Below are positions 1 through 64,000 of a stretch of 64,000 nt of DNA, piece by piece. The stretch lies in contig DULL01000018.1 in the NCBI GenBank assembly GCA_012840395.1, positions 5,072-69,071 on the forward strand. The letters run 5' to 3'. The translations under genes and the position numbers were made by a program. The stretch comes from Clostridiaceae bacterium (GTDB lineage: Bacteria; Bacillota; Clostridia; Acetivibrionales; DULL01). The notes under the pieces were generated by a model. That model saw only the letters and a list, made by a program, of their open reading frames with translations, ran no database searches and had not been told where the DNA came from. Every line of letters starts with the position of its first letter. The stretch's first letter is position 1.

Positions 1-1
1 G

Positions 2-748
2 GTTTTAGCCCTTGCTGTGGCGGATGTTCTTGATGGCCATATTGACGAAGTCTTGCCTTTTGCCTGTGCAATTGAATTAATACATACATATTCATTAATA
101 CATGACGATTTACCTTCAATGGACAATGATGATCTAAGAAGAGGGTTACCGACAAATCATAAGGTTTTTGGAGAAGCTATGGCAATTCTGGCCGGAGATG
201 GTTTACTAAACTATGCATTTGAGATAATGACAGAGGCTTGTCTTATTAACAGTAAAGTTGAATTAATAAATAAAGTAAAGGCTATGGAAGTTATTGCGAA
301 ATCTTCAGGAGTTAATGGGATGATAGGCGGACAGGTTATTGATGTCCAATCGGAAGGCAATATTATTTCCCATGATATATTAGAACGCATGTATAAAATG
401 AAAACCGGAGCACTTTTAAAAGCTTCGGTGATTTCTGCAGCCCTTTTAAGCAATGCAACATCAGAAGAACTTACAAGTTTAGAAACTTTTTCTGAGAATC
501 TGGGTTTAGCATTTCAAATAAAAGATGATATATTGGATGTAGAAGGGGCTGCAGAGGTACTCGGAAAGAATCTCGGAAGTGATATTGCGAACAATAAGGC
601 AACCTATGTAACTCTCTATGGGGTGAACAGAGCAAAAGAAATGCTGGAAGAAACAACAAACAAAGCAATAGAATCCCTGAGCCGTTTTGGTTCAAAAGGT
701 GCATTTTTGATTGATCTTGCCAATTATTTACTTAAAAGGGATCATTAA
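2..748 (+). CDS. ispA: Farnesyl diphosphate synthase (polyprenyl synthetase family); 5' end lies outside the window
   Basis: The frame is open from the window edge. Both aspartate-rich motifs are present (LIHDDLPSMDNDDLRRG and FQIKDDILD). It sits upstream of dxs, as in Firmicute xseAB-ispA-dxs clusters. Confidence 0.9.
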   Translation, partial: VLALAVADVLDGHIDEVLPFACAIELIHTYSLIHDDLPSMDNDDLRRGLPTNHKVFGEAMAILAGDGLLNYAFEIMTEACLINSKVELINKVKAMEVIAKSSGVNGMIGGQVIDVQSEGNIISHDILERMYKMKTGALLKASVISAALLSNATSEELTSLETFSENLGLAFQIKDDILDVEGAAEVLGKNLGSDIANNKATYVTLYGVNRAKEMLEETTNKAIESLSRFGSKGAFLIDLANYLLKRDH

Positions 749-878
749 TATTCATTTGGTATTTATATCTGGCGGCTCTATCTGTATTAAGAATTATGTT
801 TTATAAGATAAACACATGATAAAGTTTAATAAATCCGATTTGTGATAAAAAAGAATCATAATTAGAAGTTATTGATTC

Positions 879-907
879 TTTAACGCTTATGACGAATGTG
901 ATATAAT
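879..907 (+). promoter_or_regulatory. Candidate sigma-A promoter with an extended -10, upstream of the OLE block
   Basis: TGaTATAAT at 899-907 and a weak -35 TTTAAC at 879-884, with a 17-nt spacer. This is motif reading only. Confidence 0.3.
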
Positions 908-964
908 TACTTACCATGACATTACATTTAAAATAACGTAGTTTATTATATTGCCCATTTGATA

Positions 965-1551
965 GGGGTGGCGCAGTATTCTAGTCAGTACTGCCGGTTC
1001 TGAAGACGGGCCTAAAAATCCGTTAAAGGGCATATCGATGAAGTTCCTGGTGTCGGCTTGTTACGCCCAGTAGTGGGCTGATGCTGGGAGTTAAGGTTTA
1101 GGGGCGATCCGCAATGGCATGTGGGCGTTGACCCCTCTACCGTGGAGACCCTGTATTGTGGGAAGGTGAAAATTAACCCAACTACGAACAGGGATTAAAC
1201 CTGTCTTGCGGTATAGTGATGCTGTGGACAGTGTAGCCTGCCTTGAGTGGGTTTGGTGGATAATGGATCAAATGATGATACATTGGCCGATGTAGAATCA
1301 TTATTGCTATTTGAAACCTTACTTGCAAAAGAGGCTAGGAATCGGACAGACTGTTGAGGAAAACTCCTAGACTGTCAATAATGTGTAATCTGGGGATTGA
1401 AGTGTGGACTAAGTGGTAATCAGGCCCCGTTTGTGGTAACGCAACGGTTGATGAATTAAAGGGAAACCGCTGATTTGGCGACAATTCAGTTTCATTCAAG
1501 GGAAAGCCTGCCTGACCTAAGCCACAAAATTTACTCAGTTTACAGCCACCC
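965..1551 (+). ncRNA. ole: OLE (ornate, large, extremophilic) RNA
   Basis: A block of about 590 nt has no + strand ORF and is visibly GC-richer than its AT-rich flanks. The ends are complementary (GGGTGGC 966-972 / GCCACCC 1545-1551). Local hairpins occur at 1065-1078 (GCCCA/TGGGC) and 1188-1204 (ACAGG/CCTGT). Its position between ispA and a 4-TM gene followed by dxs-tlyA-nadK-argR-recN is the described OLE synteny. Confidence 0.8.
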
Positions 1552-1626
1552 ATTATTAAATTAAAACTAATTACAAAAGTTATTGAATGTTAAATAAATT
1601 AAAATTTACTTGTTATAGTTGTTCTA

Positions 1627-2280
1627 GTGGAGGTTTTAGGAGTGGATGATGGCTTTAAATATCCATCAGACGAAAAAAAAGCAAAGTTCAGGATTAATTT
1701 TTCAGATGGCACAAAAGAAAATTCAAGATGGATAATAAATGTTTCAATAGTGTCTTTTTTATTGTCAGCAACTTTATTAATTTTATCGAATAAGATTCTT
1801 GAAGACAAAAGTATAATCACAGGTATATCAGTACTTATTTTTATAATTTTTATCGGAGTTTTGTTTGATATTATTGGCATTTCAGTGACGGCAGCCGAAG
1901 AGACTCCTTTTCATGCAATGGCTTCCAGAAAATATTATGGAGCCAAAAAGGCAATAAAATTAATTAGAAATGCAAATAAAGTATCGAGTATATGTAATGA
2001 TATTGTCGGTGATATATGCGGCATATTAAGTGGCGCTGCCAGTGCACTGGTAGTGATGAGGATTTCAGAAGGAATGAATGCACTGCAGTCTGCCATTGTG
2101 GGATTTCTGATAAGCGGGATGGTTGCCGCTTCCACCATAGGAGGAAAAGCTTTAGGGAAGACATTTGCCATAAATAATAGCAATTATATTGTATATAAAG
2201 TCAGTGTACTTCTTCAGTTTGTAAACAGCAGATTTAGTCTGGGAAATAATAAAAAGAAAAGGAAAAATAAATGCATCTAG
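1627..2280 (+). CDS. oapA: OLE-associated membrane protein OapA (four predicted TM helices)
   Basis: The gene lies immediately downstream of the OLE block. Four hydrophobic segments are visible (e.g. IINVSIVSFLLSATLLIL, ISVLIFIIFIGVLFDIIGISV). There is no in-frame ATG near the 5' end, so the start is GTG at 1627 or GTG at 1642, which follows GGAGG at 1629-1633. Confidence 0.7.
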   Translation: MEVLGVDDGFKYPSDEKKAKFRINFSDGTKENSRWIINVSIVSFLLSATLLILSNKILEDKSIITGISVLIFIIFIGVLFDIIGISVTAAEETPFHAMASRKYYGAKKAIKLIRNANKVSSICNDIVGDICGILSGAASALVVMRISEGMNALQSAIVGFLISGMVAASTIGGKALGKTFAINNSNYIVYKVSVLLQFVNSRFSLGNNKKKRKNKCI

Positions 2281-2297
2281 AGAGGAATTAATATTTG

Positions 2298-4196
2298 ATG
2301 TATGAATTATTGAAAGAAATAAATAGTCCAGAGGATATTAAAAGACTTAGCATAGATCAATTAAAACAATTGTCCGTAGAAATCAGGGAGTTTTTAATAG
2401 AAAAAGTATCGGTAACAGGAGGGCATCTGGCCTCAAACCTTGGAGTTGTAGAGCTAACCCTTGCAATTCATAAAATATTTGACTCACCCAGGGATAAAAT
2501 TATCTGGGATGTGGGCCATCAGGCATATGTACATAAAATTATTACAGGCAGAAAGGACAAATTTGATGATTTAAGACAATATAACGGAATATCCGGGTTT
2601 CCAAAAGTAAAAGAAAGCATACACGATTGTTTTAATACAGGACACAGCAGTACATCCATATCTGCAGCTTTAGGCATGGCCAGGGCAAGAGATATCAAAG
2701 GAGAAGACTATTCTGTACTGGCAGTAATTGGAGACGGAGCAATGACAGGAGGCATGTCCTTTGAAGCCCTTAATGACGCTGGAAGGTCAACGAATAATCT
2801 TATAGTTATTCTAAACGATAATGAAATGTCTATCAGTAAAAATGTTGGAGGACTATCCAGACATTTAAGCAAAATAAGGACCCAGCCGGTTTATTATAAA
2901 TTCAGAGAAGATTTTAATGAGGTGCTTAATAAAATACCGGTTCTCGGCAAGTTTGCTGTTAAAGCTCTGGAAAGAGCAAAGGGCACAATAAAATATTTGG
3001 TTACACCCGGCATTATATTTGAAGAGTTGGGCTTTAAATATTTAGGTCCTATAGACGGGCACGACATATCGGAACTGACCCTGGTTTTATCCAGGGCAAA
3101 GGCCATGAAAGGACCCATTTTAATACATGTGGCTACTCAGAAAGGCAAAGGTTATAGCTTCGCAGAGGAGAACCCTCATAGATTTCATGGTATATCTCCT
3201 TTTGAAATTGAGACCGGTGAAGCAAAAACTGAAGATAAGGTTACATATTCAAATGTATTTGGCAAAAAAATGATAAATATTGCAGAATCAGATCCTGAGG
3301 TTGTGGCAATTACAGCCGCAATGCCCCATGGAACAGGATTATATGAATTTTCCAAGAAATTCGGAAACAGGTTTTTTGATGTGGGCATTGCCGAACAGCA
3401 TGCTGTGGCGCTTGCAGCAGGCTTTTCATCAGTTGGGCTAAAGCCAGTGATTGCAGTTTATTCTTCTTTTCTTCAGAGATCTTATGACCAAATACTTCAT
3501 GATGTTTCATTGCAAAACCTTCATGTGGTTTTGGCAATTGACAGGGCAGGGATTGTAGGAGAAGATGGAGAGACCCATCAAGGGCTCTATGATATTTCTT
3601 ATCTCAGCCATATTCCAAATATGACAATTATGGCACCTGCTGACTATAATGAATTTGAAGAAATGCTGGATTATGCCATATTAAAACATAAAGGGCCAAT
3701 AGCTGTCAGATATCCGAAAGGTTGCGGAGAAAGAAAGCTTTTTGACAAAAAAGCTATAATATTTGGGAAAGGACTAAAAATAAGAGATGGAAAAGATGTT
3801 ACAATAATATCAGCCGGAAATATGCTTAAAAGTTCAATGGAGGCAGCTGAACTCCTTGAGCAGAAGGGGATATCTACTGAAGTTATAAATGCCAGGTTCC
3901 TGAAACCCGTTGATGAAGAACTAATTATAGAATCAGCATTGAAAACCGGGTATGTAGTTACTGTAGAAGATGGAACAGAAAAGGGAGGATTTGGGACAAC
4001 TGTACTACAAATGCTGAATCACAATAATATTAAAGTTAAGATGAAGATTTTTGGTTTTCCCGATATGCCAATTGAGCAGGGTAAAATACCTGAGCTTATG
4101 GCCAAGTACAAACTTGATCCCATATCAATATCGGAAAGAATAATAGAATGGTATAGACATCATAAGGATTGCAGCCATAATAATAAGGAGGCTTAG
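2298..4196 (+). CDS. dxs: 1-deoxy-D-xylulose-5-phosphate synthase
   Basis: It is a full-length DXS-like protein with the TPP-binding motif IGDGAMTGGMSFEALNDAG. ATG at 2298 follows GAGGAA; TTG at 2295 is an alternative start. Confidence 0.95.
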   Translation: MYELLKEINSPEDIKRLSIDQLKQLSVEIREFLIEKVSVTGGHLASNLGVVELTLAIHKIFDSPRDKIIWDVGHQAYVHKIITGRKDKFDDLRQYNGISGFPKVKESIHDCFNTGHSSTSISAALGMARARDIKGEDYSVLAVIGDGAMTGGMSFEALNDAGRSTNNLIVILNDNEMSISKNVGGLSRHLSKIRTQPVYYKFREDFNEVLNKIPVLGKFAVKALERAKGTIKYLVTPGIIFEELGFKYLGPIDGHDISELTLVLSRAKAMKGPILIHVATQKGKGYSFAEENPHRFHGISPFEIETGEAKTEDKVTYSNVFGKKMINIAESDPEVVAITAAMPHGTGLYEFSKKFGNRFFDVGIAEQHAVALAAGFSSVGLKPVIAVYSSFLQRSYDQILHDVSLQNLHVVLAIDRAGIVGEDGETHQGLYDISYLSHIPNMTIMAPADYNEFEEMLDYAILKHKGPIAVRYPKGCGERKLFDKKAIIFGKGLKIRDGKDVTIISAGNMLKSSMEAAELLEQKGISTEVINARFLKPVDEELIIESALKTGYVVTVEDGTEKGGFGTTVLQMLNHNNIKVKMKIFGFPDMPIEQGKIPELMAKYKLDPISISERIIEWYRHHKDCSHNNKEA

Positions 4197-4198
4197 AT

Positions 4199-5008
4199 TT
4201 GTCAAAAGAAAGGCTTGATGTACTTCTAGTAAAAAAAGGTTTTTTTAATAGCCGTGAAAAAGCCAGAAGTTCAATTATGGCGGGAGTAGTTTATGTTAAT
4301 AATGTAAAAGCAGATAAGCCTGGTATGAAATATAATGATACTGATGATATTGTTATAAAAGAAAATATTAATCCTTTCGTAAGCAGGGGCGGCCTAAAAC
4401 TTCAAAAAGCATTATCATATTTCGGTATAAACCTCGAAGGTAAAATAGCTTTGGATATTGGTGCTTCTACAGGAGGCTTTACAGATTGCATGCTGAAAAA
4501 CGGCGCGGCAAAAGTTTATGCAATAGATGTAGGATACGGACAGTTAGCCTGGGAGTTAAGAAATGATGATAGAGTAGTATGTATGGAGAGAACCAATATA
4601 AGATATGTTAAACCGGAAGATATTGGAGAAGCTGCTTCTTTTGCGTCAATCGATGTATCTTTTATTTCTCTGAAAAAAGTACTTCCTGTTGTAAGTAAAC
4701 TTCTATCAGAGGATGGGGAAATCATATGCTTGGTTAAGCCTCAATTTGAAGCAGGCAGGGAAAAGGTCGGAAAGCATGGTGTGGTAAAAGATAAAGAAAC
4801 CCATGTACAAGTGCTGAAAGAGATTCTGTTGTTTTCTCGAAGCACAGGATTTGGGGTAAAAGGACTTACATATTCACCAATAAGAGGTCCAGAGGGAAAT
4901 ATTGAATTTTTATTATATCTAACGAAAAATAATATTTATACAGAAGACCATGAACTTGACATGCTAATAAAAGCTGTTGTAGAGGAATCACATAATTTAT
5001 CTGAATAA
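4199..5008 (+). CDS. tlyA: TlyA-family rRNA 2'-O-methyltransferase (S4 plus FtsJ-like domains)
   Basis: The N-terminus is S4-like (RLDVLLVKKGFFNSREKA). A SAM-binding motif DIGASTGGFTD is present. The start codon is TTG. Confidence 0.9.
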   Translation: MSKERLDVLLVKKGFFNSREKARSSIMAGVVYVNNVKADKPGMKYNDTDDIVIKENINPFVSRGGLKLQKALSYFGINLEGKIALDIGASTGGFTDCMLKNGAAKVYAIDVGYGQLAWELRNDDRVVCMERTNIRYVKPEDIGEAASFASIDVSFISLKKVLPVVSKLLSEDGEIICLVKPQFEAGREKVGKHGVVKDKETHVQVLKEILLFSRSTGFGVKGLTYSPIRGPEGNIEFLLYLTKNNIYTEDHELDMLIKAVVEESHNLSE

Positions 5009-5118
5009 AAAACACTCAATAATTTAATTTTTTCTGTGTATATGGATGTTCTTGCGTAATTTATGGTAAAATGTAACTATCTAATTATTCATAATTATTC
5101 ATAGAATCGGAGATTTTA

Positions 5119-6000
5119 ATGAAAACTATAAGTATTATAGTAAATATCGATAGAGATACAGATTTAAGGCATACCAAGACCTTGATAGATTGTGTGCAAA
5201 AAAGAGGCGGAAAAGTTAAAATCTGTAATGATATATCGGTAATACTGGGTAGAACTAATTTAGGATGTGACTATCAAGAAATTTTTGATGATACTGATGC
5301 AATAATATGCCTTGGAGGAGATGGTACATTTTTAAAAGCCGCAAGGACGGCAAATAAGAATGAGATTCCTGTTCTGGGAATTAATTTGGGGAATTTAGGC
5401 TTTCTCACCGAGGTTGATAAGAAAAAAATAGATGAGGCAGTTGAGTGCCTTTTTTCCGGACAATACTCCATAGAGAAGAGGATGATGCTTGAAGCTGCTA
5501 TTATCAGAGACGGGAAAATAATAGGACGAGATATTGCACTAAATGACATTGTTATTTCAAAAGGTGCGCTATCAAGAATAATTCATATAAAAACATATAT
5601 TAATGATTCATTTGTTGACATTTTTCCTGGAGACGGGCTAATAGTTTCAAGTCCCACAGGCTCTACTGCCTACTCCCTTTCGGCGGGAGGCCCGATTGTA
5701 GAGCCAGACTTAAATGTAATTATCGTTACACCTATTTGCCCGCACATACTTTACAGCAGATCATTTATTACTGATGGAGACAGAACCGTCAAAGCTATTG
5801 TTGATGAGAAGTACAAGTATAGCGCCATGGTTACTGCTGATGGACAGGAAGGTCATGAGATAAAGGGAGGAGATGTGATAGAGGTGAAAAAATCCCAACA
5901 TCATGTCAACCTCATAAGGATGAATCCAAAAAATTTCTTCAGTATACTTCGTAAGAAAATATATTACCGAGGAGAGGATTTAAGGAAAAATGAAGTATAG
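5119..6000 (+). CDS. nadK: NAD kinase
   Basis: The GGDGTFL motif and the length are typical of NAD kinase (PpnK/NadF). Confidence 0.9.
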   Translation: MKTISIIVNIDRDTDLRHTKTLIDCVQKRGGKVKICNDISVILGRTNLGCDYQEIFDDTDAIICLGGDGTFLKAARTANKNEIPVLGINLGNLGFLTEVDKKKIDEAVECLFSGQYSIEKRMMLEAAIIRDGKIIGRDIALNDIVISKGALSRIIHIKTYINDSFVDIFPGDGLIVSSPTGSTAYSLSAGGPIVEPDLNVIIVTPICPHILYSRSFITDGDRTVKAIVDEKYKYSAMVTADGQEGHEIKGGDVIEVKKSQHHVNLIRMNPKNFFSILRKKIYYRGEDLRKNEV

Positions 6001-6439
6001 CAGGCATGCAAAAATTCTTGAGTTAATTGAAAACTATGATATTGAAACACAGGAAGAACTTGTTGAAAAACTCAAGGAACATGGGATGGAAGTAACCCAG
6101 GCAACCATATCCAGGGATATAAAAGAGTTAAGGCTGGTTAAGGTAATGAATAGCGAGGGTAAATATAAGTATTCTACCATGGTTGGCTCGGTGAATGTTG
6201 CTTCAAACAAACTATTAAAAGTTTTTAGTGAATCCTATGTAAATAGTGATTATGCCAATAACATAGTTGTTGTAAAAACTCTGCCCGGAATGGCACAGGC
6301 GGCTGCATCAGCTCTGGATTCCCTGAAACTTGATGAGATACTTGGTACAATTGCCGGAGATGATACATTAATGATAGTATGTAGGGCTGAAAAAATTGCA
6401 GAAGAGCTTTCGGAGAGGTTGAAGACCATCGGCAGATAG
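5990..6439 (+). CDS. argR: Arginine repressor
   Basis: The 149-aa protein has an N-terminal winged helix (QEELVEKLKEHGMEVTQATISRDIKEL) and a C-terminal oligomerisation domain (GTIAGDDT). It overlaps the end of nadK. Confidence 0.9.
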   Translation: MKYSRHAKILELIENYDIETQEELVEKLKEHGMEVTQATISRDIKELRLVKVMNSEGKYKYSTMVGSVNVASNKLLKVFSESYVNSDYANNIVVVKTLPGMAQAAASALDSLKLDEILGTIAGDDTLMIVCRAEKIAEELSERLKTIGR

Positions 6440-6459
6440 ATAAAACTGGGGGGTGAAGT

Positions 6460-8175
6460 ATGCTCCAGCTATTAGAAATACATAATATTGCTTTAATTGA
6501 CAAGGTCAAAATTGAGTTTGGAGAAGGTCTTAATGTTTTGACAGGAGAAACTGGCGCCGGAAAATCAATTATAATTGACTCTATAAACGCTGTACTTGGT
6601 GAAAGAGTTTCCAAGGATCTAATAAAGACAGATAAAGATAAAGCCATGGTAGAGGCTGTTTTTAATGTGCCAAAGCAAAGGATTGAAGACATATTCATTA
6701 ACTTCGGGATTCCTACTGAAGAAGACGGGACAATAATAATTTCAAGAGAATTTACTTTGACAGGCCGTAATATATGCAGGGTGAACGGTATTCTTGTGAC
6801 AGTGTCCACCTTAAAAGAGATCGGTTCAAGACTGATCGACATGCATGGACAGCATGATAACCAATCGCTTCTAAGAACTGAAAGTCATATTGATTTGCTG
6901 GATTTATTCGGCGGAGCGCGCATTGGAGATTTAAAGAGCAAGTATTTAGAACTTTTAGAAAAGTATAAAGAGATTAAAAACTCCTTAAAAGCTTTAACAG
7001 GTGAAGAAGGCGAACGAGAAAGAAAAATAGATCTTCTAAAATTCCAGATTGATGAAATAGCAAAGGCTAATCTGATTCCAGGAGAAGAGGAAAAACTAAA
7101 TAAACATAGAATATTGCTTTCAAATTCAGAGAAAATTTTAAACGCTTTAAATTCATCCTATGAATTACTTTATTCAGGAGAAGACAATAAAGTACCTGCT
7201 TCTGAAACAATTGGACAGGCTATATCCGAGCTTAAGTCAATCAGCCGTTTTGACAGCGGTTATCAGGATATTGCAGACAGGTTGGAAAATATTTCGTATC
7301 TTTTGTACGACTTAATAGATGAAATCAGAAAAGAAAGGGATAATATTGAATATGATCCGTCATTGCTGGAGGAAATTGAGCAGAGACTGGATACGATATA
7401 TAAGTTGAAAAGAAAGTATGGAAGGACTGTTGAGGAAATTCTTCAGTTCTATAATAAAGCAAAAGAAGAGCTGGAAAAGTTAAGCAGTAGCCAGGAAACA
7501 ATAGCTTACTTGCATGACAAATTAAAGGAAACAGGAAATCAGCTATATAAGATTGCTTCGGATTTAAACTCAGAAAGGTTAAAGGCTGCTTTGCTGTTGG
7601 AAAGTAAAATATGCAGTGAGCTGGAAGATCTGGAAATGAAAAGCACCAGATTTAAGACTTCTATCAAGTTTGAAGATTCTTTAGGTGAAGATGGCCATTG
7701 GAACTTTACTCAAAAAGGCATGGATCGGGTTGAATTTTTGATTTCCACAAATCCCGGGGAACCATTAAAGCCTCTTTCTAAAATTGCTTCCGGGGGAGAA
7801 ATGTCAAGGATAATGTTAGCAATAAAAACCATACTTGCTGATGTTGACCAGATTCCTACTCTGATTTTTGATGAAATAGATATAGGGATAAGTGGGATTG
7901 CTTCTCAAAAAGTAGGAGAAAAATTATCCCTTATTTCCCAAAATCATCAGGTAATATGTGTTACCCATCTTCCTCAAATTGCTTCTATGGCAGATTGCCA
8001 TTTTTTAATAGAAAAAATAAGTGAAAATGAAAAAACATTAACCAAAGTAAAGAAACTTGAAGGGAAGGAAATAGTAGAGGAATTATCAAGAATTATGAGT
8101 GGAACACATATTTCCGAGATAACTAGAAAACATGCAGAAGAATTGCTTTTCCTGGCAAAAAACAAGAAAAGATAA
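6460..8175 (+). CDS. recN: DNA repair protein RecN
   Basis: The protein has Walker A GETGAGKS, a long coiled-coil middle section and a C-terminal SMC-like signature (ASGGEMSR, LIFDEID). Confidence 0.95.
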   Translation: MLQLLEIHNIALIDKVKIEFGEGLNVLTGETGAGKSIIIDSINAVLGERVSKDLIKTDKDKAMVEAVFNVPKQRIEDIFINFGIPTEEDGTIIISREFTLTGRNICRVNGILVTVSTLKEIGSRLIDMHGQHDNQSLLRTESHIDLLDLFGGARIGDLKSKYLELLEKYKEIKNSLKALTGEEGERERKIDLLKFQIDEIAKANLIPGEEEKLNKHRILLSNSEKILNALNSSYELLYSGEDNKVPASETIGQAISELKSISRFDSGYQDIADRLENISYLLYDLIDEIRKERDNIEYDPSLLEEIEQRLDTIYKLKRKYGRTVEEILQFYNKAKEELEKLSSSQETIAYLHDKLKETGNQLYKIASDLNSERLKAALLLESKICSELEDLEMKSTRFKTSIKFEDSLGEDGHWNFTQKGMDRVEFLISTNPGEPLKPLSKIASGGEMSRIMLAIKTILADVDQIPTLIFDEIDIGISGIASQKVGEKLSLISQNHQVICVTHLPQIASMADCHFLIEKISENEKTLTKVKKLEGKEIVEELSRIMSGTHISEITRKHAEELLFLAKNKKR

Positions 8176-8217
8176 CAAAGTAGTATAATTTTGCTTGAAT
8201 AATATGTTCTCCAAAAG

Positions 8218-8261
8218 GTCACTCTTATTAATGCCTTTATTAATGAGAGTGACTTTATTTT
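8218..8261 (+). terminator. Rho-independent terminator after recN
   Basis: A 15-bp stem (GTCACTCTTATTAAT / ATTAATGAGAGTGAC) is followed by TTTATTTT. Confidence 0.85.
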
Positions 8262-8282
8262 ATGATTTGCGGAGGACATTAT

Positions 8283-9578
8283 ATGAAATTTCATTTAACA
8301 TATAGAAAAAAAATACTTATTTTTTTTATAATATTAATATCAGCTGTATTATTTAATTATCTTTATTTTATATTTACAACTCCTGGAGAACTGACTCTTA
8401 TTGAGGGTGAAATAAATGCGTATAGTATACAGACACCATTTTTGGTTAATGTAAAAGCGGATAAGGAAGGTATCATTAACTTTGGTAATAAAGCAGAGGG
8501 GAACAGAAATTCTGTCAATCTGAGCGCAGAAAAAAACGGAAGCGTAATTCTTAAGATGGATTTACTTGGGTTAATTCCCCTGAAAACAGTGAAAGTTGAT
8601 GTACTTTCAAATGACAAAATAATTGCCTGCGGTAATACAATCGGAGTAAAGATTAAGTTAGACGGAGTATTGGTAATTGCTATATCAGATGTAGATACTG
8701 TTGACGGCACCAGTGTTATGCCTGCGAAAGATAGTGGTATAAAACCCGGCGATGTTATAGTGGAGGTTAATGGCACCAGTATCAACAGCATAAGTGACCT
8801 TATAGACGAAATAGATAATAGTCAGGGAAGCGAGTTAAGCATAAAGTATAGACGTGGTGAACATGAATACTTAACTAAAGTTAAGCCTGCCAGGTCAATA
8901 GATGACAAGAGATATAAACTGGGTATGTGGGTAAGAGAGAGTACGGCAGGTATAGGTACCTTAACTTTTTATGACCCAAGCACAAATTGGTTTGGTGCCC
9001 TCGGACACGGGATAACAGATATCGATACAGGTATCCTGTTGCCAATAGCTTCAGGTGAAATTCTTGTATCCAACATATTGGGCGTAAAGATAGGTAAAGT
9101 TGGAAATCCGGGAGAGTTGAAAGGTGTTTTTATTGAAGGGAAAAATCTCGGGACAATAGAAGTAAACACTGAATACGGCATTTACGGAAAACTCAATGTA
9201 GAAGAATTGCCTGCAATTAATAACAGGTTATACCCGGTAGGAATAAGAGCTAATGTAAAAGAAGGACCTGCTACAATTCTTGCAAATATAAGCGGGGATA
9301 TTGTAGAAGAATATGATATTGAGATACTAAAAGTTTCAAGAGGAAGTCTTAACGGATCAAAGGGTATGGTTATCAGGGTAACCGATGAAAGACTTTTGGA
9401 GGAAACCGGAGGTATTGTGCAGGGTATGTCAGGAAGTCCTATTATTCAGAATAATAAAATAATTGGTGCTGTTACTCATGTACTGGTTAATGATCCTACA
9501 AGAGGTTATGGTATTTTTATAGAGGGAATGTTGAGGAATATAAGGAGAAATGATATAAATTTAGGGGAAACTGGATAA
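8283..9578 (+). CDS. spoIVB: SpoIVB sporulation signalling serine peptidase (S55)
   Basis: It has an N-terminal TM segment, a PDZ-like region and the S55 catalytic region (GMSGSPIIQNNKIIGAVTHV). ATG at 8283 is preceded by GGAGG at 8271-8275; the ORF track starts slightly upstream at 8262. Confidence 0.9.
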   Translation: MKFHLTYRKKILIFFIILISAVLFNYLYFIFTTPGELTLIEGEINAYSIQTPFLVNVKADKEGIINFGNKAEGNRNSVNLSAEKNGSVILKMDLLGLIPLKTVKVDVLSNDKIIACGNTIGVKIKLDGVLVIAISDVDTVDGTSVMPAKDSGIKPGDVIVEVNGTSINSISDLIDEIDNSQGSELSIKYRRGEHEYLTKVKPARSIDDKRYKLGMWVRESTAGIGTLTFYDPSTNWFGALGHGITDIDTGILLPIASGEILVSNILGVKIGKVGNPGELKGVFIEGKNLGTIEVNTEYGIYGKLNVEELPAINNRLYPVGIRANVKEGPATILANISGDIVEEYDIEILKVSRGSLNGSKGMVIRVTDERLLEETGGIVQGMSGSPIIQNNKIIGAVTHVLVNDPTRGYGIFIEGMLRNIRRNDINLGETG

Positions 9579-9698
9579 AATTTATTTCCCATTTTTTTAT
9601 AAAAATGGAATAATGGATGAGTGCTTGTGAAATGCCCATAAATAGCGCATCTTAAGCACTTTGACAGTATTAATGATAACATTTATTTCAAGAAAATA

Positions 9699-9726
9699 GA
9701 AAGATATTATTGTATTTATGTCGAAT
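9699..9726 (+). promoter_or_regulatory. Candidate sigma-H-type promoter overlapped by a Spo0A box, upstream of spo0A
   Basis: GAAAGATAT (9699-9707), a 12-nt spacer and GTCGAAT (9720-9726) approximate the sigma-H consensus RNAGGAWWW-N12-RNNGAAT. TGTCGAA at 9719-9725 is a perfect 0A box. Confidence 0.4.
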
Positions 9727-9843
9727 AAATAATAATATTATATTGGTATTGTAAATATTAGACATTGCTATCAGTTTCTGTGGTACTGCATTTCAATGTA
9801 TATTCAAATTATTATTTTATATGTGACAGGGGGAGAAATCTAG

Positions 9844-10647
9844 ATGTATGATAAGATTCAAGTACTTATTGCTGATGATAACAAAGAATTCGGAGAAATA
9901 TTAAGGGAATACATTGAGAGCCAAGATGATATCGAGGTGGTAGGTGTAGCAAGAGATGGACTTGAGGCACTTGAAATGATAGAGTCCAAAACTCCTGATG
10001 TTGCAATTCTGGATATCATTATGCCTCACCTTGATGGTTTGGGGGTACTCGAGAGAGTAAATTCCATGCAATTAAAGAAAAAGCCCCTTTTCATTATATT
10101 GTCAGCAGTAGGACAGGATAGCATCACTCAAAGAGCTTTGGCTTTAGGAGCAGAATATTATATTGTTAAACCTTTTGATATGGAGGTTCTGGTTTCCAGA
10201 ATAAGACAGTTGAAATTAAATAATAAAGCTCAGATAATAAGGTCAGATTATTCATCCGATACATCCAGAAGTATGCGTTCCAGTTCATCCAAAAAAAGTC
10301 TTGAAGTTGAAGTTACAAATATTATGCACGAAATAGGAGTACCTGCTCATATTAAAGGTTACCAGTACTTAAGAGACGCTATAATGATGGCAGTGAAAGA
10401 TCTTGATATTATAAACTCAATAACAAAGCAACTATATCCTTCTATTGCAAGATCATACAACACAACACCAAGCAGAGTGGAGCGTGCAATAAGGCATGCT
10501 ATTGAAGTTGCCTGGGGAAGAGGGCAGATCGAAACAATTGAATCACTATTTGGATATACAGTAAATCTTGGCAAAGGTAAACCTACCAACTCCGAATTTA
10601 TTGCAATGATTGCAGATAAATTAAGACTCGAATATAAAGTAAGTTAA
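9844..10647 (+). CDS. spo0A: Sporulation master regulator Spo0A
   Basis: It has an N-terminal receiver domain ([14 protein letters not shown]) and the Spo0A-specific C-terminal DNA-binding domain ([15 protein letters not shown]). Confidence 0.95.
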
Positions 10648-10746
10648 AATACATATAATCTTAATTCGAAAATACATAATTTCCAAATATAATTATTTTA
10701 ATGATTTATATTAGAAATTATAAATTGAAAATAATTGAAATTATAA

Positions 10747-10792
10747 TCCTTGTCATATAAAATACATATATGGACATGGGTTTATTTTTTTT
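10747..10792 (+). terminator. Probable intrinsic terminator after spo0A
   Basis: An imperfect stem (CCTTGTCATATA / TATATGGACATGG) is followed by a long T run at 10781-10792. Confidence 0.65.
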
Positions 10793-10874
10793 ATTTGGAT
10801 ATATACATAAAATAACGCATATGACCTGGACCTAACTTTGTGCAATTGGATAAATTACTAAAGAGGAGAACAAA

Positions 10875-12161
10875 ATGGATAGTAATCTACATAGTGCCTT
10901 ATATGAAGAATTCGGCATAAGCAATGATATTGTTAAATTGTCTGAAAAGGCTGAAAAACAGTCAGAACGCATTTTTTCCCGTATTAATAAAATAAAAGAG
11001 TATAACCAGCTAAAAGTTATCAAGGCAATGCAGGATAATAACCTTAGCGGAACGCATTTTTCAGGTACTACAGGATATGGTTATGGAGACAGGGGAAGGG
11101 AAGTTCTGGATTCTGTTTATGCTGATGTATTTAAAGCTGAGAGTGCACTGGTCAGGCAGCAGATTGTTGCCGGCACCCACGCTTTGGCCATATGCCTGTA
11201 TGGAAATTTAAGGCCGGGAGATGAGTTGCTATCAGTTACAGGAAAACCTTATGACACCCTTGAAGAAATAATCGGAATACGTGGAGCAGGACTTGGTTCG
11301 CTAAAAGAATGGGGAGTAAGCTACAGGCAGGTTGACCTTCTTCCCGAAGGACAAGCTGATTATGACAATATAAAGAGTGCAATTAATGAAAAAACAAAGA
11401 TGGTATTTATTCAAAGATCAAGAGGTTATACCTGGAGACCGTCTTTGAAGATTGATGAAATTAAAAAAATTATTGAATTTGTAAAGAATATCAGGCAAGA
11501 TGTAATTGTAATGGTTGACAATTGCTATGGAGAATTCGTGGAAGAAAAAGAACCTACTGAAGTTGGAGCAGATTTAATTGCAGGCTCTCTCATAAAAAAC
11601 CCTGGAGGCGGACTTGCGCTTACAGGCGGTTACATTGCAGGAAAGAAGCTTTATGTGGAAAGAGCAGCATGCAGGCTTATAGCTCCGGGGATAGGTAGTG
11701 AAATCGGGCCTACACTGGGCCAAAGCAGGCTTTTCTTCCAAGGACTGTTTTTGGCTCCTCATATAGTGGCAGAGAGCCTGAGAGGTGCTGTTTTCTGTTC
11801 TTCATTAATGGAAATGCTGGGACTTGAAACATCTCCCAATTGGGAAGATGAAAGAAGTGACATTATCCAGGGAATAAAATTCGGGAATCCAGATATGCTT
11901 ATTTCATTCTGCCAGGGCATTCAAAAGGGATCTCCCGTAGATTCATTTGTTAGTCCTGAACCTTGGGATATGCCGGGATATGACTGCCCGGTAATTATGG
12001 CATCAGGGGCATTTGTTCAAGGCTCATCCATTGAATTAAGTGCTGACGGGCCTGTTAAGCCTCCTTATATTGCCTATATGCAGGGAGGAATGGTGTATGA
12101 ACATGTGAAGCTAGGTATTATGGTGGCAGTACAAATGATGAAGAATAAAAAAATGCTTTAG
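10875..12161 (+). CDS. YnbB / 'aluminium resistance' family PLP-dependent protein (Cys/Met-metabolism enzyme fold)
   Basis: The 428-aa protein shows the family-typical N-terminal region (GTTGYGYGDRGREVLDSVYADVF) and has a strong RBS, AGAGGAG. Confidence 0.75.
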   Translation: MDSNLHSALYEEFGISNDIVKLSEKAEKQSERIFSRINKIKEYNQLKVIKAMQDNNLSGTHFSGTTGYGYGDRGREVLDSVYADVFKAESALVRQQIVAGTHALAICLYGNLRPGDELLSVTGKPYDTLEEIIGIRGAGLGSLKEWGVSYRQVDLLPEGQADYDNIKSAINEKTKMVFIQRSRGYTWRPSLKIDEIKKIIEFVKNIRQDVIVMVDNCYGEFVEEKEPTEVGADLIAGSLIKNPGGGLALTGGYIAGKKLYVERAACRLIAPGIGSEIGPTLGQSRLFFQGLFLAPHIVAESLRGAVFCSSLMEMLGLETSPNWEDERSDIIQGIKFGNPDMLISFCQGIQKGSPVDSFVSPEPWDMPGYDCPVIMASGAFVQGSSIELSADGPVKPPYIAYMQGGMVYEHVKLGIMVAVQMMKNKKML

Positions 12162-12180
12162 GTAAGCTGGGGAGGATGGC

Positions 12181-13443
12181 ATGGAGAAGGTAAAAAGAAA
12201 AGACAGAAAAAGTAAAACCAATACCTTCTTAGTAGTAATGTTTTTAGTGTTGTATTTGCCTTCCCTGTGGAACTGGATATATGGAACAAGCATAAGCACC
12301 GATATTATTCGGGAAGGAGTAATTGAAGACTCAATCAATACAGATGCATATATTATAAGAGATGAAGAACAAATAATATCCCAGTTTGAAGGTATATATA
12401 TCCCTAAGGCAGGAGAAGGCGACAGAGTACCGGCAAATTACGAGGTGGCTACCGTATTGAACCAGTCTGCCGTGAAATTGCTTGATGATTTAGAGGAAAA
12501 AAACAAGAACCTTCTGAAAATTCAAAACGAAAACCTGGATACTCTAAGTATTTTTAACGATGATATTGAGAAAATTGACAAAAAGATAAATGAGAAAATA
12601 GCAGCCTTAGTTGATCAGATAAATATAAACAATTTGGATTCCTGTAATGGAATTAAGCTTCAAATAGATGAACTTACCAAAAAAAAGATAACAATTCTGG
12701 GAGGTAATATCACCAATAATGCTTATTATAAGCAGCTAAAAAAAGAAAGGGATCAACTGCAGGAACAGGTAGACCAGAATACAAAAGAAATAATTACTAA
12801 AAGTCCCGGAATTATTTCATATAATGTAGACAATTATGAAAGCATTCTTACTCCTGAATCTATTAACAAATTGACGCCAGAATTATTAAATAATATAAAA
12901 ATTAATGATAACAGGATGATGAATGATAACCAGGTAAGTGCAGGAAAACCCTTTGCAAGGATTATTAAAGGAAATACTTATTATTTAGTTGTGTGCCTTG
13001 ATTATAAATTTGCAGAGTTCCTTAAGGAAGGGAAAAGAATATCCGTAAGATTTAATGATATTGGCAAAACTGTTGATACCGCATATATTTATTACAAATC
13101 TGAAGAGATTGACGGAAAGTGTATAGTAGCCATAAAAGTTGACAGATATGCGAATGAAACTTCTGCATTAAGAAAAATCAATATAGATTTGATAAAAGAA
13201 TATAATGAAGGACTAAAGGTTCCTTTAAAGAGTTTAAAAAATGTTGACCTGGAGTCCGGGAAAGCCTATATAGTTATGGTAGAAGCCAATTGTGCTGTTA
13301 CAAGGGAAGTGGCTATAAAAGGAAGCAATAATGACTTTGCTATTATTGACAATCCAGAGGGTTCCGGCAAGAAGTATATAGGCCTTTATGATACATACGT
13401 GGTCAATCCAATAAATATTGAGGAGGGACAGATAATAAATTGA
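12181..13443 (+). CDS. HlyD-like membrane-fusion/adaptor family protein (orphan)
   Basis: It has an N-terminal TM anchor, a long K/E/N-rich coiled-coil segment and a C-terminal beta-rich region. No transporter gene lies next to it. Confidence 0.5.
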   Translation: MEKVKRKDRKSKTNTFLVVMFLVLYLPSLWNWIYGTSISTDIIREGVIEDSINTDAYIIRDEEQIISQFEGIYIPKAGEGDRVPANYEVATVLNQSAVKLLDDLEEKNKNLLKIQNENLDTLSIFNDDIEKIDKKINEKIAALVDQININNLDSCNGIKLQIDELTKKKITILGGNITNNAYYKQLKKERDQLQEQVDQNTKEIITKSPGIISYNVDNYESILTPESINKLTPELLNNIKINDNRMMNDNQVSAGKPFARIIKGNTYYLVVCLDYKFAEFLKEGKRISVRFNDIGKTVDTAYIYYKSEEIDGKCIVAIKVDRYANETSALRKINIDLIKEYNEGLKVPLKSLKNVDLESGKAYIVMVEANCAVTREVAIKGSNNDFAIIDNPEGSGKKYIGLYDTYVVNPINIEEGQIIN

Positions 13444-14141
13444 TGAATAATAATAATACTGATATCGCCTCAAATATTATTAAATTAAAAGAGAGAGTGG
13501 CAAATGCCGCGTTAAGAAGCGGAAGGACTATAAATGATATAAAAATAGTTGCTGTTACAAAAACTGTTGAACCGGAAAGAATAAATATCGCAGTAGAACA
13601 GGGATTGGTTGATCTTGGCGAAAACAGGGTTCAGGAATTATGTAATAAATATGGACAGGTAAACGGTAAGTGCAACTGGCATTTAATAGGCCATTTACAA
13701 ACAAATAAAGTAAAGTATATTGTGGACAAGGTTTGTCTGATTCACTCGCTTGACAGGATGGAACTTGCCGAGGAACTGCAGAAAAGGGCAAGCCAGCATG
13801 GGAAAATTTTGGATGTTTTGGTTCAGGTTAATATCGCAAAAGAGGAAACAAAGTTCGGAATAAATCAGGAAGACGCTGTGGAATTTATTAAAGAAATAAG
13901 TAAATTTGAGAACCTGAAAGTAAAAGGGTTGATGACAATTGCTCCTCTTGTTGAAGATCCCGAAGAAGTAAGGTATGTATTTAGAGAGCTACGCAAATTG
14001 CTTATTGACATACAGATGGAAAATATTAATAATATAGATATGAAGTACCTGTCAATGGGCATGAGCAATGACTTTGAAGTAGCTATCGAAGAAGGTGCCA
14101 ATATAATACGAGTAGGTACTGCAATATTTGGACACAGGTAA
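13443..14141 (+). CDS. yggS: YggS/YlmE-family pyridoxal-phosphate homeostasis protein
   Basis: It shows the alanine-racemase N-terminal fold signature with the PLP-lysine context (VAVTKT). The start overlaps the upstream stop codon (TGATG). Confidence 0.9.
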   Translation: MNNNNTDIASNIIKLKERVANAALRSGRTINDIKIVAVTKTVEPERINIAVEQGLVDLGENRVQELCNKYGQVNGKCNWHLIGHLQTNKVKYIVDKVCLIHSLDRMELAEELQKRASQHGKILDVLVQVNIAKEETKFGINQEDAVEFIKEISKFENLKVKGLMTIAPLVEDPEEVRYVFRELRKLLIDIQMENINNIDMKYLSMGMSNDFEVAIEEGANIIRVGTAIFGHR

Positions 14142-14241
14142 ACAAATTATTACTTTAATGTATTCGTCGTAGGCGGTTAAGGTTTTAGGTAATCTAATGG
14201 GTATTAGGGTGAAAATATACAAAAGAGAAAGGGGTCTTATC

Positions 14242-14709
14242 ATGGCTAAATTACTAAATAAAATGTTAAACCTTGTCGGCTGGGAAGTGGAAGAGGAAGA
14301 AATAGAAGAAGAGAGCACAAAAAGTAAAACTGATAGGACTGAGGAATATGAGCAGCCTCAGTTTTATAATTCCATCGGAGGCTACAAGAAACAAAATCCG
14401 AAAGTCGTGAATATGCACACTTCATCTCAAGTTAAACTAGTTGTGGTACAGCCTGCGGTTTTTGATGATGCACAAAGTATATGTGATCATCTAAAAAACA
14501 AAAAGCCTGTAATTGTAAATCTTGAAAATCTTGAAAAAGATGTAGCACAAAGGATAATAGATTTTCTTTGTGGTTCTGTTTATACTATTGATGGTAATAT
14601 TCAAAAAGTTGCTAACGGAATATTTGTGGTTGCTCCCAGTAATGTGGATATTTCAGGAGATTTTAGCGATGAGTTTAAGAACAAGAATATTTTTTCATGG
14701 GTTAAGTAA
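14242..14709 (+). CDS. sepF: Cell division protein SepF
   Basis: The N-terminus is MAKLLNKMLNLVG and the conserved C-terminal domain is present (VVVQPAVFDDAQSICDHLKNKKPVIVNL). It lies in the yggS-sepF-yggT-divIVA order. Confidence 0.9.
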   Translation: MAKLLNKMLNLVGWEVEEEEIEEESTKSKTDRTEEYEQPQFYNSIGGYKKQNPKVVNMHTSSQVKLVVVQPAVFDDAQSICDHLKNKKPVIVNLENLEKDVAQRIIDFLCGSVYTIDGNIQKVANGIFVVAPSNVDISGDFSDEFKNKNIFSWVK

Positions 14710-14721
14710 CGGAGGAAAATA

Positions 14722-14991
14722 ATGATAATTACTGCTTTCTTAATTGTACTGAGAGTGATTGAATACGCCATACTTGCACGAGTTATTGTGTCCTGGCTTC
14801 CTATCCAAAGATCCAACAGGATAATAATGCTGTTATATCAAATAACAGAACCGATACTTGGCCCCATAAGAAGTATGATTGAAAGATCCTCTGTTGGTAG
14901 GACTATGTTGATAGATTTTTCTCCAATAATAGCTTTTCTTATAATTTCTCTGGTACGGAATATTGTTGCAAGAATAGCTTTGGGAATATAG
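14722..14991 (+). CDS. yggT: YggT-family membrane protein
   Basis: It is an 89-aa two-TM protein in the conserved position after sepF. Confidence 0.85.
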   Translation: MIITAFLIVLRVIEYAILARVIVSWLPIQRSNRIIMLLYQITEPILGPIRSMIERSSVGRTMLIDFSPIIAFLIISLVRNIVARIALGI

Positions 14992-15049
14992 GGGAAAATT
15001 AAATTAGTTATGGACCTTTAGCCATTTTAGGGATAAAGAGGTGAACAAT

Positions 15050-15505
15050 ATGAATTATACACCAAATGATTTGCAAAATATAACTTTTAAGAAGACCCTG
15101 TTTGGATATGGAGAAGATGCAGTAAATGAGGTTTTAGACAAGATTATAGAGGATTATACCCAGTACATACGTGAAAATATAGAGTTAAAGGATAAAGTAG
15201 CTTTGTTGAATGAAGGATTGCAGCATTATAAAACCATTGAGGAATCTCTTCAGAACACTTTACTTATAGCCCAGCAAACAAGTGAAGATATTAAGAAAAG
15301 TGCTTATGAAAAGGCAGACAATATTATCAGGGAAGCAGAGCTTAAAGCCCAGAAAATAATAAATGATGCCAACCAGGAAGTAATCAGGATTAAATATGAA
15401 TATGAAGAACTAAGAAAGAAACTACATGTATTTAAGTCAAAAGCCGAAATTTTACTAAATTCACAACTCCAGATATTAAAACAGATGTTTGAAGAGGAAA
15501 CCTAA
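15050..15505 (+). CDS. divIVA: DivIVA-domain cell division protein
   Basis: It has the N-terminal lipid-binding DivIVA motif (TPNDLQNITFKKTLFGYGEDAVNEVLD) followed by coiled coil. ATG at 15050 follows AAGAGG. Confidence 0.85.
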   Translation: MNYTPNDLQNITFKKTLFGYGEDAVNEVLDKIIEDYTQYIRENIELKDKVALLNEGLQHYKTIEESLQNTLLIAQQTSEDIKKSAYEKADNIIREAELKAQKIINDANQEVIRIKYEYEELRKKLHVFKSKAEILLNSQLQILKQMFEEET

Positions 15506-15611
15506 ATTAAGCAAAAAAATGTCTTAATTATCGTAATATTGACACTCTATCGGAATATATTGTATAATGCTATAATAATTGAGGTAAAAATTTTTGTTAA
15601 ATAATGTAAAA

Positions 15612-15888
15612 GACAATGAATGGAAAGAGTAAAAAGCATGGACCCTCATAAGAGAGCAGGGGTTAGGTGAAAGCCTTGCAGGGAGTGCTTTTGAAAATCA
15701 TCCAGGAGTCGCAGCCTGAAATCATGGATCTATGAAATTAAGGTGTGCCGGGAAACCGTTATAAAATTAAGTGATTAATGATGTTATATTACAGTATTGA
15801 TATTGTGTAATATAATATTCGTTAGTAATTTGGGTGGTACCACGTGAAAAAGTCTTCTCGTCCCTTAGGATTGAGAGGACTTTATTTT
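15612..15888 (+). promoter_or_regulatory. T-box riboswitch (Ile specifier) controlling ileS
   Basis: AGAGA and GGTGAAAG stem I elements are present. The specifier AUC is at 15697-15699 and is followed by a purine. The T-box sequence AATTTGGGTGGTACCACG is at 15827-15844. A terminator at 15850-15888 ends in TTTATTTT. Confidence 0.9.
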
Positions 15889-16012
15889 AGCTCATTTTTA
15901 GTTGTTTGTTTAATAATAATTATTTAACTTGCTTATCATTTATTTTAAAAATCAGAGCATGATAAGCATAAATAAAAAAATGCCGGTGAATAACGACAGG
16001 ATGGTGGTTTTT

Positions 16013-19000
16013 ATGTACAACAAAGTATCTACGAGTTTAAATTTTGTTGAAAGAGAAATAGAAGTTCTGGATTTCTGGAAAAAGGAAAATATATTTCAGA
16101 AAAGCATTGAGGCAAGGGAAGGTTGCCCTGTTTTCACATTTTATGATGGCCCGCCTACAGCAAATGGTAAGCCACATATTGGCCATATACTGACCAGGGT
16201 TATAAAAGACATTATTCCCAGGTATAAAACTATGAAAGGTTATAAAGTATTGCGTAAAGCAGGTTGGGATACCCATGGTTTGCCTGTGGAACTTGAAGTT
16301 GAAAAAATGCTTGGGATTAATGGAAAACCGCAAATTGAAGAATATGGTGTTGAACCGTTTATTGAGAAATGTAAGCAGAGTGTATGGAAATATGAGCAGG
16401 AATGGAGAAAAATGAGTGACAGGGTAGGATACTGGGCAGACATGGATAATCCATATGTAACATACCACAACTCATATATTGAATCTGTATGGTGGTCATT
16501 AAAGAAAATTTGGGATGCCGGGCTGATATACAAAGGGCACAAGATAGTCCCCTATTGTCCCAGATGTGGTACTTCCCTGTCAAGCCACGAAGTTGCCCAG
16601 GGTTATAAGGATGTCAAGGAGCCTTCAATATTTGTAAAGTTCCTGGTTAAAGGAGAAAAACAGCGTTTTCTCATGGCATGGACAACAACTCCATGGACAT
16701 TGCCTTCAAACGTTGCCCTGGCTGTAAATCCTTATGAAACTTATGTCGAAGTTAAATGCAAGGATGAAACTTATATTCTGGCAAAAGCATTGGCTGAGAG
16801 CGTTCTGAAAGAAGAATACCAGGTGATAGAAGAGAAACCCGGTGAAAGCCTTATAGGTATTGAATATGAGCCACTTTTTGACTTCGCAAAAATTGACAAA
16901 AAAGCCCATTATGTAGTAGGTGCTGAATTTGTTACTCTTACCGACGGTACCGGTATTGTTCATATTGCACCTGCTTTTGGAGAAGATGACGCTAAAGTAG
17001 GACGTGACAATGATCTTCCATTTGTTCAGCTTGTAAATGAACAAGGTAAGTTTACTGAAGATGTTACTCCCTGGAAAAATGTTTTTGTAAAGGACGCAGA
17101 CCCTGAGATTATCAAAAACCTTGATCAGAGAAATCTCTTGTATAGGGTCCTGGATTATGAGCATTCCTATCCTTTCTGCTGGAGATGCGATACTCCATTG
17201 CTTTACTATGCTAATGATACATGGTTTATTAAAATGACAGAGGTAAAGGATAAGCTGCTTAAAAACAACAGGAAGATAAATTGGCTGCCTGAAAGCATTA
17301 AAGAAGGCCGTTTTGGCAACTTCCTGGAAAACGTTGTAGACTGGGGACTTAGCCGTTCAAGGTACTGGGGAACGCCTCTTCCTATATGGGAATGCCAGTG
17401 CGGTCACCGCCATGTAATTGGAAGTATAGCTGAACTAAAAGAAATGGGAGAAAACGTTCCAGATGATATCGAACTTCATAAGCCTTTTATAGATAAGGTT
17501 TATCTTAAATGTCCAAAATGTAAGGAAGGAAGAATGAAGAGAGTACCTGAAGTTATAGATTGCTGGTATGATTCTGGTTCCATGCCTTTTGCACAATGGC
17601 ATTATCCTTTTGAAAATGAGGAAATATTTAGAGAAAATTTCCCTGCTGATTTTATCAGTGAAGCCATAGATCAGACAAGAGGCTGGTTTTATACTTTACT
17701 GGCAATATCAACTCTTATTTTTGATGAGCCTTCTTTCCTGAATTGTATAGTTTTAGGCCATGTAAATGATAAAGATGGCCAAAAAATGAGCAAACACAAG
17801 GGTAATGTTGTTGACCCCTGGTCAGTTTTGGATAAACAGGGAGCAGATGCACTGCGTTGGTATTTTTATACAGGAAGTTCACCATGGCTCCCGAGCAGAT
17901 TCTATGACGAAGCAGTAAGTGAAGCTCAGAGAAAATTCATGGGAACTATTTGGAATACCTATGCTTTTTATGTGCTATATGCGAATATTGACAAATTCAA
18001 TCCCTTAGAATACACACTGGATAGAGAAAAATTGTCAACAATAGATAAATGGATATTGTCCAGGTTACATTCGCTTATTGACCTGGTAGACAAGGATCTA
18101 GCAAATTACAGGATAACCGAGCCTGCAAGAGCTGTTCAGGAATTTGTTGATGATCTTAGTAATTGGTATGTCAGAAGAAGCAGAGAAAGATTCTGGCAAA
18201 AAGATATGCCCCAGGATAAGATTAATGCCTTTATGACTCTCTATACAGTATTAGATACGCTTACCAGGCTTATGGCTCCTTTTGTACCATTTATGTCGGA
18301 GGAAATATATCAGAACTTGGTAAGAAACATTAATCCTTCTGCACCGGAAAGTGTACATCTGTGTAATTTCCCGGAAAGCAGGAAGGAATTTATAGATAAA
18401 GAACTTGAAAAGAATATGGACCTGGTTTTAAAGGTAGTAGTCCTTGGGAGAGCATGCAGAAATTCAGCCAATATAAAGAACAGGCAACCTCTGGGGAAAA
18501 TGTATGTTATGGCAGAATTCGAGCTTCCTGAAATGTACAGGGATCTGATAAAAGACGAACTTAATGTTAAGGATATTGTATTTACGGATAATACAAATAT
18601 GTTTACAACTTATCTGTTCAAACCTCAGTTGAAAGTATTAGGCCCCCGCTATGGAAAACTGGTGCCAAAGATAGCTCAGCTGTTAAAGGAAGTGGACGGC
18701 CAGGAAGTAATGGGTGGATTTGATGCAGGAAAAGATTTGGTATTAACAGTTGATGGTACAGAAATATCTTTATCCAAGGAAGATCTTCTCATTGAGGTTG
18801 TCCAGAAAGAAGGCTTCATTACTGAAGCTGAAAAAAATATTACGGTGGTACTTGATACAAACCTCACACCTGAGCTTATAGAAGAAGGTTTTGTCCGCGA
18901 GATAACCAGCAAGATCCAGACCATGAGAAAAGAAGCGGGCTTTGAGGTACAGGACCATATCAGGCTGTATTATAAAGATAATGATAAAATTGCAGAAATA

Positions 19001-19132
19001 ATTGAGAGAAATAAGGAGTTAATTGCAGAAGAAGTACTTGCTGATGAAATAGCTGAAGGAAGCTCAGAAGGCTATAGCAAGGAATGGAATATTAATGGAG
19101 AAACTGTCAGCATGACAGTTGCAAAGGTGTAA
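16013..19132 (+). CDS. ileS: Isoleucine--tRNA ligase
   Basis: HIGH (PHIGHILT) and KMSKS (KMSKHKGN) motifs and a CP1 editing domain are present. The true start is judged to be ATG at 16013 (MYNKVSTS...), because the ORF-track extension runs into the leader. Confidence 0.97.
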   Translation: MYNKVSTSLNFVEREIEVLDFWKKENIFQKSIEAREGCPVFTFYDGPPTANGKPHIGHILTRVIKDIIPRYKTMKGYKVLRKAGWDTHGLPVELEVEKMLGINGKPQIEEYGVEPFIEKCKQSVWKYEQEWRKMSDRVGYWADMDNPYVTYHNSYIESVWWSLKKIWDAGLIYKGHKIVPYCPRCGTSLSSHEVAQGYKDVKEPSIFVKFLVKGEKQRFLMAWTTTPWTLPSNVALAVNPYETYVEVKCKDETYILAKALAESVLKEEYQVIEEKPGESLIGIEYEPLFDFAKIDKKAHYVVGAEFVTLTDGTGIVHIAPAFGEDDAKVGRDNDLPFVQLVNEQGKFTEDVTPWKNVFVKDADPEIIKNLDQRNLLYRVLDYEHSYPFCWRCDTPLLYYANDTWFIKMTEVKDKLLKNNRKINWLPESIKEGRFGNFLENVVDWGLSRSRYWGTPLPIWECQCGHRHVIGSIAELKEMGENVPDDIELHKPFIDKVYLKCPKCKEGRMKRVPEVIDCWYDSGSMPFAQWHYPFENEEIFRENFPADFISEAIDQTRGWFYTLLAISTLIFDEPSFLNCIVLGHVNDKDGQKMSKHKGNVVDPWSVLDKQGADALRWYFYTGSSPWLPSRFYDEAVSEAQRKFMGTIWNTYAFYVLYANIDKFNPLEYTLDREKLSTIDKWILSRLHSLIDLVDKDLANYRITEPARAVQEFVDDLSNWYVRRSRERFWQKDMPQDKINAFMTLYTVLDTLTRLMAPFVPFMSEEIYQNLVRNINPSAPESVHLCNFPESRKEFIDKELEKNMDLVLKVVVLGRACRNSANIKNRQPLGKMYVMAEFELPEMYRDLIKDELNVKDIVFTDNTNMFTTYLFKPQLKVLGPRYGKLVPKIAQLLKEVDGQEVMGGFDAGKDLVLTVDGTEISLSKEDLLIEVVQKEGFITEAEKNITVVLDTNLTPELIEEGFVREITSKIQTMRKEAGFEVQDHIRLYYKDNDKIAEIIERNKELIAEEVLADEIAEGSSEGYSKEWNINGETVSMTVAKV

Positions 19133-20212
19133 ATGAGTAGGGTTGATATTAGGCTTAAAGAAAAGAGTTATCCGATATATATTGAAGATAGCTATGAACA
19201 TCTGCCTGAGTGCATCAGTGCATCAGGAATCAGTGGAAAAATAATGATAATCACAGATTCAAATGTAGATGCACTCCAGTACCATCAATGTTATGAAGCA
19301 CTGAAAGGCTGTAACTGTGAGATATATAAATATGTAATGGCTCCCGGTGAAGAAAATAAGACACTTGATACAATAAAGGAAATTTATAGCTGCATAAAAA
19401 AACACAGGTTTGAAAGAAATTCTGTAATCCTGGCCCTTGGAGGGGGAGTGGTAGGTGATGTGTCTGGATTTGCTGCATCCACCTATCTGAGAGGGATAAA
19501 TTTTATCCAGGTTCCAACTACTCTACTGGCACAGGCTGACAGTAGCGTCGGGGGTAAAGTAGGGGTCGATTTTGAGGGTAGTAAGAACATGGTGGGAGCC
19601 TTCTATCAGCCCAGACTGGTCTATATTAATGTAAACTCGCTGAAAACTTTGCCCCGAAGGCAATTGATATCAGGCATGGCTGAGGTTGTAAAGCATGGAT
19701 TAATTATGGACCGTGAATTTTTTGAATACATTGAAAAGAACATAGATAAAATCCTTGCTTTAGATGTGGAAACCCTGAAATATATTGCCGGTAAAAATTG
19801 CTCACTTAAGGGAAGCATAGTAGAACAGGATGAAAAAGAAACAGGCCTGAGGGCGATACTGAATTTTGGACATACCATAGGGCATGCAATTGAAAGCAAG
19901 ATGGATTTTACTTTACTTCACGGGGAATGTGTTTCCATTGGCATGGTTGGAGCTTTCAAATTGGCTTGCAGACTTGGAATGACCAGCCAGGAAAATGCGG
20001 AAAGAGTGGCAATGCTACTTGAAAGGCTGGGCCTTCCTGTTAATGTTTCCGGCCCTAATGTTGATGGTTTGTATAATCAGATGTTTTTTGACAAAAAAGT
20101 AAAGGATGGACGACTGCTTTTTGTCTTACCCAGAGACATAGGGAAGGTGGAACGGCTTTTTATAAATGATGAGAATTTGATTAAGCAGGTTTTAGGTGAA
20201 ATTATAATATAA
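19133..20212 (+). CDS. aroB: 3-dehydroquinate synthase
   Basis: The nucleotide-binding motif GGGVVGDVSGFAA and the metal-ligand region HTIGHAIE are present. Confidence 0.9.
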   Translation: MSRVDIRLKEKSYPIYIEDSYEHLPECISASGISGKIMIITDSNVDALQYHQCYEALKGCNCEIYKYVMAPGEENKTLDTIKEIYSCIKKHRFERNSVILALGGGVVGDVSGFAASTYLRGINFIQVPTTLLAQADSSVGGKVGVDFEGSKNMVGAFYQPRLVYINVNSLKTLPRRQLISGMAEVVKHGLIMDREFFEYIEKNIDKILALDVETLKYIAGKNCSLKGSIVEQDEKETGLRAILNFGHTIGHAIESKMDFTLLHGECVSIGMVGAFKLACRLGMTSQENAERVAMLLERLGLPVNVSGPNVDGLYNQMFFDKKVKDGRLLFVLPRDIGKVERLFINDENLIKQVLGEIII

Positions 20213-20302
20213 ATATAGGTTAATCAAAAAGAAAAAATTGGATAAAATCATTAGGTGAAATTATTTGGCGAATGAATAAGGTAAAGTCCCAAGATAAATA
20301 AA

Positions 20303-20355
20303 TGTATAAAAAAAAATAAGCCATATATGTTTATAACTATATGGCTTATTTAATT
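20303..20355. terminator. Bidirectional terminator between convergent aroB and mtnP
   Basis: A 12-bp stem (ATAAGCCATATA / TATATGGCTTAT) is flanked by an A run upstream and T-rich sequence downstream. Confidence 0.7.
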
Positions 20356-20468
20356 CTTACGGGTAAGCTTATACCATGAACTTTTTCATAAAGCCCGTTT
20401 TCAAAGCATATTAAAAAGCTTATGTCAATAGTATAGAGAGTATGATAATTTTACTGCTGCTTTTGATG

Positions 20469-21257
20469 CTATACTACTTTACTGCATTCGCAATTGAAAT
20501 TGTTTATATCTATATTCTTTATCATCCCGAATAAAAGGATTTTAAGCTTATCATTATTATCATTAAAAACTTTTATTACTTCTTCATGTGTAACCGGAGT
20601 AATATCATCTCTTCCTTCAAGGCCAACATCATAATCAGTTATTAGCGCAATATTTACATAACAGATCCCAAGCTCACGGGCAAGATAACCTTCAGGATAT
20701 TGAGTCATATTTATAGTATCCCATCCCATTTTGCTGAACCAACGGCTTTCTGCCACTGTGGAAAAACGTGGTCCCTGAATGACAACAACAGTACCCTTTT
20801 CATGGATGGGAATATTAAGGGATCTTCCCGTCTCAATGGCAATTTTGCGAAGTTCAGGACAATATGGATAAGCTGCGCTCGGATGTTTTGTCTCCGGACC
20901 ATCAAAGAATGTATCTTTCCGGCCGCTTGTTCTGTCCACAAACTGGTCAGTAATTACGAAATCCCCTGGCTTTATATGCGGTTGCAGGCTTCCTGAAGCA
21001 GTGGGCCCAATTATTCTTTTTACTCCCAGCTGTTTCATGGCATATAAATTTGCCCTGTAAGGTATCATGTGCGGAGGATATTGATGGTTTTTCCCATGAC
21101 GGGGTATGAAAGCAACAGTTTTACCTTCATATTTTCCAATTGCAATTGGGGCGCTGGGTTTGCCATAAGGGGTGTCCATTTCAATTTCTTCTACATTACT
21201 CAAAAAAGAATAAAAGCCTGAACCTCCAAATACACCGATATCTGCTTTATATTCCAT
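20469..21257 (-). CDS. mtnP: S-methyl-5'-thioadenosine phosphorylase
   Basis: It is a PNP/MTAP family protein (GVFGGSGFY..., FIPRHGKNH, INMTQYPE). Confidence 0.9.
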   Translation of the reverse strand: MEYKADIGVFGGSGFYSFLSNVEEIEMDTPYGKPSAPIAIGKYEGKTVAFIPRHGKNHQYPPHMIPYRANLYAMKQLGVKRIIGPTASGSLQPHIKPGDFVITDQFVDRTSGRKDTFFDGPETKHPSAAYPYCPELRKIAIETGRSLNIPIHEKGTVVVIQGPRFSTVAESRWFSKMGWDTINMTQYPEGYLARELGICYVNIALITDYDVGLEGRDDITPVTHEEVIKVFNDNNDKLKILLFGMIKNIDINNFNCECSKVV

Positions 21258-21557
21258 TATAATACCTCCTAATAATAGTTTAATTATTATATAGATTTAA
21301 CAGCATGATTGAACAACACTTTTGATATCTTTATGCATTATTGCTTTATTAATTACTCAAAAAGCTTTTTCAAAGAAAAATCATAATAATTATATTATAA
21401 TTTATCCAATTTTTAAACAAATACAATGAAGGTAACTCAGAAAAGAGTATATAGTGATAAAGTGTATATGCAGAAATAAAAGAATGTAACAAGAAAAAAC
21501 CTTTAATAGTTTTTAACAGCATAAATTTTGGAAATTATATATGAAGGAGGTATTAAT

Positions 21558-21917
21558 ATGGCCGGTAAAAATAGAAAAAAGGACAAGAATCATGACAAGA
21601 ATTATAATGAAAAAAATTATTTAGAAATTATCAGCAAAAAAATAGATGCACTATCACTTAGTATGGAGAAATCCAGAATTTCAGACTATATAAATTATCT
21701 TGAAAACCCCAGGAAATTGATTTTTGCAAATTTTATAAGCGGTGTTGCCAGGGGATTTGGAATAGCGGTAGGTTTCTCCCTCCTTGGAGCTATAGGTCTT
21801 TATTTGCTTCGAAAAATAGTGATGTTGAATCTACCAGTTATAGGAGATTTTATTGCAGACATTGTGAATATTGTGCAGGATAATTTAAGTAGGAGTGGAG
21901 GGAAGATAGGATTATGA
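21558..21917 (+). CDS. Small membrane protein, DUF5665-like (function unknown)
   Basis: The N-terminus is lysine-rich and is followed by a hydrophobic core (ANFISGVARGFGIAVGFSLLGAIGLYLL). ATG at 21558 follows GAAGGAGG. Confidence 0.5.
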   Translation: MAGKNRKKDKNHDKNYNEKNYLEIISKKIDALSLSMEKSRISDYINYLENPRKLIFANFISGVARGFGIAVGFSLLGAIGLYLLRKIVMLNLPVIGDFIADIVNIVQDNLSRSGGKIGL

Positions 21918-22045
21918 ATTTTTCCTTTTGTCCTGCCCAATTGCCCTTTGGAGCTTGATAAAATCTTGTTTTCATTTTATAATCTGGGTGTTTAATGTTG
22001 TCTGTTGAATTTTTAATCAAATTATTTTATAAAAGGCTTATTATT

Positions 22046-22726
22046 ATGAAATATAAAAATGTAAAAGAAGCAAAATTTATTTTCCGGCCAAACAGATTTT
22101 TGGCCAATATAGAAATTAACGGCAAATCTGAATTATGCCGTGTGAAAAACACAGGACGGTGTAAAGAACTGCTAATCCCGGGGACAAAAATATATGTTCA
22201 GGAGACCGATAATCAATTACGTAAGACAAAATATGATTTAATAACGGTGTGTAAAGGCAATAGGCTTGTTAATATAGACAGTCAGGCACCTAATAAGGTA
22301 TTCTATGATTGGGTATGTGAAAGCAATTATTTCGATGAAATTGTTCTGATAAAACCTGAATCCAGATATGGAAACTCCCGGTTTGATTTTTATATAGAAA
22401 CTTCTTCAAGAAAGCTATTTGCAGAGGTTAAAGGAGTAACGCTGGAGGAAGAGGGTGTGGTACTTTTCCCGGACGCACCAACTGAAAGAGGAATAAAGCA
22501 CATTAATGAACTATGCCAGTGCATGAAAGATGGATACGAAGCTTATATGGTATTTATTGTGCAGATGGAAAATGTATTGTATTTTACACCTAACAGAAAA
22601 ACCCATAAGGCTTTCGGAGATGCTTTAAGAGAGGCAGAGAAAGCCGGTCTTCATATTCTTGCCCTTGATTGCAAAGTTACAGAAGATTCAATTGTAGCAA
22701 AAGACTTTGTAAATGTGAGGATATAA
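22046..22726 (+). CDS. sfsA: Sugar fermentation stimulation protein SfsA (nuclease-fold DNA-binding protein)
   Basis: The N-terminus is typical of SfsA (FIFRPNRFLANIEINGK...CRVKNTGRCKELL), as is the length. Confidence 0.85.
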   Translation: MKYKNVKEAKFIFRPNRFLANIEINGKSELCRVKNTGRCKELLIPGTKIYVQETDNQLRKTKYDLITVCKGNRLVNIDSQAPNKVFYDWVCESNYFDEIVLIKPESRYGNSRFDFYIETSSRKLFAEVKGVTLEEEGVVLFPDAPTERGIKHINELCQCMKDGYEAYMVFIVQMENVLYFTPNRKTHKAFGDALREAEKAGLHILALDCKVTEDSIVAKDFVNVRI

Positions 22727-22849
22727 CAGCTCAGCTAAAAACAACCTTTTGCGCCTGGCTAAGCCGGCATAATAGTTTACTTAATTATATTGCGTATCAT
22801 ATTGACTATAAAATTACTTATATAAAAGAATCCATAAGGAGGGTTGTCT

Positions 22850-23638
22850 ATGAAGAATGTAGTAATAACCGGCAGCACGAGGGGCTTAGGTTTTTATATG
22901 GCTAAAGAATTCTTGCGGTCCGGATGCAGAGTTACACTGTCCGGCCGGGGTGAAGCTTTATCAGATGCGGCATGTACTGAGCTTTTACCATATAAAGATA
23001 AATATATCTATATTCCATGTAACGTCCAGGAAAAAACAAGTCTGCAAAATCTCTGGGATGCTTCTATGAAGCGGTGGGGCCATATAGATATATGGATTAA
23101 TAATGCGGGACAAAACGTGCCACACCTGTTATCCTGGGAAACGGGCGAAACTTATACTGAAAATGTCATTAAGACCAATATTACCGGCGTGATATATGGT
23201 TCTCAAATTGCCGCGGCAGGAATGCTGAAACAAGGCCATGGCGCAATCTATAGCATGGAAGGTTTAGGCTCCAACAATATGATACAGCCTAAGACAATCC
23301 TTTACGGTACCACCAAACACGCATTAACGTACTTTATGAAAGGACTGGCCAGGGAACTTGTGGGTACTGGCGTTATAGCAGGGCGGTTGTCACCCGGTAT
23401 GATGCTCACCGATTTCATTACCAAAACACCTGATGGAGATCAGTCGGAGGTTATATCGGACGAAAAGTTTAAAAAGATATTTAATATACTGGCAGATAAA
23501 CCAGAAACAGTTGCAGAATTTTTTGTACCCAGAATACTCAGCAACACAAAAAATGATGTTCAAATCGCCTGGTTGACAAACAAAAAGGCGGCCTGGCGTT
23601 TTATCACCGGAGGCTTTAGAAAAAGAAAACTAATTTGA
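22850..23638 (+). CDS. Short-chain dehydrogenase/reductase family oxidoreductase
   Basis: It carries the cofactor motif TGSTRGLG and the catalytic YGTTK (YxxxK). Confidence 0.85.
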   Translation: MKNVVITGSTRGLGFYMAKEFLRSGCRVTLSGRGEALSDAACTELLPYKDKYIYIPCNVQEKTSLQNLWDASMKRWGHIDIWINNAGQNVPHLLSWETGETYTENVIKTNITGVIYGSQIAAAGMLKQGHGAIYSMEGLGSNNMIQPKTILYGTTKHALTYFMKGLARELVGTGVIAGRLSPGMMLTDFITKTPDGDQSEVISDEKFKKIFNILADKPETVAEFFVPRILSNTKNDVQIAWLTNKKAAWRFITGGFRKRKLI

Positions 23639-23664
23639 AGAGCTGAAATATTAATAAAATAGTC

Positions 23665-23702
23665 GAAAACGACCCTCATCTCGTTTGATGCGGGTCGTTT
23701 TC
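23665..23702. terminator. Bidirectional terminator between the SDR gene and cotJC
   Basis: An 11-bp stem (GAAAACGACCC / GGGTCGTTTTC) has A/T runs that serve both strands. Confidence 0.8.
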
Positions 23703-23708
23703 AAAGTA

Positions 23709-24299
23709 TTACTTTCCCGGCTTCTTTACAAAGAACTTCTTTTGTGCCAGTTTTTCCTCCACTATTCTTAAAGCCTCTCCAAACCTTTGAAAATGAACAA
23801 CCTCTCTCTCTCTGAGGAATCTAAGAGGGTCAATTACGTCAGGGTCGTCTGCCAGATTTATCAGGTTTTCATAAGTGGCTCTTGCCTTTTGCTCTGCAGC
23901 GAGATCTTCTATCAAGTCAGCAATAGGATCACCTTTTGACTGAATATAAGCTGCAGTAAAAGGATTTCCAGCTGCGCTCATGGGGTAAACAGCGTGATCA
24001 TGATCTGCGTAATAGTCACCAAGTCCTTCCTTTTCCATAATATGGGCAGGGACATCTCTGGTAAGCTGGTGTACCATGGTACCTACCATTTCCAAATGGG
24101 CTAATTCTTCAGTGCCTATATCATTCAATATTGCTCTGGCTTCCTCTGTGGGCATACTGAACCTTTGGCTCAGATACCTGAGAGAAGCAGCCAGTTCCCC
24201 ATCCGGACCGCCATACTGAGTAATTATATATTTCGCCATTCTAGGATTCGGATTTTTTATTCTAACAGGATATTCTAACTTTTTATCATATATCCACAT
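23709..24299 (-). CDS. cotJC: Spore coat protein CotJC (manganese catalase family)
   Basis: The N-terminus is MWIYDKKLEYPV and di-metal ligand regions are present (EELAHLEM, REREVVHFQRF). Confidence 0.9.
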   Translation of the reverse strand: MWIYDKKLEYPVRIKNPNPRMAKYIITQYGGPDGELAASLRYLSQRFSMPTEEARAILNDIGTEELAHLEMVGTMVHQLTRDVPAHIMEKEGLGDYYADHDHAVYPMSAAGNPFTAAYIQSKGDPIADLIEDLAAEQKARATYENLINLADDPDVIDPLRFLREREVVHFQRFGEALRIVEEKLAQKKFFVKKPGK

Positions 24300-24516
24300 A
24301 GTTAACCGCTAATGTAAAACTTTAACAAATTACTATCCTTATTTGAACTTTTTGAATTAATATTAAGTTTTACAGTAACGGCTTCACCTCCATTTCATTA
24401 TAAATTTATTGGATTTTAACATTTTGGAATTCCATTACCATTTATATGACTTTCAACCTTTCACAGCAAAGGTCCTGCCTTTAAAACTATATTGTTTTAT
24501 ATATTTTAATATGACT

Positions 24517-24780
24517 TTAATAAATCTGCCATGGCCACGGGCTGTTTATCCATTTCCAGACATTTCTGTTGGATGGAGTGTGTATGGTTAATGGCCCGTA
24601 CATTCTTTCATAAGTCTCTCTAAGCATTTTTGCTTTCTGAAGGTTGCTGTTAAAAAGAGCTATCGCTTCCTGGTCTGTAGGATGAGTATCAAGGTAAAGA
24701 CCCAGTTCTATAAGAGTAAAATCTGCTGCCATAAGTTCCCGAAGCAAATTATCATGTTGGTAATTTCGTTGATAGTTCAT
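24517..24780 (-). CDS. cotJB: Spore coat protein CotJB
   Basis: The 87-aa protein has the CotJB-typical sequence (LRELMAADFTLIELGLYLDTHP) and lies between cotJA and cotJC. Confidence 0.85.
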   Translation of the reverse strand: MNYQRNYQHDNLLRELMAADFTLIELGLYLDTHPTDQEAIALFNSNLQKAKMLRETYERMYGPLTIHTPSNRNVWKWINSPWPWQIY

Positions 24781-24872
24781 AATTCACCACCATTCCGCCG
24801 ATGTACCGGCAAATTATTTTTAATTGTATTGCTGATTACCCAATTAAGCATCAGATAATCTAAAGTTATTGT

Positions 24873-25082
24873 TTATGCGTCTACAGTATATTCAGGGTCG
24901 GTACCGTAGGGCGCGTCTAATTCCGGGAATATAGTTCCTTTACATAACCCAACCATAGGTGGATATATGTCTGAAAGAACCTGATATGGCACATATGCAT
25001 GAGCATATATAGCCTCTGCAGGACATTTGGATAAAGGATATTGTATTTCGCCTACCATATTCATAGGATAATTCTTCATCAT
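24873..25082 (-). CDS. cotJA: Spore coat-associated protein CotJA
   Basis: The 69-aa protein contains YVPYQ...GTIFPELDAPY and is the first gene of the cotJ operon. Confidence 0.8.
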   Translation of the reverse strand: MMKNYPMNMVGEIQYPLSKCPAEAIYAHAYVPYQVLSDIYPPMVGLCKGTIFPELDAPYGTDPEYTVDA

Positions 25083-25303
25083 GTTCCCTCCAATTTATTA
25101 TTCATTAATATAATATTCCGGTTGACGTAATGTGGTTCATAATGTAAACGAATTTGTTAAGTACCAAGTAATTTTTATTTAATAAAATTATTTATTTGGT
25201 CAATAATTATAATAATCAGGCAAAAACAATATAAATTTTCATAATAAAACAAATATAGACAATAAACCTGAAATATGATATTCTGAATTTAAATTAATAA
25301 GTA

Positions 25304-25426
25304 CCTTTAATTAGTCCAGAGAGGCTGGAAGGAAACGAAATTTATATTATTTATAAATATATTATGGAAATTTTGTTCGATTAGGTTAATACACTGTCTT
25401 CTTGCTGACTGGCAAGAAGTTTTTTC
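25304..25426 (+). promoter_or_regulatory. PyrR-binding attenuator (binding loop plus terminator) of the pyr operon
   Basis: The PyrR recognition sequence AGTCCAGAGAGGCT sits in a hairpin (CCTT...AAGG) at 25304-25333. A downstream terminator (CTTCTTGC/GCAAGAAG plus TTTTTT) is at 25398-25426. Confidence 0.85.
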
Positions 25427-25489
25427 ATATTTAGGGTATACTTTTCAGAGTATACTTTCCTATATGCAAAAAAAGCTTTTAGGAGGTGA

Positions 25490-26044
<555 letters not shown>

Positions 26045-26120
26045 TAACCGTCAAGGATCAGACTTAATTTTCAGAAGAGGAAAAAAGTAAGGCACCTTAA
26101 AAAAAGGATGGAGAGTTAAT

Positions 26121-27059
26121 ATGAAACTAATTTCAAAAGATATACTAGGTCTAAAGGATATGTCTCCGGAAGAAATTGAATACATATTGGATACTGCAAA
26201 AACCATGAAACTGATATTAATGTCAAAAAATAAAAAAACGCCCCATCTTCAAGGAAAATCAATAGTAACACTTTTTTATGAAAACAGTACAAGGACAAGG
26301 CTTTCTTTCGAACTGGCTTCAAAATACATGGGTGCCAGTTCAGCCAATATTGCGTCTTCAAGCAGCAGTGTGGCAAAAGGGGAAACACTTATAGACACAG
26401 GCAAAACCATCAATATGATGGGAGCGGATATAGTTATCATAAGACATCCTATGGCTGGTGCTCCACATTTACTGGCGAAAAATGTAGAGGCTTCTGTAAT
26501 AAACGCAGGTGACGGAATGAATGAACATCCCACCCAGGCTCTTCTCGATATTTTTACCATAAGAGAGAAGAAAGGAAGCCTGAAGGGGTTAAAGATAGCA
26601 ATTATCGGAGACATATACCATAGCAGAGTGGCAAGAAGTAATATATGGGGTATGTTAAAGTTAGGTGCTGAAGTTTATGTAGCAGGGCCGACAACCATGT
26701 TGCCACCTCAGTTAGAAAAAACTGGCGTTAAAGTTTACAATACCATACATGAGGCTATTATTGACGTAGATGTAATAATAGGGCTCAGAATACAAAAAGA
26801 AAGACAAAAAAGCGGTTTATTCCCTTCAATAAGAGAATATTCCAGATTTTTCGGGCTGGATGATAAACGGTTAAAGTTTGCCAAAGAAGATGTCCTTATT
26901 CTGCATCCTGGCCCCGTTAACAGAGGTATCGAAATGACCTCTTCAATCATTGACGGAGACCAATCTTTGATTAATGAGCAGGTAACCAACGGAGTAGCTG
27001 TAAGAATGGCTTTAATGTACCTGTTAACAAGGAGGAAAAATGATGGCACTTTTAATTAA
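26121..27059 (+). CDS. pyrB: Aspartate carbamoyltransferase catalytic subunit
   Basis: The STRTR, HPTQ and HPGP motifs are all present. Confidence 0.95.
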
Positions 27060-28329
27060 AAACGGACACGTTATTGATCCAAAATCCGGATTGGATGAAG
27101 TTCTTGACATAATGATTGAGAACGATAAAATAACCGAAATAGGCAAAGATTTAACTCTTACAAACGGAGATTTAATTGATGCAGAAGGGAAATATGTTAT
27201 ACCTGGTTTGGTTGATGCTCATTGCCATCTGAGAGATCCGGGATTTGAGTACAAGGAAGATATTGAAAGCGGAACAGCCAGTGCTGCAGTGGGAGGATTT
27301 ACATCTGTCGCATGTATGCCTAATACAAATCCGGTAATTGATAATGAAGCAATGGTAAAATACATATTAAATAAAGGAATTCAGGATGGCTATGTTAATG
27401 TATACCCCATAGGAGCAGTCACCAAAGGGCAAAAAGGTGAAGAACTTGCTGAAATTGGAGAACTGAAATTTGCAGGGGCTGTTGCACTATCTGATGACGG
27501 ACATCCGATTAAAAGTTCTTCATTAATGAAAAAAGCTCTTCAATATGCATCCATGTTTGATATTACAATAATTTCTCATTGCGAAGACCTTGATTTGGCA
27601 GAGGAAGGAGTAATGAATGAAGGATACCAGTCCACCATAATGGGGTTAAAAGGCATACCTTCAGCAGCTGAGGAAATAATGGTAGCCAGAGATATAATAC
27701 TGGCTGAATATACCAAGGTTCCTATACATATCGCACATGTAAGTACTGAACTTTCTGTTGATTTAATAAGGAATGCAAAAAGAAGGGGAGTTAAAGTTAC
27801 CGCGGAAACGTGCCCTCATTATTTTACTCTTACTGATGAAGCTTGCGAAGGTTTTAATACCAATGCAAAGGTTAACCCACCCTTAAGGACTAAAAAAGAT
27901 GTTGAGGCAATAATAGAAGGCCTCCGGGACGGAACCATAGATATAATAGCTACAGATCACGCGCCTCACCATATTGATGAAAAAAATGTTGAATTCAATC
28001 TTGCCGCTAACGGAATAGTGGGATTGGAAACAGCCCTTCCCCTTGCAATTACATATCTTGTTAAGCCAGGTATATTGTCTTTGAATATGCTTGTGGAAAA
28101 AATGTGTCTGAACCCTTCCAGGATTTTGGGGTTGAACAAGGGAACAATACAGGTAGGGAAAACCGCTGATATTACAATTATAGACCCTAATGAAGAATAT
28201 ATTGTTGAAGTTAAAAAATTCAAATCAAAGAGTAAGAATTCTCCCTACAATGGATATAAACTATTTGGAAGGGTGATTTATACAATTGTTGGCGGAAATG
28301 TAGTAGTAAGAGAAAAAGTTTTGCTATAA
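27040..28329 (+). CDS. pyrC: Dihydroorotase
   Basis: It has the metal-binding motif [10 protein letters not shown] and an amidohydrolase fold. It overlaps the end of pyrB. Confidence 0.95.
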
Positions 28330-28339
28330 GGAGACAGGT

Positions 28340-29299
28340 ATGTTTGTAGATAAGCTGATAAAGAAAATAATTGAAAAGAATAATCCTACAATTGTTGGAT
28401 TAGACCCTAAAGTTGAATATGTTCCTTCTTTTATAAAAGAAAATGCATTCAAAGAATACGGACGTAATTTAAAGGGTGCTGCTGAGGCAATTCTTGCCTT
28501 TAATAAGGCTATTATAGATGCAATTTACGATGTGGTGCCTGCAGTAAAACCCCAGATTGCTTATTACGAAATGTATGGAATAGAAGGTATAAGAGTATTT
28601 TATGAAACAATTCAGTATGCCAGAAGTAAGGATCTCCTGGTAGTTGCAGACGGTAAAAGGAATGACATAGGAAGTACTGCCGAAGCCTACTCTTCTGCTT
28701 TCCTTGGCAAGACATCCATTGATGGAACAGTTTCAGAGACGGTTTTTGATGTGGATGCACTGACAGTAAATCTGTATCTTGGATATGACGGAATCAAGCC
28801 TTTTATTGAAGATTGCAAGAAATATGGGAAAGGTATTTTTCTGCTTGTTAAGACTTCTAACAAATCCTCCGGACAGATACAGGACTTGCTTACTCATCAA
28901 GGTAAAAGCATTTATGAAGTAGTAGCTGAGCATATTGAAGAATGGGGGGAATGCATCAGGGGTGAATTTGGCTATAGCAGTGTGGGAGCTGTTGTAGGTG
29001 CTACTTACCCCAATCAGGCCAAAATACTGAGAAAAATTATGAAACATGCATATTTATTAGTGCCTGGCTATGGCGCCCAAGGAGGTACTTCAAGGGATGT
29101 TGTCCATTGTTTTAACTCTGATGGCTTAGGAGCTATAGTTAATGCTTCCCGTAGTGTTATATGTGCTTACCAGAATAGCAAATGGAATGGAATATATAGT
29201 GAGAAAGATTTTGCTCAGGCTGCCAGAGCTGAAGTATTAGAGATGAAAGAACAGATAAATAATGCCATATGCGAAGAAAGAGAGCGCAGGTGCATGTAA
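28340..29299 (+). CDS. pyrF: Orotidine-5'-phosphate decarboxylase (long, type 2 form)
   Basis: The catalytic motif ADGKRNDIGST is present. At 319 aa it matches the long PyrF subfamily. Confidence 0.9.
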   Translation: MFVDKLIKKIIEKNNPTIVGLDPKVEYVPSFIKENAFKEYGRNLKGAAEAILAFNKAIIDAIYDVVPAVKPQIAYYEMYGIEGIRVFYETIQYARSKDLLVVADGKRNDIGSTAEAYSSAFLGKTSIDGTVSETVFDVDALTVNLYLGYDGIKPFIEDCKKYGKGIFLLVKTSNKSSGQIQDLLTHQGKSIYEVVAEHIEEWGECIRGEFGYSSVGAVVGATYPNQAKILRKIMKHAYLLVPGYGAQGGTSRDVVHCFNSDGLGAIVNASRSVICAYQNSKWNGIYSEKDFAQAARAEVLEMKEQINNAICEERERRCM

Positions 29300-29301
29300 C
29301 T

Positions 29302-30111
29302 ATGTCCAGACATATTAAGGGAAAAATAATATCTGTAGAAAAAGTAGTTCCTGATATTTATAAAATGACGGTGGAATCCCCTTATATCTCTCAGAATGCC
29401 AAGCCTGGGCAGTTTATAAATATTAGATGCAGTGAAGGCCTTGATATGATACTTAGAAGGCCAATAAGCATTGCGGGAGCAGACAAGCTTAAAAATACTT
29501 TTGATATTTACTACCAGATTCGGGGGACAGGAACCAAATGCCTTTCCAGAAAAAAGGCAGGAGAGGAAGTAGATATCATTGGACCTGTAGGTAATTCCTT
29601 TGATATTTTTAATGAATATACCAATATCGCAGTTGTAGGCGGAGGTATTGGCATATTTCCCCTGTATTTTCTTCTTAAAGAAAAAACAGATGGAATGAAG
29701 ACCGCATTTCTCGGTTTCAGAGACAAGGAGCATATTGTTTTGGAAGATGAATTTAATGAAGCAGCTGATAAGCTGATTCTTACAACTGATGATGGCAGTG
29801 CGGGGAGAAAAGGTCTTGTTACACAAATGCTGGAAGAAGATCTTAAATTAAATAAATATGATATAATTTATACTTGCGGGCCATTGCCCATGATGAAAAA
29901 GGTAGTTCAACTGGCTGATATGTATAATATTAAGTGCCAGGTTTCAATGGAGCAGAGAATGGGCTGCGGAATAGGAGCCTGCCTTGTCTGTGCATGTAAA
30001 ATCAAGTTAAATAATGAAAGCCAGGATTGGGTTTATGGACATTTATGTAAGGATGGCCCGGTTTTCTGGAGCAATCAGGTGGTTTTGGAGGATTTTGAAG
30101 GAGAAAATTAG
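29302..30111 (+). CDS. pyrK: Dihydroorotate dehydrogenase electron-transfer subunit
   Basis: It has an FAD/NAD-binding fold and a C-terminal 2Fe-2S cysteine cluster (CGIGACLVCAC). ATG at 29302 lies just after the pyrF stop; the ORF-track start at 29269 overlaps pyrF. Confidence 0.9.
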   Translation: MSRHIKGKIISVEKVVPDIYKMTVESPYISQNAKPGQFINIRCSEGLDMILRRPISIAGADKLKNTFDIYYQIRGTGTKCLSRKKAGEEVDIIGPVGNSFDIFNEYTNIAVVGGGIGIFPLYFLLKEKTDGMKTAFLGFRDKEHIVLEDEFNEAADKLILTTDDGSAGRKGLVTQMLEEDLKLNKYDIIYTCGPLPMMKKVVQLADMYNIKCQVSMEQRMGCGIGACLVCACKIKLNNESQDWVYGHLCKDGPVFWSNQVVLEDFEGEN

Positions 30112-30117
30112 ACGGTT

Positions 30118-31035
30118 ATGGATAAAATTGATCTATCAATTGAAATTGCAGGTTTAAAACTTAAAAATCCGGTTATAGCAGCTTCCGGAACCTTTGGATT
30201 TGGAAGAGAATTTTCAAAGTATATTGACTTAAATGAACTTGGCGGCATATCTGTAAAAGGACTGACTCTGGAAGCAAGGCAAGGAAACGGGCCACCCAGG
30301 ATTGCAGAAACACCGTCTGGAATATTAAACAGTGTGGGGCTGCAGAATCCTGGAGTTGAGGAGTTTATAAAAAAAGAGATACCTTTTTTAAGAGAATATG
30401 ATCTTGCAATAATCGCCAATATTGCAGGAAATACTATAGAAGAATATTGTAAAATGGCTGAAATACTCAGTGAATGTGATGTTGATGCTCTTGAATTAAA
30501 CGTATCATGCCCTAATGTAAAACATGGCGGGGTGGCATTTGGTAATTCTGCCAGAGGCATTTCAGAAGTAACAAAAATGGTAAGGAAATGCTGTAAAAAA
30601 CCTTTAATAGTAAAACTAACTCCCAATGTAACAGATATTAAAGAAATTGCCAGGGCAGCAGAAGAAGAGGGGGCAGATGCCATATCATTGATTAATACCA
30701 TCCTGGGTATGGCTATAGATATTCATAAAAAAAGACCGGTTTTATCAAATAATATGGGAGGACTTTCAGGACCCGCCATAAGACCCATTGCTGTAAGGAT
30801 GGTATATGAGGCAGCCAGAACAGTTAATATACCCGTTATTGGAATGGGTGGAATCTGCAGCGGCGATGATGCTATTGAATTTATGCTGGCAGGCGCAAGT
30901 GCAGTTATGGTTGGAACAGCTAATTTTATGGATCCTGCAGCATGTTTGAATGTTATCCGGGGAATTAAGAATTACATGAAAATGCATGGACATAGCCGCC
31001 TTGACGAGATTATAGGCAAACTGAAATTAAATTAA
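30118..31035 (+). CDS. pyrD: Dihydroorotate dehydrogenase catalytic subunit (class 1B)
   Basis: It has the NVSCPN active-site region and FMN-binding GGI motifs, and is paired with pyrK. Confidence 0.95.
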   Translation: MDKIDLSIEIAGLKLKNPVIAASGTFGFGREFSKYIDLNELGGISVKGLTLEARQGNGPPRIAETPSGILNSVGLQNPGVEEFIKKEIPFLREYDLAIIANIAGNTIEEYCKMAEILSECDVDALELNVSCPNVKHGGVAFGNSARGISEVTKMVRKCCKKPLIVKLTPNVTDIKEIARAAEEEGADAISLINTILGMAIDIHKKRPVLSNNMGGLSGPAIRPIAVRMVYEAARTVNIPVIGMGGICSGDDAIEFMLAGASAVMVGTANFMDPAACLNVIRGIKNYMKMHGHSRLDEIIGKLKLN

Positions 31036-31176
31036 TCTTTTGTGTAAAACTGGATCATATACGTTATGAGAAAATATACATGTGACAGCACTTTACGAAA
31101 CTCATGTTATTGCTTTATAACACATATGACATAAAAGCAGACACAGAAAGTAAAACTAGGAACGGTGAATTAATTT

Positions 31177-32712
31177 ATGGTAACAAGGTTGTATTTCGTA
31201 AGACATGCAGAAGCAGAAGGCAATGTAAAAAGAATATTCCATGGCTGGACCGATGCCAAGCTTACAGAAAAGGGACGTATTCAGGCACAAAAATTAGCAG
31301 CCAGGATGAAAGATATGGATATAGATGTCATCTATTCGAGCAGCCTTGAAAGGGCAAAGGAAACTGCTGCTTATATTGCGGCTGCAAAGAATCTTCCAGT
31401 TATATCTAATGATAACTTAAGAGAAATAAATGGAGGAAGCTGGGAAAATCAGAAGTGGGAAGATCTTCCCTTAAAATGGCCTTATGAATATCATACATGG
31501 GAGAACAGGCCTCATATCCATAACATGCCTGATGGAGAATCCATGGAAGATTTTCAGGAAAGGCTTATTTCTGAAATAAAGTATATAATTGATAATAATA
31601 TGGGTAAAAATGTATGTATTGTTACCCATGGCACTGCAATTAAAGCATTGATATGCTATTTCACCGGATGTTCTCTTGAAGAAATGTTAAATATTAATTG
31701 GGTAGATAATACTTCAATAACTGAAATTCATTATGAAGATGGCACGTTTAAAGTTGTTGATGAAGGTGATTCTTCACATTTGGGAGATGAATACTCTACA
31801 CTGAAATTTCAGGATTGGTGGGAGTACAACAAGATAATGATAGAAAAAAGAAACAGAATTATATCTTTGATGTTTGAGACAGGGGCTTTACAAGTCTGCC
31901 CTGAGGACTCCCCTTTTTGGTATACTTCTGGTACAATAGGACCATATTACATAAACACCCATTATTTGTATGGAAGTAAAGAAAAGGCCGAAATGTTGCT
32001 AAAAGATATCGAAATCGCCACCAAGGACAGACTGACATGTTCTGGTGAGATTTTGGCAAAAGTGCTGAAGAATTATAACGAAGAATTGATATATAAAGAA
32101 TTAATTGATGAATTATGTGATTATATAAAAAGTAAGATAAATATTGATAAAGTAGATTATATCTCAGGAGGAGAACGAAGAGACTGGTTTTTTTCACTAA
32201 TTGCCGCAAGGATACTTAAAAAGCCACATCTGACTATATTTAAGGATCTGGATGTTGTGGTATTTGATGGAGAAAAGTCCTGGAGAACAGATAATATAAA
32301 TGGTGCCAGTGTTTTACATATAGCAGACCTCATCACTGAAGCTTCAAGTTATATAAGGGCCTGGATACCGGCGGTAAAGAGTATAAATGGTGTAATGAAA
32401 TGGTCTGTAGTAATTGTTGATAGGAATCAGGGCGGAGAGGAAATGCTATTAAGAGAGAAGATAATTTCCCACGGGATGGTATATATTAATAAGGGACTTT
32501 TTGATAAAGCACTTTCTTTTGGTTTGATTAATGAAAAACAATATAATTTGATAATAGAATATTTAGAAAATCCAAGAGAGTCAATGAGAAAATTTTTGAT
32601 ACAGAATCCCGAGTTCATTGAAAAGGCAATGAAAAGTGACAAAAGAACAAGGGAAAGAGCTGAACTGTGTATAGAGAAAGATATTTATGGATTGGGAGAG
32701 AGGAAATCTTGA
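31177..32712 (+). CDS. Fusion protein: N-terminal histidine phosphatase (PGM/CobC superfamily) plus C-terminal divergent orotate-phosphoribosyltransferase-like domain
   Basis: The N-terminus carries [10 protein letters not shown] and THGTAI catalytic-His motifs. The C-terminal region of about 300 aa parallels PyrE ([15 protein letters not shown] hood) and has [13 protein letters not shown] at the PRPP-loop position. It sits where pyrE is expected in the operon. Confidence 0.7.
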
Positions 32713-32819
32713 AAAATAGTACAGGGGACAGAAGGAAAGATATTCTGGTCGCGCAGGAGGAAATTGCAAGACAGCAAGGTATTGCAGAGGAAATTAAGCA
32801 ATTGAATTACCAGGAAGAA

Positions 32820-34169
32820 ATGAAAACCGGGAAAAAGAAACTTTTTTATATAGAAACCCTTGGTTGCCAGATGAATGAAAATGATTCAGAAAAATTGGCA
32901 GGTATGTTAAATGAGATGGGATATTCCGAATCTGACAATGCGGAAAACAGCGACCTTATTATAGTAAATACCTGCTGTGTCAGGGAAAATGCCGAACAAA
33001 AAGTATATGGGCACCTGGGTAGATACAAAAGTCTTAAAGAAGAGAAACCTGGTATGGTAATTGCTGTATGCGGATGCATGATGCAGCAAAATGAAGTAGG
33101 TGATAGCATAAAAAGGAAATACAGGCATGTAGATTTGGTATTTGGCACTCACAATTTGCATAAATTTCCTGAATATTTGTACAACGTCTTGTCTTCAAGA
33201 ATAAGAGTTATTGATATATGGGAATCTTCAGGTTCCATAGCCGAGGGTTTGCCAATAACCAGAAAAGACGGAATCAAAGCCTGGGTAACAATTATGTATG
33301 GCTGCAATAATTTCTGCTCTTATTGTATTGTTCCATATGTAAGGGGAAGAGAAAGAAGCAGAATGCCTGAAGATATAGTCAGGGAAATTGAAATATTAGG
33401 AGAACAGGGATATAAAGAGGTTACTTTGCTGGGCCAGAATGTAAATTCCTATGGGAAAGATCTGGATCAGAATATTAGTTTTGCAAGGTTGTTGGAAAAA
33501 ATTAATAAAATTAATGGTATTGAAAGAATAAGATTTACCACATCTCATCCCAAGGATTTGTCTGACGAACTAATTGTTGCCATGAGGGACCTGGAGAAGG
33601 TTTGCAACCATCTTCATCTTCCTTTACAAGCCGGAAGTACAAGAATACTTAAAGCAATGAACAGAAAATATACCAAAGAAGATTATTTATCTTTGACAGA
33701 GAAAATAAAAAAGGAAATACCGGATATAGCCTTGTCCACAGATATTATTGTGGGTTTTCCCGGCGAAACCGAAGAAGATTTTAATGATACTATTGACGTA
33801 GTGGAAAAGGTTAGGTTCGATTCTGCTTATACTTTCCTGTATTCAAAAAGAAAAGGAACACCTGCAGCAAAAAATCCTGAACAAGTGGAGGAAGAAGTTA
33901 AAAAAAGGAGATTTGGAAGACTGTTGGAGGTACAAAACAAAATAAGCAGGGAACTTAATGAAAAACTGCTCAATAAGGTGGAAGAAATACTTGTGGAGGG
34001 TATTAGCAAAAATAATCCTCATGTATATACAGGAAGAACAAGAACCAATAAGATAGTAAACTTTCAGGGGGATTCAAGTATGGTTGGCAGAATTATTAAA
34101 GTTAAAATCAATAAAATTCAAACCTGGTCTCTTGAAGGTACAGTAGTGCCTGCTGGTGATAACAAATGA
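32820..34169 (+). CDS. miaB: tRNA-i6A37 methylthiotransferase MiaB
   Basis: It has the UPF0004 N-domain ([15 protein letters not shown]), the radical-SAM motif [11 protein letters not shown] and a TRAM C-terminus. TTG at 32709 is an alternative upstream start, so the start is uncertain. Confidence 0.9.
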
Positions 34170-36832
34170 GCACCTTGACTCCAATGATGCAGCAGTATAT
34201 TGAAATAAAAAGCAAGTATAAGGATTGTATTCTTTTTTTCAGGCTGGGTGATTTCTATGAAATGTTTTTTGAAGATGCGGAAATAGCGTCGGCTGAACTT
34301 GAGATTACACTTACCGGAAGGGATTGCGGCCTGGAAGAAAGGGCTCCCATGTGCGGAGTACCATATCATGCTGCAGAAACTTACATAGCAAAATTATTAA
34401 GTAAGGGGTATAAGGTTGCAATATGTGAACAGACTGAAGATCCTGCTCTGGCAAAGGGAATAGTTAAAAGGGAAGTCATAAGGGTAATAACTCCCGGTAC
34501 ATTAACTGAATCATCCATGCTTGACGAGAAAAAGAATAATTTTCTCATGTCTATTTTTAAGGAAGGGTACTGCTTTGGAATAGCAGTTGTAGATCTGTCA
34601 ACAGGGGAATTTGTAACAACTAAAATTACCCGAGGTAATACCACTTCCAAACTCCTGGATGAAATAGCAAAGTATTCTCCTTCTGAGATAATTGCAAATT
34701 CAGCATTACTGGAAGATAATGAGCAAGTAAAATCTATTAGGAACAGATTTGAAACATATATTTCTCATTTTGGTGACAGTTATTTCGAGTTGGAAAATGC
34801 CAGGAACAGATTAATAAGTAAGTTTGAAAAATCAGAACATGGTGTACAGCAATTATTTGCCGGCAGGTCTGATTCTAAATCTTTACTATCGGAAGAACAT
34901 TTATGGCAAAGTGCTTCAGGCGCATTACTTGAATACCTGGAGCAAACCCAGAAAACCAGTCTGGATCACATACAAAAACTCGAATTGTATGAGATTGAGG
35001 AATATATGGTTCTGGATGTTTCCACCAGAAGAAACCTTGAATTGACTGAAACTATGAGGGATAAGTCCAGAAAGGGTACACTACTGTGGGTGCTTGACAG
35101 GACAAATACTTCTATGGGAGCGAGAATGCTGAAAAAATGGATAGAGCAGCCACTGGTAAATATAGATGATATTAATGAGAGGCTTGCGGCGGTAGAGGAA
35201 TTTAAAAACCGCTTTATGGTAAGAATGGAAATAAAGGAGTTGCTAAAAGGGGTCTATGATATTGAAAGACTAACGAGTAAAATTGTTATTGGATCTGCCA
35301 ACTGCAGAGACCTTATAGCTCTAAAAAACTCCCTGGGTAAGCTTCCATATATTAAGGAAATACTAAAAAATTGTACAGCTTCATTGAACAATAAAAATTA
35401 TAACCAGATAGATACATTGGAAGATATATATCAGCTTATAGAAAACTCTATTGTCGATGATCCTCCTGTTGCTGTAAAAGAAGGAGGTATCATAAAAACC
35501 GGTTTTAATGAGGAAGTGGACAAGCTAAGAAAGGCATCTACGGAAGGTAAAGACTGGATCCTGCAATTGGAAAGTACTGAAAGGGAAAAGACGGGTATAA
35601 AAAACCTGAAGGTAGGATATAACAGGGTTTTCGGATATTATATCGAAGTAACAAAATCATATTATTCCCAGGTACCTTCAAGTTATATCAGGAAGCAGAC
35701 CCTTTCAAATTGTGAAAGGTATATTACACAAGAATTAAAAGAAATTGAGGATACAATTCTTGGAGCCGAAAGTAAAGTAATTGAACTCGAATACAGTTTA
35801 TTTTTAGAAATTAAAGCCAAAATAGCATCTGAGGTATCGCGAATTAAGAATACCGCCAGGGCAATAGCTGAGATAGATGTTTTGTGTTCATTGGCAGAAG
35901 TGGCTGACAGGGAATCATACATTATGCCATCTGTTGATTCCGGTGGTATAATCGAAATTAAAGGCGGCAGACATCCTGTTGTAGAAAAAATGCTGGAAGA
36001 AGGTACATTTGTTCCTAATGATACATTGCTGGACATGGAAGAAAACCGAATATTAATTATTACCGGACCCAACATGGCAGGTAAGTCCACCTATATGCGG
36101 CAGGTAGCCCTGATAGTTTTAATGGCTCAACTGGGAAGTTTTGTACCTGCCGAATATGCCAAAATTGGTGTGGTGGACCGGATATTCACCAGGGTAGGGG
36201 CATCGGATGACCTTGCTTCAGGCCAAAGCACATTTATGGTTGAAATGACTGAGGTGGCCAATATATTGGCAAATGCAACTTCAAGGAGTCTTCTGGTACT
36301 TGATGAAATTGGAAGAGGAACGAGTACTTTCGACGGTCTCAGCATAGCATGGGCGGTTATAGAGTATATCAGCGACAAGGAAATAATGGGGGCAAGAACC
36401 TTATTTGCCACACACTATCATGAACTGACAGAGTTAGAGGGAGAAATTGAAGGAGTTAAGAATTACTGTATCTCTGTAAAAGAAAAAGGAGAAGATATAA
36501 TATTTTTAAGGAAAATAATCAGGGGTGGAGCCGATAGCAGTTACGGAATACAGGTGGCCAGGCTGGCAGGTCTTCCACAGGTTGTACTGGATAGGGCAAA
36601 GGAAGTTCTAAAAGAGCTGGAAGATACCGATATAAGCAAGAAACAGACCAGAAGCAGACGCGGCAGGGCACCGATAGAAGGTCAGATTGATATATTCCAT
36701 ATGAATAGTCAGACAAAGAGTAAAGACACGATAATTGAGGAAATAAAAAAAGTAGATATTTCAAAGATAACACCTCTGGATGCTCTGAATTTTATTTATA
36801 GGCTGCAGGAAAAAATCAAGAAGGGATTATAA
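34166..36832 (+). CDS. mutS: DNA mismatch repair protein MutS
   Basis: The N-terminus is TPMMQQY and Walker [10 protein letters not shown] is present. The start overlaps the miaB stop codon. Confidence 0.97.
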
Positions 36833-38757
36833 TGAGTAAAATTATTGTATTAGATGAGATTACTGTGAACAGAATAGCAGCAGGAGAGGTTGTTGAAAGG
36901 CCTGCATCAGTTGTCAAGGAGCTTGTAGAAAACTCCCTGGATGCAGGTGCTTCCAGTATTACTGTTGAGATAAAAAATGGAGGAATTACATATATTAAGG
37001 TTATGGATAACGGCTCAGGAATAGAAGAAGGAGATGTAGAAATAGCTTTTGAAAGGCATGCAACCAGTAAAATAATGTATCCGGATGATCTTGAGTCAGT
37101 ATCAACTATGGGTTTTAGAGGGGAAGCCCTGGCAAGCATTGCAGCAGTTTCAAACATTGAGCTTACAACAAGAACTAAGGGCAGTATTTATGGTACTTAT
37201 ATTAAGTTAAGCGGTGGTACTATATTAGAAAAGAATCAAAAGGGATGTCCTGTAGGAACAACCATAATTGTAAAAGACTTGTTTTTCAATACTCCCGCAA
37301 GGTATAAGTTTCTGAAAAAAGACAGTACCGAAGGTGGCTATGTGGCAGATATACTTAACCGTATAGCATTAGGTAACCCGGATGTCTCCATAAAGCTTGT
37401 AAATAATGGGACTGTGGTACTGCATACTCCGGGAAACAATGACCTTTTAAGTGCAGTTTTCAGCGTTTATGGGAGAGATATTTCCAGCAGGTTGATTAAA
37501 ATAGACTATGTGGAAGATAATGTAAGAATTACAGGTTATGCGGGCAAGCCTGAGATAGCAAGATCCAACAGAAATCATCAGTCAATATTTGTTAACGGAA
37601 GATACATTAAGAGTAAGATAGTTACATCAGCTATTGATGAGGCATATAAAACTCTTCTTATGAAAAATAAATTCCCATTTATTATATTAAATATAGATAT
37701 TAATCCTTCCCTGGTGGATGTAAATGTGCACCCTGCAAAAACCGAGGTAAGGTTTTCCAGTGAGCAGGATACATTTAGAATTGTTTATAATGCAATCTAT
37801 GGATCAGTAATGGAGAAACCCCTTATTAGAAATATTGAATCTGCCGGAAATGAATATTTACCGGGTGAAATATATCCTGGTCAAAGCCCTGGGGAAGGTA
37901 TAACCAGGGATTACTATCAGAAATCTGATTATAAGTGGAGTGAATTTCAAAAGGATGATTATAAACAAGAGAGCTTTGATGTTAAAGGGCATTTAGTTTC
38001 TGATAACATGTCACCTGGTTCGGTGTTTCAAAGTGACGAATTATTCGGGAATAATATAGAAAGTAATTTCCCGGGGAACAGGGACAAAAGTGATGAAACT
38101 GCAAAGATGACCCCTGGGGACTTATCTGATAAACCTGAGGTTTTGCCTGTTAATGATGCAAAAATGATTATGGATGAACTATTGGAGGCAAAAATAATTG
38201 GACAGGTTTTTTCAACATATATATTATTGGAATATAACCAAGAAATTATTATAATTGACCAGCATGCTGCCCATGAGAGGATAATGTATGAAAGCCTGCT
38301 AAGAAAATATAAGAATAATGAAACCTTGGCCCAGACACTGTTAAATCCTGTAACAGTTGAGCTAACAAACAGTGAAATAATGCTTCTTGAGGCTAATAAG
38401 GATTTTTTTAATAAGATGGGTTTTATATTTGAGAATTTTGGTAATAATTCTATTATACTAAGAGCAGTACCCTATATTAATTCTCAAAGTGATTTCAATA
38501 GTTTGTTCCTGGATATAATAGATATTGCCAAAGGCGTGAACAGGCAAGAACACACAAAAACAGAGGAAGAAGCATTATATATGATGGCTTGCAAGGCTGC
38601 TGTAAAGGCAAATAAAAAGCTTGACAACATGGAAGTAAAAAGTTTATTGAGAGAGATGGCAAGCCTGGATAACCCATATTCATGCCCTCATGGCAGGCCT
38701 ACAATGATAAAAATGAGCTTACGTGAGCTTGAAAAAAGATTTAAGAGGATTATATAG
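36832..38757 (+). CDS. mutL: DNA mismatch repair endonuclease MutL
   Basis: It has the GHKL ATPase motifs (ELVENSLDAG, GFRGEAL), a low-complexity linker and a C-terminal dimerisation/endonuclease domain (DQHAAHER). Confidence 0.95.
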   Translation: MSKIIVLDEITVNRIAAGEVVERPASVVKELVENSLDAGASSITVEIKNGGITYIKVMDNGSGIEEGDVEIAFERHATSKIMYPDDLESVSTMGFRGEALASIAAVSNIELTTRTKGSIYGTYIKLSGGTILEKNQKGCPVGTTIIVKDLFFNTPARYKFLKKDSTEGGYVADILNRIALGNPDVSIKLVNNGTVVLHTPGNNDLLSAVFSVYGRDISSRLIKIDYVEDNVRITGYAGKPEIARSNRNHQSIFVNGRYIKSKIVTSAIDEAYKTLLMKNKFPFIILNIDINPSLVDVNVHPAKTEVRFSSEQDTFRIVYNAIYGSVMEKPLIRNIESAGNEYLPGEIYPGQSPGEGITRDYYQKSDYKWSEFQKDDYKQESFDVKGHLVSDNMSPGSVFQSDELFGNNIESNFPGNRDKSDETAKMTPGDLSDKPEVLPVNDAKMIMDELLEAKIIGQVFSTYILLEYNQEIIIIDQHAAHERIMYESLLRKYKNNETLAQTLLNPVTVELTNSEIMLLEANKDFFNKMGFIFENFGNNSIILRAVPYINSQSDFNSLFLDIIDIAKGVNRQEHTKTEEEALYMMACKAAVKANKKLDNMEVKSLLREMASLDNPYSCPHGRPTMIKMSLRELEKRFKRII

Positions 38758-38806
38758 CATACCAATGTGAGTATATAAATTAACAAAAAACATAGGAGGT
38801 CATAAA

Positions 38807-39748
38807 TTGGGAAATGCTATTGTAATTGTCGGACCTACGGCTGTGGGAAAGACAAAAGTATCCATAGATCTTGCCCGGGAAATAAATGGCGAGATAATAT
38901 CAGCTGACTCAATGCAAGTATATAAATTCATGGATATAGGGACTGCAAAACCTGACGAAGAGGAAATGTGCGGTGTAAATCATTATCTTATTAGCTGTAT
39001 ATATCCTGACCAGGAATTTAGTGTTGCAAAGTTTAAGGAATTGGCCTTAAAATATATGGATGAAATAACTGAAAAAGGTAAAATTCCAATAATTGTTGGT
39101 GGAACAGGATTATACATAAATTCCCTGGTATATAATATTAATTTTTCGGATACAATAACTGATTGGGAACTTCGTGAGAGCCTGAGAAAGGAAGCAGAGG
39201 AGAAGGGTAATGAATATCTGCATGAAATGCTTAAGGAAATTGATCCCGAGTCAGCGGAAAGAATTCATAAAAATGATATTAAAAGAATCATAAGAGCTAT
39301 AGAAGTGTATAAATATACTAATAAAACAATTTCCCAGCATCAGAGGACTTCGAGAACAGAACCTTCCAAATACAAGTTTTTAATTTACGGTCTGCAAATG
39401 GAAAGGGCAAAACTCTATGATAGAATAAACAGAAGAGTTGATGCAATGATCAGGAAAGGTCTTGTCAATGAGGTCAGAAAGCTTGTTGAAATGGGTTATG
39501 ACAAAAACTCCATTGCTATGCAGGGACTGGGTTACAAACAAATTTTGTGGTACCTGAAGGGCTTAACGACTCTTGAAGAGTCAATTTATCTATTGAAAAG
39601 AGATACCAGAAGATATGCAAAAAGGCAATTGACCTGGTTTAAAAGACTTGAGGGTGTCAAATGGATAAACGTAGACAGATTGGGGGAAGAGGGTGGAGCG
39701 CTTAGAGAAATCCAATCAAATATTGCATTGACTGGAATTATCTTATAA
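38807..39748 (+). CDS. miaA: tRNA dimethylallyltransferase
   Basis: It has the P-loop GPTAVGKT. The start is TTG after AGGAGG. Confidence 0.95.
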   Translation: MGNAIVIVGPTAVGKTKVSIDLAREINGEIISADSMQVYKFMDIGTAKPDEEEMCGVNHYLISCIYPDQEFSVAKFKELALKYMDEITEKGKIPIIVGGTGLYINSLVYNINFSDTITDWELRESLRKEAEEKGNEYLHEMLKEIDPESAERIHKNDIKRIIRAIEVYKYTNKTISQHQRTSRTEPSKYKFLIYGLQMERAKLYDRINRRVDAMIRKGLVNEVRKLVEMGYDKNSIAMQGLGYKQILWYLKGLTTLEESIYLLKRDTRRYAKRQLTWFKRLEGVKWINVDRLGEEGGALREIQSNIALTGIIL

Positions 39749-39829
39749 AATTAGTAATATCAAATTAATAAAAATATAATGAATTGAAGGTTTGGTCAGA
39801 TAATTTGCATATAAGAGGAGGATTTTTCA

Positions 39830-40072
39830 GTGAACAAGACAAATATTAATTTACAGGATGTTTTTTTAAATCAAGTACGTAAAGAATACATAGCAGTTAC
39901 AGTATATTTAACAAATGGTTTTCAGCTAAAAGGATTAGTAAAAGGGTTCGATAATTTTACTGTTGTTTTGGAAACTGATGGGAAACAGCAACTTATATAT
40001 AAACATGCAATATCCACTATAGCTCCATTGAAAGCAGTTAATCTTATTTTTAATGATAGTGGAAAAGAATAA
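39830..40072 (+). CDS. hfq: RNA chaperone Hfq
   Basis: It has the Sm1/Sm2 motifs ([33 protein letters not shown]). The start is GTG. Confidence 0.95.
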
Positions 40073-40155
40073 GGATTTTATAAAATACAGGTAAAGTGTA
40101 TGGTTTAATAATACAAATCATTCACTTTATACTGTTTACAGGTAAGATATGTTTA

Positions 40156-40806
40156 TTATAGTTTTCTGAATACTCCGATAACTTTGCCAAGTATTGAAAC
40201 ATTATCTTTAACGATTATTGGTTCCATATACCTGTTTTCAGGTTGAAGCCTTATATAATCCTTTTCCTTGTAAAAGGTTTTAATGGTAGCTTCATCTCCG
40301 ATTAGGGCAACTACAATATCACCATTTTGTGCAGATGACTGCTGCCTTACCAGAACCATATCCCCATCAAGGATGCCTGCTTCTATCATACTTTCACCCT
40401 TAACCTTTAACATAAATGTGGTAGAATTCCGGACAAATTCAGCAGGCAAAGGGAAAGTATCTTCAATATTTTCCACGGCGAGAATAGGCTGTCCTGCAGT
40501 TACTTTACCTACAATCGGAACTTGAATTATCTTTTTGCCTAAAAAGCCATAGTTCTGTTGTAACAGATCACTTTTATGATTACTTTCTTGATTGTCCACT
40601 ACTTTTATAGCTCTTGGTTTAGAAGGATCCTTTTGTATGAAACCCTCTTTTTCCAGCTTGGCAAGGTAGCTGTGAACTGTAGAAGTAGATTTAAGACCTA
40701 TCGCGCTGCAAATTTCCCTCACTGATGGAGGGTACCCTTTTTCTTCTACTTCCTTTCTGAGAAAATCAAGAATCTTTTGCTGTTTATCATTATTCTTTTT
40801 TGGCAT
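40156..40806 (-). CDS. lexA: SOS repressor LexA
   Basis: It has an N-terminal winged HTH (GYPPSVREI) and a C-terminal S24 peptidase domain ([11 protein letters not shown]). Confidence 0.95.
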
Positions 40807-40867
40807 AAAACCATTCCTTTCATAGCCCTATGGCAAAAGAAAATTATATATTGCCGCTTTCAGATAT

Positions 40868-40963
40868 ATTATAACATTTTCCAGAAAAATGTCAAACAAA
40901 TGTTCGAATAATATTGACACAGAACATATGTTTGTACTAAAATATAACCAGAACACATGTTCT
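40868..40963. promoter_or_regulatory. Divergent lexA and yneA-like promoters with three Gram-positive SOS (Cheo) boxes
   Basis: The boxes are cAAACAAATGTTCg (40893-40906), aGAACATATGTTTg (40921-34) and aGAACACATGTTCt (40950-63). The lexA promoter is TTGACA-16-TATAAT on the - strand (40895-40868). The + strand promoter is TTGACA (40914-19)-18-TAAAAT (40938-43). Confidence 0.8.
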
Positions 40964-40989
40964 ATAATATCCAGAGGTAGGGATACATT

Positions 40990-41274
40990 ATGAATAGAAG
41001 ATACATACTTGTAAACAAGAGAAGATTTATTGTAATAGTTGCCATGGCTTTGATGATTATTTCCACTTTAATATTTTCTGCATCGGCACAGGGCTTTAAA
41101 GAAATTAATTATATAACAGTAAAAATTCAAAAAGGAGACACATTATGGTCTATTGCTGAAAAATATGGAGGTAATTCAGATATAAGAAAATACATATTTG
41201 AGATAAAAAAAGCAAATAATCTTTTAAACAGTCAAATTTATGAAGGAGATGAGCTGAAGATACCGGTATATTAA
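40990..41274 (+). CDS. yneA: YneA-like SOS-inducible cell division inhibitor (TM anchor plus LysM)
   Basis: The 94-aa protein has an N-terminal TM segment and a single LysM domain (VKIQKGDTLWSIAEKY...GDELKIP). It is divergent from lexA and lies behind SOS boxes, the arrangement known from Bacillus subtilis. Confidence 0.65.
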   Translation: MNRRYILVNKRRFIVIVAMALMIISTLIFSASAQGFKEINYITVKIQKGDTLWSIAEKYGGNSDIRKYIFEIKKANNLLNSQIYEGDELKIPVY

Positions 41275-41463
41275 GTTGAGATTCATTATCAAAGAAACAG
41301 CAAGAATACTCCCGCATTATAAGCAGGAGATAAATTGCTATGGTATAAACAGTGGATATATTCAGATAAAAATAAACCGGCACTAATCACTATTGCAAAA
41401 AAACCGGCTTATATGATAGACTATCTTTGACTTAAGTCTTTGAGTGGATGTGCAGAATAAAAA

Positions 41464-43257
41464 ATGAAAACAATCGCACAAATAGAGCGAAAGCTTGATA
41501 ACAAGCTAATTGTTATAGGGATTATTGCTTTTATAACATTAATAGCATATTGTAATAGTTTTGCCATACCCTTTTTACTTGACGACTTCAGTTCTATTGT
41601 AAACAACTATGATATAAGAAATCCCTTTGATTTACGATCCATATGGAATTTTTACACCAACAGGTTTGTTTTATATTTTACTTTGTCAATAAATTATGCA
41701 ATTCATGATACTTCCGTATATGGTTATCATATAGTCAATACGGCAATTCACATTTTTAATGGGATAATACTTTATTTTATAATAAACTATATACTCGGAC
41801 TGAATTTTGAAAAAAACAAACTGGCAGCCAGATTCAGGAATGTTATTTCCATGGTTGGATCACTTGTTTTCGTAACTCATCCCATGCAGATTAATGCTGT
41901 AAGTTATATTGTCCAGAGAACAGCCTCACTTGCGGCTTGTTTTTATCTTCTTTCAATTTTCTTCTTTTTAAAATACCGGATAAATGATAAAAAAAGATAT
42001 TTTATATTTATGTTGATTTCAATAATACTGGCAATGTTTACAAAGGAAAATACCATAACAATTCCTTTCATGCTTGCCCTGCTGGATTTTATGTTCTTTT
42101 TAAAAGACAGAGAAATTAAATGGATTAAAAGGGCTGTTATTTTGATAATTATATTTTTGACAGTACCAATAATACCGGGAACAAATATTTTTTTAAAAGG
42201 GTTTAACCAGAGTGATCCTAACTTAACCTTTAAAGCAAGCACTTCTATGGAAAGGAACCATTATTTCTACACCCAGATGAATGTAATTTTGCTGTATATC
42301 AGGCTGCTTTTTATACCATATGGTCAGTGCTTTGATTATAGCAACGATTTTCCAATTTCAAAGACTATATGGGAAAACAATTCCTATATTTCATTTATTA
42401 TTTTACTTATAATAGGATTAATCGGCTTATATAATTTTAAGAAAAACAAATTATTATCTCTTGGTATACTGTGGTTTTTTATAGGGCTTTCTGTAGAATC
42501 CTCATTTATATCTATTAAGGATGTTTATTTTGAACATAGAGTATACTTTCCATTGGCTGGTTTTGTAATATTTTTAATAGGCCTGATATTCCCGCCTCAA
42601 TCCGGTGAGAGAATCATAAAGCCTAACCTTGTTAAAAAATCCATGCAAGCATTTATGGTTTTATCATGTCTCATTATTATTATGCTTTCAGGGCTTACAA
42701 TAGCTAGAAATTATATATACAGCGATACTATAAGGTTGTGGCAGGATACTGTAAAAAAAGCACCTAACAGCGACAGAGCCCATAGTTCTCTTGCAGGAGG
42801 TTATCTTGACAGCTATGAGGAAGATAAAGAAAAGAACAAAGAACATCTTGAACTGGCAGAAAAAGAATATATCATATCACTTCAATTAAACCCCAACAAC
42901 AGTACTTCCCGCAGCAACCTGGCAAAGGTTTATCTGCTTAAGGGTGAGTATGAAAAATGTATTGAAGAAGCTGAAAGGGCGAATAAAATTAAAAAGTCCA
43001 AATATGCTTACAATAACATAGGTTCTGCATATAAAGAAATGGGGATGCTGGATAAGGCAATAGAGGCATATCTTGAAGGTTATAAACTTGATAACAGGTG
43101 TACATTTATTCTTAAAGCTTTAGGAAACACCTATTATGAAAAAGGTGATTATAAGAATGCGAAATTCTATTTTGAGGAGTTTTTGAAGTATAATATTTAT
43201 TCAGATAATGAAGAAATTCGGAAGAAACTGGAAGAGATAAGAGGTTTTGCTGAATAG
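41464..43257 (+). CDS. Polytopic membrane protein with C-terminal TPR repeats, TMTC/DUF1736-like GT-C glycosyltransferase candidate
   Basis: It has about 11 hydrophobic segments. The first-loop acidic motif is FLLDDFSSIVNN, followed by YGYHIVNTAIH. The C-terminus carries several TPR-like repeats (AYNNIGSAYKEMGMLDKAIEAY...). Confidence 0.6.
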   Translation: MKTIAQIERKLDNKLIVIGIIAFITLIAYCNSFAIPFLLDDFSSIVNNYDIRNPFDLRSIWNFYTNRFVLYFTLSINYAIHDTSVYGYHIVNTAIHIFNGIILYFIINYILGLNFEKNKLAARFRNVISMVGSLVFVTHPMQINAVSYIVQRTASLAACFYLLSIFFFLKYRINDKKRYFIFMLISIILAMFTKENTITIPFMLALLDFMFFLKDREIKWIKRAVILIIIFLTVPIIPGTNIFLKGFNQSDPNLTFKASTSMERNHYFYTQMNVILLYIRLLFIPYGQCFDYSNDFPISKTIWENNSYISFIILLIIGLIGLYNFKKNKLLSLGILWFFIGLSVESSFISIKDVYFEHRVYFPLAGFVIFLIGLIFPPQSGERIIKPNLVKKSMQAFMVLSCLIIIMLSGLTIARNYIYSDTIRLWQDTVKKAPNSDRAHSSLAGGYLDSYEEDKEKNKEHLELAEKEYIISLQLNPNNSTSRSNLAKVYLLKGEYEKCIEEAERANKIKKSKYAYNNIGSAYKEMGMLDKAIEAYLEGYKLDNRCTFILKALGNTYYEKGDYKNAKFYFEEFLKYNIYSDNEEIRKKLEEIRGFAE

Positions 43258-43271
43258 GTATTATTTTTTTG

Positions 43272-43300
43272 TTGACAAACATAAGAGAATAAAATAAAAT
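43272..43300 (+). promoter_or_regulatory. Sigma-A type promoter for ylxM-ffh
   Basis: TTGACA (43272-77), a 17-nt spacer, then TAAAAT (43295-300). Confidence 0.55.
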
Positions 43301-43337
43301 AGGTGTAAAGTAAAAATGCTTTACAGGCAGATAACTC

Positions 43338-43694
43338 ATGAAGAATATATACCATATTAGTTTACTCCTGGATTTTTATGGGCAGCTGCTGACTAAAAGA
43401 CAGCAGGAAATACTTGATTTGCATATAAATAATGATTATTCTCTTGGCGAAATATCCGAGCAACTGGATATAAGCCGGCAAGGTGTCTATGATAATGTTA
43501 AGAGAGGGAAAGCTGCCCTTTATGAGTTTGAAGAAAAATTAGGACTGATTAAAAAGTTTTCTGAACAAAAAGAGATAGCTATGAAAATAGTTAAGCTGCT
43601 GAGTGAAATTGATAAAAAAAATATGAGCCAGGATGATATTGAGAAACTTAACCAGGTAAAAAACGGTATTATTGATATAGTTAATGGTCTATGA
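43338..43694 (+). CDS. ylxM: YlxM-family putative DNA-binding protein (UPF0122)
   Basis: It has a sigma-70 region-4-like HTH (YSLGEISEQLDISRQGVYDNVKR) and lies immediately upstream of ffh. Confidence 0.85.
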   Translation: MKNIYHISLLLDFYGQLLTKRQQEILDLHINNDYSLGEISEQLDISRQGVYDNVKRGKAALYEFEEKLGLIKKFSEQKEIAMKIVKLLSEIDKKNMSQDDIEKLNQVKNGIIDIVNGL

Positions 43695-43714
43695 TGATAC
43701 GGAGGATTAAATAA

Positions 43715-45058
43715 ATGTCGTTGTTCGAAGGATTGTCCAGCAAACTCCAGAGTACAATAAAAAGGCTTCGGGGTGCAGGAAGAGTATCAGAAAAAGATGT
43801 AAAGGAAATAATGAGAGAAATCAAACTTGCTTTACTTGAAGCTGATGTAAACTTCAAAGTAGTAAAAGATTTTATAAACAAAGTGTCTGAAAGAGCAGTA
43901 GGACAGGAAGTTCTTGAAAGTCTCAGCCCTGGACAGCAAGTAATCAAGATAGTTCATGAGGAATTAATTAATCTGATGGGGAGGGAACCCAGTAAAATTA
44001 TTTTTTCTCCCCGGCCGCCAACGGTTATTATGATGGTAGGGCTTCAAGGCTCAGGAAAGACAACTACATCAGGGAAATTGGCAAACCTGCTTAGAAAACA
44101 GGGTAAAAATCCACTTCTTACCGCATGTGATATTTATAGGCCCGCAGCTATAAAACAGCTGGAAGTTGTAGGCAATCAGCTGAATATTCCAGTGTTTTCA
44201 CTAGGTGATAAAGTTAATCCGGTAGATATAGCAAAGGCTGCTTTAAATCATGCAAACAGTAAAGGATATGACGTGGTAATTATAGATACTGCCGGAAGAC
44301 TGCACATTGATGAGGAGTTGATGGATGAGCTTAAGAATATCAAGGCTGCGGTAAACCCTCATGAAATACTTCTTGTAGTGGATTCCATGACCGGCCAGGA
44401 TGCTGTAAATGTAGCAGAGAACTTTAATAATAAACTAGGAATAGATGGTATTGTTCTTACAAAATTGGACGGTGATACAAGAGGTGGAGCAGCTTTATCA
44501 GTTAAGGCGGTGACAGGGCGTCCTATAAAATTTGCTGCTGCAGGTGAAAAATTAAGCGACCTGGAACCGTTTTATCCGGACAGAATGGCTTCAAGAATTC
44601 TTGGCATGGGAGACGTTCTAAGTCTGATTGAAAAAGCCCAGGAAGCCTTTGATGAAAAAAAGGCTCTTGAGCTTGAGAAAAAAATGAGAAGTCAGCAATT
44701 TACCCTGGAGGATTTCTTAGACCAGCTTCGTCAGCTTAAAAATATGGGTCCTCTGCAACAGGTATTAGGCATGATTCCAGGAATAAACAGTAAAGCACTG
44801 CAAAATGCTGATCTGGATGAGAAAAAAATGGCCAGGGTGGAGGCTATTATAAATTCAATGACTTTGCAGGAAAGAAAAGATCCCTCAATCATAAACGGAA
44901 GCAGGAGAAAAAGAATTGCTGCTGGAAGTGGTACCAGTGTACAGGATGTAAATAAGCTATTAAGAGATTTTGAAGAAGTTAAGAAAATGTTCAAGATGTT
45001 CTCTGATATGGGCAAAAAGGGTAAGAAATCATTTGGCAAGATGAGATTACCTTTCTAA
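43715..45058 (+). CDS. ffh: Signal recognition particle protein Ffh
   Basis: It has the NG domain (GLQGSGKTT, DTAGR, TKLDG) and a methionine-rich M domain. Confidence 0.97.
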   Translation: MSLFEGLSSKLQSTIKRLRGAGRVSEKDVKEIMREIKLALLEADVNFKVVKDFINKVSERAVGQEVLESLSPGQQVIKIVHEELINLMGREPSKIIFSPRPPTVIMMVGLQGSGKTTTSGKLANLLRKQGKNPLLTACDIYRPAAIKQLEVVGNQLNIPVFSLGDKVNPVDIAKAALNHANSKGYDVVIIDTAGRLHIDEELMDELKNIKAAVNPHEILLVVDSMTGQDAVNVAENFNNKLGIDGIVLTKLDGDTRGGAALSVKAVTGRPIKFAAAGEKLSDLEPFYPDRMASRILGMGDVLSLIEKAQEAFDEKKALELEKKMRSQQFTLEDFLDQLRQLKNMGPLQQVLGMIPGINSKALQNADLDEKKMARVEAIINSMTLQERKDPSIINGSRRKRIAAGSGTSVQDVNKLLRDFEEVKKMFKMFSDMGKKGKKSFGKMRLPF

Positions 45059-45103
45059 TATAAAAGTTGTAAGAAGACCAAGACTTGAAAGGAGGTGAAA
45101 AAG

Positions 45104-45349
45104 GTGGCAGTAAGAATCAGACTGAAAAGAATTGGTGCAAAAAAGAGTCCTTTTTATAGAGTAGTTGTAGCTGATTCAAGATATCCACGTGATGGCAGGT
45201 TTATAGAAGAAATAGGTACCTATAATCCTGTTCCAAATCCGTCTGAAATAAAGATTGACAGTGAAAAGGCTTTAAAATGGTTGAAAAATGGAGCTCAACC
45301 AACAGACACTGTAAGGACATTGTTAAAAGCAGCTGGAATAATTGAATAA
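45104..45349 (+). CDS. rpsP: 30S ribosomal protein S16
   Basis: The N-terminus is [17 protein letters not shown] at 45104 follows AGGAGGTG; the ORF-track start at 45095 lies inside the RBS. Confidence 0.95.
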
Positions 45350-45460
45350 CAACTTCTCATTATCTTTATAATAAAGGATATATCATTGTATTATCCATAT
45401 GGATATGCATTCAGTTAAATTAATTAACAGAATTTAAGGAAATATCCGGGAGGTACTTAA

Positions 45461-45691
45461 ATGAAGGAATTACTCGAAGTTATGGCCAAGGCGCTTGTTG
45501 ATAACCCGGAAGAGGTATACGTAAATGAGATCGAAGGGGAAAAATCCCTTATATTAGAATTGAAGGTCTCAAAGGAAGATATGGGTAAGGTAATTGGAAA
45601 ACAGGGTAGAATTGCAAAAGCCATAAGAACAGTTATCAAAGCGTCTGCTATAAAAGAAAACAAAAGAGTTATTGTGGAAATAATACAATAA
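45461..45691 (+). CDS. KH-domain RNA-binding protein (YlqC family)
   Basis: The 76-aa protein has the KH GxxG motif (GKVIGKQGRIAKAIR) and holds the conserved position after rpsP. Confidence 0.85.
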   Translation: MKELLEVMAKALVDNPEEVYVNEIEGEKSLILELKVSKEDMGKVIGKQGRIAKAIRTVIKASAIKENKRVIVEIIQ

Positions 45692-45716
45692 AAGGTGATT
45701 TAATCACCTTTTTTTG
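45691..45716 (+). terminator. Intrinsic terminator after the KH-protein gene
   Basis: A stem (AAAGGTGATT / AATCACCTTT) is followed by TTTTT and overlaps the stop codon. Confidence 0.8.
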
Positions 45717-45736
45717 TACAAGGATGGTAACGCACA

Positions 45737-46261
45737 ATGAGATTGAGCGAATATCTTGAAATAGGTAAAATTGTTAATACCCATGGAATAAAGGGAGAGA
45801 TTAAAGTAATACCTCTTACCGACAGCTTGGACAGGTTTAATGATCTTGATTGGGTTTATGTAGATAAGCAAGGCAAATTGGAAAAATATAATATTGAAGG
45901 AGTCAGGCCATATAAAGGACTTGTAATGATAAAGTTTAAGGAAATTACTGATATGAGTAAGGCAGAAGAATTAAAAGGCTTGTATATTAAGGTTGACAGA
46001 GAAAATGCCGTTAAACTGCCTGAGGATAGTTTTTTTATATGTGACCTGATTGGTTGTGAAGTTTATGATGATAACCTGGGTAAACTGGGAATAATAAAAA
46101 ATGTCCTGGAAACAGGCAGTAACGATGTTTTTGTGGTTGATGGAGAAAAATATGGTGAAGTATTAATACCTGCTTTGAAAAGTGTGGTGAAAGAGGTTTC
46201 TGTGGAAGAAGGCCAGGTAAGAGTTTCTCTTCCGGAAGGGCTGATTGATAATGAGGTTTGA
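45737..46261 (+). CDS. rimM: 16S rRNA processing protein RimM
   Basis: It has the N-terminal beta-barrel motif ([16 protein letters not shown]) and a PRC C-terminal domain. Confidence 0.9.
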
Positions 46262-46949
46262 CATACTGACACTTTTTCCTGATATCTTTAAATATGTATT
46301 AGGAGAAAGTATTATCGGCAGAGCCCAAAAAAAAGGTATTATTCAAATTAACCCAATAAACATCAGAGATTTTTCACGGGATAAGCATAAGAAAACCGAT
46401 GATTATCCCTACGGCGGAGGTGCAGGTATGGTTATGACTCCGCAACCAATATATGATGCCTGGCTTTCAATAGTGGATGGTTTATCCTATAGACCACCAG
46501 TTATATATCTCAGCCCACAGGGTAAGTTATTTAACCAAAGTATGGTAGAAGAACTGGCCAAGTATGACCACCTTATTCTTTTATGCGGACATTATGAAGG
46601 CATAGATGAGAGGATAATCGAAGAAATAGTGGATGAAGAAATATCCATAGGGGATTATATCCTAACAGGAGGAGAACTTCCTGCTATGGTGGTAATAGAT
46701 GCAGTAAGCCGTCTTATTCCAGGAGTTCTATCAAATAAAGAGTCTCATTTAGATGAGTCAATTTATAGTGGGCTTTTGGAATATCCACAATATACCAGGC
46801 CTTATGAATTCTTGAACAGGAAAGTTCCTGATGTTTTACTGTCGGGGCATCATGCTAACATAGAAAAATGGAGAAAAGAACAGTCCCTGAAAAGAACATA
46901 CGAAAAGAGGCCTGACTTATATGAAAAATACTGCAAGAAACAAAAATAA
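46251..46949 (+). CDS. trmD: tRNA (guanine37-N1)-methyltransferase
   Basis: The N-terminus is [13 protein letters not shown] and the SPOUT knot motifs are present ([25 protein letters not shown]). Confidence 0.95.
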
Positions 46950-46951
46950 GG

Positions 46952-47042
46952 TTTACAACAAAAACCAGGTATGTTATAATTTCATTCGTGTGTAATACGG
47001 GTAGTCCTCTGCCAGATCATAAATATAAACCTGGTACGAATG
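46952..47042 (+). promoter_or_regulatory. rplS promoter plus a candidate structured leader (possible L19 autoregulatory leader)
   Basis: The promoter is TTTACA (46952-57)-17-TATAAT (46975-80). In the transcribed leader, CATTCGT (46983-89) can pair with ACGAATG (47036-42), just before the RBS GGAAGGAGG. The leader assignment is tentative. Confidence 0.35.
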
Positions 47043-47064
47043 CCTAGGAAGGGAAGGAGGAAGA

Positions 47065-47430
47065 ATGATGGATATAATTAAAACAATAGAGCAAGAACAG
47101 TTGAGAACAGATTTACCTGTTGTTGAAATAGGAGATTATGTTAGAGTACATTTAAAAGTAAAAGAAGGATCAAGAGAAAGAATTCAGGTTTTTGAAGGAA
47201 CAGTAATATCCAAAAGAGGCAGTGGCCTTAAGGAAAGCTTTACTGTAAGAAGAATATCTTATGGTGTCGGAGTTGAAAGAGTTTTACCAGTTCACTCCCC
47301 CAAAATCGCTAATATTGAAATTGTAAGAAAAGGTAAAGTAAGAAGAGCAAAACTCTACTACTTGCGTGAAAAACTTGGTAAGTCAGCAAGAGTCAGAGAA
47401 AAACTTGATGTTAGAAAAGATGAAGAATAA
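47065..47430 (+). CDS. rplS: 50S ribosomal protein L19
   Basis: It shows typical L19 sequence ([14 protein letters not shown]...[16 protein letters not shown]...[10 protein letters not shown]). ATG at 47068 is an alternative start. Confidence 0.95.
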
Positions 47431-47446
47431 CAAAGTATTAAAAGAT

Positions 47447-47476
47447 AAAGGGACTATATTATGTCCCTTTTATTTA
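47447..47476 (+). terminator. Rho-independent terminator after rplS
   Basis: A stem (AAAGGGAC / GTCCCTTT) is followed by TATTT. Confidence 0.8.
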
Positions 47477-47485
47477 TAAAGGTGC

Positions 47486-48094
47486 ATGTCTATGAATACA
47501 AAGAATGAATCTGTTAGTTTCGCTAAAGAACTATTTCAATGGATTGAAGCAATCCTTGTGGCAGTTATTATAGCTTTGCTGATTAGAGGTTTTATATTCG
47601 AACCAGTATTGGTTCAAGGAGATTCCATGAACAATACTCTTTCCAGCAATGAAAGGCTGATTGTTTATAAATTGGGATACTATTTCTCTGAACCAAAGAG
47701 AGGAGATATAATAGTTCTTCAATACCAAAAAGGTGCCGTTGAATATATACCATTCTTAAAAAATTTTACTTTTATAAAAAAAATGTTGCCGGGAATAAAT
47801 GAAGTGGATTTTATTAAAAGAGTTATAGCAGTACCCGGAGATGTGGTTGATATAAAGGATGGGTTTGTGTATATAAATAATGAAAAATTAGATGAGCCTT
47901 ATGCATTAGGGTATACTGACAGTTATGGCCTGAAGGTTCCTTTTGTTGTTGAAGAAGGTGAAGTATTTGTCCTCGGTGACAACAGGCAGAACAGCAGAGA
48001 CAGCAGACAGATAGGCATGATTAAATATGATAGAATAAAAGGAAAGGCAGTATATAGAATATGGCCTCTGAATAATATGGGAGTTTTAAAATAG
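47486..48094 (+). CDS. lepB: Signal peptidase I
   Basis: It has a TM anchor, the catalytic Ser box GDSMNNTL, the Lys box (FIKRVIAVPGD) and GDNRQNSRDSR. Confidence 0.9.
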   Translation: MSMNTKNESVSFAKELFQWIEAILVAVIIALLIRGFIFEPVLVQGDSMNNTLSSNERLIVYKLGYYFSEPKRGDIIVLQYQKGAVEYIPFLKNFTFIKKMLPGINEVDFIKRVIAVPGDVVDIKDGFVYINNEKLDEPYALGYTDSYGLKVPFVVEEGEVFVLGDNRQNSRDSRQIGMIKYDRIKGKAVYRIWPLNNMGVLK

Positions 48095-48121
48095 GAAAGC
48101 CAATTGGAGGAACAATAATTT

Positions 48122-48991
48122 ATGAATATACAATGGTTTCCTGGTCATATGGCAAAGACACGGAGACTAATTTCAGAAAATTTAAAACTGGTAGACGTAG
48201 TAATTGAACTGCTGGATGCCAGAATACCTGTAAGCAGCAAAAATCCTGAAATAGACAAAATATTAGGGAATAAGCCGAGGGTAGTGGCATTAAACAAATC
48301 TGATATGGCTGACGAAACGATATCAAAAAGATGGGAAAGATGGTATAACGAAAATGGTTATACCTATATTTTTATAGACTCAATAAGAGGTAAGGGATTA
48401 AATCAGTTAAAAGTTTTATTGAAAGAATTGACAAAAGAAAAAATAGAGAGAGAAAAGAAAAAAGGCAGGATATTCCGTCCTATCAGGACTATGGTAGTCG
48501 GCATTCCGAATGTAGGGAAATCCACATTGATTAATAAAATGGCAGGAAGAGCGGCTGCAGCCACGGAGGACAGGCCCGGAGTTACAAAAAACAAGCAGTG
48601 GATTAGACTGGGAAGAGAAATAGATCTTTTAGATACTCCCGGAATATTATGGCCAAAATTTGAAGACTTAAAAGTTGGCCTGAATCTGGCTTTTACCGGC
48701 GCCATAAAAGATGATGTGTATGATATTGTTGAAGTAGCCTCAGCCCTCCTTATTCAGCTTAGCGATACCTATCCTCAACTCATAAAAGAAAGATATAAAT
48801 TTAATGATGCAGATTTTGAGAATAAAGAAGAACTATTAATTATTGCGGGCAGGAACAGAGGATGTTTGGTATCAGGAGGAGAAGTAGACACAACGAGAAT
48901 TGCCGCAATTGTTCTTGATGAATTCAGGGGAGGAAAAATTGGTAGAATTACATTGGAAACTCCGCCTGATGAAGAAAATCCGGAGGGTTAG
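48122..48991 (+). CDS. rbgA: Ribosome biogenesis GTPase A (YlqF/RbgA)
   Basis: The N-terminus is MNIQWFPGHMAK. The G motifs are circularly permuted: NKSDM comes before GIPNVGKST, followed by DTPG. Confidence 0.9.
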   Translation: MNIQWFPGHMAKTRRLISENLKLVDVVIELLDARIPVSSKNPEIDKILGNKPRVVALNKSDMADETISKRWERWYNENGYTYIFIDSIRGKGLNQLKVLLKELTKEKIEREKKKGRIFRPIRTMVVGIPNVGKSTLINKMAGRAAAATEDRPGVTKNKQWIRLGREIDLLDTPGILWPKFEDLKVGLNLAFTGAIKDDVYDIVEVASALLIQLSDTYPQLIKERYKFNDADFENKEELLIIAGRNRGCLVSGGEVDTTRIAAIVLDEFRGGKIGRITLETPPDEENPEG

Positions 48992-48997
48992 TACAGA

Positions 48998-49645
48998 ATG
49001 ATGACTTTAGACAAGGCTGAGGTTAATGATAAGGAATTGCTCCGCTATAGGAATATGTGCGTTTATGAGATGGAGGCATACACCAAGGGGGCTGGCTATG
49101 TAGCAGGTGTTGATGAAGCGGGAAGAGGACCATTGGCGGGGCCTGTTGTAGCAGCGGCTGTAATTTTGCCCAGGGGGATATTCATTGAAAAGCTTAATGA
49201 TTCTAAAAAGCTGACTGCCAAAAAAAGAGAGGAACTTTTTGAGATAATTACTCACGAAGCTCTTGCATATTCATTAGGTATTGTAGATGAGAAATCCATA
49301 GACAGGGTTAATATTTTAAATGCAACCAAAGATGCTATGGAAAAAGCAATTCAAAATCTTAGTATAACACCTGATATTGTATTAATTGATGCAGTTAAAC
49401 TTGATAATATCAAAGTCCCTCAGCTTTCAATTGTAAAGGGTGATCAACTAAGCATATCAATTGCAGCCGCTTCAATACTTGCAAAAGTGACAAGGGACAG
49501 AATAATGGAAGATATGAGTGAAAAATATCCCCAGTATGGTTTCGCAAAACATAAGGGCTATGGAACCAAAGAGCATATAGAAGCTATAAAGAAATATGGT
49601 TTATGTCCCATTCATAGAATAAGTTTCACAAAGAAATTTGTATAA
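48998..49645 (+). CDS. rnhB: Ribonuclease HII
   Basis: The catalytic motif GVDEAGRGPLAGPVV is present, along with DSKKL and the C-terminal HRxSF. Confidence 0.9.
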   Translation: MMTLDKAEVNDKELLRYRNMCVYEMEAYTKGAGYVAGVDEAGRGPLAGPVVAAAVILPRGIFIEKLNDSKKLTAKKREELFEIITHEALAYSLGIVDEKSIDRVNILNATKDAMEKAIQNLSITPDIVLIDAVKLDNIKVPQLSIVKGDQLSISIAAASILAKVTRDRIMEDMSEKYPQYGFAKHKGYGTKEHIEAIKKYGLCPIHRISFTKKFV

Positions 49646-49683
49646 TTATATAACTAAGAATTAAAGTGGCAGGTATGGTTTAA

Positions 49684-50058
49684 TTGAAGACTAATAATAA
49701 AAACCTTGGAAATATAGGTGAAAAGGCAGCTATAGATTTTTTATGCAAAAATAACTACCATATAATTCACACAAATTTTAGAGCAGGCAAACTTGGCGAA
49801 ATTGATATAGTTGCCAGAGAAAATGAATATATTTGTTTTATTGAGGTAAAGACCAGAAGCAGCTTATCTTTCGGCATACCTTCTGAATCTGTTACATCCA
49901 GAAAACAGAATGTTATAAGGAAAGTTGCTGCAGTTTATTTATCAAGAAATCATGCTAACGAAAGCAGCGTAAGGTTTGATATCGTTGAAGTATATGTCAA
50001 GAGGAAAGCCGGCGAAGTAGAGATAACCCAAATAAATCTTATTAAGAATGCTTTCTAA
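49684..50058 (+). CDS. yraN: YraN-family (UPF0102) predicted endonuclease
   Basis: The 124-aa protein contains GEIDIVAREN..FIEVKTR and holds the conserved position after rnhB. The start is TTG. Confidence 0.8.
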   Translation: MKTNNKNLGNIGEKAAIDFLCKNNYHIIHTNFRAGKLGEIDIVARENEYICFIEVKTRSSLSFGIPSESVTSRKQNVIRKVAAVYLSRNHANESSVRFDIVEVYVKRKAGEVEITQINLIKNAF

Positions 50059-50107
50059 AGTAGTTAAATATATTAATATAGTAGCGCAATAGTAACGCAA
50101 TAGAAAT

Positions 50108-50163
50108 GGAAGCAGAAGAACCGTCCCTATGCTTCGGAAGCAGAAGAACCGTCCCTATGCTTC
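50108..50163 (+). repeat. Perfect tandem duplication of a 28-nt hairpin unit
   Basis: GGAAGCAGAAGAACCGTCCCTATGCTTC occurs at 50108-50135 and again at 50136-50163. Each unit can fold through GAAGCA/TGCTTC. The pair lies directly upstream of the dipeptidase RBS. Confidence 0.95.
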
Positions 50164-50179
50164 TGTTAAGGAGATCTGA

Positions 50180-51118
50180 ATGATAATAGTAGATGCCCAC
50201 TGTGACACATTGTCAAGAATATATGATGATAAAATGGATTTGATGAAGAACAATTTTCATGTTGATATTGAGAGAATGCAAAAATATGATGGATATGTGC
50301 AATTCTTCGCAGCTTTTATAGATCCTGCCTATTGCCAGGCTTACGCTATGAGACGGGCTGTACAGTTAATTGATAAGTTTTATTCCCAGGCTGAGTTGTA
50401 TAAAGATAATATTTCATTATGTTACGATATTGACTCGGTTAATGCTGCGCTAAAAGAGAGGAAGATTGCTGCCATCCTTACTATAGAAGGTGGAGATGCT
50501 CTGCAGGGAGATCTGGCAGCTTTAAGAACATTTTATAAATTGGGTGTAAGAAGTTTATGCCTGACCTGGAACTATAGAAACGAAATAGCCGATGGAGTGG
50601 AAGATTCTTCTTCAGACAGAGGACTAACGTACTTTGGCAGAGTTGTAGTCAGAGAAATGAATTCTCTTGGAATGATAATAGATATATCTCATATTTCAGA
50701 AAAGGGCTTCTGGGATGTAATTGAACTGTCAAAAGCTCCTGTTATTGCCTCTCATTCTAATGCTAAGGCTATATGCAACCATATACGCAATTTAACCGAT
50801 TCTCAAATAATAGCCATAAAGGATAATGGTGGAGTAATAGGTATTAACTTTTATCCTTATTTTCTCAATAATACAGCTCACGCTTCGGTAAAAAATATTA
50901 TAAGACATATTGAATATATTGCTTCTTTGATAGGGTGTGACAATATTGGAATTGGTGCCGATTTTGACGGAATAGATTGTACTCCTTTAGATATAAGCGG
51001 AGTCCAGGACATGTATAAAGTAATCAATGAATTGCTTAGGCTCAACTATACAGAAAAAGATGTTGAAAAAATTGCCGGAGGTAATTTTATAAGAGTGATA
51101 AGTCAGGTGCTAAGGTAG
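50180..51118 (+). CDS. Membrane-dipeptidase family (peptidase M19) protein
   Basis: The N-terminus is IVDAHCDTL and the conserved metal-ligand regions are present (LTIEGG, ISHISEKG, ASHSNA, GADFDG). Confidence 0.85.
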   Translation: MIIVDAHCDTLSRIYDDKMDLMKNNFHVDIERMQKYDGYVQFFAAFIDPAYCQAYAMRRAVQLIDKFYSQAELYKDNISLCYDIDSVNAALKERKIAAILTIEGGDALQGDLAALRTFYKLGVRSLCLTWNYRNEIADGVEDSSSDRGLTYFGRVVVREMNSLGMIIDISHISEKGFWDVIELSKAPVIASHSNAKAICNHIRNLTDSQIIAIKDNGGVIGINFYPYFLNNTAHASVKNIIRHIEYIASLIGCDNIGIGADFDGIDCTPLDISGVQDMYKVINELLRLNYTEKDVEKIAGGNFIRVISQVLR

Positions 51119-51140
51119 GAAGAACCGTCCCTGTGCTTCC
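51117..51140 (+). repeat. Third, variant copy of the hairpin repeat, overlapping the dipeptidase stop codon
   Basis: GGAAGAACCGTCCCTGTGCTTCC shares the core GAAGAACCGTCCCTRTGCTTC with the tandem units at 50108-50163. Confidence 0.85.
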
Positions 51141-51259
51141 GAAAAAATTTAATAAATTAATACAATATTTTATAAAATAATACTTTATTTTTAGTCAATG
51201 TTATTGTAATATATATTCATTCTTAAATAAACATTAAAATAATAAACATTAAAATAATT

Positions 51260-51360
51260 GGCAGAGTAGATGATAGCGCGTTAAGTGCCAGTTGGACGGG
51301 AAGTTGCCACTGGACGAAAAATCCTTGAGATTTGCGGTGCTTTTATCGCATTCCGCTGCC
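51260..51360 (+). promoter_or_regulatory. THF (tetrahydrofolate) riboswitch
   Basis: GGCAGAGTAGATGATAGCGCGTTAAGTG ... GCGGTG ... GCATTCCGCTGCC closely resembles the THF-I aptamer core as I recall it, closed by GGCAG/CTGCC. It lies upstream of a folate-type ECF S component. Confidence 0.8.
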
Positions 51361-51414
51361 ACAAAAGAATTGTCTCTCTTTTGTGGCCTTGCTGCCTGAA
51401 GAGAGGAGAATTAT

Positions 51415-51936
51415 ATGAAAAATTCACGCATGCTAGTATTTATAGGCTTATTTATTTCATTGGACGTTATTTTAACCCGTTATTTAGCTTTTCAAACTCC
51501 CATCATTAGAATTAGTTTTGGTTTTCTTCCAATTGCATTATCAGGAATTATGTTTGGTCCGGTTATAGGTGGTGTAACTGGTATGGTTGCAGATATAATA
51601 GGTATGATTATTTTTCCAAGAGGGCCTTACTTTCCTGGTTTCACTATAAGTGCTTTTCTTACCGGCGCTATATATGGACTTTTTCTCCATAAAAAAGAAA
51701 GAAGCATTATTCGAATTATTATAACAGTACTGGTTATAACTGTCTTTGTGGATTCATTTTTAAATACCATATGGTTGATAATAATGGGGTTTGGCAATGC
51801 AGGAATAATTCTTCCCCGTATATTAAAAAACCTGATTATGGTGCCTGTACAAATAGTGACTATTTCTTTAGGATGGCGTTATCTTGGCAGTTTTATTGAG
51901 AAAGAAAAATTCAAAAGAGCGGATATTAAAGATTAA
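51415..51936 (+). CDS. folT: ECF transporter S component, folate family
   Basis: The 173-aa polytopic protein contains ISFGFLPIALSG, matches folate-family length and follows a THF riboswitch. Confidence 0.75.
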   Translation: MKNSRMLVFIGLFISLDVILTRYLAFQTPIIRISFGFLPIALSGIMFGPVIGGVTGMVADIIGMIIFPRGPYFPGFTISAFLTGAIYGLFLHKKERSIIRIIITVLVITVFVDSFLNTIWLIIMGFGNAGIILPRILKNLIMVPVQIVTISLGWRYLGSFIEKEKFKRADIKD

Positions 51937-53002
51937 ATAACCCTACAATAGTAATATTCCGTGTTCTTTGGTCATTACGAAGATCTAAGATATAGGGATC
52001 GACCAACTTATCATTCTCAAAAATAACCTTGACTTTTGGTCTCAGACAACAGTCCTTGTAGTTTTCAACTACCAGTGCAAGGCTGTTGTTACTGAGACGA
52101 ACGCAGGTTCCATTTGGATAAGGAGTAATACGTTCAACAAAATATTTTACAATTTCCTTGTCAAATAGAGTTCCGCTACCGCCCATAATATATTCAATTG
52201 CTTCTGAAGGGAGTAACGCTTTTCTATACGGTCTGTCCGAAGTCATGGCATCATATATATCTGCAATTGAAATAATTTTGCCAAAAAGTGATATATTTTT
52301 CCCTGATAGTGCCATAGGATATCCGGCGCCATTGCATTTTTCATGATGCTGAAGTATTCCAATATACACAGATGCAGGGAAATGATTAGTGGATTTTAAA
52401 TAATCATAGCCACTAAAAGGATGGGTTCTTATTATCTCACTTTCTTTTTTTGTTAATTTGCCTCTTTTATTGAGGATTTCTTTATCAATAAAAACTTTTC
52501 CTATATCATGAAGCAGAGATGAAAGAGCTAAATTGTACAATAAATTTTTATCAAGGTTTAAAGAAATACCAATAACGATCGATAATACTGATACATTCAC
52601 AGAATGAAAATATGTGTATTCATCGAACATCTTTATATCAATCATATTAACTATTAGTTCTTTGTTTGAAAGAAGTTCTTCCAGTAGATTGTTAGCCAGG
52701 TTATAAATTTTTTCAATATCATCATTTGACAATTTTTTTTCCTGTTCGAGGGTCTTGTAAACTTTTTTTAAACCAAAAACAGTCCTATATTTTAATTCAT
52801 CACTTATCAGACCGGAAATTTCAATGTCTTTTGAAAAATCATCTTCTATATAAATTCCGTTGTAACCATGCCGTTTTATTTTTTCAATATAGGAATTCTG
52901 TATTACAGTACCAGCATTTAAAAGAAGTTCACCATTTCTTCCAACTAGTTTTTTAGCTACTATTGATCCCTCTCTCAGGCAATTAACCGGTACAAATCTC
53001 AT
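51926..53002 (-). CDS. HD-GYP domain phosphodiesterase-like signalling protein
   Basis: The HD motif (LHDIGK) and HHEKCNGAGYP (the GYP motif) are present. ATG at 53002 follows AGAAGGA; the ORF track extends to a TTG at 53035. The 3' end overlaps the folT 3' end by 11 nt. Confidence 0.85.
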   Translation of the reverse strand: MRFVPVNCLREGSIVAKKLVGRNGELLLNAGTVIQNSYIEKIKRHGYNGIYIEDDFSKDIEISGLISDELKYRTVFGLKKVYKTLEQEKKLSNDDIEKIYNLANNLLEELLSNKELIVNMIDIKMFDEYTYFHSVNVSVLSIVIGISLNLDKNLLYNLALSSLLHDIGKVFIDKEILNKRGKLTKKESEIIRTHPFSGYDYLKSTNHFPASVYIGILQHHEKCNGAGYPMALSGKNISLFGKIISIADIYDAMTSDRPYRKALLPSEAIEYIMGGSGTLFDKEIVKYFVERITPYPNGTCVRLSNNSLALVVENYKDCCLRPKVKVIFENDKLVDPYILDLRNDQRTRNITIVGLFNL

Positions 53003-53284
53003 ATTTAATCCTTCTTTGCTGGGAGTAATAAACAAGAAAATACTATAATACCATACAGTAAACTACAGAAAAATGCAAGAAATGCGAGTAATAATAAATT
53101 GAAATGGTAATGGGATTTTGGCGCAAATGCTTGCTAAAATGCCTGCATACGCATTTTTTTTAATTTATTCAAATCTATGCGCCAAAACCCATAAAATGAC
53201 ATAAACTACCAAAAAACAACATAAACTAAAAGAATTTGTGATTTTTATTGTTTATAATTCTATTACCGACAGATGGGAATACTA

Positions 53285-53614
53285 TTAATGACTTACATTA
53301 AATACATAATTCTTGCCGGAATTATTATCCCAGTTACCAGCAGCATCCTTAAAACAAAGGTTCAATGTGCTGGAACTTTCAACTGGGATTAATGCTTCAA
53401 ATCCTGTTTTGGTTTTTTTCATATGGTAATCACATACTCCATCCCATTTGCTTCCATAACCTACATGGGCATAAACCTGTGTTGCTCCACTTTTCGCAAG
53501 TAATCCATCGTAAGATATTTTTATTTTTTCTCCCACAGTAGGTATATTGGGGCTGATCATTACTCCATTCTCAATATATTCACAATTTTTAGCATTTTTT
53601 GATGTTAAGGACAT
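53285..53614 (-). CDS. Small stand-alone carbohydrate-binding-module-like protein (CBM25/26-like), with no signal peptide
   Basis: The 109-aa protein has a beta-sandwich-like pattern with a C-terminal GNWDNNSGKNY motif typical of starch/glycogen-binding modules. The N-terminus is hydrophilic. Confidence 0.5.
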   Translation of the reverse strand: MSLTSKNAKNCEYIENGVMISPNIPTVGEKIKISYDGLLAKSGATQVYAHVGYGSKWDGVCDYHMKKTKTGFEALIPVESSSTLNLCFKDAAGNWDNNSGKNYVFNVSH

Positions 53615-53803
53615 ATTTTAATCCTCCTTTCACAGATTTTATTATTCTCAAAAAGAAAAGTTAAATGCGAATAAAAATATGGTTATGTTAAAAAAATCAC
53701 ATGTAATTATGTGGGAATAGTAAATTGATAAAAGCAAATAATAAAGATAAATATTTAAAAGTCTTTTTATACTAGTCAAAAAAATCAGAGAGGATGGAAA
53801 AAA

Positions 53804-56269
53804 ATGAAAGCTGTAATCATGGCGGGTGGAGAGGGAACAAGATTAAGGCCCCTAACTTGTAATCGCCCAAAACCAATGGTACCAGTTGGTAACAAACCTG
53901 TTATGGAACATATTATTGAGTTATTGAAAAAATATCAGTTGGTGGATATAGCAGTAACATTACAATACATGCCTGAACTAATTAAGGAATATTTTCATGA
54001 TGGAAGAGAACATGGAGTAAATATAAGCTATTATATAGAAGAAAAGCCCCTTGGAACCGCTGGCAGTGTAAAAAACGCACAGGACTTTCTGGATGATACT
54101 TTTATTGTTATCAGCGGAGATGCTCTTACTGATATAGATTTGAAAAAAGCAATAGATTTTCATATTAAAAAAGGTTCCATTGCTACTTTGGTATTAAAAA
54201 GAGTCGACATACCTCTTGAATATGGCGTGGTAGTAACTGATGAGGAAGGGAGAATAATTAGATTTCTTGAAAAGCCAAGCTGGGGCGAAGTATTCAGCGA
54301 TACGGTAAATACAGGGATTTATATACTTTCACCTGAAGTTTTAAATTATTTTAATAAAAATGAAATGTTTGACTTTAGCAGAGATCTGTTTCCAATATTA
54401 TTAAGAGAAGGAAGACCAATGTATGGATACATTACAGAAGACTACTGGTGTGATATTGGGGATTTAAAAGCATATGTCCAAGCCCATGTAGATATTCTTC
54501 AGGGGAAGGTAAGTATTAGCATACCCGGCAAAGAAGCAGGAGAAAAGATATGGATCGGAGATGATACCGAGATAGGGGAGGATGTAAAAATTGAATCTCC
54601 TTGTATAATTGGACAGAACGTGAAAATTAAAAAAGGAACTTTAATAGGTGCATACACTGTAGTAGGAGATAATTGCATTATAGGAGAGCAGAGCTCGATT
54701 AAGAAAAGTGTTATCTGGGAAAATACATTTATTGACAGACAAGCGGAATTAAGAGGTTGTGTTTTATGCAAAAAAGTACACATGGGTTACAATTCATCAG
54801 CATTTGAATATTCAGTTATCGGAGAAGATACTACTGTTAAAGAAAATGCTATTATCAAGCCAAATATTAAAATATGGCCCAATAAGATTATTGAGAGCGG
54901 GGTTGAAGTTAACTCAAATCTAATATGGGGTTCAAAATCCACACGTTCAATATTCGGGAACAGAGGAGTTGCGGGTGAAATTAATGTTGATATTACACCT
55001 GAGTATGCATCAAAACTTGGAGCCGCATATGGTGCTTTGTTTAAAGGAAAGGGAACCATTGCAATTAGCTGTGACCATTCAAGAGCAGCTCAGATGCTTA
55101 AAATATCATTTATATCTGGAATACTTTCTTCAGGCATGGAAGTTATAGACTTTGGAAGTATGCTTTTACCTATGGCCAGATCTGCTATAAGGTTCTATAG
55201 GGCAGATGGAGGTATTCATATCAGTACTTCTTTTGAAGATAACCAAAGACTGTTTATAGATTTCTTGGATAAAAACGGAAGCAATATAGAAAGAGCCATG
55301 GAACGTAAAATCGAAAATGCATTTGCCAGAGAAGATTTTAGTAGATGTGAAGGAGATTGTATAAAAGGAGTAAAGACTATAGAAGGATATGGCGACTTTT
55401 ATTTACGCAGCATAATCAATAGTGTAAAATCTGAAAATATGAACTTTAAAATAGCTGTGAACTCTCCTTCACATTTTATCAGCAGCTCTATTTCTTCACT
55501 GCTGGAGGAACTTGGATGCAGCGTAGAAGTGATGAATCTGCGTTTTATGAATACATTGACAATGCGGCAAAGTAATACTTCAGAAGACATGAATTCTTTT
55601 GCAGGCTTTATAAGGGATGGAAAATTTGACCTGGGAGTTTCCATTGGAGATAATTGTGAAAAAATGATATTGATAGACAGCAAAGGAAGAATAGTAAATG
55701 AAGATATGTTCATTGCCCTTATTTCACTGATAATTTTTAAAACCATCAAGGGCGGAACAGTAGTTGTACCCATCTCTGCAAGCCAGGTAGTAGAAAAGAT
55801 AGCAAGCCAACATAATGGCAAAGTTATAAGGAGCAAAACATCCACTCAGGATATAATGAGTAAAATATGGTGCAACGGAGAAAAAGCAGAAATACTTGAG
55901 CAGTTTACAATGCGTTTTGATGCGATAGCAGGTTTGGTAAAAATACTTGATTTTATGAAGAATAATAATTATACGCTTTCAGAACTGGTAGATATGATTC
56001 CTGAAATTCACATGAATAAGAAAGAAGTTGAATGTCCTTGGGATGCAAAAGGTAAAGTAATCAGGCATATAATCCAGGAGCAAAGAGGGGAAAGTATAGA
56101 AACCCTTGAAGGAGTAAAAATTTATGAGAACGGGGGATGGGTCTTAGTATTGCCGGATGCCGAGAAACCTGTATGCAAGGTAATCAGTGAAAGTTATTCA
56201 GAAGAATTTGCTGAGGAGTTAGCCAGCGTATATGCTGATAAAATACGGGAAATAAGCAGAAATGCGTAG
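53804..56269 (+). CDS. Sugar-phosphate nucleotidyltransferase (plus left-handed beta-helix) fused to a phosphohexomutase-like domain
   Basis: The N-terminus is [13 protein letters not shown], followed by hexapeptide repeats. The C-terminal four-subdomain region is PGM/PMM-like but its catalytic motifs are altered (STSFED, GDNCEK, PDAEKP). Confidence 0.85.
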
Positions 56270-56469
56270 GAGAGAAGTCCATTATTGGCGGGAAGTAATA
56301 TTATATGCTTCGGAAAATTACAGATAAATAAACAAAATAAAAGAATCAACATTATAAAGAATGTGATTCAATGAGAGTGCTTTTGAATAGGATTCGGGAT
56401 CTATAATATTATTGGATTTAATTAAAGCCTTGATGGGGAGTAATACTCTGTCATGGCTTTTTTATTATT

Positions 56470-57000
56470 TATGATGACTATAACAACAGGGAAACCATGA
56501 CAATAGCAGGAGTAGCTGAGACTACCTACACAAATTAAAACAACAGGCTTATCACAGAGACAACGGTAAGAGGGGATGTAACAGGGATCATCAGTTATTG
56601 TTATGACTATAACGGTAATCAGATATATAAGGGAACTGAAATACTGGAACTTGTTGATGGTGCAAGTACTGAAGGTCTTGGAATTTATGTATCAGGTCAA
56701 GATGCAGGTTCTGAGATTGCAACCATCAATGGGTATGATGGGCTAAACCGCCTTATAAGGACAACGGTGGGAGATAAGACTATTACCTATGCATATAATG
56801 GAGATGGATTAAGAACAGAAAAGGTTGTTAACGATGTTATAACTAAGCATATCTGGGATGGCAACCAGATAGTACTTGAGAGAGATGGAACAGGTATAGT
56901 TAAAGGAAGGTTCATAAGAGGTATAAATCTGATCTGTGCTGACGATGGTGCAGACTCGAATGAGAAGTGGTATCTGTACAATGGCCACGAAAGGTACTGA
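56470..57000 (+). pseudogene. RHS/YD-repeat protein remnant, truncated at both ends and carrying an in-frame stop
   Basis: The frame reads YDDYNNRETMTIAGVAETTYTN*NNRLITETTV..YCYDYNGNQIYKG..GYDGLNRLIRTTVGDKTITYAYNGDGLRTEK..WYLYNGHERY*. The internal TAA is at 56536-38. There is no N-terminal domain, no RHS core end and no toxin tip. Confidence 0.7.
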
Positions 57001-57095
57001 GTAATATATTTAGCTTCAATATACATAGAAAATAAAATGCTAATTGCCTTTAAGAATAAGGCATGTTGAAAGATCTGTAATTGCTTTTGATTAGA

Positions 57096-57128
57096 GGTCA
57101 CACAGTTTCGGCTGGCGTGGCCTTTTTT
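57096..57128 (+). terminator. Intrinsic terminator downstream of the RHS remnant
   Basis: A stem (GGTCAC / GTGGCC, with one G-U pair) is followed by TTTTTT. Confidence 0.6.
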
Positions 57129-57201
57129 CGTATCAATGCTTGACAATATGTAATACAATGTAACACAATTAAAACAAGCAAGAAATGCAGGAGGTGCAAT
57201 A

Positions 57202-57591
57202 ATGTCTACAGAAAAGGATAGTATGCTACGGGTAAGGCTTACACAAAGGCAGTCGGATGAATTGAATGCTATCATTGATGAGCTTCAGGCACAGATGCCG
57301 GAGGCAAGCGTTACCACATCAAGCATTGCAAGATATGCTCTGGAAAAGTATGTGAGCGACTATATCGCCAAGCGTGACGGTACCAAGATTTTTATTGAAG
57401 TTTCTACAGCAGATGCTACTGACGAGGATATAAAGAATCTCTACAACCTTCTTTTCAGGCTATTTGACGAAACAAAGGAGAATTACTCACCAACGGTTCA
57501 TTATATGGTTGGGGAGATTTTAGAGCCTGTAATGATGAAGTTGGCAAGCCTCATGAAACCCAAAAAGCCGTGGATGAAGGCAAGTGAGTAA
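57202..57591 (+). CDS. Ribbon-helix-helix (CopG-like) N-terminal domain protein with an uncharacterised C-terminal half
   Basis: It has a strong RBS (AGGAGGTG) and a candidate promoter, TTGACA (57140-45)-18-CACAAT. The N-terminus has an RHH pattern (LRVRLTQRQSDELNAIIDEL...SSIARYALEKYV). The gene looks GC-richer than its neighbours. Confidence 0.5.
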   Translation: MSTEKDSMLRVRLTQRQSDELNAIIDELQAQMPEASVTTSSIARYALEKYVSDYIAKRDGTKIFIEVSTADATDEDIKNLYNLLFRLFDETKENYSPTVHYMVGEILEPVMMKLASLMKPKKPWMKASE

Positions 57592-57690
57592 GAAAAAGTG
57601 TACATTGTCCACTGCCCTCGTTGTAATAACAGGACACTAACATATGGAAATACAATTTACATAAATATTTAACTCCCAGATAGAACTAAA

Positions 57691-57728
57691 ATGAGGGAAT
57701 CGGTTACAAAAGTCCCAATTTCCCTCAT
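57691..57728 (-). terminator. Probable terminator of the LysM protein gene
   Basis: A 9-bp stem (ATGAGGGAA / TTCCCTCAT) is followed on the - strand by only a short TTT. Confidence 0.5.
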
Positions 57729-57770
57729 GTTGTTTAAGTTTAACTTATGTTAAATTATTTTCCCAGGATG

Positions 57771-59006
57771 CTATTTTCCGGCCGCTTCTTTAATGTTACT
57801 CTGGTGGTTCGGATCAACTTTACCGTCTAAATGCCTTGTGCTGTTTAAGAAGTGTACATCAAATACTCCATCAATTCCATTACCTTTTACCCAGTCTAAA
57901 TTATAACCGGCACCATAATCTCCGCTTCTCCATGTGGTGTGAACTCCTCCTGGAGCTGCGTCATTACCTGCATGGGGCATATTAGAAGCACTTGCAGCAA
58001 TCTTTCTGCCATTATATTTAATTATTACAGGACGAGTATTCCAGTTAAAACTTCCTCCCCATATTTCTTTCATAATATTTGTGTCATTTAAAGTTAACGT
58101 TTCGCAGTCAGCATGGTTTGCACCGGTGGTTCGCTTAGCCCAGAAAGATTTTCCTGTATAAAAATCAACAATTTCAAAGGTACTGCCTACAGGTAGAACA
58201 TACTGAGCCTCTGTCCACCAATCAAGATATTCTCCATATTGTTCTCCCGGAGTTTCCTTAACGGGAACATGATGTACCGGTATTTTTAATATGTCCCCCG
58301 GATAAACATATGAATTTTCAGTCAGATTATTTGTTGATAACAACTCACTAAAAGGTATTCCAAAATCTATGGCTATATCCCATAAAATATCACCCTTTTT
58401 TACCGTATACCAGGTATATGTGATATATGGTTTTTTATCTTCCGTAGTATTATTGCTGCCGGAATTTGATGAAGAAGATGGTATTAGTACTTTCTGGCCT
58501 GGATAAATAACCGTATTTTTGTCAGCACCGTTATATGTCATCAATGTATTGATATCCACATTGAATTTCTGGCTAATGATCCAGTATGTGTCTCCCGGCT
58601 GTACTGTATATGAACCGGTTGTTTGTTCTTTAGCAGGAATATAAACCTTGTCACCTATATATAATATTGTTTTTTCAGTAGCGTTATTTGCTTTCAATAA
58701 AGAAGTAAGGCTGACCCCGTATTTTTGACTGATTAACCAGAAGGTATCCCCTTTCTTAACAGTATGAATATAACCGTAATCAGTTGGTATGGTTATATTT
58801 TGATAGGGATATATTATAGTATTCTCAGTTGCATTATTAGCTGCCATCAGATATTTAAGGGGAACTCCATGCTTTTGGCTGATAAGCCAAAATGAGTCTC
58901 CTGGCTGCACTACGTAGTCAATACTCTGAGCATTTCCTGTCCCGGGAAAACTTAAAAGGAAGATCAGGCTGAGAATTCCTGCTATAAAAAGTTTTCTGAA
59001 GCTCAT
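57771..59006 (-). CDS. Secreted protein with four LysM repeats and an uncharacterised C-terminal domain
   Basis: It has a signal peptide (LIFLLSFPGTGNAQS), four LysM units (YxVQPGDxxWxISQK...) and a C-terminal region of about 170 aa rich in W/H/G (ANHADCETL, PHAGND, FDVHFLNSTRH). Confidence 0.8.
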   Translation of the reverse strand: MSFRKLFIAGILSLIFLLSFPGTGNAQSIDYVVQPGDSFWLISQKHGVPLKYLMAANNATENTIIYPYQNITIPTDYGYIHTVKKGDTFWLISQKYGVSLTSLLKANNATEKTILYIGDKVYIPAKEQTTGSYTVQPGDTYWIISQKFNVDINTLMTYNGADKNTVIYPGQKVLIPSSSSNSGSNNTTEDKKPYITYTWYTVKKGDILWDIAIDFGIPFSELLSTNNLTENSYVYPGDILKIPVHHVPVKETPGEQYGEYLDWWTEAQYVLPVGSTFEIVDFYTGKSFWAKRTTGANHADCETLTLNDTNIMKEIWGGSFNWNTRPVIIKYNGRKIAASASNMPHAGNDAAPGGVHTTWRSGDYGAGYNLDWVKGNGIDGVFDVHFLNSTRHLDGKVDPNHQSNIKEAAGK

Positions 59007-59240
59007 TGAATAAACCTCCTTTAAAAGTTTACATAATACATGTTCGACACCAGCCCACCATTTCCTTTATGAAAATATTGGCATCAAATTTTATTGATAT
59101 TTACTAGACCAGTAATAACATTTATAATAAATATAATAAGGCGTAAGTTCGTCCGCCCACTTGAAATGAGCAAGCGTAAATTCCAATAGTGAAATTTTTT
59201 ACGCTGCATTATAAAAATTAAAGGCAGAACAGGAGAAAAT

Positions 59241-59957
59241 ATGCGCCGAAAAGAGTACAACTTTGTATTATTTATAGCTTTTATAATTCTGGGAATATTG
59301 GTTGCTGTTCAGTTCCGCAGCACTATATATTTTAATAAGCAAAGAGCCCAGAGCATGCTGGATGCCGAAAAAGTACTGGAACAATTAAACAGGGAAAAGG
59401 CTCTGGAAACTGACCTCAGGGGTCAAATTGAAGTTGCTTTGGCTCAAAAAGAAGCAATTGAAAAGACTTTCCTGGAGGAAACCTTTGACTGGGAACTGAA
59501 TAAAGAATGGGAAATAATAAGGTTGAAAGCTGGACTTGTAAGTGTTAAGGGAGAAGGGATTCAAATAACCTTGGATGATGCTCCGGCAAAAGTAGGAGGA
59601 GACCCTTACAGGTTAATAATTCATGACCAGGATATAAGGATAATTCTTAATGAACTGAAAAATGCAGGCGCACAAGCCATATCCATTAATGGTGAAAGAA
59701 TTGTAACAACTAGCGAACAGGTATGTGCCGGCCCTATAATTCTGATTAATGGTAACAGGTATCCTGTACCTTATGTAATAAATGTAATCGGGGATGCGGA
59801 CAGGTTATATGAAAGCATGATGGCGAGTAAAAGAATTAATATAATGAAACAAGATAAGATAAGAGTTGATATAAAAAAGGTTAATGAGATAACAGTACCA
59901 GGTTTTAGTGGCAATATACAAAATTTGATTTCGGGTCTGGAGGAAATTAAAAAATGA
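59241..59957 (+). CDS. DUF881 (YlxW/YlxX-like) membrane-anchored division/sporulation-associated protein
   Basis: It has an N-terminal TM segment, coiled coil and the conserved motif DQDIRIILNELKNAGAQAISINGERI. Confidence 0.75.
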   Translation: MRRKEYNFVLFIAFIILGILVAVQFRSTIYFNKQRAQSMLDAEKVLEQLNREKALETDLRGQIEVALAQKEAIEKTFLEETFDWELNKEWEIIRLKAGLVSVKGEGIQITLDDAPAKVGGDPYRLIIHDQDIRIILNELKNAGAQAISINGERIVTTSEQVCAGPIILINGNRYPVPYVINVIGDADRLYESMMASKRINIMKQDKIRVDIKKVNEITVPGFSGNIQNLISGLEEIKK

Positions 59958-60643
59958 AAACAGGCAGGAATATTGCAATTACAATTGTATGTATAATTCT
60001 TGGAATAATGCTTGCATGGCAATATAAGAGTATTAATTTCAACCAGAGTATTGCCAGTACACAAAACAAAAGAACAGAAGAGCTGATGAACGAACTTATA
60101 AAGCAGCAAAATACAAATGCTGAACTAAGAAGCAGATTACAGGAATTAAATGATTTAGTCAAGCAGTATGAAAATGCCAGAGCCGATGATGATGAGTTTA
60201 CTAATACATTAAAGGAACAGCTTGAAAAGGCGAGAATATATGCTGGGCTTACTGATGTAAAAGGAAAAGGAGTAATTGTCACTCTTGATAATAATGGATT
60301 TGTAGATGTAATAGATAATGATATCCTTGATGTTGTCAATGAACTCAGGGCAGGTGGCGCTCAGGCCATTTCTGTTAATGATGAACGCATAACCGCAATG
60401 AGTGAAATCAGATCAGCAGGAAATTATATTGTAATAAACGGCAGGCAGATGGTGGCTCCATTTGTTATAAAGGCTATTTCTGACCCGCGTGATCTTGAAA
60501 AAGCTTTAATGCTAATTGATGGTGTTATTGAAAAATTACAAAAATATCAATTAAAAGTAAGTGTTAAGAGGTCGGATAATATCGTCATTCCAAAAGCAAG
60601 AGATGAGGTAATAAAAATTAATCTCCTTACCCCTGTTAACTAA
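59954..60643 (+). CDS. DUF881 family protein (paralogue of the upstream gene)
   Basis: It has the same architecture and the motif DNDILDVVNELRAGGAQAISVNDERI. The start overlaps the upstream stop codon. Confidence 0.75.
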   Translation: MKTGRNIAITIVCIILGIMLAWQYKSINFNQSIASTQNKRTEELMNELIKQQNTNAELRSRLQELNDLVKQYENARADDDEFTNTLKEQLEKARIYAGLTDVKGKGVIVTLDNNGFVDVIDNDILDVVNELRAGGAQAISVNDERITAMSEIRSAGNYIVINGRQMVAPFVIKAISDPRDLEKALMLIDGVIEKLQKYQLKVSVKRSDNIVIPKARDEVIKINLLTPVN

Positions 60644-60720
60644 AATCATGTTATTTTTTTATCTCTAAAGTAATATGAATATAGATAAGGACACATTTAT
60701 AATATCAGGAGGCTTGTATT

Positions 60721-61677
60721 GTGTTTAAGAAAAGAGCCCTAATGTCTTTTATCATATTCATACTTATCAGCATGCTTTCAACCATGTTTTCAGGATGTAA
60801 AAATATAAAGGGCCAATCAAAAAGACAGTCATATTTAAGTGATCTGGGAGGAGTCTATTCATCAGATATTGATGATATCGATTTTAGCCTTGAAGTAAGC
60901 GGAAGACTTACTGAAGCAGAATATGCCAGTGCTGATACTGAATCGGGAGAACTTCCGGTTGAAACATCCTTAGTATCAGAAAATTCGGGCAGAGACAAAA
61001 TCAGAAGTTGGGGTATAAGAAGAAAAGAAGGAAACCAACCCCCTGACGCAGACCCAGGGGCTCCTGAATTATTAAAAAAATACAATTCATTGTACATAGG
61101 GGATACATCAAAAAAAGTAGTTTATCTTACTTTTGATGAAGGTTATGAGAATGGTTACACCCCCAAAATACTTGATGTACTCCATGCCAATAATACAAAA
61201 GCAGCTTTTTTTATTACAGGCCCCTATCTGAAACAACATCAGGATCTCGTAAGAAGGATGGTTGAAGAAGGACATATAGTAGGGAATCATACAATACATC
61301 ATCCCAGTCTTCCCACCATAAGTGATTATGAAATTGAAGAAGAGGTTCTTGGCCTTGACAGGGCTTTTCGGGAAAAATTTGGGAAGAGTATGAAATACCT
61401 TAGGCCTCCTAAGGGTGAATACAGTGAAAGAACTCTCGAATTGACCAGTAAGCTGGGTTATCGTAATGTTTTCTGGAGTTTTGCCTATGATGACTGGTAC
61501 AGAGATAAGATAAGAGGACCTCAATATGCTTATGATATAGTGATGCGAAATCTCCATAACGGAGCAATTATATTGCTGCATGCTGTTTCAAAAGATAATG
61601 CCGATGCTCTTGATATGATTATTAAAGGTATAAAAGAAAGAGGTTATACTATAGGAACCCTTGACGATATTGAATAA
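60721..61677 (+). CDS. pdaA: Delta-lactam-biosynthetic de-N-acetylase (polysaccharide deacetylase, PdaA-like lipoprotein)
   Basis: It has a lipobox (MFSGC) and NodB motifs (YLTFDEGYENGYTPKILDVL, GHIVGNHTIHHP) that closely parallel PdaA. The start is GTG after GGAGG. Confidence 0.8.
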   Translation: MFKKRALMSFIIFILISMLSTMFSGCKNIKGQSKRQSYLSDLGGVYSSDIDDIDFSLEVSGRLTEAEYASADTESGELPVETSLVSENSGRDKIRSWGIRRKEGNQPPDADPGAPELLKKYNSLYIGDTSKKVVYLTFDEGYENGYTPKILDVLHANNTKAAFFITGPYLKQHQDLVRRMVEEGHIVGNHTIHHPSLPTISDYEIEEEVLGLDRAFREKFGKSMKYLRPPKGEYSERTLELTSKLGYRNVFWSFAYDDWYRDKIRGPQYAYDIVMRNLHNGAIILLHAVSKDNADALDMIIKGIKERGYTIGTLDDIE

Positions 61678-61718
61678 ATGTCATAAATATTTTTCTTTTG
61701 AAATAAAGAGGTAGTTTG

Positions 61719-62036
61719 ATGGCTGCAAATAGAATGAAAAAGAATGTTCACCGTAAAGATGAAAAGCCCAAAGTAAGATTAAAGGAAAAAATAACTGAAG
61801 CTCTTGAGCTCCCAAAAGAGGTTATATTAAATATACCCAAGATAACTATATTCGGGTGTAAAGATATACTTATAGAAAATTACAAGGGAATTATTGAATA
61901 TGATAATGAAAGAATCAGGATAAATACTGGTTCTGGTGTCATTAAAATAACCGGAAGTAATTTAAACATAAGAGAAATTACTTCTGAGGATGTTATTGTA
62001 AACGGAATAATCGATTCAATAGAGTTTCTCAGATAG
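61719..62036 (+). CDS. yqfC: Sporulation protein YqfC
   Basis: It shows the typical YqfC sequence (ALELPKEVILNIPKITIFGCKDILIENYKGIIEYD) and lies upstream of yqfD. Confidence 0.8.
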   Translation: MAANRMKKNVHRKDEKPKVRLKEKITEALELPKEVILNIPKITIFGCKDILIENYKGIIEYDNERIRINTGSGVIKITGSNLNIREITSEDVIVNGIIDSIEFLR

Positions 62037-62057
62037 CAGAAACCATGGAGGAGACTT

Positions 62058-63257
62058 ATGCTGCTTCTTAAGCTGTGGAACTTCATTAGAGGCTATATTG
62101 TTATTTGTGTAGAGGGATATTTTCTGGAGAAATTTCTGAATATTTGTACCCATAGGCAAATTTTTCTTTGGGATATAAAAAAGCACAAGGGAACCAGTCT
62201 TATAATGAAAATCAGTATAAGAGGGTTCAGGGCTTTACGCCCGATTGCAAGAAAGACAAAGTGCAGAGTGTCTATTATAGATAAAAAAGGATTGCCCTTT
62301 ATGCTTAACAGATACAGAAGGAGAAAAACATTTGTTGCCGGGGCTTTTATTTTTATAGCGGTAATATATTTTTTAACTTCATTTATCTGGGAAGTCGAAG
62401 TGTCCGGAAATAAAGAACTGGACCAGCAATATCTATTGGACAGACTCTCTGCGGTCGGAGTGAAACCGGGGGTAATAAAATATGGAATAGATACTGATAA
62501 AGTCGTAAACTATTTAATGCATAATATTAAGGAACTGTCCTGGGTAAGTGTTTCTCTGAGAGGTACGAAGGTAAAAGTTGAAGTAGCCGAAAGAAGAGAG
62601 ATACCTGAGCTTATTGATATTAATACACCATGTGATATTGTAGCGGCAAGAGATGGTATTATCAAAAATATAATAGTTAAAAACGGTGTAGGAGTGCAAA
62701 AAGCGGGAGATACCGTTGTAAAGGGGCAGGTACTTATTTCTGGTTTAATACCCATCAGAGGTACTGATGGGGAAGTAAAGCCGGTTCATGCCATGGGTTC
62801 TGTAATTGCGAGGACCTGGTACGAAGAAAATGTTAAAGTGAGCCAGCAGGTTATAGAAAAAGTTAGAACGGGAAATTATGTAGACAATATTTATATTTCC
62901 TTAATAATCAAATCATTTAATTTAATTAACAGAGAGATAAAATTTGAAAACTATGATAAAATAGAGATAAAAAAAAGAGTTAAACTTGGAGAAGATATTA
63001 TACTTCCTCTTGAATATGTAATCGAGAGGTATTATGAGGAGAAAGATGTAATTAAGGAAATAGATATTGAAGAAGCTAAAGAGCTTGCCGCTATTGAGGC
63101 GGAAAAAAATGTACTTGAAAAAATCCCCGACAATGCTAAGATAGTAAAAAGTGATTTGGAATATATTGATTTAGAAGATGGTACAACTATTGCAAGAATG
63201 ACGGTGGAATGTGAAGAAGAAATCGGGGTAAAAAAAAGATTGGAGGAAACTGATTGA
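62058..63257 (+). CDS. yqfD: Sporulation protein YqfD (stage IV-like membrane protein)
   Basis: The 399-aa protein has a single central TM segment (FVAGAFIFIAVIYFLTSFIW) and lies in the conserved yqfC-yqfD-phoH order. Confidence 0.8.
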   Translation: MLLLKLWNFIRGYIVICVEGYFLEKFLNICTHRQIFLWDIKKHKGTSLIMKISIRGFRALRPIARKTKCRVSIIDKKGLPFMLNRYRRRKTFVAGAFIFIAVIYFLTSFIWEVEVSGNKELDQQYLLDRLSAVGVKPGVIKYGIDTDKVVNYLMHNIKELSWVSVSLRGTKVKVEVAERREIPELIDINTPCDIVAARDGIIKNIIVKNGVGVQKAGDTVVKGQVLISGLIPIRGTDGEVKPVHAMGSVIARTWYEENVKVSQQVIEKVRTGNYVDNIYISLIIKSFNLINREIKFENYDKIEIKKRVKLGEDIILPLEYVIERYYEEKDVIKEIDIEEAKELAAIEAEKNVLEKIPDNAKIVKSDLEYIDLEDGTTIARMTVECEEEIGVKKRLEETD

Positions 63258-64000
63258 GCAATCTAACAGAAAAAACCATCAAGTTTGATAGCATAGAACA
63301 GGCTATGAGCCTGTTCGGGAATTATGATGAGAATATTAATCTGATTGAAGAGAATATAGATGTTAAGCTTATATCAAGAGATAATGAAATAAAAATAGTG
63401 GGAAATGAAGAAGACGCAAACACTGCAAAGGCAGTAATAGAGCGATTAATTGAAATAGCAAAGCAAGGAGACGAGATTACAAGGCAGAACGTTTTATATC
63501 TTACCCGCCTTGCAAAAGAAAAACAGTTTGGGGAAATAAAAGATTATTTAGTAGATTATATTAGTATCAGCGCACGGGGAAGGCAAATAAAGCCTAAAAC
63601 CCACGGACAACAGATATATGTTGATTCAATAAAAAGAAATGATATAGTTTTTGCCATAGGTCCGGCTGGGACAGGCAAGACATTTTTAGCTGTAGCAATG
63701 GCTGTTACAGCATTCAAAAATAAAGAGGTAAGCAGAATTATCCTTACACGGCCGGCTGTTGAGGCTGGTGAAAAACTGGGTTTTCTTCCCGGGGACCTGC
63801 AAAATAAGGTTGACCCATATCTTAGGCCACTTTATGATGCACTTTATGAAATGCTTGGAACAGAGACTTATCAAAAGTATCTGGAAAGAGGTATAATTGA
63901 AGTGGTGCCTCTTGCCTATATGAGAGGCCGTACCTTGAACGACTCTTTTATTATATTGGACGAAGCTCAGAATACCACTCCTGAACAAATGAAGATGTTT
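63254..64000 (+). CDS. phoH: PhoH-family ATPase; 3' end lies outside the window
   Basis: It is absent from the ORF track because no stop codon falls inside the window. The frame from TTG at 63254 reads LSNLTEKTIKFD... and contains Walker A GPAGTGKT (around 63659) and ILDEAQN. Confidence 0.9.
   Translation, partial: MSNLTEKTIKFDSIEQAMSLFGNYDENINLIEENIDVKLISRDNEIKIVGNEEDANTAKAVIERLIEIAKQGDEITRQNVLYLTRLAKEKQFGEIKDYLVDYISISARGRQIKPKTHGQQIYVDSIKRNDIVFAIGPAGTGKTFLAVAMAVTAFKNKEVSRIILTRPAVEAGEKLGFLPGDLQNKVDPYLRPLYDALYEMLGTETYQKYLERGIIEVVPLAYMRGRTLNDSFIILDEAQNTTPEQMKMF

Follow-up and report, generated by a model that had tools for sequence, protein, structure and literature searches.

What fills the long interval downstream of ispA in the genome of an uncultured Clostridia-type bacterium, and does the membrane protein encoded right after it belong to the same system? 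We analysed a window of 64,000 nucleotides (the whole stretch of DNA under study), in which the ispA stop at 748 is separated from the next CDS by 878-893 nt, depending on whether the latter starts at 1627 (longest ORF) or at 1642 (database protein P0001). The GC content of 965-1551 is 0.474, against 0.245 and 0.189 in its flanks (749-964 and 1552-1641) and 0.359 in the whole window. There is no sense-strand ORF in 749-1626, the longest stop-free run on the + strand being 41 codons; the sole ORF of at least 50 aa in the gap lies at 1335-1553 on the minus strand, inside the conserved RNA described below. The features of the locus are as follows.

17-748, + strand: ispA, farnesyl diphosphate synthase (FPP synthase); NF045485 at 314 bits, PF00348; truncated 5' by the start of the window
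965-1551, + strand: OLE RNA, full-length type, from the 5' to the 3' strand of P1; RF01071, covariation, MFE
1629-1633, + strand: ribosome-binding site GGAGG, 8 nt before GTG 1642, read from the sequence
1642-2280, + strand: oapA, 212 aa, four-TM CNNM-like membrane protein; 100% match to P0001
2295-8175, + strand: downstream operon; equivalog-level NCBIfam and Pfam matches
2295/2298-4196, + strand: dxs (NCBIfam/Pfam)
4199-5008, + strand: tlyA (NCBIfam/Pfam)
5119-6000, + strand: nadK (NCBIfam/Pfam)
5990-6439, + strand: argR (NCBIfam/Pfam)
6460-8175, + strand: recN (NCBIfam/Pfam)

The complete length of ispA is 297 aa (L001). With spoIVB and spo0A found 3' of recN, the flanks of ole-oapA read xseAB-ispA upstream and dxs-tlyA-nadK-argR-recN-spoIVB-spo0A downstream: this is the classic OLE neighbourhood, matching its published description (PMC12265935). 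The contig comes from a biogas-fermenter metagenome and carries spo0A, spoIVB, spoIIIAH and cotJ genes; the closest named homologues of its OapA belong to Acetivibrio spp. and Clostridiaceae MAGs. The host is an anaerobic, spore-forming member of the Bacillota, as expected from the host range of OLE.

Identity of the RNA

An OLE (ornate, large, extremophilic) RNA of full length is encoded by the block at 965-1551. In an Rfam search, model RF01071 (gathering score 50 bits) aligns to 952-1565 on the + strand with 560.2 bits and an E-value of 1.4e-161; the alignment is not truncated and takes in all 616 model positions (1-616). No other of the 58 OLEs that were scored reaches as high an Rfam score. 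Canonical base pairs form at 143 of the 157 model pairs. The 14 non-canonical ones fall mostly in the P7 tip and in P9, where conservation is lowest across all sequences.

For covariation, we combined the Rfam model with a MAFFT alignment of 28 full-length OLE sequences. Both sides change in 131 of 173 pairs, and 88.6% of cells are paired, compared with 38-45% in slid controls; the covariation score is 0.536 (slid controls: 0.12-0.13), a value reached by none of 500 shuffles. P1, P2 and P3 covary too, though they lack Rfam annotation. At the variable P7 and P9 tips the pair percentages of 57-66% are underestimates, because MAFFT misaligns those tips. The MFE of the block is -216.6 kcal/mol, against -177.5 +/- 5.9 kcal/mol for shuffles (z = -6.6).

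A sequence-only reading of the same DNA had proposed OLE here, pointing to a gap of about 900 nt with a GC-rich block and no sense ORF, and to the gene order ispA, dxs, tlyA, nadK, argR, recN. The gap and the block are as described, the gene order is borne out by Pfam and NCBIfam, and the whole covariance model is covered by the match; the block is also kept in relatives, with pairs varying on both sides. The complementarity noticed between its termini (GGGTGGC 966-972 and GCCACCC 1545-1551) is P1, with seven canonical pairs, six of which covary. The hairpins given as examples, 1065-1078 and 1188-1204, have to be dropped: their complementarity is local and plays no part in the conserved fold. 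In that fold, 1065-1069 is the P5.1 loop and 1070-1078 lies within the 3' strand of P5.1, while 1188-1193 closes P7 and 1201-1204 opens P8.

Two other groups of RNAs are worth comparing. Short OLE variants (RF39-type, Bacilli and 'Tenericutes' gut MAGs) account for 29 of the 57 OLE-bearing loci found; they belong to the same family and have oapA downstream, but at about 480-500 nt and 200-240 bits they lack part of J6/7-P8 (PMC11332333), whereas the window's RNA is full-length. ROOL and GOLLD, also large and highly structured bacterial RNAs, likewise assemble into homo-oligomers by themselves (PMC12286853). Unlike OLE, they are mostly associated with phages or prophages, build nanocages and lack a membrane protein partner, and they are unrelated to it in sequence and structure. 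An Rfam search yielded no ROOL or GOLLD match in the window.

Helices and putative functional sites

Helix names P1-P14.1 were assigned from published text descriptions. The elements are listed below with their 5' coordinates or full span.

966-972, + strand: P1 5' strand GGGUGGC, partner GCCACCC at 1545-1551; 7/7 pairs canonical
973-984, + strand: P2 5' strand (GCAG...UCUAG), partner CUAGACUGU at 1367-1375; 9/9 pairs canonical
991-1001, + strand: P3/P3.1 5' strand, partner 1338-1349 (3 + 8 bp, A1346 bulged); 11/11 pairs canonical
1005-1024, + strand: P4 hairpin GACGGG-CCUAAAAA-UCCGUU with A-rich loop; 96.4% paired, 5/6 pairs covarying
1034-1041, + strand: J4a/5, AUCGAU palindrome and bulged strand of the k-turn (AUC / GAU / GA); identical to the consensus
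1044-1090, + strand: P5/P5.1 long hairpin, loop GCCCA at 1065-1069; 20 pairs, 97.0% of cells paired
1095-1141, + strand: P6/P6.1, loop AAUGGCAU at 1114-1119; GGCAU invariant
1149-1231, + strand: P7 (1149-1193) and P8 (1201-1231) hairpins; helices 8-9 of the alignment
1240-1335, + strand: P9 long arm, terminal loop UUGGCCGA at 1284-1289; helices 10-14 of the alignment
1384-1544, + strand: Domain 2 (P10-P15 region), three-tier long-range stem around P13 and P14; helices 18-23
1427-1447, + strand: P13, GUAA (GNRA) loop at 1436-1439 and lone bulged U1432; putative OapB site
1469-1490, + strand: P14.1, GCGA loop; putative weak second OapB site

The pairing of the two termini in P1 is not due to chance: across the 28 OLEs, six of its seven pairs vary on both sides, and pairing is kept in 95.9% of cells. 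In P2, 96-100% of cells are paired and two pairs show changes on both sides. P3 has been proposed as a membrane-spanning helix (PMC12265935): its inner 8 bp are paired in 82.5% of cells, with both-side changes in seven of eight pairs, and its outer 3 bp in 52.6%, the sequences being poorly aligned there. P5/P5.1 has 11 pairs with changes on both sides. P6/P6.1 contains two mispairs, at 1098/1138 and 1099/1137, where pairing is poor in every sequence.

The presence of both P7 and P8 marks the full-length type of OLE, variants without J6/7-P8 being known (PMC11332333, PMC12265935). The tip of P7 is short in the window's OLE, with four non-canonical pairs; three related loci (L003-L005) carry some 55 inserted nt there. 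In Domain 2, helices 18-23 are 84-99% paired and nearly every pair covaries.

OapA binding sites were reportedly mapped by Block et al. in 2011. The 5' strand of P2 contains a CUAG palindrome, a putative OapA-binding region, and AUCGAU in J4a/5 is a candidate for the second; palindromes in or near P2 and P4a are the OapA sites of the literature (PMC12265935). The same junction provides the bulged strand of a predicted k-turn. In the Lyon 2022 model, the other strand is AAGGU at 1093-1097, which matches the consensus exactly, and C1036-G1095 would be the critical pair; the OLE k-turn, with C85-G144 in that role, is the OapC site (PMC9723947), and the window's OLE carries a putative site for this protein. 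Kretsch et al. pair J4a/5 with J6/7 instead (PMC12286853). Recognition by OapB needs a GNRA loop and a one-nucleotide bulge (PMC7936274): P13 has both, which makes it a likely OapB site.

OLE dimerises through its loops. The A-rich P4 loop makes dimer bridge B1 via A-A pairs (PMC12286853), and in our alignment the As of this loop (CCUAAAAAUCC) are invariant. The P5.1 loop GCCCA, invariant as well, would participate in bridge B2; its partner in the OLE dimer is the P6.1 loop. The terminal loop of P9 carries a GGCC palindrome, and a palindromic L9 forms the symmetric kissing loop of bridge B3, with GGCC/GAUC/AGCU covariation (PMC12286853). All four dimerisation loops (CCUAAAAAUCC, GCCCA, AAUGGCAU and UUGGCCGA) are present, invariant or nearly so in the alignment, and their sequences appear intact. 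Judged by sequence, the same applies to every documented functional site of OLE: P4, P9, P13, the k-turn, CUAG and AUCGAU.

The OLE RNAs of Halalkalibacterium halodurans, Clostridium acetobutylicum and C. botulinum are of the same length class and have the same helices P1-P15. They share the A-rich P4, GCCCA P5.1, UGGCAU P6.1 and GGCC P9 loops, the GNRA loop and bulge of P13, the k-turn strands, the proximal promoter, oapA directly 3' and a neighbourhood of isoprenoid, DNA-repair and sporulation genes. In P1, the window has GGGUGGC/GCCACCC rather than the consensus GUGGUG/CACCAC, a compensatory change; otherwise the differences are at the level of lineage only, namely the short P7 tip and the distance of about 50 nt from the predicted start to P1. 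As a canonical example of a class that has been studied well, the locus is correctly identified and holds nothing new. It adds one further canonical, intact OLE, from an uncultured bacterium of a biogas reactor, and as a clean full-length representative with the top score of 58 this RNA can be used in comparative and structural work. It opens no fresh question, and the biochemical function of OLE becomes no more testable from it.

OapA and the search for other partners

The protein encoded at 1642-2280 is, from its sequence features, OapA, the obligate membrane partner of OLE. The sequence-only reading had already called it so, from an ORF at 1627-2280 of about 215 aa with four TM helices: the helices stand, and the start is to be moved, as translation probably begins at GTG 1642 (within the longest ORF from 1627) and gives 212 aa. 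The homology holds too. BLASTP aligns 176 aa with 37% identity (E = 2e-33) between the protein and the OapA of Supplementary Table 4 of Kretsch et al. 2025, and the four TM helices, the DxxxD motif and the basic loop are present.

The spacer from the end of P1 (1551) to GTG 1642 is 90 nt, on the same strand; of the 59 homologue loci where this could be assessed, 57 likewise have the protein encoded immediately 3' of a co-oriented OLE. Hydrophobic segments are found at residues ~30-50, 58-84, 118-140 and 147-168, and the AF2 model (pLDDT 77.6) has helices at 24-55, 58-84, 111-141 and 147-178. The DxxxD motif, by which OapA proteins are recognised (PMC11332333), reads D120-I-V-G-D124, with D120, G123 and D124 invariant in 56 homologues. 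Between TM2 and TM3 runs a basic loop, R96-K113 (R96, K97, K102, K103, K106, R109, K113), predicted to be cytoplasmic; of these residues, R96 never varies among the homologues, and conservation is 90% or more at K97, R109 and K113. OapA is set apart from CNNM domains by the absence of a characteristic conserved proline; the only prolines here are P8 and P89, the latter invariant among homologues. In addition, the protein has a 29-residue N-terminal extension (pLDDT <50) and a Lys-rich C-terminal tail.

A search of the PDB with the OapA sequence returned nothing at E <= 1 and no NCBIfam model for OapA matched, so membership rests on the motifs, the literature sequence, the fold and the gene context. 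As for the fold, the top six Foldseek matches are all CNNM/CorB/CorC proteins (PDB 7M1T, 7M1U, 7CFF, 7CFG), with probabilities of 0.99-1.0 and TM-scores of 0.41-0.54. The PF01595 (CNNM) match of 22.7 bits is below the gathering score of 28.4, and CNNM similarity is sub-threshold in published work as well (PMC11332333). Published OapA has the same four TM helices, the DxxxD in TM3 and the basic loop, and lacks CBS and CorC domains. OapA resembles MpfA, CorB and CorC in its transmembrane fold, in its weak PF01595 match and in a link in the literature to Mg2+ tolerance; in contrast to them, OapA has four TM helices, not three, has no CBS pair or CorC domain, carries DxxxD and needs an RNA partner. 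With its sub-threshold PF01595 match, its lack of CBS and CorC domains and its need of an RNA, it is not of the MpfA family, and the public database label of P0001, 'Mg2+ and Co2+ transporter CorB', is a misnomer. Herein lies the value for annotation: 900 nt that would pass for "blank" are explained, and the gene labelled "CorB" should be oapA.

Other known partners were sought among the small and mid-sized ORFs of the window and upstream of it, a search covering oapB, oapC and rpsU. No KOW or L7Ae domain turned up among the ORFs scanned, and neither oapB (KOW/YbzG) nor oapC (YbxF, L7Ae-like) was found in the 64 kb of the window or in a further 6.7 kb upstream of it: the scanned ORFs encode YggT, CotJA/B, Hfq, LysM, S16, KhpA, YlxM, YabP, L19, DUF5665, UPF0102 or CBM proteins. 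A tblastn search of the window with OapC and RpsU gave noise only, an orphan 100-aa ORF had no PDB match, and there was no MpfA-type protein among the mid-sized window ORFs scanned. OapB and OapC are carried by ~60% and ~45% of OLE hosts, respectively (PMC11332333).

Promoter, proposed working and alternatives

Upstream of the RNA we find one further feature:

880-907, + strand: candidate sigma-70-like ole promoter, with -35 TTAACG (880-885), a 16-nt spacer and an extended -10 TGaTATAAT (899-907)

It is the best promoter-like site in 600-2400, with 10 of 12 matches plus the TG. TATAAT upstream of OLE is invariant in all six related loci; the TG of the extended -10 is present in the window, L003, L004, L007 and L016 and absent in L005. 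We infer that this promoter drives ole here. In B. halodurans, a proximal ole promoter was shown by experiment in 2012 (PMC3413148), and we rejected a conserved extended -10 promoter as a novelty on this ground. The predicted start, ~914, is about 50 nt 5' of P1, while in four relatives the -10 element is 10-20 nt from P1; processing of the 5' end may therefore be needed. No terminator-like site was found on the + strand in 600-2400, hence none between ole and oapA.

Few bacterial non-coding RNAs are as intriguing as OLE, a membrane-bound dimer of ~600 nt that may span the membrane. Here it would be made from its own promoter and probably also by read-through from ispA, and would accumulate as a stable species of ~600 nt, by analogy with the OLE of H. 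halodurans and Clostridium. Domain 1 (P3-P9) is expected to dimerise via its loops in P4 (A-rich), P5.1, P6.1 and P9 (GGCC). Domain 2 (P1, P2, P10-P15) would offer the P13 hairpin, with its GNRA loop and bulge, to OapB, and the J4a/5 k-turn would serve OapC. OapA may bind the two palindromes on either side of P3, CUAG and AUCGAU, and anchor the RNA at the membrane, possibly through it.

In such a complex, OLE would supply the regulatory or sensing module that Mg2+ exporters of the MpfA/CorB type carry as protein domains: it would tune a divalent-cation pathway of OapA and recruit OapB, OapC and bS21. The expected outcome is tolerance of excess Mg2+, short-chain alcohols, cold and poor carbon sources. 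By analogy, tuning of cation transport by OapA is the most likely working mechanism, and it is the leading hypothesis of the field. The knockout phenotypes, the relation of OapA to CNNM, the anticorrelation with MpfA and the dimer/transmembrane model all come from published work (PMC11332333, PMC12265935, PMC12286853).

The order promoter-ole-oapA, nearly universal and with a short spacer free of terminators, could itself be mechanistically required, with OLE delivered in cis on the ole-oapA transcript, an idea that we consider improbable. Nascent OapA, inserted co-translationally in an SRP/YidC-dependent manner, would pull the attached RNA to the bilayer; while being inserted it would take hold of the palindromes of P2 and P4a, on either side of P3, and the RNA would then be cut free. 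If true, this would give the polyanionic P3 helix a route to lie across the membrane.

The lack of a terminator also leaves room for a different reading, in which the block between the promoter and oapA is a cis-acting 5' leader (riboswitch-like or an attenuator) for oapA-dxs and not a stand-alone RNA; true leaders, a T-box and a THF riboswitch, do exist elsewhere in the window. We regard this as very unlikely, given the end-to-end match to a gene-type RNA family of 616 positions, the lack of an expression platform or terminator, and a size of ~590 nt with ~25 helices that is far beyond any riboswitch. Moreover, the OLE of B. halodurans is a single stable RNA of ~600 nt with a half-life of ~3 h (PMC3413148). 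Equally remote is a decaying or non-functional relic of OLE. Rare defective OLE genes are mentioned by Fernando and Breaker (PMC11332333), and the 14 non-canonical pairs might be read as decay; yet defective copies occur where OapA is missing (PMC11332333), while here an intact oapA with the invariant DxxxD follows an RNA that outscores all OLEs compared and keeps every known protein-binding and dimerisation motif. That the block is coding on the minus strand, or is a mobile element or intron, has a negligible chance: the 72-aa ORF at 1335-1553 exists, but it spans just the 3' third of the block and the substitutions obey the rules of base pairing, not of codons; flanking repeats are absent, and OLE is the only Rfam match in the block, with no intron or ribozyme family among the matches.

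A question of function rather than identity is whether OLE could primarily be a ribozyme or a scaffold sequestering, for example, bS21 or ArgR, with OapA as an anchor only and no regulation of ion transport. Its size and complexity, with ~25% of nucleotides conserved above 97%, resemble known ribozymes; bS21 and OapC bind domain 1 (PMC12265935, PMC12286853), and argR is in the same operon, ArgR being mentioned as an unpublished partner. On the other hand, no catalysis or splicing was detected (PMC3413148), the OapA fold matches only Mg2+ transporters, and Mg2+ hypersensitivity of the knockout together with the MpfA anticorrelation points to ion homeostasis (PMC11332333). This alternative seems to us rather unlikely. 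Nothing we found is contrary to the identification of OLE and OapA, and we are highly confident that a canonical OLE RNA with its OapA partner, working as inferred above, is jointly the best explanation of the locus.

Away from this locus, an Rfam search identified the T-box and the THF riboswitch as genuine leader RNAs of the window, and a 500-aa miaB-like radical-SAM gene lies at 32667-34169.

OLE RNA at 965-1551

The ispA gene ends at 748 (product: 314 bits to NF045485, FPP synthase, plus a PF00348 match). The next coding sequence starts at 1627 as the longest ORF, or at 1642 according to database protein P0001 (212 aa, identical to the window protein), where a GGAGG ribosome-binding site lies 8 nt upstream. 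Within this gap, 965-1551 has a G+C content of 47.4% (flanks 24.5% and 18.9%, whole window 35.9%), and the longest stop-free run on the sense strand is 41 codons. The gap, the GC-rich block and the lack of a sense ORF are thus as the sequence-only reading had described them. The predicted folding energy of the 597-nt segment is -216.6 kcal/mol, whereas dinucleotide shuffles give -177.5 ± 5.9 kcal/mol (z = -6.6).

The proposed OLE RNA is borne out by its Rfam model: RF01071 matches 952-1565 (+) with 560.2 bits (gathering score 50, E 1.4e-161), untruncated over all 616 model positions. Canonical pairing holds for 143 of the 157 model base pairs mapped onto the window, and the other 14 concentrate in two places, the P7 tip and the P9 arm. 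Both P7 and P8 are found, which makes the RNA one of the full-length type.

Using the downstream protein as query, we drew 60 loci from a one-genome-per-species collection and scanned them with Rfam. Upstream sequence is available for 59 of these loci, and 57 of them carry an OLE there in the same orientation; none of these OLEs scores as high as that of the window. They comprise 27 full-length RNAs, one cut by a contig end and 29 short variants (about 480-500 nt, 200-240 bits) from gut MAGs labelled Bacilli, RF39-type, 'Tenericutes', Erysipelotrichaceae and others (loci L020, L021, L030, L031, L033, L035-L037, L039, L040, L042-L052 and L054-L061). Such short variants were described by Fernando and Breaker 2024 (PMC11332333). 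In L036, L037, L043, L044, L047 and L048 a tRNA gene in opposite orientation sits just upstream of the short OLE, apparently without mention in the OLE literature.

We aligned the 27 full-length RNAs with that of the window and tested the Rfam pairs together with P1, P2 and P3, helices that Rfam does not annotate. Paired states fill 88.6% of cells, compared to 38-45% when partners are slid by 1-3 columns, and both partners vary in 131 of 173 pairs, in line with the conservation expected of an OLE. The covariation score, 0.536 versus 0.12-0.13, was reached by none of 500 shuffles. The fully complementary ends noticed in the sequence (GGGTGGC 966-972, GCCACCC 1545-1551) form the terminal helix P1, with six of seven pairs covarying; P2 (UCUAG/CUAGA and GCAG/CUGU) is 96-100% paired, and P3 has seven covarying pairs among its inner 8 bp. 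The two example hairpins offered by the same reading, 1065-1078 and 1188-1204, did not hold: they fall outside the conserved fold, at the P5.1 loop with its 3' strand and at the P7/P8 junction.

In the OLEs of three closely related MAGs (L003-L005) an insertion lengthens the P7 tip by about 55 nt (alignment columns 240-310) compared with the short P7 of the window. The alignment shows that this tip tolerates large length changes.

OapA, the downstream protein

The product of 1642-2280 matches Pfam CNNM/DUF21 below threshold (22.7 versus 28.4 bits), with no NCBIfam model and no match in a PDB sequence search. This is the behaviour published for OapA, itself a sub-threshold CNNM match (PMC11332333). 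It is 37% identical (E 2e-33) to the OapA of Kretsch et al., Supplementary Table 4, sharing the blocks PFHAMAS, CNDxxGD and GGKA, which upholds the suggested assignment. Four hydrophobic segments agree with the four TM helices foreseen; a basic loop, R96-K113, sits between TM2 and TM3, and three residues of the D120-IVG-D124 motif (D120, G123 and D124) do not vary among 56 homologues.

An AlphaFold2 model (mean pLDDT 77.6, core 85-90) has as its best six PDB matches only structures of the CNNM-family Mg2+ transporters MtCorB (7M1T, 7M1U) and CorC (7CFF, 7CFG), with probabilities of 0.99-1.0; those beyond are noise. The fold is related to MpfA/CorB, but neither CBS nor CorC domains are found in the protein, which places OapA outside that family. 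For the same reason we reject the database name of P0001, "Mg2+ and Co2+ transporter CorB". This label, or 'CBS domain containing-hemolysin-like protein', is also attached to the OapAs P0020, P0036-P0038, P0065, P0106 and P0113; it has propagated across public records of proteins with no CBS or CorC domains.

Gene neighbourhood and transcription

The window comes from a 75-kb contig of a biogas-fermenter metagenome. Genes follow in this order:
upstream: spoIIIAH, two Asp23-family genes (yqhY-like), nusB, xseA, xseB, ispA
ole, oapA, dxs
downstream: tlyA, nadK, argR, recN, spoIVB, spo0A

The order from ispA to recN is the one first recognised, with ole-oapA between ispA and dxs, and the whole spoIIIAH-to-spo0A neighbourhood is that reported for ole (PMC12265935). 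The system is already known, and this apparently functional, canonical ole-oapA locus (965-2280) fits the published picture throughout, with no departure seen; the initial observation and its OLE/OapA interpretation both stand.

The top promoter-like site of the region is TTAACG-16-TGaTATAAT at 880-907. It matches the proximal ole promoter verified experimentally in B. halodurans (PMC3413148) and is therefore not new. Upstream of OLE, TATAAT is invariant in six of six related loci, its TG extension missing only in L005. The -10 element lies 10-20 nt from P1 in L003, L004, L005 and L016; in the window (908-964) and in L007 (about 40 nt) the two are separated by an AT-rich insert, some 40-55 nt long. 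If used, the predicted promoter would yield a 5' leader absent in relatives, or call for 5' trimming. No terminator-like element was found between ole and oapA, so read-through into oapA is likely.

Neither oapB, oapC nor rpsU was found in the 64-kb window or 6.7 kb upstream, which says little, given that only about 60% of OLE hosts carry OapB and only about 45% OapC (PMC11332333).

According to the literature, OLE and OapA nearly always occur together. Two MAGs, SRR873606_bin.1 (L025:2989-3510) and SRR873610_bin.2 (L027:1520-1996), encode OapA homologues (41-43% identical, CNNM 25.9 bits) with no OLE detected at Rfam E <= 1 within about 3 kb either side (L025) or about 1.5 kb upstream (L027). 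These may be rare orphan OapAs, or the genomes may carry ole at another position. In L025 the neighbours are a DUF285 (Mycoplasma-type) ORF, 52 nt before the start of the oapA homologue, and, downstream, a short-chain dehydrogenase gene, possibly dltE-like.

Functional sites, proposed mechanism and other elements

Read from the sequence, all sites documented in the literature (PMC12265935, PMC12286853, PMC9723947, PMC7936274) are intact in the window OLE:
A-rich P4 loop CCUAAAAAUCC, dimer bridge B1
P5.1 loop GCCCA and P6.1 loop AAUGGCAU, dimer bridge B2
P9 loop UUGGCCGA with a GGCC palindrome inside, dimer bridge B3
1427-1447, P13 with GUAA tetraloop and single bulged U1432, OapB determinant
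P14.1, GCGA loop
1034-1041, J4a/5 strand AUC-GAU-GA, OapC k-turn including the C-G pair
CUAG and AUCGAU palindromes near P2 and P4a, OapA contacts as mapped in the literature

Beyond the identities of RNA and protein and the integrity of these sites, the mechanism is drawn from model organisms. By this analogy, OLE RNA would accumulate as a stable species and dimerise through domain 1; OapA would bind the palindromes flanking P3, tethering the RNA at, or possibly across, the membrane, and OLE would also recruit OapB, OapC and bS21. In the leading hypothesis, which we adopt with moderate confidence, the regulation that MpfA-type exporters receive from their CBS and CorC modules would come from the RNA, which would in this way govern an OapA pathway for divalent cations as well as broader stress responses. 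As the main rival, OLE may instead be catalytic or sequestering, with OapA as an anchor only.

A co-directional block at 32667-40072 (+) holds a miaB-like radical-SAM gene, mutS, mutL, miaA and hfq, a typical Firmicutes arrangement; this hfq of a Clostridia-type genome lies 38 kb from OLE, with no link implied. Two further RNA elements were found:
15607-15868, +, T-box leader (127.9 bits, gathering score 93)
51260-51360, +, THF riboswitch aptamer (87.1 bits, gathering score 36)

The T-box directly precedes an ileS-like class I aminoacyl-tRNA synthetase of 1067 aa (15929-19132; domains tRNA-synt_1, Anticodon_1 and DUF5915), an ordinary arrangement. The THF riboswitch is directly 5' of a folT-like ECF-transporter S component (51415-51936), as expected.
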